Of a stretch of DNA of 64,000 bases, positions 1 through 64,000 are shown piece by piece; the stretch's first letter is position 1; every line of letters starts with the position of its first letter. The DNA comes from Mobula hypostoma (Eukaryota), in NCBI RefSeq assembly GCF_963921235.1, contig NC_086097.1, positions 24,678,001-24,742,000 on the forward strand. The letters are read 5' to 3'. The position numbers and the translations under genes are program-made. The notes beneath the pieces were generated by a model, which worked only from the letters and a program-made list of their open reading frames with translations, was not told where the DNA came from and did no database searches.

Positions 1-51
1 GGGAGGGGTGAGATGGAATGATGAATGTAGGAGGAGTAGTAGTGTATTTAA

Positions 52-390
52 ACGCAAACAACAGGAATTCTGCAGATGCTGGAAATTCAAGCAACACACA
101 TCAAAGTTGCTGGTGAACGCAGCAGGCCAGGCATCATCTATAGGAAGAGGTACAGTCGACGTTTCAGGACAAGACCCTTCGTCAGGACTAACTGAAGGAA
201 GAGTGAGTAAGGGATTTGAAAGTTGGAGGGGGAGGGGGAGATCCAAAATGATAGGAGAAGACAGGAGGGGGAGGGATAGAGCCGAGAGCTGGACAGGTGA
301 TAGGCAAAAGGGGATACGAGAGGATCATGGGACAGGAGGTCCGGGAAGAAAGACGGGGGGGGGGGTGACCCAGAGGATGGGCAAGAGGTG
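52..390 (-). mobile_element. Penelope-like element 3' terminus (pLTR) fragment
   Basis: Highly similar to 5793-5990, which is contiguous with GIY-YIG-coding sequence; carries the hammerhead motif. Confidence 0.75.
154..189 (-). ncRNA. Minimal type-I hammerhead ribozyme motif (PLE-associated)
   Basis: Minus strand reads agtc-CTGACGA-agggtcttgtcct-GAAAC-GTC-gact: intact catalytic boxes, stem I agtc/gact, stem II agg/cct, GUC cleavage triplet. Confidence 0.75.
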
Positions 391-575
391 GCCAAGTCCA
401 TGCATATATTTAAGGCGGGTGTTGATCATTTCCTGATCGGTCAGGACATCAAAGGATATGGCGAGAAGGCAAGTGTATGGGGTTGAGTGGGATCCGAAGT
501 CAGCTGTGATGAAATGGCAGAGCAGACTCGATAGGCTGAATGGCCTAATTCTGCTCCTATGTCTTATGGTCTTAT
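391..575 (+). mobile_element. CR1-type LINE 3' end
   Basis: Typical tail ...ggcagagcagactcgataggctgaatggcctaattctgctcctatgtcttatggtctt, recurring after CR1 RT ORFs elsewhere (e.g. 32400-32465, 45080-45150). Confidence 0.7.
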
Positions 576-589
576 TCTCCTCCTATGAA

Positions 590-935
590 GTTATTCCCTT
601 AATGGAAGACACTTGTGTGTAACTTTAATGTGGGGAGCCTGATGCACAGGCAGCCATTATACGATCCTTGACAGGATCTTGTGGCATGGAATGCAAGACG
701 ACCAGGGACCCTTCACTGCTGCAGCCTTCCCCCAGCTTCACTGCCGTTGTAATATGTCGTCATCTTCCGCCACCTCCACTGTTGAGACTTTGGTTGGATC
801 TCTCTTTGTCTGGATCCTCCCCATTGACCTTATCACCATGGGTGACCATACGAGGAGCTGAACTCCACACAGCATTGCTCCCGGGATGTCAGCAGCACAC
901 AAGCCTCTCCACCATGACGAGGTGACAATCCTAGC
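590..935 (-). mobile_element. Possible RTE-clade (Rex3-like) 5' region fragment
   Basis: Minus strand begins ggattgtcacctcgtcatggtggagaggcttgtgtg...gtcacccatgg, resembling RTE/Rex3 5' UTRs from memory only. Confidence 0.35.
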
Positions 936-1305
936 AGAAGAAAGCAGGAGTATTTTATACCAGTGGCCAACAATATTTAATTAATAAGCTTCATTCCCTA
1001 AAACAAGTAATTTTGTTATCATGTTCCGTTCCAGTCCCACTTAATTGAAGTTTCATCATGTGAAACTATCTGTTAAAGTCTATCTTTAATTATGAATCAT
1101 TCAACACCATTTAATTCCAGACTTTAATTAAAGAGATGGAGCAGTGTATGGATGTTCTGTCCTTGCAGCCACAGATCTGTGAAACAATGCATTTGATATG
1201 AGAAAAATAAATTCCAATCTTCTCAACACGTCTCTTGCAAACTTTCTTCAAAACATAAGCTGATTCCCAAACTTCCTATTGCTAGCTGATGGTAGTAGGA
1301 CAGAG

Positions 1306-1499
1306 TCATTCCTTTCACGCCTTGTGGCGCATCGGGCGGCATTTTCGCTGTTTCTGTAGCATTTGACTTTTTTTATGAGGGCAAGTTGCTAACTGTACGT
1401 TTAACCTGACACAGACAGAAAGCTGCAAGGAGCCAGCCAGATTCAAACTCAGAACCATTCGCCTTGAATTCCAGGTCCAATGTCACTATGCCACCGGCC
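1306..1499 (-). mobile_element. tRNA-derived SINE
   Basis: Minus strand starts ggccggTGGCATAGTG (A-box-like) ... GAGTTTGAATC (B-box-like). Confidence 0.55.
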
Positions 1500-1855
1500 A
1501 GCACAGTAACAGGCCCTTCAGCCCACAATATCTGTGCCAATCCCAAAGCAACAGGAAACAAAAGTACTTCTGCCTGCACATGATCCATATTCCTCCAGTC
1601 CCTGCGTCTTTATACATCCATCTCACTTCTCGATGCCTCGTTAAAGCAGCCAGCATAATCAAAGACCCCACCCACTCTGAATACTCTCTCTTCTCCCCTC
1701 TCCCATCGGGCAGCAGATCCAAAAGCCTGAAAGCACACACCACCAGGCTCAAAGACAATTTCTACACCACTGTTTCAAGACTATGAAATAGCTCCCTAGT
1801 GCAGTAAAATGGACTCTGGGCCTCACAGTCTCCCTCATTATGACCTTGCACCTTA

Positions 1856-2493
1856 AGGCCAATTTATACTTCTGCGTCGAATCTACGCTGTAGATACGGC
1901 GTAGCTGCGTACCCTATGCCGTAGCCTGACGCACACCTCCCCAAAAATGTAATTACGCGTCGCGGTGATGCAGGCCACAACAACTGTGATTGGTCCGCTT
2001 GGTAGCATCACATTTCCTCCTATCCGTTTCCAGTTGCTGCTTCTCATCAAATTGTCAAATCTACCTGCCACCATCTGAAAATATTTGAAATGCATTTCCT
2101 CGTCCATGTCTCTCAGTGGCCGGATAAGCATAGGAAATTCACCCTCCTTCTGCCTCAATCCGTTCAATGGTCATGCACACCATCTCCTCTGACGACTTCC
2201 CTCTTTTCTGCATTGCAGTAATTTCAATAAAAGTAACTCTTGTTCAACATTTATTAGCTCCAACTCCAACATGATGCGCTTGGTTTCAGTCGCAATTGTT
2301 TGAAGTACACAGAGAAATTCAACACGAAGAAGCTAAACACAGATGGCATAGAAACCCCACCGCCAACTAGCGTTTTGGCGGTGAATTGCAGAGGGTCGCA
2401 GATACACCATCACACAAGTATAAATTCTCATAACGGTGTAGGCCACTTGCATAGGCTACGGTGTAGAGCCTATGCAGAAGTGTAAATCAGCCT
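1856..2493 (-). mobile_element. PIF/Harbinger non-autonomous deletion derivative
   Basis: TIRs aggccaatttatacttctgc / gcagaagtgtaaatcagcct; exact TTA target duplication (1853-1855, 2494-2496); internal ORF 1883-2167 [32 protein letters not shown] resembles a Harbinger transposase N-terminus; inserted in a Rex1-like 3' UTR. Confidence 0.85.
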
Positions 2494-3802
2494 TTAGTGT
2501 TTACCAGCACTGCATTTTCTCAGTAACTGTAACACCTTATTCTGCAGTTATTGTTTTACCTTGTTCTGCCTCAGTGCACGGTGCAATGATTTGATCAGTA
2601 TGAACAGTATACAAGACAAGTTTTCCACTGTACATGTGACAATAATAAACCAATTCCAGTTTCAATTCCACCACCCCGCCAATCCTGTCACTGAGTGCTT
2701 AGGAGTATGGAATGGTGGTACTGTGAGTGAACGTGCCCTGTGCAATAGGACAATGTGACTCACTGTGCCAGCAGGAACTGAAGCCAGATGCCTGCTGTTG
2801 CATTAATTAGAAGTTCTCCAATTTGCACAGCAGAGTCCCCTGACTAACTTAACTTCTGTGGCGCATCGGCGCAAATCATTCAAGAAGTGGATCTTCAGCT
2901 TGCCACAACTTCCATATTCCAGAGACCCAAAATATTCCCGCTGCAAGTAATATAAACAACAGAACTCAGCAGGTCATGCAGCTTCTGTGAAGGTTAAAGG
3001 TGAAAGACTGCATTTGGCTTGACATGCTACATCAGTCCAGATGCAGATCTTGACCCGAAATATCAACCTACACCTTTTATAAAAGCAAGAGATTCTATAG
3101 AAGCTGGGAATTTTCCACCTTTTACCTTTTAGCTCCACAGGTGCTGTTTGTCCCGCTGAGTTGTGTTCTGTTCTAGATTCCTGCATCTGCAGTCTCTTTT
3201 GTCCTCTTGTTAATGATACCGTGGATGTTTCATTGTACAACCTTCCTGAAGCACCATCTCCAAATGCAGAACATAGAATAATGCGGCACAGTACAGGCCC
3301 TTCGGCAACGATGTTGTACCAGCCTGTTGACCTCCTATAAGATCAACTTAACCTTTCCATCCCGCATCATCCTCCATTCTTCTTTCATCCATGTGCCTAT
3401 CTGAATGTCTCTGAAATCTCCCTACCTCTACCATTACCACTGGCAGTATGTCCACTTATCCACCATCCTGGTAAAAATCCTACCTCTGATATGCCCCCTT
3501 ATACTTTCCTCCAATCACCATAAAATTAGACCCCTGACAAAAATGTCTCTGCCTGTCCACTGCATCTATGTCTCTTATTATCTTGTACATCTTCCATCCT
3601 CCGTCACTCCAAAGGCAAAAGCCGGCAACCATTGTTAAGGACACCCCCCCACCCCATCATCCAAGATATGCCTTCTCATCGGGGAGGAGGTACAGGAGCC
3701 TGAAGACACACCCTCAATGATTCAAGAACAGCTTCTTCCCCTCTGCCGTCAGATTTCTGAACGGGCATTGAACCTATGAACACTACCTCACTGCTTTTTT
3801 TT

Positions 3803-5360
3803 TGATTTAATTTGGCTTTTTTGACACTGATCAACATAAAAAGACTCTTTTGTGTCCAAGTGAAAGAAGATCTCGACAAAATGATCTAAATTAATTTCAG
3901 GTATAAAACACAAAATCATTCATTGCATAATTACTCAACCCATTCAAGTCAGTATTTAGTAGATGCACCTTTGGCAGCAATTACAGCCATGAGTCTGTGT
4001 GGATAGGTCTCTATCAGCTTTGCACATCTGAACACTGCATTTTTTCCCCCATTCTTCTTTACAAAACTGGTCAAGTTCTGTCAGATTGCATGGGGATCGT
4101 GAGTGAACAGCCCTTTTCAAGTCCAGCAACAAATTCACAATTGGATTGAGGTCTGGACTCTGACTTGGCCACTCCAGGACATTAACTTTGTTGGTTTTAA
4201 GCTTTGGCTTTATGCTTGGGGTCATTGTCTTGCAGGAAAATAGATCTTCTCCCAAGTCACAGTTCTCTTGCAGACAGCATCAGGTTTTCCCCAGGATTTC
4301 CTTGTACTTTACTGCATTCATTTGACCCTCTACCTTCACAAGCCTTCTAGGGCCTGCTGCAGTGAAGCAACCCCACAGCATGATGCAGCCACCACCATGC
4401 TTCACGGGAGAGATGGTGTGTTTTTGATTATGTATACTGCTTGGTTTACACCAAACATAGCATTTAGTCTGATAGCCAAAAAGCTCAATATTGGTTTCAT
4501 CAGGCCATATAGAACTTTCTTCCAGATGACTTCAGAGTCTCCCATATGCCTTCTGGCAAACTCTAGCTGAGATTTCATCTGAGTTTTTTCAACAGTGGCT
4601 TTCTCTTTGCTACTCTCCCATAAAGCTGTGGCTGGTGAAGCATCTAGACAACAGTTGTGTGCGCAGTCTCTCCCATCTCAGCCACTGAAGCTTGTAACTC
4701 CTCCAGAGTTGTCATAGGTCTCTTGGTGGCCTCCCTCACTAGTCTCCTTCTTGCACGGTCACTTAGTTTTTGAGGATGACCTGCTCTAGGCAGATTTACA
4801 GCTGTGCCATATTCTTTCCATTTCTTGATGATTGACTTAACTGTACTCCAAGAGATATTCAGTGACTTGGAAATTTTCTTGTATCCATCTCTTGACTTGT
4901 GCTTTTCAATAACCTTTTCGCAGAGTTGTTTGGAGTATTCCGTTGTCTTCATGGTGTAGTTTTTACCAGGATACTGACTCAGCAGCAGTTGGACCTTCTG
5001 GATACAGGTGTATTTTTACTACAATCAGTTGAAATACCTTGACTGCACACAGGTCTCTAAAAACAGAACTCCATTTAACTAATTAACTGACTTCTAAATC
5101 TAATTGGCTGCACCAATGATGATTTGGTGTGTCATATTAAAGGGGGTGAATACTTACGCAATCAATTCTTTTGTGTTTTATATTTGTAATTAATTTAGAT
5201 CATTTTGTAGAGATCTGTTTTCACTTTAACACAAAAGAGTCTTTTTTGCTAATCAGCATCAATAAAGCAAAATTAAATCCACTGTGATTCAATACTGTCA
5301 AACAATAAAACATGGAAACTTCCGGGGGGGGGGGGGTGAATATTTTTCTTGGCGCTATCT
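3803..5360 (-). mobile_element. Tc1-family DNA transposon, degraded (long TIRs)
   Basis: ORF 4644-4952 is a Tc1 paired-like DNA-binding domain (GYKKISKSLNISWSTVKSIIKKWKEYG...); ORF 3956-4255 has the WPSQSPDLNPI motif; ~150-bp inverted repeats at ~3803-3945 and ~5140-5280; frameshifted. Confidence 0.92.
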
Positions 5361-5792
5361 TACTGTAATTTACAGTTTTTTATTATTATGTATTGCAATG
5401 TACTGCTGCCACATATCAACAGATTTCACAACATATGCCAGTGCCATTAAACCTGATTCTGATCCTGTGTCTGAAGCTTCTCCTCCTCTGTGTTCCCAAA
5501 GTCAAAGTCAAAGTTGAGTTTATTGTCATATGCTTAAGAAGTGTCATGTCTGCATAGATACAATGAAAAACTACATGCAGCTGGATCACAGGCATCTCAC
5601 ATCATATAAGCAGTATTCACAAGGAAAACATAAACTAAATGATAATAAAACTATTTTTTTACAAGAAGAAGCACCATCAGAACAAAAATACAAAGTCCAT
5701 TTCAGTGTAAAGTGATCAAAATGTTGCAAAACTGTGGTGACTGGAACTGTGAAGGGGAGTAACTGTTCTTGAACCTGGTGGAGTGGGACTTC

Positions 5793-6290
5793 TAGCAACA
5801 CACATAAAAGTTGCTGGTGAACTCAGCAGGCCAGGCAGCATCTCTAGGGAGAGGTACAGTCGACGTTTCGGGCCGAGACCCTTCATCAGGACTAACTGAA
5901 AGAAGAGCTAGTAAGAGATTTGAAAGTGGGAGGAGGAGATCTGAAATGATAGGAGAAGACAGGAGGGGGAGGGATGGAGCCAAGAGCAAGAGCTATATAT
6001 ATAGTAAATACGTAACGGATGGGGTATGAGGGGGAGGTGGGGCATTAATGGAAGTTAGAGAAGTCAATATTCATGCCATCAAATTGGAGGCTACCCAGAC
6101 AAAATATAAGGGGTTGTTCCTCCAACCTGAGTGTGGCTTCATCTTGACAGTAGAGGAGGCCGTGGATAGATGTATCAGAATGGGAATGGGACGTGGAATT
6201 AAAACGTGTGGCCACTGGGAGATCCTGCTTTCTCTGATGGACAGAGCGTAGATGTTCAGTGAAATTGTCTCCCAGTCTGCGTCGGGACTT
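5793..6290 (-). mobile_element. Penelope-like element: GIY-YIG endonuclease C-terminus plus pLTR
   Basis: Minus-strand translation of ~6050-6285: RRRLGDNFTEHLRSVHQRKQDLPVATRFNSTSHSHSD..HGLLYCQDEATLRLEEQPLIFCLGSLQFDGMNIDF, typical of a PLE GIY-YIG C-terminus; followed by a terminal repeat with the hammerhead. Confidence 0.8.
5858..5893 (-). ncRNA. Minimal type-I hammerhead ribozyme motif, best-preserved copy
   Basis: Minus strand agtc-CTGATGA-a-gggt-ctcg-gccc-GAAAC-GTC-gact: all core nucleotides, stem I, stem II with tetraloop, palindromic ACGU in place of stem III. Confidence 0.8.
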
Positions 6291-6924
6291 CTATCTGCGA
6301 TACTCCCTGCCCAATGGGAACCATGAGAAGGTGGCATGGCCTGGACTGTGGGGATTTCTCATAATGAATGTTGGTTTGGACACTTGCTGAGTAAGGAGAG
6401 ATTTGCACCTGCAAGTGTAGGATGGGTTAAACATTAAAACTGGTCAATCATGTGCCGGGTAGTCATAGATATGCTGACATCTACACACAGTGTGACTCTG
6501 TTAGTCACCTCCTGTAATGGGATTGAGAGGAAAAATAAATCAGCCGTGATCGAAAGGCAGAGCAGACTCAGTGGGCCGAATGGCCTAATTCTGCTCCTGT
6601 GTCTTATGGTGTGTGATGGCCCTGTGGCAGCTAGTCTCTGTTGACAAATGACTATGCATTAATCAATGCAGTAAGTCAATAAAAGTGAACTGTCAGCTCC
6701 TGCACTGAATAGATTAGAATGAATGATATGTACGAGATCTGATTAATGACCACACTCCGCTTTATCCATCTCTAAGTATAGGTGGCTTTGTATAATTAAA
6801 TAACATGAACACTATGTGATATCATCAATTGCACCTTCAGAAGTTACAGGTGTTAGCTGCTCACAGGCTTGCATTTCAGAAGTGTTGCATTGGCCATGAA
6901 GTGCCTGAGCAATTCTCAGATCAA

Positions 6925-7460
6925 CATGCACAAAATGCTGGAGGAACTCTGCAAGTCAGGCAGCACCTACAGAAATGAATAAGCTGGAAGGTGATAGGTG
7001 AGACCAAGTGGTAGGTAGGGAAGGAGCAGATGAAGTAAGAAGCTGGGAGGTGAAAGGTGAAAGAGGTAAAGGGCTGAAGAAGAAAATATCTGATAGGAGA
7101 GAAGAGTGGACCTTGGGAGAAAGAGAAAGAAGAGGGGAATCAGAGGGCAAGTGATGAGAAGAAAGGAGATAATAGAGGAACCAGATTGGGGAATAGGGAT
7201 AAAGGGAAGGACGGAGGGGTGAGAAATTACCACGTTGAAGAAAACGACGCTTATGCCATCAGGTTGGAGGCTGCCCAAAAGCAGTATGAGGTGTTGCTCC
7301 TTCATCCTGAGTTTGGCCTCATCATGGCAGTAGAGGAGGCCATGGACCACCATGTCAGAATGGGAATGGGAAGTCGAATTGAAATGGATAGCCACCAGGA
7401 GATGGTGCTTTTTCCAGTGGTTGTTAACAAAGTGGTCCCATAATCTGCATCTGTTCTCAC
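6925..7460 (-). mobile_element. Penelope-like element fragment (GIY-YIG C-terminus plus partial pLTR)
   Basis: ORF 6967-7467 contains VAIHFNSTSHSHSDMVVHGLLYCHDEAKLRMKEQHLILLLGSLQPDG, homologous to the 6050-6285 copy; hammerhead segment appears deleted. Confidence 0.75.
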
Positions 7461-9674
7461 TTATCACCTGCCAGCTTGCACTCCTTCCTCTCCTCCCACC
7501 TTCTTATTCTGGCTTCTGACCCCTTCCTTTCCAGGGATTAGTTTAGGTGGGCATTTAAATACTCGTTCAAGGCAACCCAGTAGGATGAAGGGCCTGTTCC
7601 TGTGCTGTACTGTTCTATAATCGTTGTTCAAGCCTTTTAGAATCATGCAGTCACAGAGCAGAAACAGGCTTTCGCCACGTACATCATGGGCCGAAGGGCC
7701 TGTACTGTGCTGTAATGTTCTGTGTTCTCTCATGGATGGCCAGGAAGGATGGGTAGAGCAGTGAAGCATGCCTTCTGGCTCATTGTCAGCTGTTTCACAC
7801 CGCCGTGCTGGAATGTGACCAGTTCCTATTCAAACAATTGGATCTCATTTCAGATAAACGGCCTTTGAGTGTTGCTACATTAATGTAGGACATCCACTGC
7901 TGTTCAATCTCTACCTGGCCCTCAGGGAAAGAACGAAGAATTTAATTTTGCATTTAATAAGCTGAAAGCAACTAATCTTCTATCTGGAAATTCATGCCAA
8001 TGTAATCCATTTATGAGATACATCACCAGAACATTAACTGGATCTCGGCATTATCTCTCACTGTGTAATGGAAAACCTCAGTGCCAGCTCACATCAAAGT
8101 GGAGGTTTTGCTGCGTCTGTAATTGGATTCGCCGAACTGACACTTAGCAACAAGCTCTTCCAAAATGTAGACAGAGGAAGCTTTTGAACATTATATGGTG
8201 CAGACGGAGATTCTCTGGCCTATTCTGTGCGACTTTATTCAGTGGAGAGCAGTGAGTCAGGGGTGATCCTATAGAGGTGTATAAAATGGTGAGGGGCATC
8301 ATGAGGGGCATCGATAGGGTGAATGCACACAGTCTGTTTCCCAGGGTTGGGGAATCAACCCTGAACAGAAAAGCCTGCAGAAGCTAGTGGATATAGCCCA
8401 GTCCATCACAGGCAAAGTTCTCCACACCGTTCAGCATATCTACAAAGAAAACAATATTCATCATCAAGGACCTCCAGCATCCAGGCCACGCTCCCTTCTT
8501 AATGCAGCCATCTGGAAGATGGTTCGGGAGCCTCAGGACTCACACCACCAGCTTCAGGAACAGGTATTACCCTTCAACCATCAGGATCCTGAATCTGTCT
8601 CAATATCCTCAACGCTGAACTGATATCAAAACCTGGGGACTCACTTTCAATGGCTCTACAACTCAAATTCTCCGTGTTATTTATTTACTTTTTTTAATTT
8701 AGATTTTTTTTGTATTTGCAGTTTGTCTTATTTTGCACATTGTCTGTTTGTCAGTCTTTGATTCTATTGTGTTACTTTATTCCACTGTGAATGCTCGCAA
8801 GGAAATAGATCTCGATGCAGTATACGGTGATATACTCATACGTATTTAGATAATAAATTTACTTTGAACTTTTTGAACATTGAAGGACTAGAGGGCATAG
8901 GGTTTGGGTGAAGGGTTCAGATTCAGATTCATTTATTGATCACATGTACATCGAAGCACTCAATGAAATGTGCCATTTGCTTCAACAACCAACACAACCT
9001 CAGGATGTGCTGGGGGCAGCCGGCAAGTGTCAACACACGTTCCAGCGCCAACAAGGCGTGTCCACCATATTCAGCTGAACAGCACAAACACCACCAACAA
9101 CAGCAACAAAACAGTAAAACAAACCCCTTTTCTCCCTCTAACCCACCCACTCAATCACACATCCACAAACAGTCTTCCTACCCCAGAACAGGCTATCTCC
9201 AGTGGATTCATGGAGGGATTTGATAAGAACTGATGAAGCAATAATTTCATCCAGAGGGTAGCCCGTATATGGAATGAGGTACTGGGGAAGCGGTTGGACA
9301 AGTATATGAATTAGAAGGATGTGGGCTAAACACGGGCAAATGGAACGAGCTTGGGTAGGAATCTTGGTTGGCAGGGACCAGCTGAGCCAGTGGGCTGGTC
9401 TCCATGCTGTATGTCTCTGTGACTCGTTGTCTGTATGTGCTCCTTGAAGGAGTTCCATATTAGTCCCACCTACCCTGTTCGTTCACAGCTCAATCAATCG
9501 ATCTTCATTGGTGGTGGTCTGATGTACCAGTGAGGAAGTCTTTATTTAACTGAGAGCAGTTAAGTACCAAACGCGCAGCTGTAGTGGTAGAAAAAGTAAT
9601 ATTAACCTGTGCCTCAGGTAGGAATGAGCCCAGATGAAGGGACTGAACCAGAAGCATAACCATTTCGCTTCAAT

Positions 9675-9982
9675 AAGTTCAAAGGTATATTTAATGTCAG
9701 AGAAGTGTATACCATATACATCCTGAAATTCTTTTTCTTTGCAAACATCCTTGAAATGAGAGGAGTGCCCCAAAGAATGAATGACAGTTAAATGTTAGAA
9801 CCCCAAAGCGCCCCCAGCTCCCCCTCCCATGCATAAGCAGCAGCAATGTGACAACCCCCCCCCAGCAAAATAGCATCGGCACCCCCCTCCGAGCACTCAA
9901 GCGTGCAGCAGAACATCAATAAAGACACAGACTTGCAGTACCCCAGAGACTACTTGTTCACCTGGTAATTCAACATACCACA

Positions 9983-10035
<53 letters not shown>

Positions 10036-10555
10036 TCTCTCTCTCTCTCTCTCTCTCTCCCCCCCCTCCCTCCCTCCCCCTAATAAGAGAAAAAGAGGTG
10101 TCCCCATTTCACAGCAAGAGGGGAGGCAAAACAAAACAACCCACCAATTTACGGTGTTAAAAATCTGTTCTATCACTTTTTCCGAGCTCTGTGCCCAAAG
10201 AACTCGGGTCTCTGGGCTCACAGCAAGTGGCCAGTTCACTTCCTTCGATCTTCTGTGTGCTCACACGTCACATCAGGCGGCAGCATCGACCTCGAATACG
10301 CCCACCTCCAGAGCCACGAAAATCCTGCACCCTGAAGATGCTCTAGTCTTCCAGGCCGCGTCCTTGGCATATTGAAAAGCAGCCTGTCGTGAGGCCCAGA
10401 GCGTGGGTCCCATTTCCACAAAGAACAGAAGTCTATATGTAACTCCAGGTCAGGGTCTTCGAAGGAAACCCAAAAAGGAAAAAAAGAGATATTAAAGATA
10501 GAAATAGAGCTGTTTTTGAAGATGCAAGGAAACACCGTTAGGCGCCATCATCCTA
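9675..10555 (-). mobile_element. Non-autonomous retroelement with Rex1-like 3' tail, containing a (TG)n(TC)n microsatellite
   Basis: Tail resembles the ...tttgaactt ends of Rex1-like copies in this window; no ORF; compound microsatellite at ~9986-10058. Confidence 0.45.
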
Positions 10556-11125
10556 AGCTCCACCCACTGCTGTTTCCTTCAGCAGCTGGTTGTTTGACTA
10601 CAAGACATAAGAGCAGAATTAGTCCATTCAGCCCATTGTGCGTTCCCCACTGTTCCAGCATAGCCGAATTATGAGCCTTCTCAACCCTATTCTCCTGCCT
10701 TCTCCTTGTAACCTTTCACACCCTAACTAATCAAGAACCTGTCAACCTCCCACTTTAAGTATACTCATTGACTTGGCCTCCATAGCCGGATATGGCAATG
10801 AATTTGATAGATTCATCATCCGCTGGCTAGAGAAATTCACCTCATCTTGCTGAGGGCACAGGGTTATGGGATAGAGGAATGAGATGGATGAATTGGCTTT
10901 GCTAGGAACTGGCATGGAATTAATTGGCTGAAAGGCTTTCTTCAGATTAGTGATGTTCTGATTCTGTCTCCCAGATAACCTATCACCTGTTGCACCCTGA
11001 AATTGTTGTAGAGACAGACAAGCATTTCTTTCTTCTTCCTCCTCTTTTTTTCTGCAACTTTACAAGCACATTCTGATTTCCGTTCTTTTACTTGCCTGGC
11101 TCCGTGTTCAGCCTGGGTCAGCTCA

Positions 11126-13270
11126 ATAAGACCAAAAGATATAGGAGCAGAAGTAGGCTATTCGACCCATCAAGTCTGCTCCGCCATTCAATCATGGGCT
11201 GATCCAATTCTTCCAGTCATCCCCACTCCCCTGCTTTTACCTCATACCCTTTGATGCCCTGGCTAATCAAGAACATATCTGTCTCTGCCTTAAATGCACC
11301 CAGTGACTTGGCCTCCACATCCACTCATGGCAACAAATTCCACAGATTTACCACCTTCTGACTAAAGTGATTTCTCCGCATCTCTGTTCTAAATGGACGT
11401 ACTTCAATCCTGAAGTCATGCCCTCTTGTCCTAGAATCCACTACCATGGGAAATAGAACATAGAACATAGAATAGTACAGCACAGTACAGGCCCTTCGGC
11501 CCACAATGTTGTGCCGACCCTCAAACCCTGCCTCCCAAATATACCCCCACCTTAGATTCCTCCATGTACCTGTCTAATAGTCTCTTAAACTTCACTAGTG
11601 TATCTGCCTCCACCACTGACTCAGGCAGTACATTCCACGCACCAACCACTCTCTGAGTAAACAACCTTCCTCTAATATCCCCCTTGAACTTCCCACCCCT
11701 TACCTTAAAGCCATGTCCTCTTGTATTGAGCAGTGGTGCCCTGGGGAAGAGGCGCTGGCTATCCACTCTATCTATTCCTCTTATTATCTTGTACACCTCT
11801 ATCATGTCTCCTCTCATCCTCCTTCTCTCCAAAGAGTAAAGCCCTAGCTCCCTTAATCTCTGATCATAATGCATACTTTCTAAACCAGGCAGCATCCTGG
11901 TAAATCTCCTCTCTACCCTTTCCAATGCTTCCACATCCTTCCTATAGTGAGGTGACCAGAACTGGACACAATACTCCAAGTGTGGCCTAACCAGAGTTTT
12001 ATAGAGCTGCATCATTACATCGCGACTCTAAAACTCTATCCCTCGACTTATGAAAGCTAACACCCCACAAGCTTTCTTAACTACCCTATCCACCTGTGAG
12101 GCAACTTTCAGGGATATGTGGACATATACCCCCAGATCCCTCTGCTCCTCCACACTACCAAGTATCCTGCCATTTACTTTGTACTCTGCCTTGAAGTTTG
12201 TCCTTTCAAAGTGTACCACCTCACACTTCTCCGGGTTGAACTCCATCTGCCACTTCTCGGCCCACTTCTGCATCCTATCAATGTCTCTCTGCAATCTTTG
12301 ACAATCCTCTACACTATCTACAACACCACAAACCTTTGTGTTGTCTGCAAACTTGGCAACCCACCCTTCTACCCCCACATACAGGTCATTAATAAAAATC
12401 ACAAAAAGTAGAGGTCCCAGAACAGATCCTTGTGGGACACCACTGGTCACAATCCTCCAATCTGAATGTACTCCCTCCACCACCACCCTCTGCCTTCTGC
12501 AGGCAAGCCAATTCTGAACCCACCTGGCCAAACTTCCCTGGATCCCATGCCTTCTAACTTTCTGAATAAGCCTACCGTGTGCAACCTTGTCAAATGCCTT
12601 ACTAAAATCCATATAGATCACATCCACTGCACTACCCTCATCTATATGCCTGGTCACCTCCTCAAAGAACTCTATCAGGCTTGTTAGACCCGATCTGCCC
12701 TTCACAAAGCCATGCTGACTGTCCCTGATCAGACCATGATTCTCTAAATGCCTATAGATCCTATCTCTAAGAATCTTTTCCAACAGCAAATAACTTTGCC
12801 TTATCTAATCTGTTAACGTCTGGATTGTTTCTGTGAGATCCCCCCTCATTCTCCTGAACTCCAGGCCCAAGAGCTGCCAGATGTTCCTCATATGATAACC
12901 ATTTCATTCCTCGAATCATCCTCATGAATCTTCTCTGAACCCCCTCCAATGTCAGTATATCCTTTCTAAAATAAGGAGCCCAAATCTGCACACAATTCTC
13001 CAAGTGTGGTCTCATGAGTACCTTATAGAGCCTCGACATCACATCCCTGCTCTTATATTCTGTACCTCTAGAAATGAATGCCAACATTGCATTCACCTTC
13101 TTCACAACTGACTCAACCTGGAGGTTAGCCTTTAGGGTATCTCCGAAGTCCCTTTGCATCTCTGCATTTTGAATTTTCCCCCCATCTAAATAATAGTCTG
13201 CTCATTTATTTCTTCCAACAAAGTGCATGACCATACACTTTCCAACAGTGTATCTCATTTGCCACTTCTT
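11126..13270 (-). mobile_element. Older CR1 LINE 3' portion, split by a younger CR1 insertion
   Basis: ORF 12767-13159 (QVESVVKKVNAMLAFISRGTEYKSRDVM..LYKVLMRPHLE) continues into a 3' tail at 11126-11455. Confidence 0.8.
11453..12787 (-). mobile_element. Younger 5'-truncated CR1 LINE (RT domain to 3' tail)
   Basis: ORFs 12028-12789 (QHGFVKGRS..YMDFSKAFDKV..GVPQGSVLGPLLF..FADNTK) and 11521-12015; (TGTTCTA)n-type tail; short aaata duplication at the junctions. Confidence 0.92.
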
Positions 13271-15329
13271 GCTTGGGCCATGAGCCTCTGGTTGGCTCAA
13301 GATGATCTATAGGAATTCAAGCTGTTCTCTCCTGCACCACCATTCAAGAGAGTCAATTCTTTTCTGTTCTTGCATTAAGTCCAGCTTTCACATCTGTATG
13401 GCACTTCTGAGGTGTACCAATCTTATCTGAGCCAACAGAAATCAAAATCACTTTCAAAAATTTGAGTTTAAAATAAAAATTCACACTTATGGAATGTACA
13501 GTATATGGAAATAAATAAATACTCATAAAATATATCCAGGAAACTGAAATAATTTGCCAATGAGAATGATTGCAGAATGCCAGCTCATAGTGATGGCCAG
13601 TTAAGGGATTTGCTTTGGAAACTGACAAGGCAATATATTGATACTTGTACAATGTCACTTTATGAAACAATGTTATATCCATTATGTTAATTAAAGCAAC
13701 AACTGGTTCTCTTCTGTTTATATTATAATCAGGATTCCCTTGCTTATCAACCATGAATCGCAATGCCATTACTGTTGAGAACACTGCGTCTCAACATTGG
13801 ACTCAAAAGGCTTTTTGCCATGGAAAATCGCAATATCAATCGTTTTCTAGAAACGCAACCCAGAATCAGGGTTATTATCACTGTCTTGGCCTGAAATTGA
13901 GACTGTTCATTCATTTTCATCGATGCTGCCTCCGGTATTTTGTGTGTGACGCTCAAGATTTCCAGCATCTGTGTCTATGAATATAAATGGGTGCTTGAAT
14001 ATCAGCACAAATCCTGTGGGCTGAAGAGCCTGTTTATGTACGATATGGCTCTATCACTGAATAATTAAGCGAGGTGATTCTAAGATTGGCAGGATGCTGA
14101 GGAAACTTCCCCTGCTCTTCTGCTAAGGCAACACATCTGCCCGAGAAGGTGTATTATTGTCTCCTCTGGAAGATTTTGATAATGCAAGCCCCATTCACAC
14201 TGCAGCACCCAGCCTCCATTCAGAGTGTGCTCACTGATTCTCCCTCTCTGCTTCTTTTCCTACTCGGTCAGTGCAAAGAGAAGATAAAGCCCGATCCAAA
14301 GTGAAATCAGTCAGAAGAATTGTTGAAGGATTAGAATAAATAAGCATTATCTCTAGGCAGTAATGCAATATCAAATCACCGACACTTGATTGCTGAGATT
14401 TAGTGGATTAAGGTGCAGTCAGTACAAACCAATGATCATGTCCATAGCTACTACATTATACTGACTCTACTTGGCATTAAAGGAATGTAATTAATCTAAA
14501 TTCTGGACAAAAGAAATTAGTGTGGAGAGGGGTGTCAAAGTCAATGTAAAAACTATATTCAAAGTCCATATATGTTACCTAGCAGGTCCTGAAGAAGGAT
14601 CTCGGCCTGAAACATTGACTGTTTATTCCTTTCCCTAGATGCTGCCTGACCTGTTGAGTTCCTCCAGCATTTTGTGTGTGTTGCTCTGGATTTCCAGCAT
14701 CTGCAGACTTTCTTATGTTTATGTTATCATGATACCTTGAGATTCTCTTTTTTTTTTCTTGTAGGTATTTACAAAAAAATAAAGAAATACTATAGAATTT
14801 ATAAAAAGCCATGCATAAACGAAGACTGGTGTGTTAAGCAGGGAGCAGAAGGAGTTGAACAATGAAACATTTTGCTGAAGCAGTGGTGAGGTCCAAATCC
14901 CACTGGCTGAATGGGTACTGGAAGCAAAGTCTCTCTCTGCCCTGGATGGGCTGTTCCAGGGTTGTGCCCAGAGGAGTTGTGACCAAGCTCGGAAAGATGG
15001 GAGTCAATTTCTGGCTGGCTGAATCAGAATTGGAATCAGCTTTACTATCACTAAATTTGTTCTGTAGCAACAGTATGGTGCAAGACAGTAACAAAAAATA
15101 TGATAATGTACAATAATAAATAAATAAAGAGTGTGAAAGAGGAACAGTGAGCTATTGTTCATGAGTTCCTGGACCATATCTACCCTGTCCTTTCCAAATT
15201 CTCCATTTTCCCCAAGTTTCCAGTTGGATTCATTAGTGCTTAATCTATTATTTAAGTCCCTTCATCTTTATGAATTTAACAAATAAAAATGGGAGAGTAA
15301 TAATACAGAGTACTTTTACCACAAAACTG

Positions 15330-15830
15330 TTGTGTTGAGTGCAAGGTTGTTGCTGTGACACCACTCGAACAGATGATCCATCTTGTTCGTGTATGCCTCC
15401 TGGTCATCATCTGAAATTCTGCCAACAATAGTCGTGTTGTCGGCAACCTTATAGCTGGGTTTTGAGCTGTGCCTAGCCATACTAAAATGGCTATAGAAAG
15501 AATAGAGCAGTGGGCTAAGCACACATCCTTGAGGTGTGCCGGTGTTGATTGACAGTGAGGAGGAAATGTTATTTCTGATCCACGCTGACTGTGGTCTCCT
15601 GATGAGGAAGTCAAGGATCCAGTTGTAAAGAGAGGTACAGAAGCCAAGGTTTTGGAGTGTGTTGATTGGTACTGAGGGCATGATAGTGTTGAATTCTGAG
15701 CTGACATAGGTATTGCGATGGAGCATGTGACTCAAGGCCGAGTGGAGAGCCAGTGAGATGACATCTGCTGCAGACCTATTGTGGCAATAGGCAAATTGCA
15801 ATGGGTCCAGCTCCTTGCTTGAGTGGTTCT
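15330..15830 (-). mobile_element. Rex1/Babar-type LINE RT fragment
   Basis: ORF 15316-15801: QFAYCHNRSAADVISLALH..WILDFL..GTPQGCVLSPLLYS..ADNTTIVG. Confidence 0.85.
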
Positions 15831-15871
15831 GGCCATAACTAGATCAGTGGCACTCAGGTCTGGAAACCAAG

Positions 15872-16399
15872 TGTAACTCTCGGTTCGGCTAGCGGCTTAA
15901 CCTAGGGGAAGACAGCCCTCGGCCCGGCCAAACTTAAGAAATCTTGTTTGGGTGGATGCTGCACGATGTGTCCCCTGTTACAAATCAGTACCACGAAATA
16001 ACAAACAGTACACAATATGCGATTAAACGATTGAGCTTTATAATTCTTAATTCTTAATGGTTAGTAAAGAAACAAAAAAAAAGGGCCCATTCTCATGAAA
16101 CAGTTTAATGCGCAACATTGGTGCTCACGGTTCAGTTCACTGGTTTCCCATCAACCCCCTCCAAGCGTAGCCAACCCTCAGACCCTCACTCCGTCTAGCG
16201 GTCTACCAACTCTCTCCATTCCTGTCTTCTCTCCTCATCTCTCCCCGGCAAAAGACTGCGAAATCCCTGCTCCCAGACTCACAAGAAAGAACAACATCTC
16301 TCATTGGATAGCACCACATTCCAAAGCCCCGTATTCTCCAGTCATAACCCAAACATTGCTGCTACAGAGAGGCCATTGCATTAGCAGTGAAACCTTACA
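15872..16399. mobile_element. Probable solo LTR
   Basis: Begins TGTAA and ends TTACA; CpG-richer than flanks; interrupts Rex1-like sequence; no clear TSD. Confidence 0.5.
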
Positions 16400-19300
16400 G
16401 CACATTATACAAGCAAAATATAAGTGGTCCAGTTATGATCTCCAGAAAGCCATCTCGCATACAAAGGGACATTTTCGGACCAACATGAATCACTGAAGGA
16501 TACTCGACAGCTGTGGCAAGGCTTGAATGCCTCACCTCTTATAAAGTGAAACCAAGCAACATAGGAGGAGCTCAATGCCTCTTATGGTCGCTTTGACTAT
16601 CAAGACATAGGAACATGAACCTTCACGAAATCCCTCAGCCCCCAGTGATCCTGTGATTTCAGTCTCTGAGGCTGATGTGAGAGCATCCTTCAGGAGTGTG
16701 AACCCACGGAAAGCATCCAGCCCAGACGGGGTCCCTGGCCAAGTACTAAACAACCTGTGGTGATCAACTGGCTGGAGTGGTTCACCACTATCTTTAACCT
16801 CTTGCTTTGGCCATCTGAGGTACTCACTCATTTCAAGCAGACTTCAATTATGCCAGTGTCTCGGAAGCACATGGTAACCTGCTTCAATGACTATCATTCA
16901 GTAGCAATTAAATCCACTATGATGAAGTGCTTTGAGGGGGTGGTGATAAAATATATCAACTCCTGCCTGAGGAGTGACTTGGACCCACTCCAATTTTCTT
17001 ACCATCACAACAGGTCAACAGTAGATGCCACTTTATCGGCTTTTCACTCAACCCTGGAATATCTGTACAGCAAAGATGCACAGAGCCATAGTCATAAAGA
17101 AGTACAACACAGAAACTAGCCTTTCAGCCCATCTAGTCCATGATAAAATCATTTAAACTGCCTACTCCCATCAACCTGCACTGAGACCATAGATCTCCAT
17201 ATGCCTATCATCCATGTGCGTATCCAAACTAGTTGAAATCGAGCTTGCATGCACCACTTATACTGGCAGCTCATTCCACACTTTCACCATCCTCTGTGTG
17301 AAGAAGTTTCCCCTCATGTTCCCCTTAAGCTTTTCACTTTTCACCTTTCACCCTTAACTCGTGACCTCTGGTTGTAGTCCCACCCAACCTCAGTGGACAA
17401 AACCTACTTGCATTTACCCTGTCTATTCCCCTCATAATTTTGAATACCTCTATCAAATCTCCTCTCAATTTTCTATGTTCTAAGGGATAACCTATTCAAT
17501 CTTTCCTCTTTACTCAGGTCCTCCAGACCTGGCAACATCTCTGTAAATTTCCTCTGTGCTCTTTTAACCTTGTTTGCATCTTTCCTGTAGGTCGGCGATC
17601 AAAACTACACACAATACTCTATATTAGGCCTCACCAACATCTTATACTTCAACATAACATCCATCTGTTCTACTCAGTACATTGATTTATGAAGGCCGAT
17701 GTGCCAAAAGCTTTCCTTACAACCCTATCTACCTGTGATGCCACTTTCAGTGAATTATGGACCTGTATTCCCAGATCCTTCTGTTCCACCACACTCCTCA
17801 ATGCCCTACTGTTCACTATGTAGGACCTACCCTAGTTGGTTCTACCAAAGTGAAAAACCTCGCACTTGTCTGCAGTAAATTCCATCAGCCATTTTTCAGC
17901 CAATTTTTGCAGCTGATGCAGATCCTTCTGCAAGCCATGGTAGCCCTCTTCACTATCCATTACACCCCATTCTTGGTGTTATCTGCAAATTTGCTAATAC
18001 AGTTGACCACATTATCATCCAGATCATTGATATAGATGACAAACAACAGAGGACCCAGCACCAATCCCTGCAGCACACCACTAGTCAGAGGCCTCCAGTC
18101 AGAGAGGCAACCATCTACTATCACTCTCTGGCTTCTCACACAAAGCCAATATCTAATATGGATACATACTCCTGGATATTCTTCATTGAATACAGCTCAG
18201 CATTCAATACGGTCATCCCCTCAAATCTAATCAATAGCCTTCAAGACCTGGACCTCAATACCTCCTTATGCAACTGGATCCTTGACTTTCTCACTTTTGC
18301 AAACCCCAGTTAGTTCAGATTGGAAACAACATCGCCTCCACAATCTGCATCAGCACAGGTGCACCACAAGGCTGTGTGCTTAGCCCCCTGCTGAACTCGC
18401 TTTACCGTTATGACTGTGAGGCTAAGCACGGTTCCTATGCCACATTAAGTTTGCTGATGACACCACTGTCACTGTCAGTGGCCAAATCAAAGATTGTGAT
18501 GAGTCAGTTTACAGGAGGGAGACTGAAAATCTGGCTGAGTGGTGCCACAACAACAGCCTCTCACTCAGTGTCAGCAAGACCAAAGAGCTAATTATTGTGT
18601 ACAAGAGGATGAAACTGGAGGCTCAGGAACCAATCCTCATCGGGGAACGAGAGGTGGAGAGGTTTAGCAACATTAAATTCCTAGGTGTTATCACTTCAGA
18701 AGGTTTGTCCTGGATCCAGCATGTAAGGGCCATTACAAAGAAAGCACGGCTACACTTCTACTTTCTTAGAGGCTTGCAAAGATTTGGCATGTTATCTAAA
18801 GCTTTGTCAAACTTCTATAGATGTATAACACCAATGGTATGGAAACACCAATTCCCTCAAAGGGTAAAGCCTACTAAAAGTAGTGGATACAGCCCAGTCC
18901 ACCACAGGTAAAAGTCTCTGCACTGTTGAGCACATCTACATGGAGCGATGAATCAGGAAAGCAGCTTCCTCAGTCAAGGACCACTACCACCCAGGTCATG
19001 CTCTCTTCTTGCTGCTGCCATCAGGAATAAGATCCATGAACTTCAGGACCCACACCATCAGGTTCAGGAAGAATTATTACCACACAACCATCAGGCTCTT
19101 GAACCAGAGGGGATAGCTTCACCCTACTTCACTTGCCCCATCACTGAAATGTCCCCACAATCTATAGACCAACTTTCAAGGACTCCCCAACTCACCTCAA
19201 CAATATTTATTATATATTTATTTATTTTCCTCCTTGTTTTGCATTTGCACAGTTTGTTCTGTTTTGCACATTGGTTATTGTCTGTCCTGCTGGGTGCAGT

Positions 19301-19410
19301 CTTCATTGATTAATTGAGTTTTTTTGTATTTACTGTAAATGCCCACAAGACAATGAATCTCAGGGTTGTACATGGTGACATACATGTACTTTGATAATAA
19401 AAATACTTTG
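16400..19410 (+). mobile_element. Rex1/Babar-type LINE (ORF remnants to 3' UTR), interrupted by CR1
   Basis: ORF 16757-17119 (FNDYHSVAIKSTMMKCFE..LDPLQFSY..NRSTVDA), 18376-18911 (LSPLL, KFLGVI..LSW..KKARLHFYFLRGL); tail aatgaatctcagggttgta..tttgaac. Confidence 0.85.
17095..18158 (-). mobile_element. CR1 LINE 3' fragment nested in Rex1-like element
   Basis: Reverse complement homologous to the CR1 RT/3' region at 36480-37490; Rex1 sequence resumes at ~18160. Confidence 0.8.
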
Positions 19411-21470
19411 AACCTCTCAAACCACTTCATCACAGTAGATGTAAGTGCATCTGAGTAATAGTCATTGACGCAGCTCACCCCATATCTCTTGGGCACTGGT
19501 ATGATTGTCACCCTTTTGAAGCAGGTGGGGACCTCTAACTGCAGCAGTGAGAGATTGAAGATGTCCTTGAGCATTCACGGCAATTGCTTGGCACAGGTTT
19601 TCAGTGCCCTACCATGTACACCATTAGGATATGACACCTTGCAAGAGTTCACTCTCTTGAACGATGTTCTGACTTCAGCCTCCAAGACAGAGATCACAGG
19701 GTTACCAGGTGCAGCAGAGATTCGCACAGGTGTAGTCTTATTCTCCCTTTCAAAGCAAGTATCAAAGGCATTCAGTTCATCTGGAAGTGAAGCACCACAG
19801 CCATTCATGATTAGCTGAATTTCATCTCCAACTTCAATGAGAATTGTTTCTTCATTCTTAAAATTGCCTTTCGTAGGTTGTACTTGGACTTCTTGTATAA
19901 TTCTGGATCACTGGTCTTGAATACCACAAATCTAGCCTTCACCAGACTACAAATCTCCTGGTTCATTCACGGCTTTTGCTTTGGGTATGTCCACTATGCT
20001 CTTGAAGGCATACACTCATCCACACAGGTCTTGACGAAGCCTGTGACAACTGTGGTGTATTCTTTCAGATTTGAAGATGACTCCACTGATTCAAAGCAGT
20101 CCTATAAGAACTCTTGCACCTCACTTGACTATACCATCTTGGTCCTCACCATTGGTGCTGCAGTCATCAGTCTCTGTCTGTATGGCCTGCTGATCAAAAT
20201 TTCCAAAGTGTGGGCATGGGACGACTCCATAAGTTTGCTTGATGGTGGTATAACAGTGGTCAAATTTGTTGGCTCTTGCAGTTCCATGGGTGATATGTAC
20301 GTGGTGGTAGTTGTTCAGAGACTTCTTCAGGCTGGCCTGGTTGAAATCTAGCACAGTGAGAAGGAAGACATCAGGATGCGCTGTTTCATGACTGCTGATC
20401 ACAGTACTCAACTGCTCCATGCCTGCCTGACATTGGCCGGGGTGGAACGTATACTGCTAGCAGGATAATGCCAGAAATTTCCCACAGCAGATAAAATAGA
20501 CAACACTTGACCGTTAGATGTTCCAGGTTGGGTGAGCAGGACTAAAACAGAACTATTACATTTGTACACCATGATGAGTTAATCATGAAACACATTTCAC
20601 TTTGTTTACCTTTAAGAGGCTCTGCTATCTTGTCTTAGCAGTGCAGCCCTCGGGCTGCAGTTCTGTGTCAGAAATGGCGGAAGTGGGCCATGTTTCATAG
20701 ATATATAGAAACATAGAAAATAGGTGCAGGAGTAGGCCATTCGGCCCTTTGAGCCTGCACCGCCATTTATTATGATCATGGCTGATCATCCAACTCAGAA
20801 CCCCGCCCCAGCCTTCCCTCCATACTCCCTGATCCCCGTAGCCACAAGGGCCATATCACAAGGGCCATTGTTTCCATAAAACAATGTTCACAGCAGTCCA
20901 TGATGTCCCTCTGGTACTGCAATTTTATTTTCCAGAGACGGTTCATTCGCCAGCAGCATCGCAGGGAGTAGAGGGATCTAAGGGATCTGCATTTCATTCT
21001 TACATGTAGACCAGCATGATTTCCATTACTCTTTTTCCTTAAAGGGAAACTGAACTCGCGACCCAAGTCTGCAGTCCTGAGTCTGCCAATTTTGAGGATC
21101 AATAGATTTTTTAAGCATCTTAACGTGATGTTGCATACTGAAGTACCCATGGCTGTGATGGTGGCGTTCAGCTGTAACAGTCCTAAACAGGAACAGCTGA
21201 CTATTCCCTGCGGAGCCACACTCGAAGAGTCCCCACTTATCTGCGCCATCTTGAGCATTAACAGCACAGGCCCACAAGGCACGAGTGAAAATGATAACTA
21301 AGGCAAGATTCAAGATGATAAGCTGACAGAGACAGTGTGTAAACATAATGCAGTCGCCCTGGCTGAACATAGCCCTTGAAAGCCTAAAACTCTCCTTTGT
21401 ACAGTTTTTCTGTTCAAAGCAGGGAACCAAGGTCACCAGGCAGACCAAGACATAATGCAAATGAAGCATT
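19411..21470 (-). mobile_element. Rex1/Babar-type LINE 5' portion (endonuclease region remnants), with small CR1 tail inserted at ~20700-20856
   Basis: ORFs 20121-20420 (HPDVFLLTVLDFNQASLKK..FDHCYTTIK), 19575-19808 (SLPDELNAF..FE..KRVN) and 19275-19574 ([21 protein letters not shown]). Confidence 0.8.
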
Positions 21471-21719
21471 TTAAGGCAACAGGTGTTTTATTAATTTTCA
21501 AGTATTTTTTGCCTTTAACATTTAGATTTAATTGGTTATTAACACCTGAAATATGTACAATGATTGGTGCTTAACTATGCAAATGAAGGGATTCTGAAGT
21601 GCACAAAGTTTCTCTGGGAGCAATATCTGTTTTTCACTAGTCAATTTCTGTAACCCTAACCCTAACCTCAGAACAGTTTGGTGATAGTGCGATTGAGGAA
21701 AACAAATTTTAAAGATTAA

Positions 21720-22000
21720 GGTTTATCTTTATTTGTTACATATATATCAAAACATCAAAACATACAGTAAAATGCATCATTTGCGGCAACAGCCAATACA
21801 CTGAGGATTTGCTGGGAGCAGCCCACATGTGTCACCACACTTCAGGCAACAACGTAGCATAAATACAACTCACTAACCCTAATCTGTACATTTTTGGAAT
21901 GGGGGGGAAACTGGAGCACCCAGAGAAAACCCACTTAGTCCTGGGGAGAACGTACAAACTCCTTAAAGACAGCTGTGGGAATTGAACCCCTATTGCTGGT
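21720..22000 (-). mobile_element. HE1/V-SINE-type SINE
   Basis: Reverse complement of V-domain core (gagtttgtacgttctcccc..gggttttctctgggtgctccagtttcc) and B-box-like gggttcaattccc. Confidence 0.65.
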
Positions 22001-22520
22001 ACAGAATGAGTGTGAGGTGTCTAGAGTCCAGTTAATTGGTAACAACACTAGATTACACTCACCTATAGGGGGACACACCCCTGGCTCATATTACCGCAAT
22101 TGAAGCCATTCCTAATCTGGTCACTCTCCCACCCTCACTTCTCCAAAACTCTGGCTTGGTGATCGGAATTTCCCATAGTCCAACCTTTTCATGTACCACC
22201 TGTAGAGACCATGCCATTTAGCAACCAGACCTTTCTCCACAACTGTACCAGGTGAGTGACTAATGCCTGCAGAGTGCATCAGTGGCTAAGAGCCAATCAG
22301 ATGGCATCCACCACCAACCCTACTGGACTCATTACTGGCTGTTTCTCAGTAGAGGTTCAGAGGATGGTCAATAGATGCAATGAACTTCTGAGCAGGGTAG
22401 AAGGGGACCAATCCCAGGGAAGGTTGATGAGGAGAAGTTGAGCAAGCCTGGGCTTTTCTCCTTGGAGTGAACAAGGATAAGTGACAACTTGATAGTGTTG
22501 TATAAGATAATAAGTATAAA

Positions 22521-23540
22521 CCCAAAGTCCAAGATGGTTGAATCTTGAACGTGAGTCTGTGCAAGGATTTTCATTGACGTCTATTTTAGGGGCTTCGCTT
22601 CCCTTTGCATTTACTAAATTGAATAAGCAAATTACTAACCCAATAATTAAATATACAATACAAATATGGTTCCAATTTCGTAAATTTTTTGATTTGAATA
22701 AATTTACCCTTTCTGGCCCTATTTTATTTAATTTTTTTTCAACCATCCAGGATTGATCAAGCCTTTCTTCTTTGGAAAATGAAAGGAATAAACGGTTTTT
22801 GTGATTTATTTATGGATAACAGTTTTACGACTTTTGAACAATTATCTAATAAATATGATTTGCCTAGATCGCACTTTTTAAAATAGCTACAGATTAGAAA
22901 TATTTTGAATGTTATTTTGCCTACCTTTCTGATGTCACATCAAGCTGAAATTATGGAAAAAATCTTAAGTTTAAATCCCTTACAAAAGAGTGTAATAGCA
23001 ACTATCTACGACTTGATCATGAAAATCTCTTCAGGTATATCTGATAAAATAAAGAATGAATGGGAACGGGAACTTCAAGTAAGTATATCCATAGAAGAAT
23101 GGGAAAAGTTTCTTAAATTAGTTAATATTTCTTCAATGTGTGCTGGACATACTTTAATACAATTTAAAGTGGTTCGTAGAACGTATATGCCAAAAGACAA
23201 ACTAGCCCGTTTTCATTCCCATTTAAATCCTATGTGTGACAGATATAACTTTGAGGTTGCTTCTTTAACCCATATGTTTTGGTCCTGCCTTCTTTTGAAA
23301 AAATATTGGAAAGACATCTTTGATATTGTTTCAGCAGTTTTACATATTGATTTACAACTCCATCCTATTCAATTTTTGGATTACCAATGATTGATTCTAG
23401 TTATTTATCATCTTCAGCCTGCCATTTGATAGCACTTGTTACGCTGATGGCCAGAAGATCCATTTTATTTCAATGGAAAGATCTTGATCCCCCTACTACA
23501 CTCCAATGGTTTTCTCAAACTATAGCTTGTTTAAATCTAG
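22521..23540 (+). mobile_element. L1/Tx1-clade LINE ORF2 C-terminal fragment inside a CR1 fragment
   Basis: ORF 22905-23390 has zf-RVT-like IQFKVVRRTY..CDRY..ASLTHMFWSC; AT-rich; flanked by aagtataaa at 22512 and 23541. Confidence 0.8.
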
Positions 23541-24220
23541 AAGTATAAATAGAGTGAACAACCAGAGACATTTTCCCAGGGTGGCAATGGCTAATACGAG
23601 AAAACATACTTTAAGGTGATTGGAGGAAAGTAGAAGGGGGGTGTCAGAGGTAGTTTTTTTTTGAGAGTGGTAAGGGCGTGGAATGTACTGTCAAGGGTGA
23701 TATATTAGGAACATTTAAGAAACTCCCAAATAGGCACATGGATGAAAGAAAATTGGAGGGTTATATGGGATGAAAGGATTAGATTGATTTTGGAGTAGGT
23801 TAAAAGGTCGATGCAGCATTATGGGCCGAAAGGCTTGTACTGTATAGTACTTTTCTGTGTTCTATGTTCTATGTTTGTAGGGGTTTGAAGTGGTTTTGTC
23901 ATCTGAAGGCATCCCTCATCTGAAGTGATGTGCTGACCTTGTGATATGTCAGTTTCAAACCCCTCTTTGTTTTGAAGTGAGTAGATAATGAAGAAGGCTC
24001 CTGCTTGGTTAGGGGGTGTACCTGGTACAGAAAGAGATCCCAGCAGATCACGGGACAGAAGGGGGCAAGTATATTGCCTCCATTAGCAGACTGTACAGGA
24101 CATCTTTAGCAAAGCTGGGTTTGCAAACTGCTGCATATGAACAACTACTACACACACACACATACATACACACACACACACACACACACTCAGAAACGTG
24201 TGTGCGTGTGCGCACACACA

Positions 24221-24545
24221 CACTTTCAGAGAGGCACACATTCAGATACACGCAGAGTCAGAGAGGTACGCACTGACACACACACAGACACACAGACACA
24301 CAGACACACTTTCAGAGAGGCACACATTCAGATACACGCAGTCAGAGAGGTACGCACTGACACACACACAGACACACAGACACACAGACACACTTTCAGA
24401 GAGGCACACATTCAGATACACGCAGAGTCAGAGAGGTACGCACTGACACACACACAGACACACAGACACACAGACACACTTTCAGAGAGGCACACATTCA
24501 GATACACACAGAGTCAGAGAGGTACACACTGACATACACACACAA
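24221..24545. repeat. Minisatellite, about 4 near-identical 84-86-bp units, in CA-rich sequence
   Basis: Unit cactttcagagaggcacacattcagatacacgcagagtcagagaggtacgcactgacacacacacagacacacagacacacagaca starts at 24221, 24307, 24391, 24477. Confidence 0.9.
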
Positions 24546-25374
24546 TCAGACAGATATATATATTCAGATGTTCAGACACACACATACACACATTCAGTCA
24601 AGCACACTCACTAATATACATACACAGACATACATATTCAGACAGACACAAACATCCACACAAAGTATCTCGGCTGGAATGCAGGTGAGCATTCGCTCTG
24701 ACACCTTGGCTCATTCTAACATTGTGCAGTTCCTTCAGTCATTGAACTGAGTTTACTGAGAACCTACACGGCCTTTGCAGTGCTGCCTGTTGTACTTTCA
24801 TGGAACACTGATTCCCTCAGGCATATCTCAGCACATTAATATTCATAAGCTATCCACCTGGCTTTGAAGATCTGTAAGTGGATCTCAGAATGAAATGATT
24901 CTCTCGAATGGAAAATCTGTACAAATATCTCCTGCTTTTAACAGCATGCTTCCATATGACGCAGTTGACTGAAGTGTGCGGGATATCAGTGCTCCTTCCT
25001 CACCCGCTGCCTCTGTCTTTGATTTGAGGGTTTCCTTTATAACTGTATCTCTTTGTCTGAATAGCAAGCAGGGCCAACCAGCATCATCCGTCATTACGTG
25101 GACCCACATAGGGCCCTGGTTCCCAAATTCAGAAAGGTTACTCATTAAGTTCAAGTTCAAAGTATATTTGTTGTTAAAGTATGTATGCATTGTACAATAT
25201 TGAATTTCATCTCCTTCCAGGCAGCTACAAAACAAAGGAAAGCAAAATAACCCATTTTAAAAAAAGATTGCAAAATACCCAAAAGTGTTATTTAAAAATA
25301 CTTTGATGTTTTCTTTGTTTTGTTTGCTGCCGTTAAGCAGTTTCCGGGCTTCACCAGTTCCATCTGACTTATTT

Positions 25375-25625
25375 ATTGAGATATGGTGCAGGATAGGCCC
25401 TTCCAGCCTTTTGAGCTGCCCTGCTCAGCAATCCCCCAATTTAATCTTAGCCTAATCACAGGACAACTTACAATGCCCCAGTAACCTAACAACTGGACTG
25501 TGGGAGGAAATCGGAGCACTGGGAGGAAACCCATGCAGTCACAGGGAGAAGATACAAACTCCTTACAACAGCGGCGCATATTGAATCGGGGTTGCTGGGA
25601 CTGTAACCACTACGCTACCATGCAA
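25375..25625 (-). mobile_element. HE1/V-SINE-type SINE
   Basis: tgtgggaggaaatcggagcact..gaaacccatgcagtcacagggagaa..caaactcc is the reverse complement of the V-domain core. Confidence 0.65.
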
Positions 25626-25899
25626 CCCCATCATAAACCGGAAGTACAAAGACTGCCACCATTGGGGAGAAGGTACAGGAGTCCGAAGACCCACACTCAG
25701 TGATTCAGGAACAGCTTCTTCCCCTTTGCCATCAGATTTCTCAACAGACAATGAACCTGTGCACACTTCCTCATTTTATGTTTTTCTATCCACAAGTTAT
25801 AGTAATGTTATGTCTTGGCATTGTACTGATGCTGCAAAACAACACATTTTACATGATATAAACCTTATTCTGATTCTACTGCTCAAAACAATAGACAAA

Positions 25900-26470
25900 G
25901 TTAAACACATGCAAAATGCTGCAGGAACTCAGCATCCATGAAAAAGAGTTGATGTTTCAGGCCAAAACCCTTTATTAGAGTCCTGATGAAGGGTCTCAGC
26001 CCAAAACATCGATTGTACCCTTTTCCTCCTGCCATCTGGCAAAAGGCACGAAGTATTCGGGCTCTCACAACCAGACTATGTAACAGTTTCTTCCCCCAAG
26101 CCATCAGACCCCTCAATACCCAGAGCCTGGACTGACACCAACCTACTGCCCTCTACTGTGCCTATTGTTTATTATTTATTGTAATGCCTGGACTGTTTTG
26201 TGCACTTTATGCAGTCCTGCATAGGTCTGTAGTCTAGAGTAGTTTTTGTGTTATTTTATGTAGTTCAGTGTAGTTTTTGTATTGTTCATGTAGCACCATG
26301 ATCCTGAAAAACATTGTCTCGTTTTTACTGTGTACTGTACCAGCAGTTATGGTCGAAATGACAACGACTTGACTTGACTTTTCCATAGATGCTGCCTGGC
26401 CTGCTGAGTTCCTCCAGCATTTTGTGTGTGTATTGCTTGGATTTCCAGCATCTGCAGATTTTCTCTTGGT
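25900..26470. mobile_element. Inverted (palindromic) Penelope-terminus cassette split by a Rex1-like 3' end (~26027-26377)
   Basis: Minus-sense pLTR half, then plus-sense half with degenerate hammerhead (25979-26014); inserted LINE tail flanked by cttttcc duplication. Confidence 0.7.
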
Positions 26471-26509
26471 TGTGATCACATGAAGTTCAAGACAATCCGT
26501 AGAACTAGT

Positions 26510-26730
26510 GACACCAAAGATTCTGCAGATGCTGGAATATGAATCAACACACAAAACACTGGAGGAACTCAGCAGATCTGGCAGCTTCTGTGGAGGGGAA
26601 TGGACAGTCAGGGTTTTGGATCAAACCTCTTTATCTCAACTGACAAAGAGTCTCAGCCCAAAATATCAATTCTGCATTTCCGTCCATAGATGCTGCCTCA
26701 GCTGCTGAGTTCCTCCAGTGTTTTATACTT
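26510..26730. mobile_element. Palindromic Penelope-terminus cassette (older)
   Basis: aaaacactggaggaactcagcag ... ctgctgagttcctccagtgtttt inverted arms. Confidence 0.7.
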
Positions 26731-28529
26731 TGTTGTAGCTGATATCTGTAGAATACATGGAGACAGATAATATCTATGATATGTTCAGAGAAGGGTTAAA
26801 TTTATAATCAATAAAAATAGGAAATATGAGGTACTAAAACAACTCCAAAACATATTAATAACACACACAAAATGCTGGAGGAGCTCAGCAGGTCAGGCAG
26901 AATCTATGGAGAGGAATAAACAGTCAACGTATTGGGCCAAGGTCTGGATAGGAAGGGGGAAGAAATGAGAGGAAGAAGACTGGGGGAAGGGGAAGGTTCA
27001 CAAGCTAGAAGGTGATGTTTGCAACCAGGTGAGAGGGAAAATAATTGGATGGGGAAGCGGGGATGAAGTAAGAAGCTGAGAAGTGATGGGTGGAAGAGGT
27101 ACAGGGCTGCAGAAGAAGCAGAGGAGAGGTGAATGGTCCCGAGGAGAAAGGGAAGGAAGAAGGACACCAGAGGGAGGTGATAAGCAGGCGATAAGAAGAG
27201 GTAAGAGGAGAGCCAGAATAAGGAATGGAAAAAAAGGAAAGGGGAAGGAAGGAGAAATTACCAGAAGTTAGAGAAATCACCAGAAGTTAGAGAAATCAAT
27301 TTTCATGTCGTCTAAATCACCTTAATGATTTAGGGGTTGACTGTGTTTTATCGTTCATTCATCTGGGTAGATTTTTCATCAACAAATAGTTTCATTCTGT
27401 GTTTTGTATTATTTTTATTTGCTCACTCACCCTGGTTGTTCTCAAAATCTTCTTTGCATGAGAAACAAAGCTTCCCTCTGTATCGAGACTTCCACAAAAT
27501 AAATCCGCCCCGTCAGGGAAGAGGCATGGACACCACTGATTTAACAATAGGATTGAAGGAGAATCTTTATAAAGATGTTGCTGGGGACTTGAGGATCTGA
27601 GTTACAGGGAAAGGTTTAACAGGTTAGGACATTATTCCCTGGAGTGTAGGAGAATGGGGGGAGATTTGATAGAGGTATACAAAATTATGAGGAGTATAGA
27701 TAGGTTAAATGCAAGGAAGATTTTTCCACTGAGTTTGGGTGAGACCAGGACTAGAGGTCATGGGTTAAGGGTGAAAGATGAAATGTTTAAGAGTAACCTG
27801 AGAGGGAACTTCTTAACTGGGAGGGTGGTGCAACTGTGGAGCAAGCTGCCAGCAGAAGTGGTGGATGCGGGTTCAATGGTAACATTTAAGAGAAGCTTGG
27901 ATAAGTAGATGGACATGGGGGATATGGAGGATAATGGTGCAGGTCGGTGGGATGAGGCAGAATAACAGTTTGGCATGGACTAGATGGGCTGATGGGCCTG
28001 TTTCTGTGTTATAATGCTCTATGACTGTATAACACAGCTGATGAAAGACAGCAGCATTTAATAGACATTTACAAGGGATATAGATAGGGTGAAAGCATGC
28101 AGTCTCTTTCATCCTCAGGTTGGGAGAAACTAGAATTATAGGTCATAGGTTAAGGGTGAAAGGTGAAATACTTAAGGGGTACCTGGGGAGCAACTTCTTC
28201 ACTCAGAGGGTGGTAAGAGTGGAATGAACTGCTGGTGGAAGTGGTAGATGAGGATTCAATTGTAATAATTAAGAGAAACTTGGATAGGTTTATGGATATA
28301 GCTAGGCCTTATTATTGCCTTGGGGTCAGCTGTTGCAGTCGCCAAGGAAGGAGATGTCAGAGCTGGCTATGTGCTGCTGGATTCCATCCCAGCAGTGTTT
28401 GCTCAATGGGAGACAAGCTGGATTGTGCTTGTCTGAGGATACACTACACGATATGAGAAACTGCTGCAGACTTTTCTTGCAGAAACATGGCTACAGGACA
28501 ACAGAGCCAGTGTTCTGTTCTGGGTGTCT

Positions 28530-31500
28530 ATTGTGCATTTCCAGAAGACTTCCAGCCTCCCCGATGGTCACATATGCACCAGGTGCATTGGGATGCAGCT
28601 CCTTAGAGACCGTGTTAGGGAACTGAAGCTGCAGCTCGATGACCTTCAGCTTGTTAGGGAAAGTGAGGAGGTGATCGATAGGAGATACTGGCAGGTAGTC
28701 ACACCGGGCCACAGGAGACAGACAAATGGGTGATTGTCAGGAGAGGGAAGGGAGAACATCAGATAGTGGAGAGCACCCCTGTGGCAGTCCCCCTCAACAA
28801 TAAGTACTCCATTTTGAGTACTGTTGTGGGAGCTAACCTACCTGGGGAAGCAACAGTGGCCGTGCCTCTGGCACTGAGTCTGGCCCTGTGGCTCAGAAGG
28901 TTATGGAACTGAAGAGGGTGGCAGCAGTAATAGTGGACTCTATAGTCAGGGGGACAGATAGGTAATTCTGTGGACACGAAAAGAAACATAGATGGTGGTT
29001 TGCCTCTTGTGTGCCAGGGTCCGTGATGTTTCTGAATGTGTCCACAATATCCTGAAAAGGAATAGTGAGCAGCCAGAAGTTGTGGTACATATTGGTACCA
29101 ATAATGTAGATAGAAACAGGGAGGAGGTCCTGAAAACAGAATACAGGGAGTTAGAAAGGAAGCTGAGAAGCAAGACCTCAAAGGTAGTAATCTCAGGATT
29201 ACTGGCTGTGGCATGCAGCCTTGAGGATAGGAATAGAATAAGGTGGCAGATAAATGTGTGGCTGAAGAATTGGAGCAGGGGAGCAGGGATTCAGATTTCT
29301 GGATCATTGGGAACTCTTCTGGGGCAGGTGGGACCTCTACAAAAGGGACGGGTTGCACTTGAATCTGATGGGGACCTCTGTTCTTCCGGGCAGGTTTACT
29401 AGAGCTGATGGGAGTGGTTTAAACTAATATAGCAGGTGGATGGGAACTAGTATGATAGAGCTGAGGATGAACTAGCAGGTTTACAAGTAAATGACTGGTG
29501 TAACATGAATGTAAGGAAGGACAAGCCACTGATTGGGTACAAATGCAGACAGACAAAGAGTTAAGTTGTACCACAGAGGCAAAATCCAAAAGGATTGAAG
29601 GTGCTGTATTTTAATACATGTAGCATTTGGAAAAAGGTGGATGAACTCATGGCACAATTAGAGATTGGTCAGTATGACGTCGTGGGCATCACTGAGTATC
29701 AGCTGAAAGAAGGCCATAGTTGTGAGCTTAACATCAAAGGACATACTTTGTATCAAAAGTACAGGCAGGAAGGCATAGTGGTGATGTGGCTCTGCTGGTA
29801 GGAGATGGAATTACATCTTTAGAAGAGGTCAGAGAATGTTGAATCTTAGTGGGTGGAGTTAAGAAACTGCAAGGATAAAAAAATATATTGTGGGAATCAT
29901 ATATAGACCTCCAAGTAGTAGCCAAGATGTGGGGTTGAGATTGCAAAGGGAGCTGGAAAAGCTGAATAAGGGTAATGACACAATTATAAGAGAGAATTCA
30001 ATATGCAAGTGGATTGGGAAAATCAGGTTGGTGTCGGATTGCAAGAGAGGAAATTTGTTGAATGCCTATGAAATGGCTTTTTAGAGCAGCTTGTGCTTAA
30101 GCCTACTCAGAGAAAGGCTATCTCAGATTGGGTGTTGGGTAAAAACACAGATCTTATTAGAGGGCTAAATGTAAAGGAAACCTTAGGAGGCAGTGATCAT
30201 AATATGATTGAATTCATACTGCAAATTGAGTAGGGAGAAGCATAAGTCACATGTATCAGTATCGCAGTGGAATTAAGGGAATTGCAGAGGCTTGAGAGAG
30301 GAGCTTGCCCAGGTGAATTGGAGGGGGATAGTGGCGGGGATGATGGCAGAGCAGAGATGGCTGAAGTTTCTGGGAATAGTTCACAAGGCGCAGGATAGAT
30401 ATGTTCCACAAAGGAAGTTGTTCTCAAATGTGAGGGGTAGGTAACCATGGCTGACGGGAAGTTAAGGACTGCATAAAAGCCAAGGAAAGAGCATATAAGG
30501 TAGCAAAAGTGAGTGAGAAGCTGGATGATTGGGAAGCTTTTATAATCCAACAAAAGGCAACTAAAAAAGCTATAAGAAGGGGAAAGATGAAATATGAGGG
30601 GGAAAGATGAAATATGAGGGCAAACGAGTCAATAATATAAAGCAGGATGCTAAAAGTTTTTTTCAGGTATAGAAAGAGTAAAAGGGAGGTGAAAGTTGAT
30701 ATTGGACCACTGGAAAATGATTCTGGCGAGGTAGTAATGGGAGACAAAGAAATGGCAGATGAACTTAATGGGTACTTTGCATCAGTCTTCACTGTGGAAA
30801 ACACCAGCAGTGGGCCAGAGGTCCGTGAGTATCAGGGAACAGGAGTGAGTGCCATTGCTATTACAAAAGAAAAAGTGCTAGGCAAACTCAAAGGTCTTGA
30901 GGTGGATAAGTCACCTGTATCAAATGGACCACATCCCAGAATCCTAAGAAAGGTTGCTAAGGAGATCAAGGATGTATTGGTCACGATCTTTCAAGAATCA
31001 CTTAATTCTGGCATGGTCCGGGAGGTCTGGAAGATTGCAAATGTTACTCCACATTTTAAGAAGGGAGGAAGGCAAAAGAAAAATAAATTATAGGCCAGTT
31101 AGCCTAACCTCAGCGGTTGGTAAAGTGTTGGAGGATGAGGTTTTGGAGTACTTAGAGACTAATGATGAAATGTCAAAGTCAGCATGGTTTTTGTAAAGGG
31201 AAGCCTTGCCTGACTAATCTGTTAGAGTTCTTTGAGGAAGTAACAAGCAGGGTAGACAAAGGAGAGGTAGTGGATGTCACTTACTTAGATTTCCAGAAGG
31301 TATTTGATAAAGTGTGACACAAGAGGCTGTTTAACAAGCTAAAATCCTGTGGCACTACAGGAAAGATACCGGCATGGATAGCAGAATGACTGACAAGCAG
31401 GAAGCAGTGAGTGGGAATAAAGGGGGTCTTTTCAGGTTGGCTGCCAGTGACTTGTGGTGTTCCTCAGGGATCAATATTGAGACTGCTACTCTTCACATTG

Positions 31501-32465
31501 TTTGTCAATGATTTGGATAATGGAAATGATGGCTTTATGGCAAAGTTTAAATGATATGAAGATGGGTGGAGAGGTAGGTAGTGCTGAGGAAGCAATGCGA
31601 TTGCAACAGAACTTAGACAAATTGGAAGAATGGGCAAAAAAGAGGCAGATGGAATACGGTATTGGGAAATGTATGGTAATGCATTTTGGTAAAAGGAGCA
31701 ACTGTGTAAACTATTATCTAAATGGAGAGAAGTTTCAAACATCAGAGGTGCAGAAGGATTAAGGAGTCATCGTGCAAGACTCCCAGAAGGTTAATTTACA
31801 AGTTGAGTCTGTGGTAAAGAAGGCAGCTGCAATGTTGGCATTTATTTCAAGAGGAATAGAATATAAAAACAAGGAGATAATGCTGAGGCTTTATAAGATA
31901 CTAGTCAGGCCACATGTAGAGTATTGTCAACAGTTTTGGCCCCATATCTCCGAAAGGATGTGTTGTCATTGGAGAGAGTCCGGAGGAGGTGCATGAGGAT
32001 GATTCCAGGATTGAAGGGGTTAACATATGAGGAGCGTTTGGCAGCTTTGGGCCTGTACTCACTGGAATTTAGGAGAACGTGTAGAGATCTCATTGAAACC
32101 TACCGAATGTTGAAATGACTAGATAGGGTGGATGTGGAGAGGATCTTTCCTATGACAGAGGTCTCCAGAACTAAGGGGAACAGCTTCAAAATTGAGGGAC
32201 AACCTTTTAGAAGAAAAGTATGGAAGAATTTTTTTAGCCCAAGAGCAGTGAATTTGCAGAATGCTGTGCAACAGACTGCGGAGGAGGCCAAGTCCACAGA
32301 TATACTTAAGGCGGAAGCTGATTCTTTCCTGATCAGTCAGGGCATCAAAGGATATGGCGAGAGGGCAGGTGCATAGAGTTGAGTGGGATCCAGGATCAGC
32401 CATGATGGAATGGTGGAGTGGATTGGATAGGCTGAATAATTCTGCTCCTATGTCTTATGGTCTTG
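28530..32465 (+). mobile_element. Near full-length degraded CR1 LINE (ORF1 zinc-finger/SGNH esterase; ORF2 APE endonuclease plus RT)
   Basis: CTRCIGMQLLRDRVRELKLQLDDL; VIVDSIVRGTDR / VVVHIGTNN esterase motifs; FNTCSIWKKVDEL..YDVVGITE and GIIYRPP endonuclease motifs; LNGYFASVFT, NYRPVSLTS, RT and 3' tail; many stops and frameshifts. Confidence 0.92.
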
Positions 32466-32540
32466 TGATCTAACATCCGTGCACCAACAATCTACAAGCC
32501 ATGACACTCAGGGGCTTGGGCTGTATTTTTTTTTTAATAA

Positions 32541-33778
32541 AGTGTATTTCAGTTAATTGGGCCATCGGTTAATTGGGGCAGCCACTTATTTAGTACAACT
32601 CTTAAAAAACAACGAATTGAAAAGATTGCCAGGATTCTGTTCATTTATTTGGGGCATGATGCTGCTTAATTGGGGCAGGAGACTGTTGCAAAGCAGCAGG
32701 TTCTATTTAACATCATTCGTGTGCATTTGTCTGGCTGTTTAACGCTACACCGTGCTTAGAGCAAACAGTTACAGTTGCGTCTGTTTGTGCTCAAATTGCA
32801 GTGATTTATGTCACTAATACTTGACAAGAAATAAGCAGTGAGACAATTCAGAACTGTTTTGCTTACTGTGGTTTCAAGCATTCAGGCTTGGAGATGCCAG
32901 AAACAGCCATAAGTGAAAATGAAACAATTTCATTAGTGCAACAAGTTAAGCACTACTAAAAGAATTTAGACCATAACACCATAAAACATAGAAGCAGAAT
33001 TAGGCCATTTGGCCCATCAAGCCTGATATGCCATTCAATCATGGCAGATTCTTTTCTCCACCCTCCTCAGTCCCACTCCTCGGCCTTCTTCCCATAACCT
33101 TTGATGCCATAGCCAATCAAGAACCTATCAATCTCCACCTTAAATACACCCAGTGACCTGGCCTCCATAGTGACCTGTGGTAACAAATTCCACATATTCA
33201 CCAACCTCTGGCTGAAGAAATTTCTCTGCATATCTGTTTTAAATGGACGCCCCACTACCCTGAGGCTGTGCTCTCTTGTCCTAGACTCCCCCACCGTGGG
33301 AAATATCCTTTCCACATCTACTCTGTCTGGGCCTTTCAACATTCGAAAAGTTTCAATGAGATCCCCCCTTCATCCTTCTGTCGGTACCTTTGATGGTATC
33401 GACAATCATATTGAATGTTACAATGATAATGAAGATTTGAATAATAAAATTGTCAACACTGTATGAAGGCAGTCCATTACAGTATCTGTACTAGGTATGC
33501 ATGCTGATTTTGTTCACTGTGTACACTGGGTAAGTTCCTCTATCAGTAACTACTTCATACTGAAACAGAGTCTCATAGTACTGCAGTACTAGTGGTGGTG
33601 TTCTAATTTGTTCTCTATTTCATTTAAATACGCAATTTGTTTGTCTTTTTTATACCTTTTAACTATTTTATACCTTTTTAACTATTTCCATGAAACTTTG
33701 GCTAATTAGGTCAGCTGCTTAGCTGGGCCACAATGTACTGGGTCTCATTGTGTCCCAATTAATTGGGATCTATTTTGT
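32541..33778 (+). mobile_element. Tigger/pogo-like non-autonomous DNA transposon, split by a CR1 3' fragment (~32970-33380, minus)
   Basis: Degenerate inverted ends (..ttaattgggcc.. / ..cccaattaa..); internal SETIQNCFAYCGF resembles the pogo/Tigger TIxNCFxxxGF motif. Confidence 0.6.
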
Positions 33779-35439
33779 TATTTTTGTTTGTAACTATGTT
33801 TTTCTGCTATCATAGTTGTATGTGTAGATGTGCTGTGTGTTATGTGTGAGTGTTGGTTCAGAGTTTTGCACCTTGGCCCCAGCCGTTTCGTTCGGCTGTA
33901 TTCATATGTATGGTTGAATGAGAATTAAACTTGAACTTCAACTTGATGAGAGGAATTTGGAGGGATATGATCCGAGTGTACACAGAAGATCAGGTCAGCT
34001 TGGACTGGATGGGATGAAGGGTGTGCTTCTATGCAGTATTACTTTATCACTCTGTGACCCTCAGACCCTATCGATTGGGGAAGCATCGGCTGGGGGGTGC
34101 GATATTGGGCCAATGTAAAGAAAGTGTTTGCACATGTTGGGAAAATATTTATCAGGTTTCAGAACTGGGTATAGTGCACATTCTGAGATGTTCTGCAGTG
34201 AGGTTCAAGACCCACAGGGGCAATTAATACAACAAATCACAGAAGATAATTTTTGAATTCACTCCCTGGGGATGTAATCTTCTCATCTGCATTGTTCATT
34301 AACTTTGTAATTGCTTCTGAAATAAAACAAATCTACAAAGTCACAAACACACATCGGTTGTAAGTCAGTCTTTGTGTGTAGTTTTTCAATTGATGCTGTT
34401 GTTATTTCTTTGTTTTACATGAATACCTGCAAGAAAATGAATCTCAGGATGGTATATGGTGACATATACATACTTTGATAAATTACTTTGAACTCTGAGC
34501 TTAGAACTTTGAACACAAGAGATTCTACAGATGTTGGAAATCCAGATCAACATGACAAAATGTTGTAGGAAATCAGCAGGTCAGGCAGCATCTATGGAGA
34601 AGAATAAACAGTCGAGTTTTGGGCTGAGACTCGTCACCAAGATACAAACTTCAAGACTGTTTGATGTCATTTCTGGTATACAAGTGTAAAGGAGAACAAA
34701 ATAATTGTTACTCTGAATCTGATGTGGCATATGAAAATCATATGAAGATAAAGAATACAACAATATAAAAACACAATAAATATAAATAAATAAGTTAGCT
34801 TATACCTATTGATTGATTGTATTGTCATAAACTGACGCGATGCACAGGAGTGACTGTACCTAAGGTGACTCTGACAGGAAATGATAAAGTAATGGTCATG
34901 GGGGTGTGGTTAATGGGTGTTGATCAGCCTTATCGCTTGGGGAAAGTAACTGTATTGAGAATAGTGGTCCTGGCATAGATGCTACGAAGCCTCCTCCCCA
35001 ATGGGAGTGGGATAGACAGTAGTCATGATATTGCTGATCTTTTTACAGCACCTTTCTGTATATTTGTATGTCTTTGATGGCAGCTAGACTGGTGACTGGT
35101 GATGCATTGGGCAGAAGTGACTACCTGTTGTAAAGCCATCCTGTCTGCGGTGGTTCAGTTTCCATACCACACAGTTCTGCTGCATGCTAGGATGCTCTCT
35201 ACTTCACGTCTGTAGAAAGTCATGAGTATTGGTGTTCATAGTCCAGCTTTCTTCAGCTGGACTGAAAAGGAAGGGGGAAGAAAAGTTCTTCATTTATGAT
35301 CATCTGTAATCTGTCCATGTATTTCAAAGATACAGTTGGTAGGTATGGCAGTGGCACCATTGCTGGGCCATGATCCAGAAGTCTAGATCATTCATATGGA
35401 GATATGAGTTCAAATCCTGCAACAACTGCAGTGTTCAGA

Positions 35440-36250
35440 GTTCAAAATTCAAAGTACATATACAACCTCAAAATTATTCTCTTCCAGCAATCACAGTAAA
35501 TACAAAAAACACACTAGAAAGACTGCACCCAAAGGGGTAGACAACAACCAATGTGCAAAAAAAAGCAACAAAGAGCAAAGACAAAAAGAGAGAGGAAAAT
35601 GGAAATAATAATAATAAATAAGCAGTAAATATCAAGATCATGAGATGAAGAGTCCTGGAAAATAGGAACAGTTCTGTGGTGGGGCAAGTGAAGTTATCAG
35701 CCTGTTGGTTGAGGATTAACAACTGTTCCTGAACCTGGCAGTGCAGGTCCAAAGGCTCCTGTATCCTTTTCCTGATGGCAGCAGCAATAAGAGAGCCTGG
35801 TTGGTGGGAGACCTTGATGATGCTGCTTTCCCGCGACAGTGCTCCATGGAGATATGCTCAATTGTGGAGAGGGCTTTCCCTGTGATGGACTGGGCTATAT
35901 CCACTCATTTTTGTAGACTTTTCTGTACAAGAGTTTTGGTGTTTCCATACCGGGTCGTGATGCAACCAGTCAGTATACTCCCCACCACACATTTATAGAA
36001 GTTCGTCAAACTTTTAGATGACATGCCATATCTATGCAAATCTCTAAGAATTTTGAGGTGCTGCCACACTTTATTCGTAATGGCACTTACGTGCTGCACC
36101 CAGGACAGATCCTGTGAACTGATAACACCAAGGAATTTAAAGTTGGTTACCCTCTCCACCTCTGATCCCCTGATGAGGACTGGGTCATTGATCTCTGGTT
36201 TCCACTTCTTGAAGTCAATAATCATCTCCTTGGTCTTGGTGACATTGAGA
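35440..36250 (-). mobile_element. Rex1/Babar-type LINE 3' fragment
   Basis: ORF 35905-36225 IIDFKK..EVERVTNFKFLGVISSQDLSW..NFYKCVVGSILTGCIT. Confidence 0.85.
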
Positions 36251-36319
36251 CAGTGGTGTCATTGGCAAACTTAAAAATGGAATTGTTTAAACTTCAAGTA
36301 ATAGACGGGGACCAATCTA

Positions 36320-37490
36320 TTGGAGTTTATCGAGGAGGTTACCAGGAAAGTGGATGAAGGGGAGGCAGTGGATGTTGTCTACATGGACTTCAGTAAGGCC
36401 TTTGACAAGGTCCTGCATGGGAGGTTAGTTAGGAAAATTCATTCGCTAGGTATACATGGAGAGGTGGCAAATTGGATTAGACATTGGCTCAATGGAAGAA
36501 GCCAAAGAGTGGTAGTAGAGGATTGCATCTCAGAGTGGAGGCCTGTGACTAGAGGTGTGCGACAGGGATCAGTGCTGGATCCATTGTTATTTGTCATCTA
36601 TATCAATGATCTGGATGATAATATGGTAAATTGGATCAGCAAATTTGCTGATGATACAAAGATTGGAGGTGTAGTGGACAGTGAGGAAGGTTTTCAAAGC
36701 TTGCAAAGGGATTTGGACCAGCTGGATAAATGGGCTGAAAAATGGCAGATAGAGTTTAATACAGACGAGTGTGAGGTATTGCACTTTGGAAGGGCAAAGC
36801 AAGGTAGAACATACAGGGTAAATGGTGAGACACTGAGGAATGCAGTATAACAGAGGGATCTGGGAATACAGATACAAAATTCCCTAAAAGTGGCGTCACA
36901 GGTAGATAGGGTCATAAAGAGAGCTTTTGGTACGTTGGCCTTTATTAATCAAAGTACTGAGTATAAGACCTGGAACGTTATGAATCTGGAGTATTGTGTT
37001 CAGTTTTGGTCACCAAATTACAGGAAGGATATTAATAAGGTTGAAAGAGTGCAGAGAAGGTTTACAAGGATGTTGCCAGGACTTGAAAAACTCAGTTACA
37101 GAGAAAGGTTGAATAGGTGAAGACTTTATTCCCTGGAGCGTAGAAGAATGAGGGGAGATTTGATAGAGGTATATAAAATTATGATGGGTATAGATAGAGT
37201 GAATGCAAGCAGGCTTTTTCCACTGAGGCAAGGGGAGAAAAAAACCAGAGGACATGGGTTAAGGGTGAGGGGGGAAAAGTTTAAAGGGAACATTAGGGGG
37301 CGCTTCGTTACACAGAGAGTGGTGGGAGTGTGGAATGAGCTGCAGACGAGGTGGTAAATGCGGGTTCTTTAAGAATAAATTGGACAGATACATGGATGGG
37401 AGGTGTATGGAGGGATATGGTCCGTGTGCAGGTCAGTGGGACTAGGCAGAAAATGGTTCGGCACAGCCAAGAAGGGCCAAAAAGCCTAAT
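36320..37490 (+). mobile_element. CR1 LINE RT to 3' end
   Basis: ORF 36320-36850 [35 protein letters not shown], followed by 36890-37357. Confidence 0.92.
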
Positions 37491-38507
37491 GGTCACCAGG
37501 AAAATGATGGATTTTCTTAAACCTATCTGATTCATTTGTGCAACACATACAAAATGCCAGAGGAACTCTACTAGTCAGGCAGCATCTATGAAGGAGAATA
37601 AAAGAAATCAATATTTCAAACTGAGACCCCCCATTAGAATTATAAAGGGAGTGTGCAGAAGCCAGAATCAAAAATGTAGGGGAGGTCTGAAATGTCAACT
37701 GTTTATTCCCCTCCAAAGATATTTCCTGACTTGCTGTGTTCCTCCAACATTTTGTGTGTGTTGTTCAAGATTTCCTTCATCTGCAGAATCTCTTGTGTTT
37801 GTGATTCTTCCATGCCCTTCACTGACAGAAAGTCTGAGCTGTTTGTGACTGCAGGTTCAAGGGCTGACTTTGCCCTCTAATGGCCTATACAGACACTACA
37901 CGCTGTTGCTGCCTTCCCCGGTGATTCCACAACCCATGAACTAGTACATTTACCTCATCTCCTCATCTCCAGAGGCAGCCACTACCACACACCTCCCCCC
38001 CCCCCACCCCCATCTGTTCCTATCTAAAGGATTCTCTGATTCTCACGAATCACTGGATGGGTCAAGTTCAGATGAATATTACTGAATATCGAAATGCCTA
38101 TTTAGACTGGACATGGAAATGATGTTTCCAATACTGGGAGAGTCTAAGACCAGAGGAGACAGCCTCTGAATGGAAGGATGTCCCTTTAGAACAGAGATGA
38201 AGAAGAATTTCTTCAGCCAGATGGCGATGAATCATTGCCACAGAAGGAGACTAAGTCATTGGATTTGCAATGGTTGATAGGATTTTTGAATAGTAAGGGT
38301 GTCAAAAGCTATGAGGAGAAGGCAGGAGAATGGGTTTTATAAGGGTAATAAATCAGCCATGATCGTATGGCGGAGCAGACTTGATGGCAGCCAGGAAGGA
38401 GGGGTCACTTGGAATTTGCAATGTAGGGTGTATCTGTTACACAGGGAGAATCTGAGTGTCAAACATAAGCAAATGGAGAGGAAAGTGAAGATGCATGATG
38501 CGCTTTC

Positions 38508-38700
38508 GTGTTTATGTGTGTGTCTGTGTCTGTGTTCTGTGTGTGTGTATGCTTTGGTGTGTATGTGTGTATGCTTTGGTGTATGCGTGTGTGTGCATTG
38601 GTGTATGTGGGTGTGTGTGTGTGTGCACGCGCGCACTTGCACTTTGGTGTGTGTATGTATTTGTGTGTCTATGTGTATGTGTGTGCATGTCTGTGTGTGT

Positions 38701-38735
<35 letters not shown>

Positions 38736-38880
38736 TATGGATGGTTGATATGTGTGTATCTAGATAAGCATATGTGTGTGGTTATGTATGTCTGTCTACA
38801 TGAGTGCATAAGTGGGTCTTGATGGGTGTGTGTGTGGGGGGGGATGGGTGTAACTGGGTGTATATGTGTTCATGTGTGTC
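38508..38880. repeat. Degenerate (TG)n microsatellite / low-complexity tract
   Basis: Visible TG dinucleotide runs. Confidence 0.9.
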
Positions 38881-41379
38881 TTCTACTGCATCTGAGAGTT
38901 TAGGTATGAGACTGTAAGGATTTGTGGGTACGTATGCGATATTGTCAGGCTGTGCATTTAGTGTATGTGAGGGTGTTTGTATTTTTACATAAGTGTACTG
39001 TTTGTGTATGTGTGTATGAGGGTGTGTATAGATATCATATCCTTCATTGGTGTAATTAAAAGAAAGTCCATCTCTTGCTGCCTGTTCTCATTAAGGGTGA
39101 TGGAAAGAGTTGATTATAGAGGTGACACGGCGAGCAGCTTTATACTTCCAGTTGAAAAGCTGATATAATGCAGAGGTTTCACTCCATGTGAGAGCTTCTC
39201 TTCGTGCAGCCTGTTCCACCTCACACCAGGAGCTAATCTTCTCGGCTGAGAGACATGTTTAATCCGAACTTTTCGATAGCAGGGGCCAAACAATCTGTTT
39301 GTGAGCATGCTGTCCTTGACAACTGTAAAACCCCAGCTCAGACACATAGCTCAGTCGGGTCAGAAACAAAATGTGTTTCACAAAATGGAACTTTCAGTGT
39401 CTGCGTCTGGGCTTCTCTTCTCTAGTTTTGATGGTTTGGTGAATCAATGCAGAGTCAGACTGAGGCTCAGATTTATTTATCCCATGTACAACGTTTGTAC
39501 ATTGAAATATAACCATGAAATGCACCATTTACATTAACAACCAACATACCCAAGGATGTGCTGGGGGCAGCTCAACATTCCGGTGCCAAATGCTTAGCAT
39601 GCCCATGATGTTCAACAACGATATTTGTACATTCTTCCTGTGACCACGTCGGTCTCCTCCTGGTGCTTGTGTGTTATTGATGGTTGGGCATGGAGGTGTA
39701 GTGGTCAACATTGCTCTATTACAGCGTTAAGATAAGGGATCAAAGTTCAAACTAAGTGTATTATCAAGGTACATCTATACTACCCTGAGATTCCTTTTCT
39801 TGTGGGCATATTCTATAAATCCATTATAGAATCAATGAAGAACCACACCAACTTTGCATTCAACCAATGTGTAAAAGACAACAGACTGTGCAAATACAAG
39901 AATAAAGGAATAATAATAATAAATAAATAAGCAATAAATATCGAGAAGAAGACATGAAGAGTCTTTGAAAGTGAATTCATAGGTTGTGGGTGCATTTGTT
40001 GATGAAGCGTGTGAAGTTTTGAACAGTAGTCAATCAGCGGGCGCGAGAGAAGTAACTCACACAAGTCAGCAAGAGGTCAAGGGTTAAGGATGAAAGGTGA
40101 AGTATTTAAGGGGAATATGAGGGGAAATTTCTTCACTCAGAAGTTTTAGATAACAGGCCAAATCTTCGCAAACTTCTCAGCAAGTAGAGGCACTGCTGTG
40201 CTTTCTTCATAATGGCACCTAGGTGCTCGACCTGCTACTATCTGTAAGGAGTTTGTACATTCTCCCTGTAACCGTGTGAGTTTCCTCTGGGCGCTCCGGT
40301 CTCCTTTCACTTTCCAGAGATGTATGGACTCGAGGGTTAATAGGTCACGTGGGTGTAATTAGGCAGTACAAGCTCGTTGGGCTGGAATGACCTATTACTC
40401 TGTTGTATCTCTAAATAACTAACAAAACAAACAAATAAATATGCACAAATAAATAAACACACTAGCTGCTCCGGTTTCCTCCCACACAGTAACGTTGAGG
40501 ACATGATATGTTGGTGCTGGAAGCACGGCGATACTTACGGGCTGCCCCCAGCAGAATCCTTGCTGATTTGAATTGACGCAAGTGATGCATTTCACTGTAA
40601 ATTTTGATGTTCATGTGACAAATGAAGTTAATCTTCAATTGGCCACTGTAGTAGAATCGGTGGGGGACGTGGGGAGTTCATAGGAATGCCCTTGAACATC
40701 AGAGAGTGGATATCTGGGCCAGACCAGGTAAGCGTAACAGATGGGCCTGAACCAGACGTGCCTGCTTAAGAATCTACTAGTTTCATGGCTACTGTTACGA
40801 ATAATAGCATTTTATTTTAACTCATTTTGGCTTTAACTGGATTTAAATTTTGGTTCATTCAGATTTAATTGGATTTAAATTTCCATCTGCTGTGTGGGAT
40901 TGGAATTCACAAGCTCATCAACTGAGCCACAATTCTCCGTCCCTAACCTGCTGAACACTGTATTTCCATCATACTTCTATGTTTTTACTTAAGATTTCCA
41001 AAATTTTCAAAATCTTAAGGCTTTCCTTTCGAGGCACTTATTAAAATATAGTCTCTGTTGCAATGGGCACAGTGGAGAATATCCTGATTGGTTGCCTCAC
41101 AACCTGGTATGGAAATGGCCAGGAACAGAAAGGTCTATAGAAAGTGGGGGATTCAGCCAAAAGGCAAAATCCTCCCACCATTGTGCCTACTTGCAAGGAG
41201 CTCTGCCACACGAAAGCAGCATCCATCATCAAGGGCCTCCACCATCCAGGTCATACTCTCTTCTCACTCTGTTGGAAGTACAGGAGCCTTAGGTCCCACA
41301 CCACAGGTTCAGAGACAGTTGTTACCCTACAACCATCAGGCTCCTAAACCAGCGTGGATAACTTTACTCATCTCAACTC

Positions 41380-41828
41380 TTTCTTTTTCTTTTTCCAATA
41401 TTTTTATTAAATTTCATATACACAAATACAGAATTCGTAAGGATACTTATTATAAATCAAAATAAGGTAGCACTAAATACACTATATATAAATCACACTG
41501 ATACAACCACGGTATCCCATATTCATGATCAATCAAATAAAATAAATTGAATTATGAAATACAATAATGTGGTTAATTATATTATATTAAAAAAATTCTA
41601 CACCCACTACCAAGACAAAGTTGGTTGGTAAAAAAACAAAAGGAAAAAAAAGAGTAATTTACCATATAGTGTTTTATAATAATAGCCCAGATCTATATTT
41701 TAATAACAATAACAATTCAAAGATTTTCAAAGTAGTTCAGAAAGGGCCCTCATAACGTTTGAAAATCTTGATTAAAATCAGAAATCGAACAACGAAACTT
41801 CTCTAAATTTAAACGTGACATAACATCC
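41380..41828 (-). mobile_element. L1-like LINE extreme 3' end inserted into a Rex1 fragment
   Basis: Minus strand encodes DVMSRLNLEKFR..GPFLNYFENL* (L1 ORF2 C-terminus-like), then an AT-rich UTR and A-rich tail; TSD catctcaactct / cacctcaactct. Confidence 0.65.
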
Positions 41829-42258
41829 ACCTCAACTCTGAACTGATTCCACAACCTACAGACGCACTTTCAAGAACTCTACAGCTCACGTTCTCAGTAT
41901 TATCTATATTTTATTTAGTTTGCACAATTCGTCTTCTTTTGTACATTAGTTGTTTGTCAGTATTTGTTTTTCACAATTTCTATTGTATTTCTTGATTTTC
42001 CTGTAAATGCCTTCAAGAAAATGAATCTCAGGGTACTATATGGTGACATGTTTGCACCTTGATAATAAATTCATTTTGACACCTCCCCCACCCCATCATG
42101 ACTCTGGAGTTTAGAAGAATGAAGGGGGCGGGGGCGGAAACTCATTGAAACCTACCAAAGATTTAAAGGCCTAGATAGAGTGGATGTGGAGAAAATGCTT
42201 CCAATAGTGCTGGAGTCTAGGACCAGAGGGCACATCTCAGGATACAAGGATGCCTCTT

Positions 42259-42885
42259 TACCTGGTCCCGACATATCGATGCAGCTATAAAGGAGGCAAG
42301 ACAGCAACTATACTTCATTAGGAGTTTGAAGAGATTTGGTATATCAACAAAAACGTTCAAAAACTTCCATAGATGTACCGTGGAGAGCAATCTGACAGGC
42401 TGCATCACTGTCTGGTATGGAGGGCAGGGGGTGCGCTACTGCACAGGACTGAAAGAAGCTGCAGAGGGTCATAAATTTAGTCAGCTCCATCTTGGGCACG
42501 AGCCTACAAAGTACTCAGGACATCTTCGTGGAGTGGTGTCTCAGAAAGACAGCGTCCATTTTTAAGGACCTCCAGCACCCAGGGCATGCCCTTTTCTCAC
42601 TGTTACCATCAGGTAGGAGGTACAGAAGCCTGAAGGCACACACTCAGTGATTCAGGAACAGCTTCTTCCCCTCTGCCATCCGATTCTTAAATGCACATTG
42701 AACCTGTGAACACTACCTCACTTTTTAAAATATATATTATTTCTGTTTTTGCACGATTTTTAATCTATTCAATATACATATACTATAATTGATTTACTTA
42801 TTTTTTCTTTCATATTATATATTGCATTGAACTGCTGCTACTAAGTTAACAAATTTCACGACACATGCCAGTGATAGTAAACCTA
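42259..42885 (+). mobile_element. Rex1/Babar-type LINE 3' end nested in a CR1 fragment
   Basis: ORF 42326-42565 KRFGISTKTFKNFHRCTVESNLTGCITVWYG; (GATTCT)n tail resumes at ~43048; CR1 sequence on both sides. Confidence 0.8.
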
Positions 42886-43035
42886 ACAACACGCTGGAGG
42901 AACTCAGCAGGTAGGGCAGCACCCGTGGAAACGAACAGTCAACGTTTCCACGGATGCTGCCCTATCTGCTGAGTTCCTCCAGCGTGTTGTGCGTGTTGCT
43001 TTGACCCCAGCATCTACAGAGTATTTTGTGTTGTT
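42886..43035. mobile_element. Penelope-terminus-derived hairpin insertion
   Basis: 48-bp inverted arms 42886-42933 / 42943-42990; flanked by tgata(g/a)taaacct duplication. Confidence 0.8.
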
Positions 43036-44164
43036 GATAATAAACCTGATTCTGATTCTGAACATATTTGAGTAGGGATTTCTTTAGCCAGAGGGTGGTG
43101 AATCGGTGGTATTCGTTGCCACAGAAGACAAATTGTGGCAGCCAATTCATTGGGTATATTTAAAGTTGAGTCTGATAGGTTCTTGATTAGTCAAGACATC
43201 GAAGTTATGGGGAAAAGGCAGGAAATGGGGTTGAAAAGGAAAATAAGTTAGCCATGATCAAATGGCATGGTAGACTCGATGAGCTGACTGGCCCTAATTC
43301 TGCTCCTATGCCTCATGATCTTATGGTCTCCTGGGAGATCTCCGTGCACTTATTGAAACATGTAAGATTCTGAGATTACTTCACAAGGTAAATGCTGAGA
43401 GGATATTTACCTTTGTTCAAAGGTTATGAGGCATAACTACATAATGAAGGGACGTCTATATACAATTGAGGGGAGGAGGGATTTTTCTCAGAGGGCCTTG
43501 AATCTTTGCAAGTCTGAAATAAAAACAAGTTATGATGGGAATAGTTAGCAGGTCAGGCATCATCCATAGTGGGAGTAACAGTGTTAACATTCCAGATCAA
43601 TGCCTCAGCTATTAGCTTTTGAGCTGCTGTCAAAGTTGCCGCCATTTCTAAGCCAAACCTACAACAAGTCTTCATGTGACACCGAGGCTTAGTTGCTGCT
43701 TCACTAACCCCAATGTCCTGCGTTCAGTCCTGACCTCCGGTGCTGTCTGTGTGGACTTTGAGTATTTTCCACATAAGTTTTCCTCCAGTTGCTCCAGTTT
43801 CCTCCTACCTGCCGGAGTCTCGAGGGTTGGTAGGTGAATCACCTACTGCAAGTTCTCCCCAGATACGATGGAAATGCTGAGGAGTTTAAAGATTTAACTG
43901 CAGTGAAGGTAAACAATAAGGTGCAAGATCAAAACAAGATAGATTGTGAGATTAAGAGTTCATCCTATGGTACAAGAGATATAAATAAATGTGACAAAGT
44001 CTTAAATCAGTGTGGGGAAAAAAGGGAAGGATTTTAAGTGGGGACTGAACGGTCAGCTTGGGCGCAGTGACTAGGCCAAATTGTACTCCTATGACTTATG
44101 GTCTGATGGTTTTATGGACTCTCTCCAGCAAGATATCCATTCATCACAGAGAGGAGAAATTTCT

Positions 44165-44450
44165 AACACTTTACAGCACCAGCTGTAAGATCAGGGTTCA
44201 ATTCCCTCGGCTGTCTGTAAGGAGTTTGCATGTTCTTATCCATGACCATATGGGTTTCCTCTGGGTGCTCTGGTGTCCACCCGCATTCCATAGACAGGCA
44301 GGCTGGGGTTAATAATTTGTGGGCATGCAATATTGGCAGCGGAAGCATAGTGACACTTACGGCTGCCCCCAGCATATCTCAGACATTGAAGCAAACAACA
44401 CATAAAAACTGAGTGTTTCAATGTACATGTCACAAATAAAGCTAATTGTT
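44165..44450 (+). mobile_element. HE1/V-SINE-type SINE
   Basis: B-box-like GGGTTCAATTCCC followed by the V-domain core tgtaaggagtttgcatgttct..gggtttcctctgggtgctc. Confidence 0.7.
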
Positions 44451-44534
44451 AAATCTTTAAGTTGTTCTACCCTGCTGTTAAAAGACAATTGAATGTTTCC
44501 CTACTACCACACGTTGGATGCTTGGCCTCAAAAC

Positions 44535-45150
44535 TAGGACTAGAATATAAAAGCAAGGATGTAATGTTGAGGCTTCATAAAGTTCTGCTGAGGCCTCACT
44601 TGGACTATTGTGAGCAGCTTTGGACTCCTTATCCAAGAAAGGATGTGCTGACATTGGAGAGGGTTCACAGGAGGTCTGTGAAAATGATTCCAGGATTAAA
44701 AGGCTTGTCATGTGAAGAGCATTTAATGGCTCTGGGCCGGTACTCACAGGAGTTCAGAAGAATGAGGGATGATCTAATTGAAACCTATTGAATGTTGAAA
44801 GGCCTCGATAGAGTGAATGTGGACAAGATCGTTCTTATGATAGGGGAGTCTAGGACCAGAGGACACAGCCTCAGAATAGAAGGGCGTCCTATTAGAACAG
44901 AGATGAGGAGGATTTTTTTTAGCCAGTGAGTGGTGAATCTGTGGAATCGATTGCCACAGGCGGCTGTGAAGGCCAAGACATTGGGTATACTTGAGGCAGA
45001 GGTTGATAGGTTCTTTATTAGTCAGAGCACGAAGGAATACAGAGACTGGGGCTGAGAGGGAAAATGGATCAGCCATGATGAAATGGCAGAGCAGACTCAA
45101 AAGGGCCAAAATGGCCTAATTCTGCTCCTATATCTTATGGTCTATGGTCT
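44535..45150 (+). mobile_element. CR1 LINE 3' fragment ending ~160 bp upstream of the neurexin exon
   Basis: GLEYKSKDVMLRLHKVLLRPHLDYC..ERVHRR..MIPGLKGL plus CR1 tail. Confidence 0.85.
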
Positions 45151-45308
45151 TAAAATCTATCTCGTTCTGAATGTTATTGTTTACCCCCACTGCACTTCAA
45201 GTTTTAAATCTGTGGAACATGGTGCACAGCATCCCCTTATCTTTGTTTTACGTAAGCAGAAGGCCTCCAGCACTCAGGCGCTCACTGCTTTCCCCCTTTG
45301 TCCTGCAG

Positions 45309-45387
45309 GTCACCGATGACTTGATTGTGTCCTCAGCGGAGTGCGCCAGCGACGATGAGGACCTCGACGAGTGCGAGCCGAGCTCAG
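45309..45387 (+). CDS. NRXN2: Neurexin internal coding exon (stalk/cysteine-loop exon just before splice site 5); alternative donor extends it to 45396. Paralogue most likely NRXN2 (not certain).
   Basis: Translates (phase 0) as [27 protein letters not shown], matching the neurexin motif (NRXN1 [27 protein letters not shown]; NRXN2 [27 protein letters not shown], recalled). Branch-like CTCAC plus polypyrimidine tract and CAG acceptor ending 45308; donors CAG|GTGGGT (45388) and TAG|GTCAGT (45397). Locally CpG-rich. Family call is strong; paralogue call rests on the DDLxV length and DEDL(D/E)EC. Confidence 0.9.
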
Positions 45388-48189
45388 GTGGGTTAGGTCA
45401 GTCCACTTTCGCTTGCTTCTTTTTTAATTCTACCTTTCTGCATAAATAATGTGATAAAAGTAAACCAGTTAAATAAATGATAATTAAAATCGAAACCAGC
45501 TTCAGGTCCCCGTGGAACTATGCGGGAGAGGAAACCGCTGATTTAAGGTGTAATACAGTGAACAACATTTTATTTTTTTTGAAAAGGTTATTTGATCAAC
45601 AGATGGCAAATTGAAATGACCAACATGCAATCCCTTCAGATCGTCATCAGAGGAAGTGAAATGCTTAAGCAGGAATAATAACGATTTCACGTTAATTGTG
45701 TTCCACTCCTCGCACAGGGCCCAGGGGACTCCCAAAGTGGTTTACGTGGTGCTCTTCAGTGCTCTGATTTGGTCACTCACACGGCTAAACCCAGCTGCTG
45801 AGAGACAAAATTAGTCACGGATTCATGCACCCTGTTGGCCTGGCTGATGTTTCAAAATGTTGCTGTCAGAATTGAGAATGACTGCCAATGTTGCAAAAAC
45901 CCTTTTGCCTTGACTTCACACTCACTGTTTTGTTTGCTCACTGACAGAAACATTTTGCTTGCTTTAGCCAGGCAGACCTGTGATACTGAACTGATGTACT
46001 AAAAGTATTAGGCTGGTTTCTTTTCTTTCTCACCCCTTTCAAAACTTAGGTTATTGTAATAGAGAACAGATATCAAAGAATTTCTGTGTATGAATTTCTT
46101 TTTGACATAGAAGTATTTTGCAGGCTCATCTACATATTTAATAATATATATGCATACATAAGAGTATGTACATATATACTTATGTATAAACTAGTGCAGA
46201 TATGAAGAGATATTGAGAAACTAATTTGTGCAGCAAAGTATTTTCCTGGGTTTGCACTTTATTTTTTTAATTAATTAATATTAAGTAACTCTTATTTTAT
46301 ATTGATTGCTCAAACTCCCATAAGTCTTAAAAGATTCCCTAAGTTTTATAACAGCTTTTATTTTACTTTGGGCAAATATATATCTGTACTTTTACAATTT
46401 TCTATTTGAATTGTAATAAAAGACAGACCTCAACAGTCCTCAACCATCCAATCATGCGTTTACACAGAAATTCACTCCTTCATTCTAACTCCCAGCATTA
46501 GCAAGCCAACAGATGCATGCCGTGGTGTTTTATCTGCCTGTTTTAAGTTCAATTTATGTTGTTGTCAAGCACCAGTAATATATATGACATTGCTCACTTT
46601 TTCACTTCATCATGTACCGCATGTGATTTTGGTGGTGGTTAATAATAATATCAATATATATATTATAGATATATATATTCATTTATATTTTGTAAAAATC
46701 AAAACTTAGAATCATCTTGAACTTCTTTTTTGAAGACTTTTTTTAATTAAAAATAGTCGTGATTATTTTTTTTCAATCAAGATTTTCTTTTTGGAAAAAA
46801 AATGTCTTTTTTTTTCCCTGGAGGCAACAAAATCCTTTCTTGCCATCGAACCAAAGCAGCAAGGATGAGTCTTCCATCCTGGACTGCCAAAGAAAGTTGT
46901 GTACGAGAGACTGCTATCAGTGGGAATAAGTAGAAAGCCGTGCTCCCTCTCTGTTTCCCCTTACCCTCCCCTTTACTCCCTTCCTTGCTGTCACTACTCT
47001 CTACAGCCTTAACATTTCTGTTCTTTCAAAAGACTTCCTTTAACCAGATGATCATTTAATTCAAGAAAACTATAGATGGCACAAAAAGAATTTTATTGTC
47101 AGGCGCCATTGTTATTTTCTCAGTAATTTATAAATTCATGTTTGATCTCGTACAGCAGCTTTTATGCGTGGCATGCCACAGTGCTAACAACTTCCTAACA
47201 GCCGCCTGTTTCATGACTCTCTAACCAGTGCATGGGCTGTGATGGCGCCATTGTGTGTCTCATGGGGACCCATTGGGGAACGATCATCCAACCTGCTGTG
47301 TGCATTCAGACAGCTGTTTATTTGTTACGAGTTGTTATCTGTTGTGTCATTGGTATCTCAGAGCTGCTGCCTCTCAATCTCCTTCTGTTCTCCTTTCTTG
47401 GAGCTGGTTTGTGTCTGTGATGACTGTTGTCAATGTTGTGACGTCATGTGATTCTGTTCTCTGTTTTCGTAGAGGTTTGTTAAAACTCCGACCCCCCCCC
47501 CCACCTTTCTCTTGCCCCTCTCCATCCCCAAAGAGGAAATTCCTAGAAGGGCGATAGACAAGCAAAAATGCTCAAAAATAAAACCAATATTTTGTCTAGT
47601 TATTGATGGACACCTCTCCAGCTTGGTGATATTTCTCCAGTGTTTTTAACTCCATCGTGGGAGATGGTGGTGGCGTCAGACGCTGCAACACACCACAAAT
47701 TGGTATGACAAGGGGGAAAAACTGGTAGAAGATGGTTAGAGGTGGCATGTATGGTCCTTCCTGCAGGTTTCTGTCCTGAGAGAATGCAGCAGAATACCTT
47801 TCTGAGGTTTTATTTATCTCTTTCAGTTTCTTAACATCTTCCTGACATCTTTTCTAATTGTGTATTGGGGGAGGAGAATCAGGATTCGTCCGTGTTTCTG
47901 TGTCAGTGATAAGAGTACAAGATCTACCCAAGCAGATGGGAAGAATGGCTGGATAGTGATGGGGCTGTTTCATCTCTGTCTATCAATTATTGTATCTATC
48001 TAATTAATTGATTATTCATTCATCTATTTAATTTATTAGTTAGTTAGCATTTATTAATTTAATATTTACTTTATTCGCCCACTTATTTATCTATTTTTAA
48101 ACCTATGTATTATTTTCTATTATTTATGTTTTATTTGTATTTATTTATCTAGTTGTCTATTTACTTATCTATCTATTTATTCATTTGTT

Positions 48190-48415
48190 TATTGATACAT
48201 CACGGTAACAGTCCCTCCAGTGAGCCCGTACCACCAAATTACACCCATCTGAGCAAATAAGTTACTAACCTGCACGTCTTTGGACTGTGGGAGGAAACTG
48301 GAGCACCCAGAAGAAACCCACACATTCACAGGGAGAACGTAGAAACTCCTTATAGACAGTGTCGGGACTCAAACCCGAGTCATTGGCACTGTAATAGCAC
48401 TAGGGAACCACGCTG
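48190..48415 (-). mobile_element. HE1/V-SINE-type SINE
   Basis: tgtgggaggaaactggagcacccagaagaaacccacacattcacagggagaacgtagaaactcc (reverse-complement V domain). Confidence 0.7.
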
Positions 48416-49519
48416 CACAACCACTCCAGCAGCATCACCCAAACATGAAACTCCACCACTGGGCCCAAGGTAAACAAGGAAGATCAACACCCATGTGACC
48501 AATGAAACCCTAACCCATATGCCTGTGGAATGTGGGTGGATGCCCTCACAGTCACAGGGAGAACATGCAAATTTCTTAGAGGTAGGAGAAGAATTGAACC
48601 GGGGTCACTATAATCACGGTCCCATGTCACCACATTCTTCTTTCTGATGTCTTCTCCAGTTGGGGAGGGGTACCGTGAAGAGAGTCAGGATTTGTCAATG
48701 TTTCTGTGTCACTGAGGAAACATTCTACCAGGAATATGGGAAGAATGAGTGGATAGTGATGGGGCGGTTTCATCTCCATCCAGGGACTTAGCTTGTTGCT
48801 TGGTGCCTGAAGTGGACATCTGCCTTTGCCCCACTAAGCTGTGTCTGCATCTAGATTTTATTGGCCCCTGTAACCTGTGACCATGAAGCTATCAGATTGT
48901 TAGTAAGAACCCGCCTGGTTCATTGATAGTCCATAAGGAAGTAAATCTGTTGTCCTTTCCCAGTAACTCCAGATCCTTCGATTTCTGAGATTGATCGCTA
49001 AGTCACAATGCTCTGTCACATCACAATAGGACTTTCACCAGACTGACCTCAATGGTTGAAGAACGGCACCCTTTGGAGCCATTAGAAATAAGCAATAAAT
49101 GTTGGCTTTGACAAAATTGTCCATACCCTGTGAACAAATGAATTCCATTATTCAAGAAGGAAAATAGGGAAAATCCTGGAAACTGTAGTCTGCTGAGTCT
49201 CAAGTCAGTGGTAAGGAAATTACTGGAGAGGATTCTTAGGGATAAGGTTCATAAGCAATTAGAAAACAATGGCCTCGTGAGGGACAGTCAGCATAGCTTT
49301 GTGTCAGGCAAGTCGTGTCTTATTAACTTGACTGAGTTAGATAACACCTCCAAAGCCAGTATATCTTGCCTCTGGTCTCCCTGCTTGAGGAAAGATATTC
49401 TGCCTTTGGAGTCGTTGCAGAGGAGGTCCACCAGGTTGATTCTGGAGATGGGGGGGGGTGGGGTGATGAGCCAATGAGGAGAGATTGAATGATCTGGGAC
49501 CATACACATTGGATTGCTG

Positions 49520-50135
49520 GGGATCTTAGTGACGATGAAGCCTCCGTCGGTCAGGGTCAACCTTGGATGTTGTGTCCTAACTGTCTGGGCACACATGCCT
49601 GGCCAGTACGAAATGGAGAGCAAGTTGTTGCCCATGTCGCAATTTCCCCATCTGCACGAATCTGTTGAACTCAAAGGAATGGCAGAGACTGATACAGGAT
49701 ATAGTTTGGCACCAGCAGTGTTGCAGGAGTTGCCAGTCTGCATTGAACTCAACATTAGACAGCCTTCGGGACTCCAGCTCCAGACTTTTCCCTCTGGGTT
49801 TATTCCTTAAGCCTACCCCGTGAGTTGGTGTAACTGCAAGGCAGTGGAAGTTTGAGATCAGAGATTTCCTTCCCCAGATGAGCTGCCAACCATGGCTGAC
49901 GAGCCCCATCTGCCTGAAGCGACCGGTATTAAGGTGCCAGTAACCCGTCTTTGCCCCTTTTCCTGTCAGTAGAAATGGTTCCACTGGGCTTAATAGCTAA
50001 GCCACATGTGAAGGCCAGGAGCTGGACTTGGTTGTCAGGGGCTATTTGAAATGCACATCATTGGGAGCATTTAATAAGTAGTGGGAGTTTATCCCCATTA
50101 CCTCCCCTGGCTGTAATAACCTTAAAGAACCTCCT
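49520..50135 (-). mobile_element. Non-coding interspersed repeat, possibly RTE-related, inserted in a CR1 fragment
   Basis: Interrupts CR1 sequence (49130-49515, resuming ~50140); segment ggaaggaaatctctgatctcaaacttccactgccttgcag resembles RTE 5' regions from memory. Confidence 0.4.
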
Positions 50136-50780
50136 TAAAGAGGGGATCTTATAGAAACATAAAACTATGAAAGAGACAGATATGATAGAGGCAGGAAAGG
50201 TGGTTCCATTGGTGTCTGAGACAAGAACTATGGGACAAAGCCTCAAGATTCTGGAGAGTAGATTTAGTTTGGAAATGCAACAAAACTACTTTTTCCAGAG
50301 AGTAGAGAATTTGTGGAAATCTCTGTCCAGGGAAGCAGTGAAGGCTACCTTATTAAATATATTTAAGACACAGTGAGATTGATATTGCTTTGGAGGGGAA
50401 TTAAGGGATGTGGGGAAAAGGCAGGTAGGTGGAGCTGAGTCCACACCCAGATCAGTCAGGATCTTATCGAATGGCGGAGCAGTCTCTATGGGCCAGAGGC
50501 CAACTCCTGTTCCTGTTTCCTATGTTCTTCGAGTTGTTTGAGGAGGCGATGAAGGTGATTGCTGAAGGTTGAGCTGTGAATGTTGTCAACATGGATCTTA
50601 GTAAGGTGTTTGACAAGGTCCCTCATAGGAGACTCATCCAGAAGATTATGATGCCCATTGAAGACAGAGGGTAGTGGGACTGATCCTGGATGGAGATGTG
50701 TGAGTAGTGACATTCCATAGGAATCTCTACTGAGACCTTTACTGTTTGTGATGCATATAAATGACCTGGATGAAAATATA

Positions 50781-51189
50781 CAATATTGTGCAGAAGTGTT
50801 AGGCACATGTAAAAAAAAATCTGTAAAGCGAAGTTGCTTTCAAAAATACTGAATTGAAAATGTTTCTAAATATCAAAAAAAATACTATAAAGAACAGTCA
50901 ACAGTAAAAAAATAAATCCAATCAATATTTGGTGTGACCATCCTTTGCCTTTAAAACTGCATCAGTTCTCTTAGGTACACTGTTGTGCAGTTTTATATAT
51001 AACAAAAATCAGCTGGTAGGTCATTCCAAGCATCTTGGAGAACTTGCCACAGTTCTTCTGAGACCTTGGCTTGCTGCTGTCTCTCAAGGTAATCCCAGAC
51101 AGCATTGAAGACATTGAGATCTGGGCTCTCTGGAGGCATCTGAAACCATATAAAAAATCTAGGGTGCCTAAGACTTTTGCACAGTACTG
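50781..51189. mobile_element. Tc1/mariner-type MITE
   Basis: TIRs caatattgtgcagaagtgttaggcac / gtgcctaagacttttgcacagtactg; TA on both sides; CR1 sequence rejoins across it. Confidence 0.85.
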
Positions 51190-54089
51190 TAGATGGGTGG
51201 GTTACTAAGTTACTACCAGAGAGCCTGAATTTAAGGTGAGAGTGGGTAGGTTCAAGGGAGAAGTGAGGAGCAAGTTTTTACGCAGCAAGTGGTGGGTGGT
51301 GGAGGCAAATAGGCTATGGACGCTCAAGAAGCTCATATGAATGTGCTGGGAATGGGGCATACGGGCATTGTGTAGGCAAATGGGTTTAATTTGGTTTAGC
51401 ATTTGATTATTGATTTATTTAGTCTAGCACAATATTGTGGGCTGAATGGCCTCTTCCTGTTCTCTGAATAAACAGATCTTCCTTTCTTTGAGGAGTTTGG
51501 ACTGCACTTGTTCTTGCCCTGGTTCGAGAGGTTTTGGTGGTAATGACAGAGTTCCACTCAGCAGGACCAACTCTAGTGTTGAGAAAGCTTTGGCCAAAGA
51601 AGTCTTCTCACTGTGGACTGTGGACTGGTCAATACCTTTTATAAAACACACCAGTGTTAGATAACACTCTATCATGATTGTCCCTTAGCAGTAGACTGGT
51701 ATCTGTAAATGTGTGTTGATTCAGAACATGGAACGATAGAGAGTGGAACAGAACAGGCTCTTTGGCACATGGGGAACCGACCTTTGAACCTACTTACTAC
51801 TAAAAGAAAGTGGGAGCTTCAGGGCTGCCAGAGGAGATTTAACCGACGCTGCCTGGATTGGAGAACACGTCCATTGAGGAAAGGTCAAGCAAGCTAGGAC
51901 TTTTTTCTTTAGAGTGCAGGGAGGACAAGAGGTGACATTAGAGGTATACAAGGTGATAAAAGGTATAGATCGAGTGACCATTAAGAGAGAGGAGCAAGAT
52001 TAGGCCATTTGGCCCATTGAGTCTGCTGCTCAGTTTTATCATGGCTGATCTATTTTCCCTCTGAACCCCACTCTCCTGCCTTCATAAGGCCATCAGAGTG
52101 GACTGCCAGATCAGTCCCAGGGTGGAAATGGCTAATATGAGGGGGCATAATTTTAAGGTGATTGGAGGAAAGTATGGGGGGATGTCAGAGGTAGGATTTT
52201 CACACAGAGTCATAGGTGCATGGAACATTCTCTGAGTGAAGAAACTTCCCCTCAGATTCCCCCAAAATATTTCACTTTTCGTCTGAATCTATGATCTCTA
52301 ATTCTAGTCTCACCCAGCCTGAAGGAAAAAGACTGCTTGCATTTACGCTATTTCTACCCCTCTACAAAATTACCCTCATTCTCCTACACTCCAGGGAATA
52401 AAGTGCTAACCTATTCAACCTATTCAGCCTTTTCATATTAATATATTAATAATTAGTATAAATTAATTAGGATAAATGGTTGTTATGGACGATGGGCTGT
52501 ATCTCTCTATGACTCTCGAGTGGGCTCTGGGTCTCCAATAAGGTGGCAGATCCCAAGGTCCTGATCCCAACCCTCTGCATCTCTGTCCAAAGCTGGTGAA
52601 TAGCTTCTAGATATTTCCAGTACAGTCAGAGGGAAAAACTTAATGTTTCAGGTCAGAGACGCTTTGCCAGCACAGGAGATTCTTACTAACACCCCTTTGT
52701 CTGTGTGTCTTCAATCTCGGCTATTCTCTTCAGGATGAGAAAGCCTGCAGCTACTCGTAACATAAATCCTCATAAGAGAGCAATGATCTGCCTCAGGGAG
52801 TTGTGGAGGCTGGAACATTGAGCATAGAATATACAGCACAGTACAGGCCTTTCAGCCCCATGATGCTGTACCAACTTGTCAACAAACTCTAACATCAAAC
52901 TAACCCTTCCCTTTCTCCATTTTCCTTTTATAGCTCATAACTCTCATAGCCTTCCATTTTACTTTCATTCATGCTGATCTAAGAGTCTCTGAAATGTCCC
53001 TAATGTATCTGCCTCCACCACCACCCCTGGCACATGCTCCACGTACTCACCACTCTCCGGGTAAAATACCTCTCTGTCCTCCCTCCTACACTTTCCTCCA
53101 ATCACTTTAAAATATGGTGCCCTATATTAGCCATACCTGTGCTGGGAAAAGGTGCTGCTGACCACACAACCCAAACTTCTTATCAGCTTATATGCTTCTG
53201 TCAATTCACCTCTCATAAACACAAGCAGATGATGGAAATCCAGAGGAACACACACAAAATGCTGGAGGAACTGAACAGGTAAGGCAGCATTTATGGAGAG
53301 GAATAAGCAGTTGATGTTTTGGGCCTTCACCCTTCATCAGGACCAGAAAGGAAGAGGGAAGAAACTAAAATAAGAAGATAGGGGTAGAGCAGGGAGCAGA
53401 GGCTGGTGGGTGATAGGGGAAGAAATCACTTCTCAGCCTTCATTTCATTTACAGAATTTAAAGAGGAGGTAGTTATATTTTTGAAAAAACAGGGAGCTGG
53501 AAGAAACAAGCAAGGAAGAGATAAAGCCTGGATCAGATAAGCCATGATTTTATTAAACGGTGGGACAGGATCAAGGGGCTGAATGGCCTGCCCCTGCTTC
53601 CACTTTGTTTTGCTCTTAGGTCCTTCTCCTGTCAATGCGTGGCCCCTGCCAAACTGAACTGTACCAGATTCTCACTCGTGTTTCATTATAATTGGATTTT
53701 ATTTAAGTATCTCATTCTTCCCTTACCCAGTACTTCATTAAAATGGACCAGCAGCAGTAAACAGTTTGTTGGATGTTATACAGGGTCAAAAGTGCCAGTG
53801 CACAGACTAGGCAGAGTGCCAAGCAATCAGTTTCTTAATGCCTCAGTGCAAGTGAAGGTAGGACACGTAGAATGAGATTCCCATCTTGTTCAGCCTGGCT
53901 GCGCCGGATGAATGTTATCAGCACAGGCAGGAGGAAGAGTGGCCATGGCTGAATACTCCAAAGCCTTACCTGCAAACCTCCAGAGATCGGGGAGTGCTGG
54001 AAGGGAGATTGTGCTCAGGAGATTGATGATCCTTGTCGAGGAGAGCAAAGAAAGAGGCCCTTCCATCAATTTATACCCTGCTTATGGGT

Positions 54090-54119
54090 GTTGTGTGTGC
54101 GTGTGTTTGTGTGTATGTA

Positions 54120-54162
<43 letters not shown>

Positions 54163-54200
54163 ACATGTGTGTTTGTGTGTGTGTGTGTGAATGTGTGTTT
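54090..54200. repeat. (TG)n microsatellite
   Basis: Visible TG runs. Confidence 0.9.
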
Positions 54201-56264
54201 GCATTGGGGGAGGCAGAAAAGGGGTCCATTCAGACCAATGGGGGAATGCTGTCTCATAATCCAACAACTCTGTCATTCTCATGGCCCAGTAAATCACTGA
54301 AGTCAGTAGCTCTTCGTGTATCTATCTAATTCCCTTGCAGAAGGTCAGGTGCCACACATTGAGAGAACATAATGTATTAAATCAAGATTCCTCACCTTGA
54401 CTGAAAGAGAATCAGAATCAGGTTTATTATCACAGACTTGTGCTGTGGAATTGCTATTTAGTGCAAGACAAACAGAGGTACTGTGAATTGCAATACAAAT
54501 GAACAGGACAAAAAAGGAGTGTAGAGATGGTGTTTAAGTTTGAACTCAGAGGTGCCATTTATGAGTGAACTGACAGGTGGTGTTTATAGGTGAACACAGA
54601 GGTGGTGTTTATGTGTGAACTGAGAGATGGTGTTTATGGGTGAACACAGAGGTGGTGTTTATGTGTGAACTGAGAGATGGTGTTTATGGGTGAACACAGA
54701 GTTGGTGTTTATGGGAGATCTGAGAAGTATTATGTATGAGTGAACTGAGAGATTGTGTTTAAGGGTGAACTGAGACATGGTGTTTATGGGTGAACACAAA
54801 GGTGGTGTTTATAGGTGAACAAGGGCATGGAGTAAATGGGTGAACTGAGAGGTGGTGTTTCTGGATGAACATAGAGTTGGTATTTATGGGTGAACTCAGA
54901 GATGGTGTTTATGTGTGAACATAGAGGTGGTGATTTTGGGTGAACTCAGCCGTGGTGTTTCTGGGTGAACTGAGAGGTGGGGTTTATAGGTGAACACAGA
55001 GTTGGTGTTTATAGTTGAAATCAGAGATGTGTTTATGGATGAACAGAGAGTTTGTGTTTATGGGTGAACACAGAGGTAGTGTTCATGGATGCACACCGAG
55101 TTGGTGTTTATGTGTGAACTCAGAGTTCGTATTTTTGGGTGATCTCAGAGGTTGAGTTTCTGGGTGAACTGAGAGGTGATGTTTGTGGGTGAACTGAGAG
55201 GTGGTGTATTTGGGTGAACACAGAGCTGGTGTTTATTGGTGAACTGAGAAGTATTGTGTATGAGTGAACTGAGAGATTGTGCTTATGGGTGAATTGAGAG
55301 GTGGTGTTTATGTGTGAACATAGAGGTGGTGTTTATGGGTGAACACAGTGTTGGTGTTTATGTGTGAACACAGAGATGGTGATTATAGTTGAACTCAGCC
55401 GTGTTGTTTCCAGGTGAACTGAGAGGTGGGGTTTATAGGTGAACACAGAGTTGGTGATTTTAGTTGAAATCAGAGGTGTGTTTATGGATGAACAGAGAGT
55501 TTGTGTTTATGGGTGAACACAGAGCTGGTCTTTATGGATGAACACAGAGGTGGTGTTTATGGGTGAACACAGACGTGGTGTTCATCAATGCACACTGAGT
55601 TGGTGTTTATAGGTGAACTCAGTTCGTATTTTTGGGTGATCTCAGAGGTTGAGTTTATAGGTGAACACAGATGGTGTTTATGAAGAAGTGAGAGGTGGTG
55701 TTAATGGGTGAACACAGAGGTGGTGTTTTTTGATGAAAAAAGAGGTGGTGTTTACGGATGAACACAGAGTTGGTGTTTCTGGCTGAACTGAGAAGTATTG
55801 AGTATGGGTGAACTGAGAGGTGGTGTTTATGGGAGATCTGAGAGATTGTGTTTATGGGTGAACACAGAGGTGGTGTTTCTGGATGAACACAGCATTGGTG
55901 TTTATGGGTCAACTGAGAGGTGGTTCTTATGGGTGAACACAGAGTTAGTGTTTATGTGTAAGCTGAGAGGTGGTGTTTATAGGTGAACAGGAGTTTGTGT
56001 TTATAGGTGAACACACAATTGGTGTTTATGGATGAACACAGAACTGGTGTTTATGAGTGAACTCACAGTTTGTGTTTATGTGTGAACTGAGAGTTGGTGT
56101 TTTTTGGGTGACCCAAGAGGTAATGTTTATGGGTGACACAAAGTTAGTGTTTATTGATGAACACAGAGGTGGTGTTTATGGGTGACCTCAGAGGTGGTGT
56201 TCATAGTTGAACTGAGAGCAGGTGATTATGCGTGAACTGAGAGGTGGTGTTTGTTGGTGAACAC

Positions 56265-57073
56265 TGTCACGTACCCTGTGACGGGTTTAAAGAACCAGCA
56301 GAAAGGAAAACATTTTGGAGTCCAGTATTGCTATTAACTAATGGTATTTATTAGTAACTATGTAATACAGTAATATAAATGTAGATAAATCAAACAGATT
56401 AGCAATGATTATATATAAGTAAGTATATCAGTAAGTGTGGAAATATTTGAAAACCAAGCTTCTTCAAGTCTAGGGATAAATAGATAATCTTACAATGATG
56501 AGTAAAGTTCAGTTCAGTGCTTGGTATTGAGTTGAGTAGTGATGGAGAGAGAGAGATTTGAGTCTTCAGGTGAGCTGACGCCATCGATCTTCCCGTTGTC
56601 CTCCGAAATCCTTTAAAAGTCACCGACTGTGACCACAACAAAGGGGACTGTTCTTCTGTGGTGGAACTATCAACCCAGGCGAGAGTTGGCCACACAAATA
56701 ACTCCCCACTGGTCACACCTTCTCCAAACTGCGAGAGCCACTGATCGATCCTCCAAAACCCACTTTTTCTGCGGGCACAACAAAGCTCATTCAGTGTCCA
56801 AAATCATGTGTCTCCGGTCTATCATCTGACCTTCTGTTTATCTCCCTGTACTGAGTACCATCTGTCATTCAAACAGCTCCTCCCTTCTCTGTCTGTATAA
56901 GAACGTACAAGCAAGGCAATGTCCTTGGAAAAGTATAAACAAACTGTGAGCAGTCTTCGTCTCTCTCTCTCTCTCTCTCTCTTAAAAACAACATGTCGGT
57001 GTTAAATACATCTCTCTCTCTCTCTCTCTTTTCAAAAGCACAGTTCGTATGGGTAATTCAGGACCCTGTCACA
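56265..57073. mobile_element. Solo LTR inserted in the satellite
   Basis: Starts TGTCAC, ends CACA; 4-bp TSD acac/atac; satellite register resumes (gaacac|tgagttggtg). Confidence 0.75.
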
Positions 57074-58199
57074 ATACTGAGTTGGTGTTTATGGGTGAAC
57101 ACAGAGGTGGTGTTTATTGATGAACACAGCTGGTGTTTCTGGGTGAAGACAGAGATGCTGTTTATGGATGAACACAGAGTTGGTGACTGTGGGTGAACTC
57201 AGAGTTCGTATTATGGTGAACTGAGAGGAGGTGTTTAGGGATGAAAACAGAGGTAGTGTTTAAGGGTGAACTGGGAGGTAATGTTTATGGGTGAACTGAT
57301 GGGTGAACACAGAGTTGGTGTTTATGGGTGAAATGAAAGGTGCTGTTTATGGGAGAACTGAGAGTTCGTGTTTATGGGTGAACATGCAGATGGTGTTTAT
57401 TGCTGAACATAGAGGTGGTGTTTGTGGATGAACAAAGAGTTGGTGTTTATGGGTGAACACAGTGGTTGTGTATATGGGTGAACACAGAGCTGGTGTTTAT
57501 AGGTGAACACAGAGGTGGAGTTTATTGGTGAACACAGAGATGCTACTTATGGATGAACACAGATTTGGAGTTTATGGGTGAACTGAGAAGTGGTGCTTAC
57601 GGATGAACACAGAGTTGTTTATGGATGAAGACAGATTTGGTTTTATCGATGAACACGGGTGGTGTTTACGGGTGAACTCAGAGTTGTTGCTTATGGATGA
57701 ACACAGAGCTTGTGGTTATGGGTGGACACAGACTTGGTTTTAATAGGTGAACACAGAGTTGGTGTTTATGGATAAACACAGAGGTTTTGTTTAAGGGTGA
57801 ACACAGAGCTGGTGTTTATGGGTGAACACAGAGTTGGTGTTTATGGGTGAACACAGAGTTGGTGATTATGGGTGAACACAGAGTTGGTGGTTATGTGTGA
57901 ACACAGAGTTGGTGTTTATGGGTCAACTGATAGGTGGCGTTTATGGCTGAACACAGTGTTGGAATTTCTGGGTGAACGCAGAGGTGGTGTTCATAGATGA
58001 ATACAGAGGTTGTGTTTATGGGTGAACACAGAGATTGTGCTTATGGATGAACACAGAGTTTGTGTTTATTGATGAACACTGAGCTGGAGTTTATGGATGA
58101 ACACAGAACTGGTGTTTATGGATGAACTCAGAGTTGGTGTTTCTGGGTGAACACAGAGATGCTGTTCATGGATGAACACAGAGTTGGTGTCTGCGGGTG

Positions 58200-60562
58200 A
58201 ACTCCCTCTATGGCAAGAATGTCTTTCCTCAGATTAGGGGACCAAAACTGCACACAGTACTCCAGGTGTGGTCTCACCAAGGCCTTGTGCAACTGCAGTA
58301 GAACCTCCCTGCTCATGTACTCAAATCCGCTTGCTATGAATGCCAGCATACCATTCGCCTTTTTCACCGCCTGCTGTACCTGCATGCCCACTTTCAATGA
58401 CTGGTGTATAATGACACCCAGGTCTCATTGCACCTCCCCTTTTCCTAATCAGCCCCCATTCAGATAATAATCTGTTTTCCTGTTCTTGCCAGCAAAGTTG
58501 ATAACCTCACATTTATCCACATTAAACTGCATCTGCCATGAATTTGCCCACTCACTTAACCTATCCAAGTCACACTGCATCCTCCTAGCATCCTCCTCAC
58601 AGCTAACACTGCCGCCCAGCTTCATGTCATCCGCAAACTTGGAGACGCTGCACTTAATTCCTTCGTCTAAGTCATTAATATATATTGTAAACAACTGGGA
58701 TTCCAGCACTGAGTCTTGCGGTACCCCACTAGTCACTCCCTGCCATTCTGAAAAGGTCCCGTTTATTCCCACTCTTCGCTTCCTGTCTGTCAACCAATTC
58801 TCTTTCCACATCAATACCTTACCCCAATACTGTGTGCTTTAAGTTTGCACACTAATCTCCTGTGTGGGATCTTGTCAAAAGCCTTTTGAAAATCCAAATA
58901 TACCACATCCACTGGTTCTCCCCTATCCACTGTACTAGTTACATCCTTAAAAAATTCTATGAGATTCATCAGACATAATTTTCCTTTCACAAATCCATGC
59001 TGACTTTGTCCAATGATTTCACCGCTTTCCAAATGTGCTGTTATCACATCTTTGATAACTGACTCTAGCATTTTCCCCACCACCGACGTCAGGCTAACTG
59101 GTCTATAATTCCCCGGTTTCTCTCTCCCTCCTTTTTTAAAAAGCAGGGTTGCATTAGCCACCCTCCAATCCTCAGGAACTAGTCCAGAATCTAAAGAGTT
59201 TTGGAAGATTATCACTAATACATCCACTATTTCTTGGGCTACTTCCTTAAGCACTCTGGGATGCAGACCATCTGGCCCTGGGGATTTATCTACCTTTAAT
59301 CCCTTCAATTTACCTAACACCACTTCCCTACTAACATGTATTTCCCTCAGTTCCTCCATCTCACTGGACCCTCGGTCCCCTACTATTTCCGGAAGATTAT
59401 TTATGTCCTCCTTAGTGAAGACAGAACCAAAGTGGTTATTCAATTGGTCTTCCATGTCCTTGTCCCCCATGATCAATTCTCCTGTTTCTGACTGTAAGGG
59501 ACCTACATTTCTCTTAACCAATCTTTTTCTTTAAACATATCTATAAAAGCCTTTACAGTCAGTTTTTACGTTCCCTGCCAGCTTTCTCTCATAAAAATCT
59601 TTTTTACCTTTTCCTAATTAAGCCCTTTGTCCTCCTTTGCTGGACTCTGAATTTCTCCCAGTCCTCAGGTGTGCCACTTTTTCTGGCTAATTTGTATGTT
59701 TCTTCTTTGGAATTGATACTATCCCTAATTTCCCTTGCCAGTCACGGGTGCACTACCTTCCCTGGTTTATTCTTTTGCCAAACTGGGATGAACAATTGTT
59801 GTAGTTCATCCATGCGATCTTTAAATGCTTGCCATTGCATATCCACCGTCAACCTTTTAAGTATCATTTGCCAGTCTATCTTAGCTAATTCACGTCTCAT
59901 ACCTTCAAAGTTACCTTTCTTTAAGTTCAGAACCTTTGTTTCTGAATTAACTATGTCACTCTCCATCTTAATGAAGAATTCCACTATATTATTGTCACTC
60001 TTACCCAAGGGGCCTCGCATGACAAGATTGCTAACTAACCGTTCCTCATTACTCAATACCCAGTTTATAATGGTCTGCTCTCTAGTTGGTTCCTCCACAT
60101 GTTGGTTCAGAAAACCATCGCGTATACGTTCCAAGAAATCCTCTTCCTCAGCACCCTTACCAATTTGGTTCACCCAATACATATGTAGATTGACTGCTGT
60201 TCCTTTATTGCACGCATTTCTAATTTCCTGTTTAATACCATCCCCACCCTCACTACTACTGGTAGGTGGCCTATACACAACTCCCACCAGCGTTTTCTGC
60301 CCCTTAGTGTTATGCAGCTCTACCCATATCGATTCCACATCCTCCAGGCTGATGTCCTTCCTTTCTATTGCGTTAATCTCCTCTCTAACCAGCAATGCTA
60401 CCTCACCTTTTTTTCTTTCATGTCTATCCCTCCTGAATATTGAATATCCCTGAATGTTGTGCTCCCATTCTTGGTCACCCTGGAGCCATGTCTCTGTGAT
60501 CCCAACTATATCATATTCATTAATAACTATCTGCACATTCAATTCATCCACCTTGTTACGAG
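58200..60562 (-). mobile_element. CR1 ORF2 internal fragment (endonuclease plus RT) within the satellite
   Basis: ORFs 59742-60551 (YDIVGITETWL, GVVYRPP, LGKSDNN), 58811-59521 (PGPDGLHPRVLKE, NYRPVSLTS, QHGF, YLDFQKAFDK), 58449-58814 (GVPQDSVL, FADD), 58128-58397. Confidence 0.93.
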
Positions 60563-62196
60563 TGGATGAACACAGAGCTGGTGTTTATTGATGAACACAG
60601 AGCTGGAGTTTATGGATGAACTCAGAGGTGGCGTTGATGGATGAACTCAGAGATACTGTTTATGGATGAACACAAAGTTGGTGTCTGTGGGTGAACTCAG
60701 AGTTTGTATTATGGTGAACTGAGAGGAGGTGTTTATGGGTGAACTGATGGGTGAACACAGAGCTGGTGTTTATGGGTGAACACAGAGATGGTGTTTATGG
60801 ATGAACCCAGAGGTGGTGTTTATGCTGAAAGCAGAGATGGTAGTTAATTAACATGGGTGATCTCAGAAGTGCTGTTTATGAGTGAACACAGAGTTGGTTT
60901 TCATGGACGAACACAGAGTTGGTGTTTATGGGTGAACTGAGAGATTGTGTTTATGAGTGAACACAGTGGTCGTGTATATGGGTGAACTCAGAGATGGTGT
61001 TCATGGATGAACACAGAGTTGGTGTCTGTGGGTGAACTCAGAGTTTGTATTATGGTGAACTGCGAGGAGGTATTTATAGGTGAACTCAGCAATGATATTT
61101 AGGGATGAACACAGAGGTAGTGTTTAAGGGTGAACTGAGAGATGATGTTTATGGGTGAACTGATGGGTGAACACAGAGTTGGTGTTTATGGGTGAACTGA
61201 GATCTGGTGTTTATGGGTGAACTGAGAGGTGGTGTTTATGGGTGAAATGAGAGATTGTGTTTATGAGTGAACACAGTGGTCGTGTATATGGGTGAACTCA
61301 GAGATGGTGTTCATGGATGAACACAGAGTTGGTGTTTTTGGGTGAACACAGAGATGCTTTTCATGGATGAACACAGAGTTGTTGTCTGTGGGTGAACTCA
61401 GAGTTTGTATTATGGTGAACTGAGAGGAGGTGTTTATGGGTGATCTCAGCGATGGTGTTTAGGGATGAACACAGAGTAGTTTTTAAGGGTGAACTGAGAG
61501 ATGATGTTTATGGGTGAACTGATGGGTGAACGCAGAGGTGGTGTTTATGGGTGAACACAGAGTTGGTGTTTATGGGTGAACTGAGAGGTGGTGTTTATGG
61601 GTGAACACGGAGTTGCTTTTTCTGGATGAACACAGAGATGGTGTTTATGAATGAACACAGATGTGGTGTTGATGGATGAAAACAGACCTGGTGTTCATGG
61701 ATGAACAGAGAGATGGTTTTTATGGGTTAACTCAGAAGTGGTGTTTATGTGTGCAATGAGTGGTGGTGATTATCGGTGAACTGAGAGGTGGCGTTTATAG
61801 GTGATCTGAGAGGTGGTGTTCATGGATGAACACAGAGGTGATCATTATGGGTGAACTCAGAGTTGGTGTTGATGGATGAAAACAGACCTGGTGTTCATGG
61901 ATGAACACAGTGTTGGTGTTCATGGATAAACACAAAATTGGTGTTTATTGGTGAACACAGAGATGGTGTTTATGGGTGAATTGAGAGATTGTGTTTATGG
62001 GTAAACACAGAGGTGGTGTTTATGGATGTACGGAAGTTGGTGTTTTGGGTGAACTGAGGGGTGGTGTTTATGGGTGATCTGAGTGGTGGTGTTTATGGAT
62101 GAATACAGAGATGATCATTATGGGTGAACTCAGGGTTGGTGTTGATGGATGAACACAGAGGCAGTGAACACAGAGTTGGTTTTTCTGGATCAACAC

Positions 62197-63330
62197 ATTG
62201 TCATAGTCATACTTTACTGATCCCGGGGGAAATTGGTTTTCATTACAGTTGCACCATAAATAATAAATAATAATAGAACCATAAATAGTTAAATGGTAAT
62301 ATGTAAATTATGCCAGGAAATAAGTCCAGGACCAGCCTATTGGCTCAGGGTGTCTGATCCTCCAAGGGAGGAGTTGTAAAGTTTGATGGCCACAGGCAGA
62401 AATGACTTCCTATGACGCTCTGTGTTGCATCTGGATGGAATGAGTCTCTGACTGAATGTACTCCTGTGCCCAACCAGTACATTATGTAGTGGATGGGAGA
62501 CATTGTCCAAGATGGCAGGCAACTTGGACAGCATCCTCTTTTCAGACACCACCGTCAGAGAGTCCAGTTCCATCCCCACAACATCACTGGCCTTACGAAT
62601 GAGTTTGTTGATTCTGTTGGTGTGTGCTACCCTCAGCCTGCTGCCCCAGCACACAACAGCAAACATGATAGCACTGGCCACCACCGACTCATAGAACATC
62701 CTCAGCATCGTCCGGCAGATGTTAAAGGACCTCAGTCTCCTCAGGAAATAGAGACGGCTCTGACCCTTCTTGTAGACAGCCTCAGTGTTCTTTGACCAGT
62801 CCAGTTTATTGTCAATTCGTATCCCCAGGTATTTGTAATCCTCCACCATGTCCGCACTGACCCCCTGGATGGAAATAGAGGTCACCTGTACCTTAGCTCT
62901 CCTCAGGTCTACCACCAGCTCCTTAGTCTTTCTCACATTAAGCTGCAGATAATTCTGCTCACACCATGTGACAAAGTTTCCTACCATAGCCCTGTACTCA
63001 GCCTCATCTCCCTTGCTGATGCATCCAACTATGGCAGAGTCATCAGAAAACTTCTGAAGATGACAAGACTCTGTGCAGTAGTTGAAGTCTGAGGTGTAAA
63101 TGGTGAAGAGAAAGGGAGACAAGACAGTCCCCTGTGGAGCCCCAGTGCTGCTAATCACTCTGTCGGACACATAGTGTTGCAAGCACACTTACTGTGGTCT
63201 GCCAGTCAGGTAATCAAGAATCAGGGAAGCATCCATCTGCATCGCTGTCAGCTCCTCCCCCAGCAGAGCAGGGCGGATAGTGTTGAACGCACTGGAGAAG
63301 TCAAAAAACATGACCCTCACAGTGCACATC
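62197..63330 (-). mobile_element. Rex1/Babar-type LINE, 5'-truncated, within the satellite
   Basis: ORF 62337-63188 (283 aa) GAPQGTVLSPFLF..FSDDS..YKYLG..KKGQSRLYFLRRLRSF; 3' tail ..aaagtatgactatgac. Confidence 0.92.
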
Positions 63331-64000
63331 ACATCACAGAGATGGTGTTTATGGATGATCACAGTGGTGGTGTTTATGGGTGACCTGAGAGGTGGTGTTG
63401 ATGGGTGGACACAGAAATTGTGTTTATGTGTGAACACAGAGGTGGTGTTCATTGGTGAACACAGAGATGGTGTTTATGGATGAACACAGAGGTGGTGTTT
63501 ATGGGTCAACACAAAGGTGGTGTTTATGGATGTACACAAGTTGATGTTTTGGGTGAACACAGAGTTGGTGTTCATGGGTGAACACAGAGTTGGTGTTCAT
63601 GGGTGAACACAGAGTTGGTGTTCATGGGTGAACACAGAGTTGGTGTTCATGGATGAACAGAGAGATGATTTTTATGGGTTAACTCAGAAGTGGTGTTTAT
63701 ATGTGCAATGAATGGTGGTGATTATCGGCGAACTGAGAGGTGGTGATTATTGGTGATCTGAGAGGTGGTGTTCATGGATGAACACAGAAATAATCTTTAT
63801 GGGTGAACTCAGAGTTGGTGCTTATGGGTGAACACAGAGCTGGTCTTTATGGGTGAACTGAGAGATGGTTTTTGTGGGTGAACTAAGCGGTGGTGTTTGT
63901 GGGTGAATTGAGAGATGGTGTTTATGGATGAACACAGGTGGTGTTTATGGGTGAACTGAGAGGTGGTGATTATGGGTGAAAGAGTTGGTGTTTATGGGTG

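What the first reader, a model, noticed from the sequence alone, without database searches (positions are those of the whole stretch)
154..5893. Intact minimal hammerhead ribozyme motifs in Penelope-like element termini
Seen: two minus-strand copies (154-189, 5858-5893) read stemI-CUGANGA-stemII-GAAAC-GUC-stemI' with all core nucleotides, and the second lies directly 3' of a GIY-YIG coding remnant. Established: Penelope-like elements carry minimal type-I hammerheads in their pLTRs, with a vestigial palindromic stem III proposed to work as dimers. Inference: this abundant repeat has seeded the neurexin introns with catalytic RNA motifs that an ORF track cannot show.
Basis: partly seen in the sequence, partly recalled or inferred. 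Interest (0 to 1): 0.75.

Follow-up and report, generated by a model that had tools for sequence, protein, structure and literature searches.

The report
Dead Penelope-element hammerheads, antisense in neurexin
Two small self-cutting-RNA (hammerhead) motifs really are present, but they are tail pieces of shortened copies of a very common jumping gene of a known kind, they face the opposite way to the neurexin-3 gene they sit in, and they are likely inert there.

Summary
Observation confirmed. Both minus-strand motifs (154-189, 5858-5893) carry the full minimal type-I hammerhead core and match the published Penelope-like element (PLE) consensus; resampled windows give 0.08 such hits. The second lies 151 nt past the stop of a GIY-YIG remnant, inside one 489-bp 5'-truncated insertion with a 10-bp target duplication. 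The two are separate insertions, not paired pLTRs: no PLE ORF lies between them. They belong to a family with 20 members in the window, mostly CpG-decayed and without covariation. The host gene is neurexin-3 on the plus strand, so both motifs are antisense and absent from its pre-mRNA; the only sense copy with a complete core has lost its palindrome. Copy 1 also has a weakened stem II. 'Catalytic motifs seeded in neurexin introns' is therefore overstated. The kind was described in 2014 (PMC4209133); I found no paper on it in rays or sharks. This scan has already reported the same family at other loci of this genome and in other shark-like genomes. Ordinary; low interest.

The parts
154..189 (-). 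Minimal type-I hammerhead, copy 1: complete core and ACGU palindrome, stem II weakened (C11.1U, 3 bp); predicted cleavage after C17 at 158
52..390 (-). 5'-truncated PLE copy 1: 3' UTR, hammerhead, 3' module with the ~30-bp tail; both boundaries approximate, no convincing target duplication
   Evidence: 87% identical to copy 2 over 210 columns; the 5' part reads like the C-terminal read-through of homolog P0001; tail; right flank 386-560 is another repeat
5858..5893 (-). Minimal type-I hammerhead, copy 2: fully intact (4-bp stem II, G10.1-C11.1, ACGU palindrome); predicted cleavage after C17 at 5862
5795..6283 (-). Single 5'-truncated PLE insertion (489 bp): GIY-YIG C-terminal remnant, shortened 3' UTR, hammerhead, 3' module without tail
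6045..6283 (-). C-terminal half of a PLE GIY-YIG endonuclease with its stop codon; the YIG motif lies beyond the truncation
   Evidence: 78-85% identical to 4 ray proteins; 3 of the 4 hit Pfam GIY-YIG below the curated cut-off, the remnant itself has no Pfam hit; tblastn
5785..5794 (.). Target-site duplication, left copy (10 bp)
   Evidence: the flanks are collinear with one host repeat at 8448-8576
6284..6293 (.). Target-site duplication, right copy (10 bp)
14585..14620 (+). Third hammerhead, the only sense-strand copy with a complete CUGANGA/GAAA core; palindrome broken (ACAU), C11.1U, C17U, stem II mismatched
45309..45398 (+). Neurexin-3 exon (cysteine-loop stalk); it fixes the host gene on the + strand
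   Evidence: PDB neurexin-1, E 2e-9; 71 hits among 92 candidates, 69 named neurexin-3/3a or neurexin-3-like of sharks and rays, the other 2 with neurexin-type domains; only exon found by tblastn of 3 isoforms

Best explanation
The two motifs are minimal hammerheads in the 3' end module of two separate 5'-truncated copies of an abundant Penelope-like retrotransposon, inserted antisense in a neurexin-3 intron, where they are likely inert passengers. Shown: motif anatomy, GIY-YIG linkage, the 10-bp target duplication of copy 2, the host strand, and CpG-driven decay of sister copies. Inferred mechanism: in an active source element the motif would sit in both pseudo-LTRs of a tandem RNA and cut after GUC only when two copies pair through their ACGU palindromes, or when the element's RT-endonuclease protein helps it fold. 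The endonuclease nicks DNA and reverse transcription starts at one of two sites roughly 65-110 nt 3' of the cut site, giving copies without or with a tail, and usually stops early. The hammerhead therefore rides along in many short copies. Once inserted it is under no selection and its CpG-rich core decays.
For: Motifs fit the published consensus CUGANGAH-G..C-GAAAN-palindrome-NUH. GIY-YIG remnant 78-85% identical to ray proteins that carry a YIDD motif (3 of 4), a CX4CxxC linker (4 of 4) and YIGE/YTGE. Target duplication and collinear host-repeat flanks with a 41-nt gap in both places. 20 family members in the window, with 4 head-to-head inverted pairs and 3' ends in two groups (11 with tail, 5 without, 4 other), both PLE signatures (PMC8557442 passages, PMC11167929). 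CpG transitions 44 of 103 versus 20 of 117 at other C/G sites, p 5e-5. Host exon on the opposite strand. Predicted share of the open-core monomer fold is 0.001 and 0.023 as 38-mers and 8e-5 with 20-nt flanks. Published monomer inactive and multimers weak (PMC4209133); Anolis motif protein-dependent, with no RNA-seq reads ending at the cut site (PMC11167929).
Against: No cleavage or stranded RNA data were obtained, so inertness is inferred. Antisense transcription across the intron cannot be excluded. Copy 2 is fully intact. Nearest-neighbour folding ignores tertiary and protein contributions. No full-length element of this family is in the window and no genome was held, so the two-pLTR arrangement was not seen here. 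The right-flank host-repeat hit is weak (E 0.067). The CpG tally includes truncated rows whose first few columns may not be homologous.
Confidence: 0.88

Rival explanations
1. The motifs are active at this locus: an antisense or read-through transcript spanning both copies, or two transcripts in trans, forms a double hammerhead and cleaves, affecting antisense RNA over NRXN3.
For: Both intact copies are on the same strand, 5.7 kb apart, with matching ACGU palindromes. A double-hammerhead fold can be drawn: -13.2 kcal/mol for copy 1 with copy 2.
Against: That fold is 8 kcal/mol worse than the two monomer minima (-21.2) and far from the best dimer fold (-27.9). An upstream hairpin is predicted to sequester CUGANGA in context. 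Copy 1 has decayed in stem II. Two intact copies sharing a strand is expected half the time. Published dimers with close spacing were weak (PMC4209133).
Confidence: 0.05
2. The short members are a separate non-autonomous family (SINE-like or non-LTR retrozyme) that begins at the hammerhead and is mobilised by the PLE, rather than random 5'-truncation products.
For: Many contigs stop matching exactly at 5893, the upstream edge of stem I, with mixed flanks: 1513, 1213, 1180 and 235 contigs in 4 of 4 runs laid, agreement 0.36-0.49. Most window members are about 100-140 bp and start at or inside the motif. Animal retrozymes are reported as PLE derivatives (10.64898/2026.07.22.740005).
Against: It does not apply to the two named copies, which carry 200-390 nt of upstream PLE sequence. 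The older 3' module at 6916-6984 lies downstream of its own GIY-YIG remnant at 7234-7464. No head-to-tail array of the motif is among the 20 members. Loose ends at 5893 could also come from subfamilies with a different pyrimidine-rich UTR.
Confidence: 0.2
3. The match is chance, or a consensus look-alike that was never a ribozyme.
For: No Rfam hammerhead hit; fold z-scores -0.4 and -0.6; no covariation among local copies.
Against: Null mean 0.08 against 3 observed. It matches features that were not in the descriptor (bulge, G10.1-C11.1, palindrome) and sits where PLEs carry hammerheads. Of the 40 variant rows shown (147 not shown), the only one inside the motif is N7, the free position, although N7-G8 is also a CpG.
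Confidence: 0.02

Closest known systems
Minimal hammerheads (min-HHR) in the pLTRs of metazoan Penelope-like elements (Cervera and De la Pena 2014, PMC4209133)
   Same: Type-I topology, CUGANGA-H-G10.1...C11.1-GAAA-N-N-U-H, palindromic 15.2/16.2, short stem I, U-rich 5' flank, mostly single motifs in truncated copies, some in nearby opposite-strand pairs.
   Different: Stem II is short (4 bp) compared with most rows of the published alignment. No cartilaginous fish is in the part of that alignment I read or in the term search of its supplements (file 1 could not be searched).
PAc, Poseidon PLE of Anolis carolinensis (Frangieh et al. 2024, PMC11167929)
   Same: Hammerhead shortly upstream of two alternative 3' ends that define an optional 30-40-bp tail; C-terminal GIY-YIG.
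   Different: This family's homologs carry a CX4CxxC RT-EN linker, described for Neptune/Nematis rather than Poseidon. Protein-assisted cleavage was shown for PAc and is untested here.
Neptune-clade EN+ PLEs (as described in Craig et al. 2021, PMC8557442)
   Same: RT followed by a zinc-finger-like CX2-5CxxC linker and C-terminal GIY-YIG in the close homologs; 5' truncation, tail, and adjacent inverted truncated copies.
   Different: The clade rests on the linker motif of homologs only; no RT tree was built and the window holds no RT of this element.
Animal non-LTR retrozymes (10.64898/2026.07.22.740005; PMC7229834 seen only as a search listing)
   Same: Type-I hammerheads related to PLE pLTRs.
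   Different: Retrozymes are head-to-tail arrays with at least two complete motifs; these copies are solitary or head-to-head.

Membership tests
PLE minimal hammerhead (min-HHR) | Core CUGANGA and GAAA..UH with type-I stem I | tested here: met
PLE minimal hammerhead (min-HHR) | Unpaired base between 9 and 10.1; G10.1-C11.1 pair | tested here: met
   Copy 2 has both; copy 1 has the bulge but G10.1 opposite U
PLE minimal hammerhead (min-HHR) | Palindromic 15.2/16.2, no real stem III | tested here: met
   ACGU in both named copies
PLE minimal hammerhead (min-HHR) | Covariation across family members | tested here: inconclusive
   14 of the 20 window members, mostly decayed: score 0.232 against 0.267 shuffled, 423 of 500 shuffles as high. 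No genome-wide or cross-subfamily set was available.
PLE minimal hammerhead (min-HHR) | Self-cleavage as dimer or with protein | not testable with these tools
   Folding estimates only
EN+ Penelope-like element | C-terminal GIY-YIG endonuclease upstream of the terminal module | tested here: met
   Remnant 78-85% identical to proteins with Pfam GIY-YIG hits below the cut-off
EN+ Penelope-like element | RT in the same ORF | tested here: inconclusive
   Absent from the window copies (truncated); YIDD in 3 of 4 homologs, but no Pfam RT hit
EN+ Penelope-like element | 5' truncation, optional 30-40-bp tail, adjacent inverted copy, target duplication | tested here: met
EN+ Penelope-like element | Two pLTRs flanking one ORF | tested here: not met
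   Not met by these two copies, which are separate insertions with no PLE ORF between 190 and 5795; expected for truncated copies
Neptune clade | CX2-5CxxC linker between RT and EN | tested here: met
   4 of 4 homologs; not in the window remnant itself
Neptune clade | RT phylogeny | not tested
   No reference PLE set was fetched
Non-LTR retrozyme | Head-to-tail tandem units, each with a complete hammerhead | tested here: not met
   None among 20 members
Rfam hammerhead families | Covariance-model match | tested here: not met

The most novel reading that the evidence does not exclude
Ray genomes carry this motif at very high copy number, so intact copies could cleave host RNAs in trans-dimers or with help from the element's protein. 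Selection would then purge intact sense-strand copies from introns, which fits this window (both intact copies antisense, the sense copy decayed), and the ribozyme fold rather than its cut site would set the 5' edge of the short copies. That would make ray genomes a natural test of whether minimal PLE hammerheads act in vivo.
Probability: 0.08. Interest if true: 0.6.

Novelty: new member of a known kind. Interest (0 to 1): 0.14.

Why it matters
At this locus it matters little: these are passengers of a known class of element, on the strand that the host gene does not transcribe. The family has modest value because the role of PLE hammerheads is still open (PMC8557442, PMC11167929), I found no paper on them in cartilaginous fish, and a high-copy family with a CpG-rich core allows a cheap genome-wide test of strand bias by core integrity.

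Tried and rejected
Whole-genome analysis: no genome held. Rfam: no hammerhead hit in the window or in two 161-bp scans; the other hits are far below their gathering scores. Degenerate pattern scans for relatives: 0 in metagenome contigs and 0 in viral contigs. Expression: no RNA holder listed; X15 is only guessed to be RNA and is contigs, so it gives no strand, end or level. The two motifs as paired pLTRs of one element: rejected; the interval holds a Tc1-like transposase remnant and no PLE ORF (the only PLE-protein hit between them is a 30-aa match at E 0.005). Target duplication for copy 1: a 7-bp match at 45 and 407 lies inside the flanking repeat and was not accepted. Strand bias in the window: 12 of 20 antisense, p 0.50, no evidence either way. 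An empty site for copy 2 in related organisms: no exact joint among the 15 shown of 660. Literature: Penelope+ribozyme+elasmobranch gave 0 papers; Penelope+cartilaginous fish+transposable elements+ray gave 4 papers, 3 listed, none on this topic by title or abstract start; hammerhead+intron+antisense orientation+retrotransposon gave 3, none on point.
Full report
Observation. Both motifs are at the stated coordinates on the minus strand. Copy 2 (5858-5893) has stem I of 4 bp plus a U-G pair, CUGAUGA, a bulged A, a 4-bp stem II opened by G10.1-C11.1, GAAA, the ACGU palindrome, C17 and the 3' arm of stem I. Copy 1 (154-189) has the same core with C at N7, but C11.1 is U and stem II has 3 pairs. 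A loose descriptor finds 3 hits in 64 kb, the third at 14589-14616 on the plus strand. Sixty first-order Markov resamples gave a mean of 0.08 hits with stem I of 3 or more. Rfam has no matching model at E up to 10, and the folds are no more stable than shuffles (z -0.4 and -0.6). Both results are expected for a motif without stem III, but they add no support.

The element. Upstream of copy 2 on the minus strand is an 81-codon frame ending at a stop at 6045-6047, 151 nt before the motif. It is 78-85% identical to 4 proteins among 11 candidates, all from Mobula and Hypanus rays. Three of the 4 hit Pfam GIY-YIG below its cut-off and the remnant itself has no hit. The homologs have YIDD (3 of 4), a CX4CxxC linker (4 of 4) and YIGE or YTGE. 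The linker points to the Neptune clade as described in PMC8557442; no tree was built. A 10-bp duplication at 5785-5794 and 6284-6293 bounds the insertion. Its flanks match one host repeat at 8448-8576 in order, with a 41-nt gap both there and here once the insert and one duplication are removed (E 9e-6 and 0.067). So copy 2 is one 489-bp 5'-truncated insertion with one hammerhead. Copy 1 is 87% identical over 210 columns, holds only UTR and the end module, and has no convincing duplication. No PLE ORF lies between the two.

The family. A profile from 7 window copies finds 20 members. Eight of them form 4 head-to-head pairs. The 3' ends fall into 11 with a tail, 5 without (copy 2 counted after removing its duplication) and 4 others. 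Both patterns are described for PLEs (PMC8557442; PMC11167929, where the tail lies between two reverse-transcription start sites). Contigs of 4 coded runs pile on the end module: summed depth 1.0e7 over the motif against 11.5 on the unique flank in X1, which the tool says is not a copy number. Of 40 variant rows shown (147 hidden), the only one inside the motif is N7, where C holds 60-80% of the depth. N7 is the free position, but it is also a CpG.

Decay. I aligned 14 of the 20 members, those covering part of the core. Three have complete CUGANGA and GAAA, and two keep the palindrome and C17 as well. Thirteen of 14 have lost the C11.1-G12 CpG: 7 to U11.1 and 6 to A12. Transitions hit 44 of 103 CpG cells against 20 of 117 other C/G cells, p 5e-5 (a few truncated rows may contribute non-homologous columns). 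Covariation is not above shuffles (0.232 against 0.267; 423 of 500). This fits neutral decay after insertion and says nothing about selection on source elements.

Host gene. A splice-signal scan found one exon candidate at 45309 on the plus strand. It matches neurexin-1 in the PDB (E 2e-9) and 71 of 92 candidate proteins, 69 of them named neurexin-3, 3a or neurexin-3-like of sharks and rays. It is the only exon hit by 3 full isoforms, so bases 1-45308 are most likely one intron (inference). Both named motifs are antisense and would not appear as hammerheads in the pre-mRNA. The only sense copy with a full core (14585-14620) has ACAU in place of the palindrome, C17U and a mismatched stem II. 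Family strand counts are 12 antisense of 20 (p 0.50).

Folding. The open-core monomer fold has a predicted share of 0.001 (copy 1) and 0.023 (copy 2) as 38-mers, and 8e-5 with 20-nt flanks, where an upstream hairpin takes up CUGANGA. A double hammerhead scores -16.7 kcal/mol for two copies of copy 2 against -22.2 for two monomer minima, and -13.2 against -21.2 for copy 1 with copy 2. These models ignore tertiary and protein contacts, so they lower but do not exclude activity.

Mechanism and literature. In PMC4209133 (read: parts 1-2 of 4 of the text, part 2 of 3 of supplementary file 2, term search of 2 files; file 1 could not be searched and may bear on the shark question) such motifs occur in pLTRs and by the thousand as single motifs; the monomer did not cleave and multimers were weak. 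In PMC11167929 (parts 1-2 of 4) the Anolis motif cleaved only with the element's protein, was dispensable for insertion in vitro, and left no read ends in RNA-seq. PMC8557442 was seen as passages. The preprint 10.64898/2026.07.22.740005 (parts 1-2 of 5 and passages; supplements closed) links tandem retrozymes to PLEs and includes one chondrichthyan. My searches found no paper on these motifs in rays or sharks. The most likely reading is passive carriage: the motif works, if at all, in tandem RNA of active elements, and these two genomic copies are likely inert (0.88).

What stays open. Many contigs stop matching at 5893, the upstream edge of stem I, not at the cut site (1513, 1213, 1180 and 235 in the 4 runs). 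An earlier scan note reported the same in another genome (e1-7858714). It may mark a hammerhead-headed short family, or only subfamily UTR differences.

Verdict. Real motif, known kind, interpretation overstated; found before by this scan in this and other genomes. Interest 0.14.

Noticed in passing
window 25904-26026, 26515-26755, 37537-37795, 42872-43027: Four head-to-head inverted pairs of the PLE end module, three of them joined at or inside the hammerhead region; all decayed.
   Followed up: partly
window 6916-7531: Older PLE copy on the minus strand: GIY-YIG remnant at 7234-7464 (about 60% identical to the ray homologs) and a 3' module from which the hammerhead is missing, with a short inverted UTR-like piece at 7481-7531.
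   Followed up: partly
window 5893 (table 7): Over a thousand contigs in each of 3 runs, and 235 in the fourth, stop matching at the upstream edge of stem I with mixed flanks.
   Followed up: partly
window 45309-45398: Neurexin-3 exon with two candidate donors 9 nt apart, matching isoforms with and without a three-residue extension among the fetched proteins; a Mustelus isoform matches further upstream (88% of the 40-aa query), hinting at an alternative acceptor.
   Followed up: partly
window 3956-5015: Broken Tc1/mariner-like transposase on the minus strand (Pfam HTH_SB E 1.5e-15, DDE_3 E 1.6e-4).
   Followed up: no
window 5955-6044: The 3' UTR of copy 2 looks shortened at a short TA run compared with copy 1 and the read-through of homolog P0001.
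   Followed up: partly
window 11521-12804, 58449-60584, 62337-63188: LINE-type reverse transcriptase and endonuclease remnants, recognised by eye from the translations and not tested.
   Followed up: no
window 24110-24750 and 63556-63671: Tandem arrays of short units (seen).
   Followed up: no
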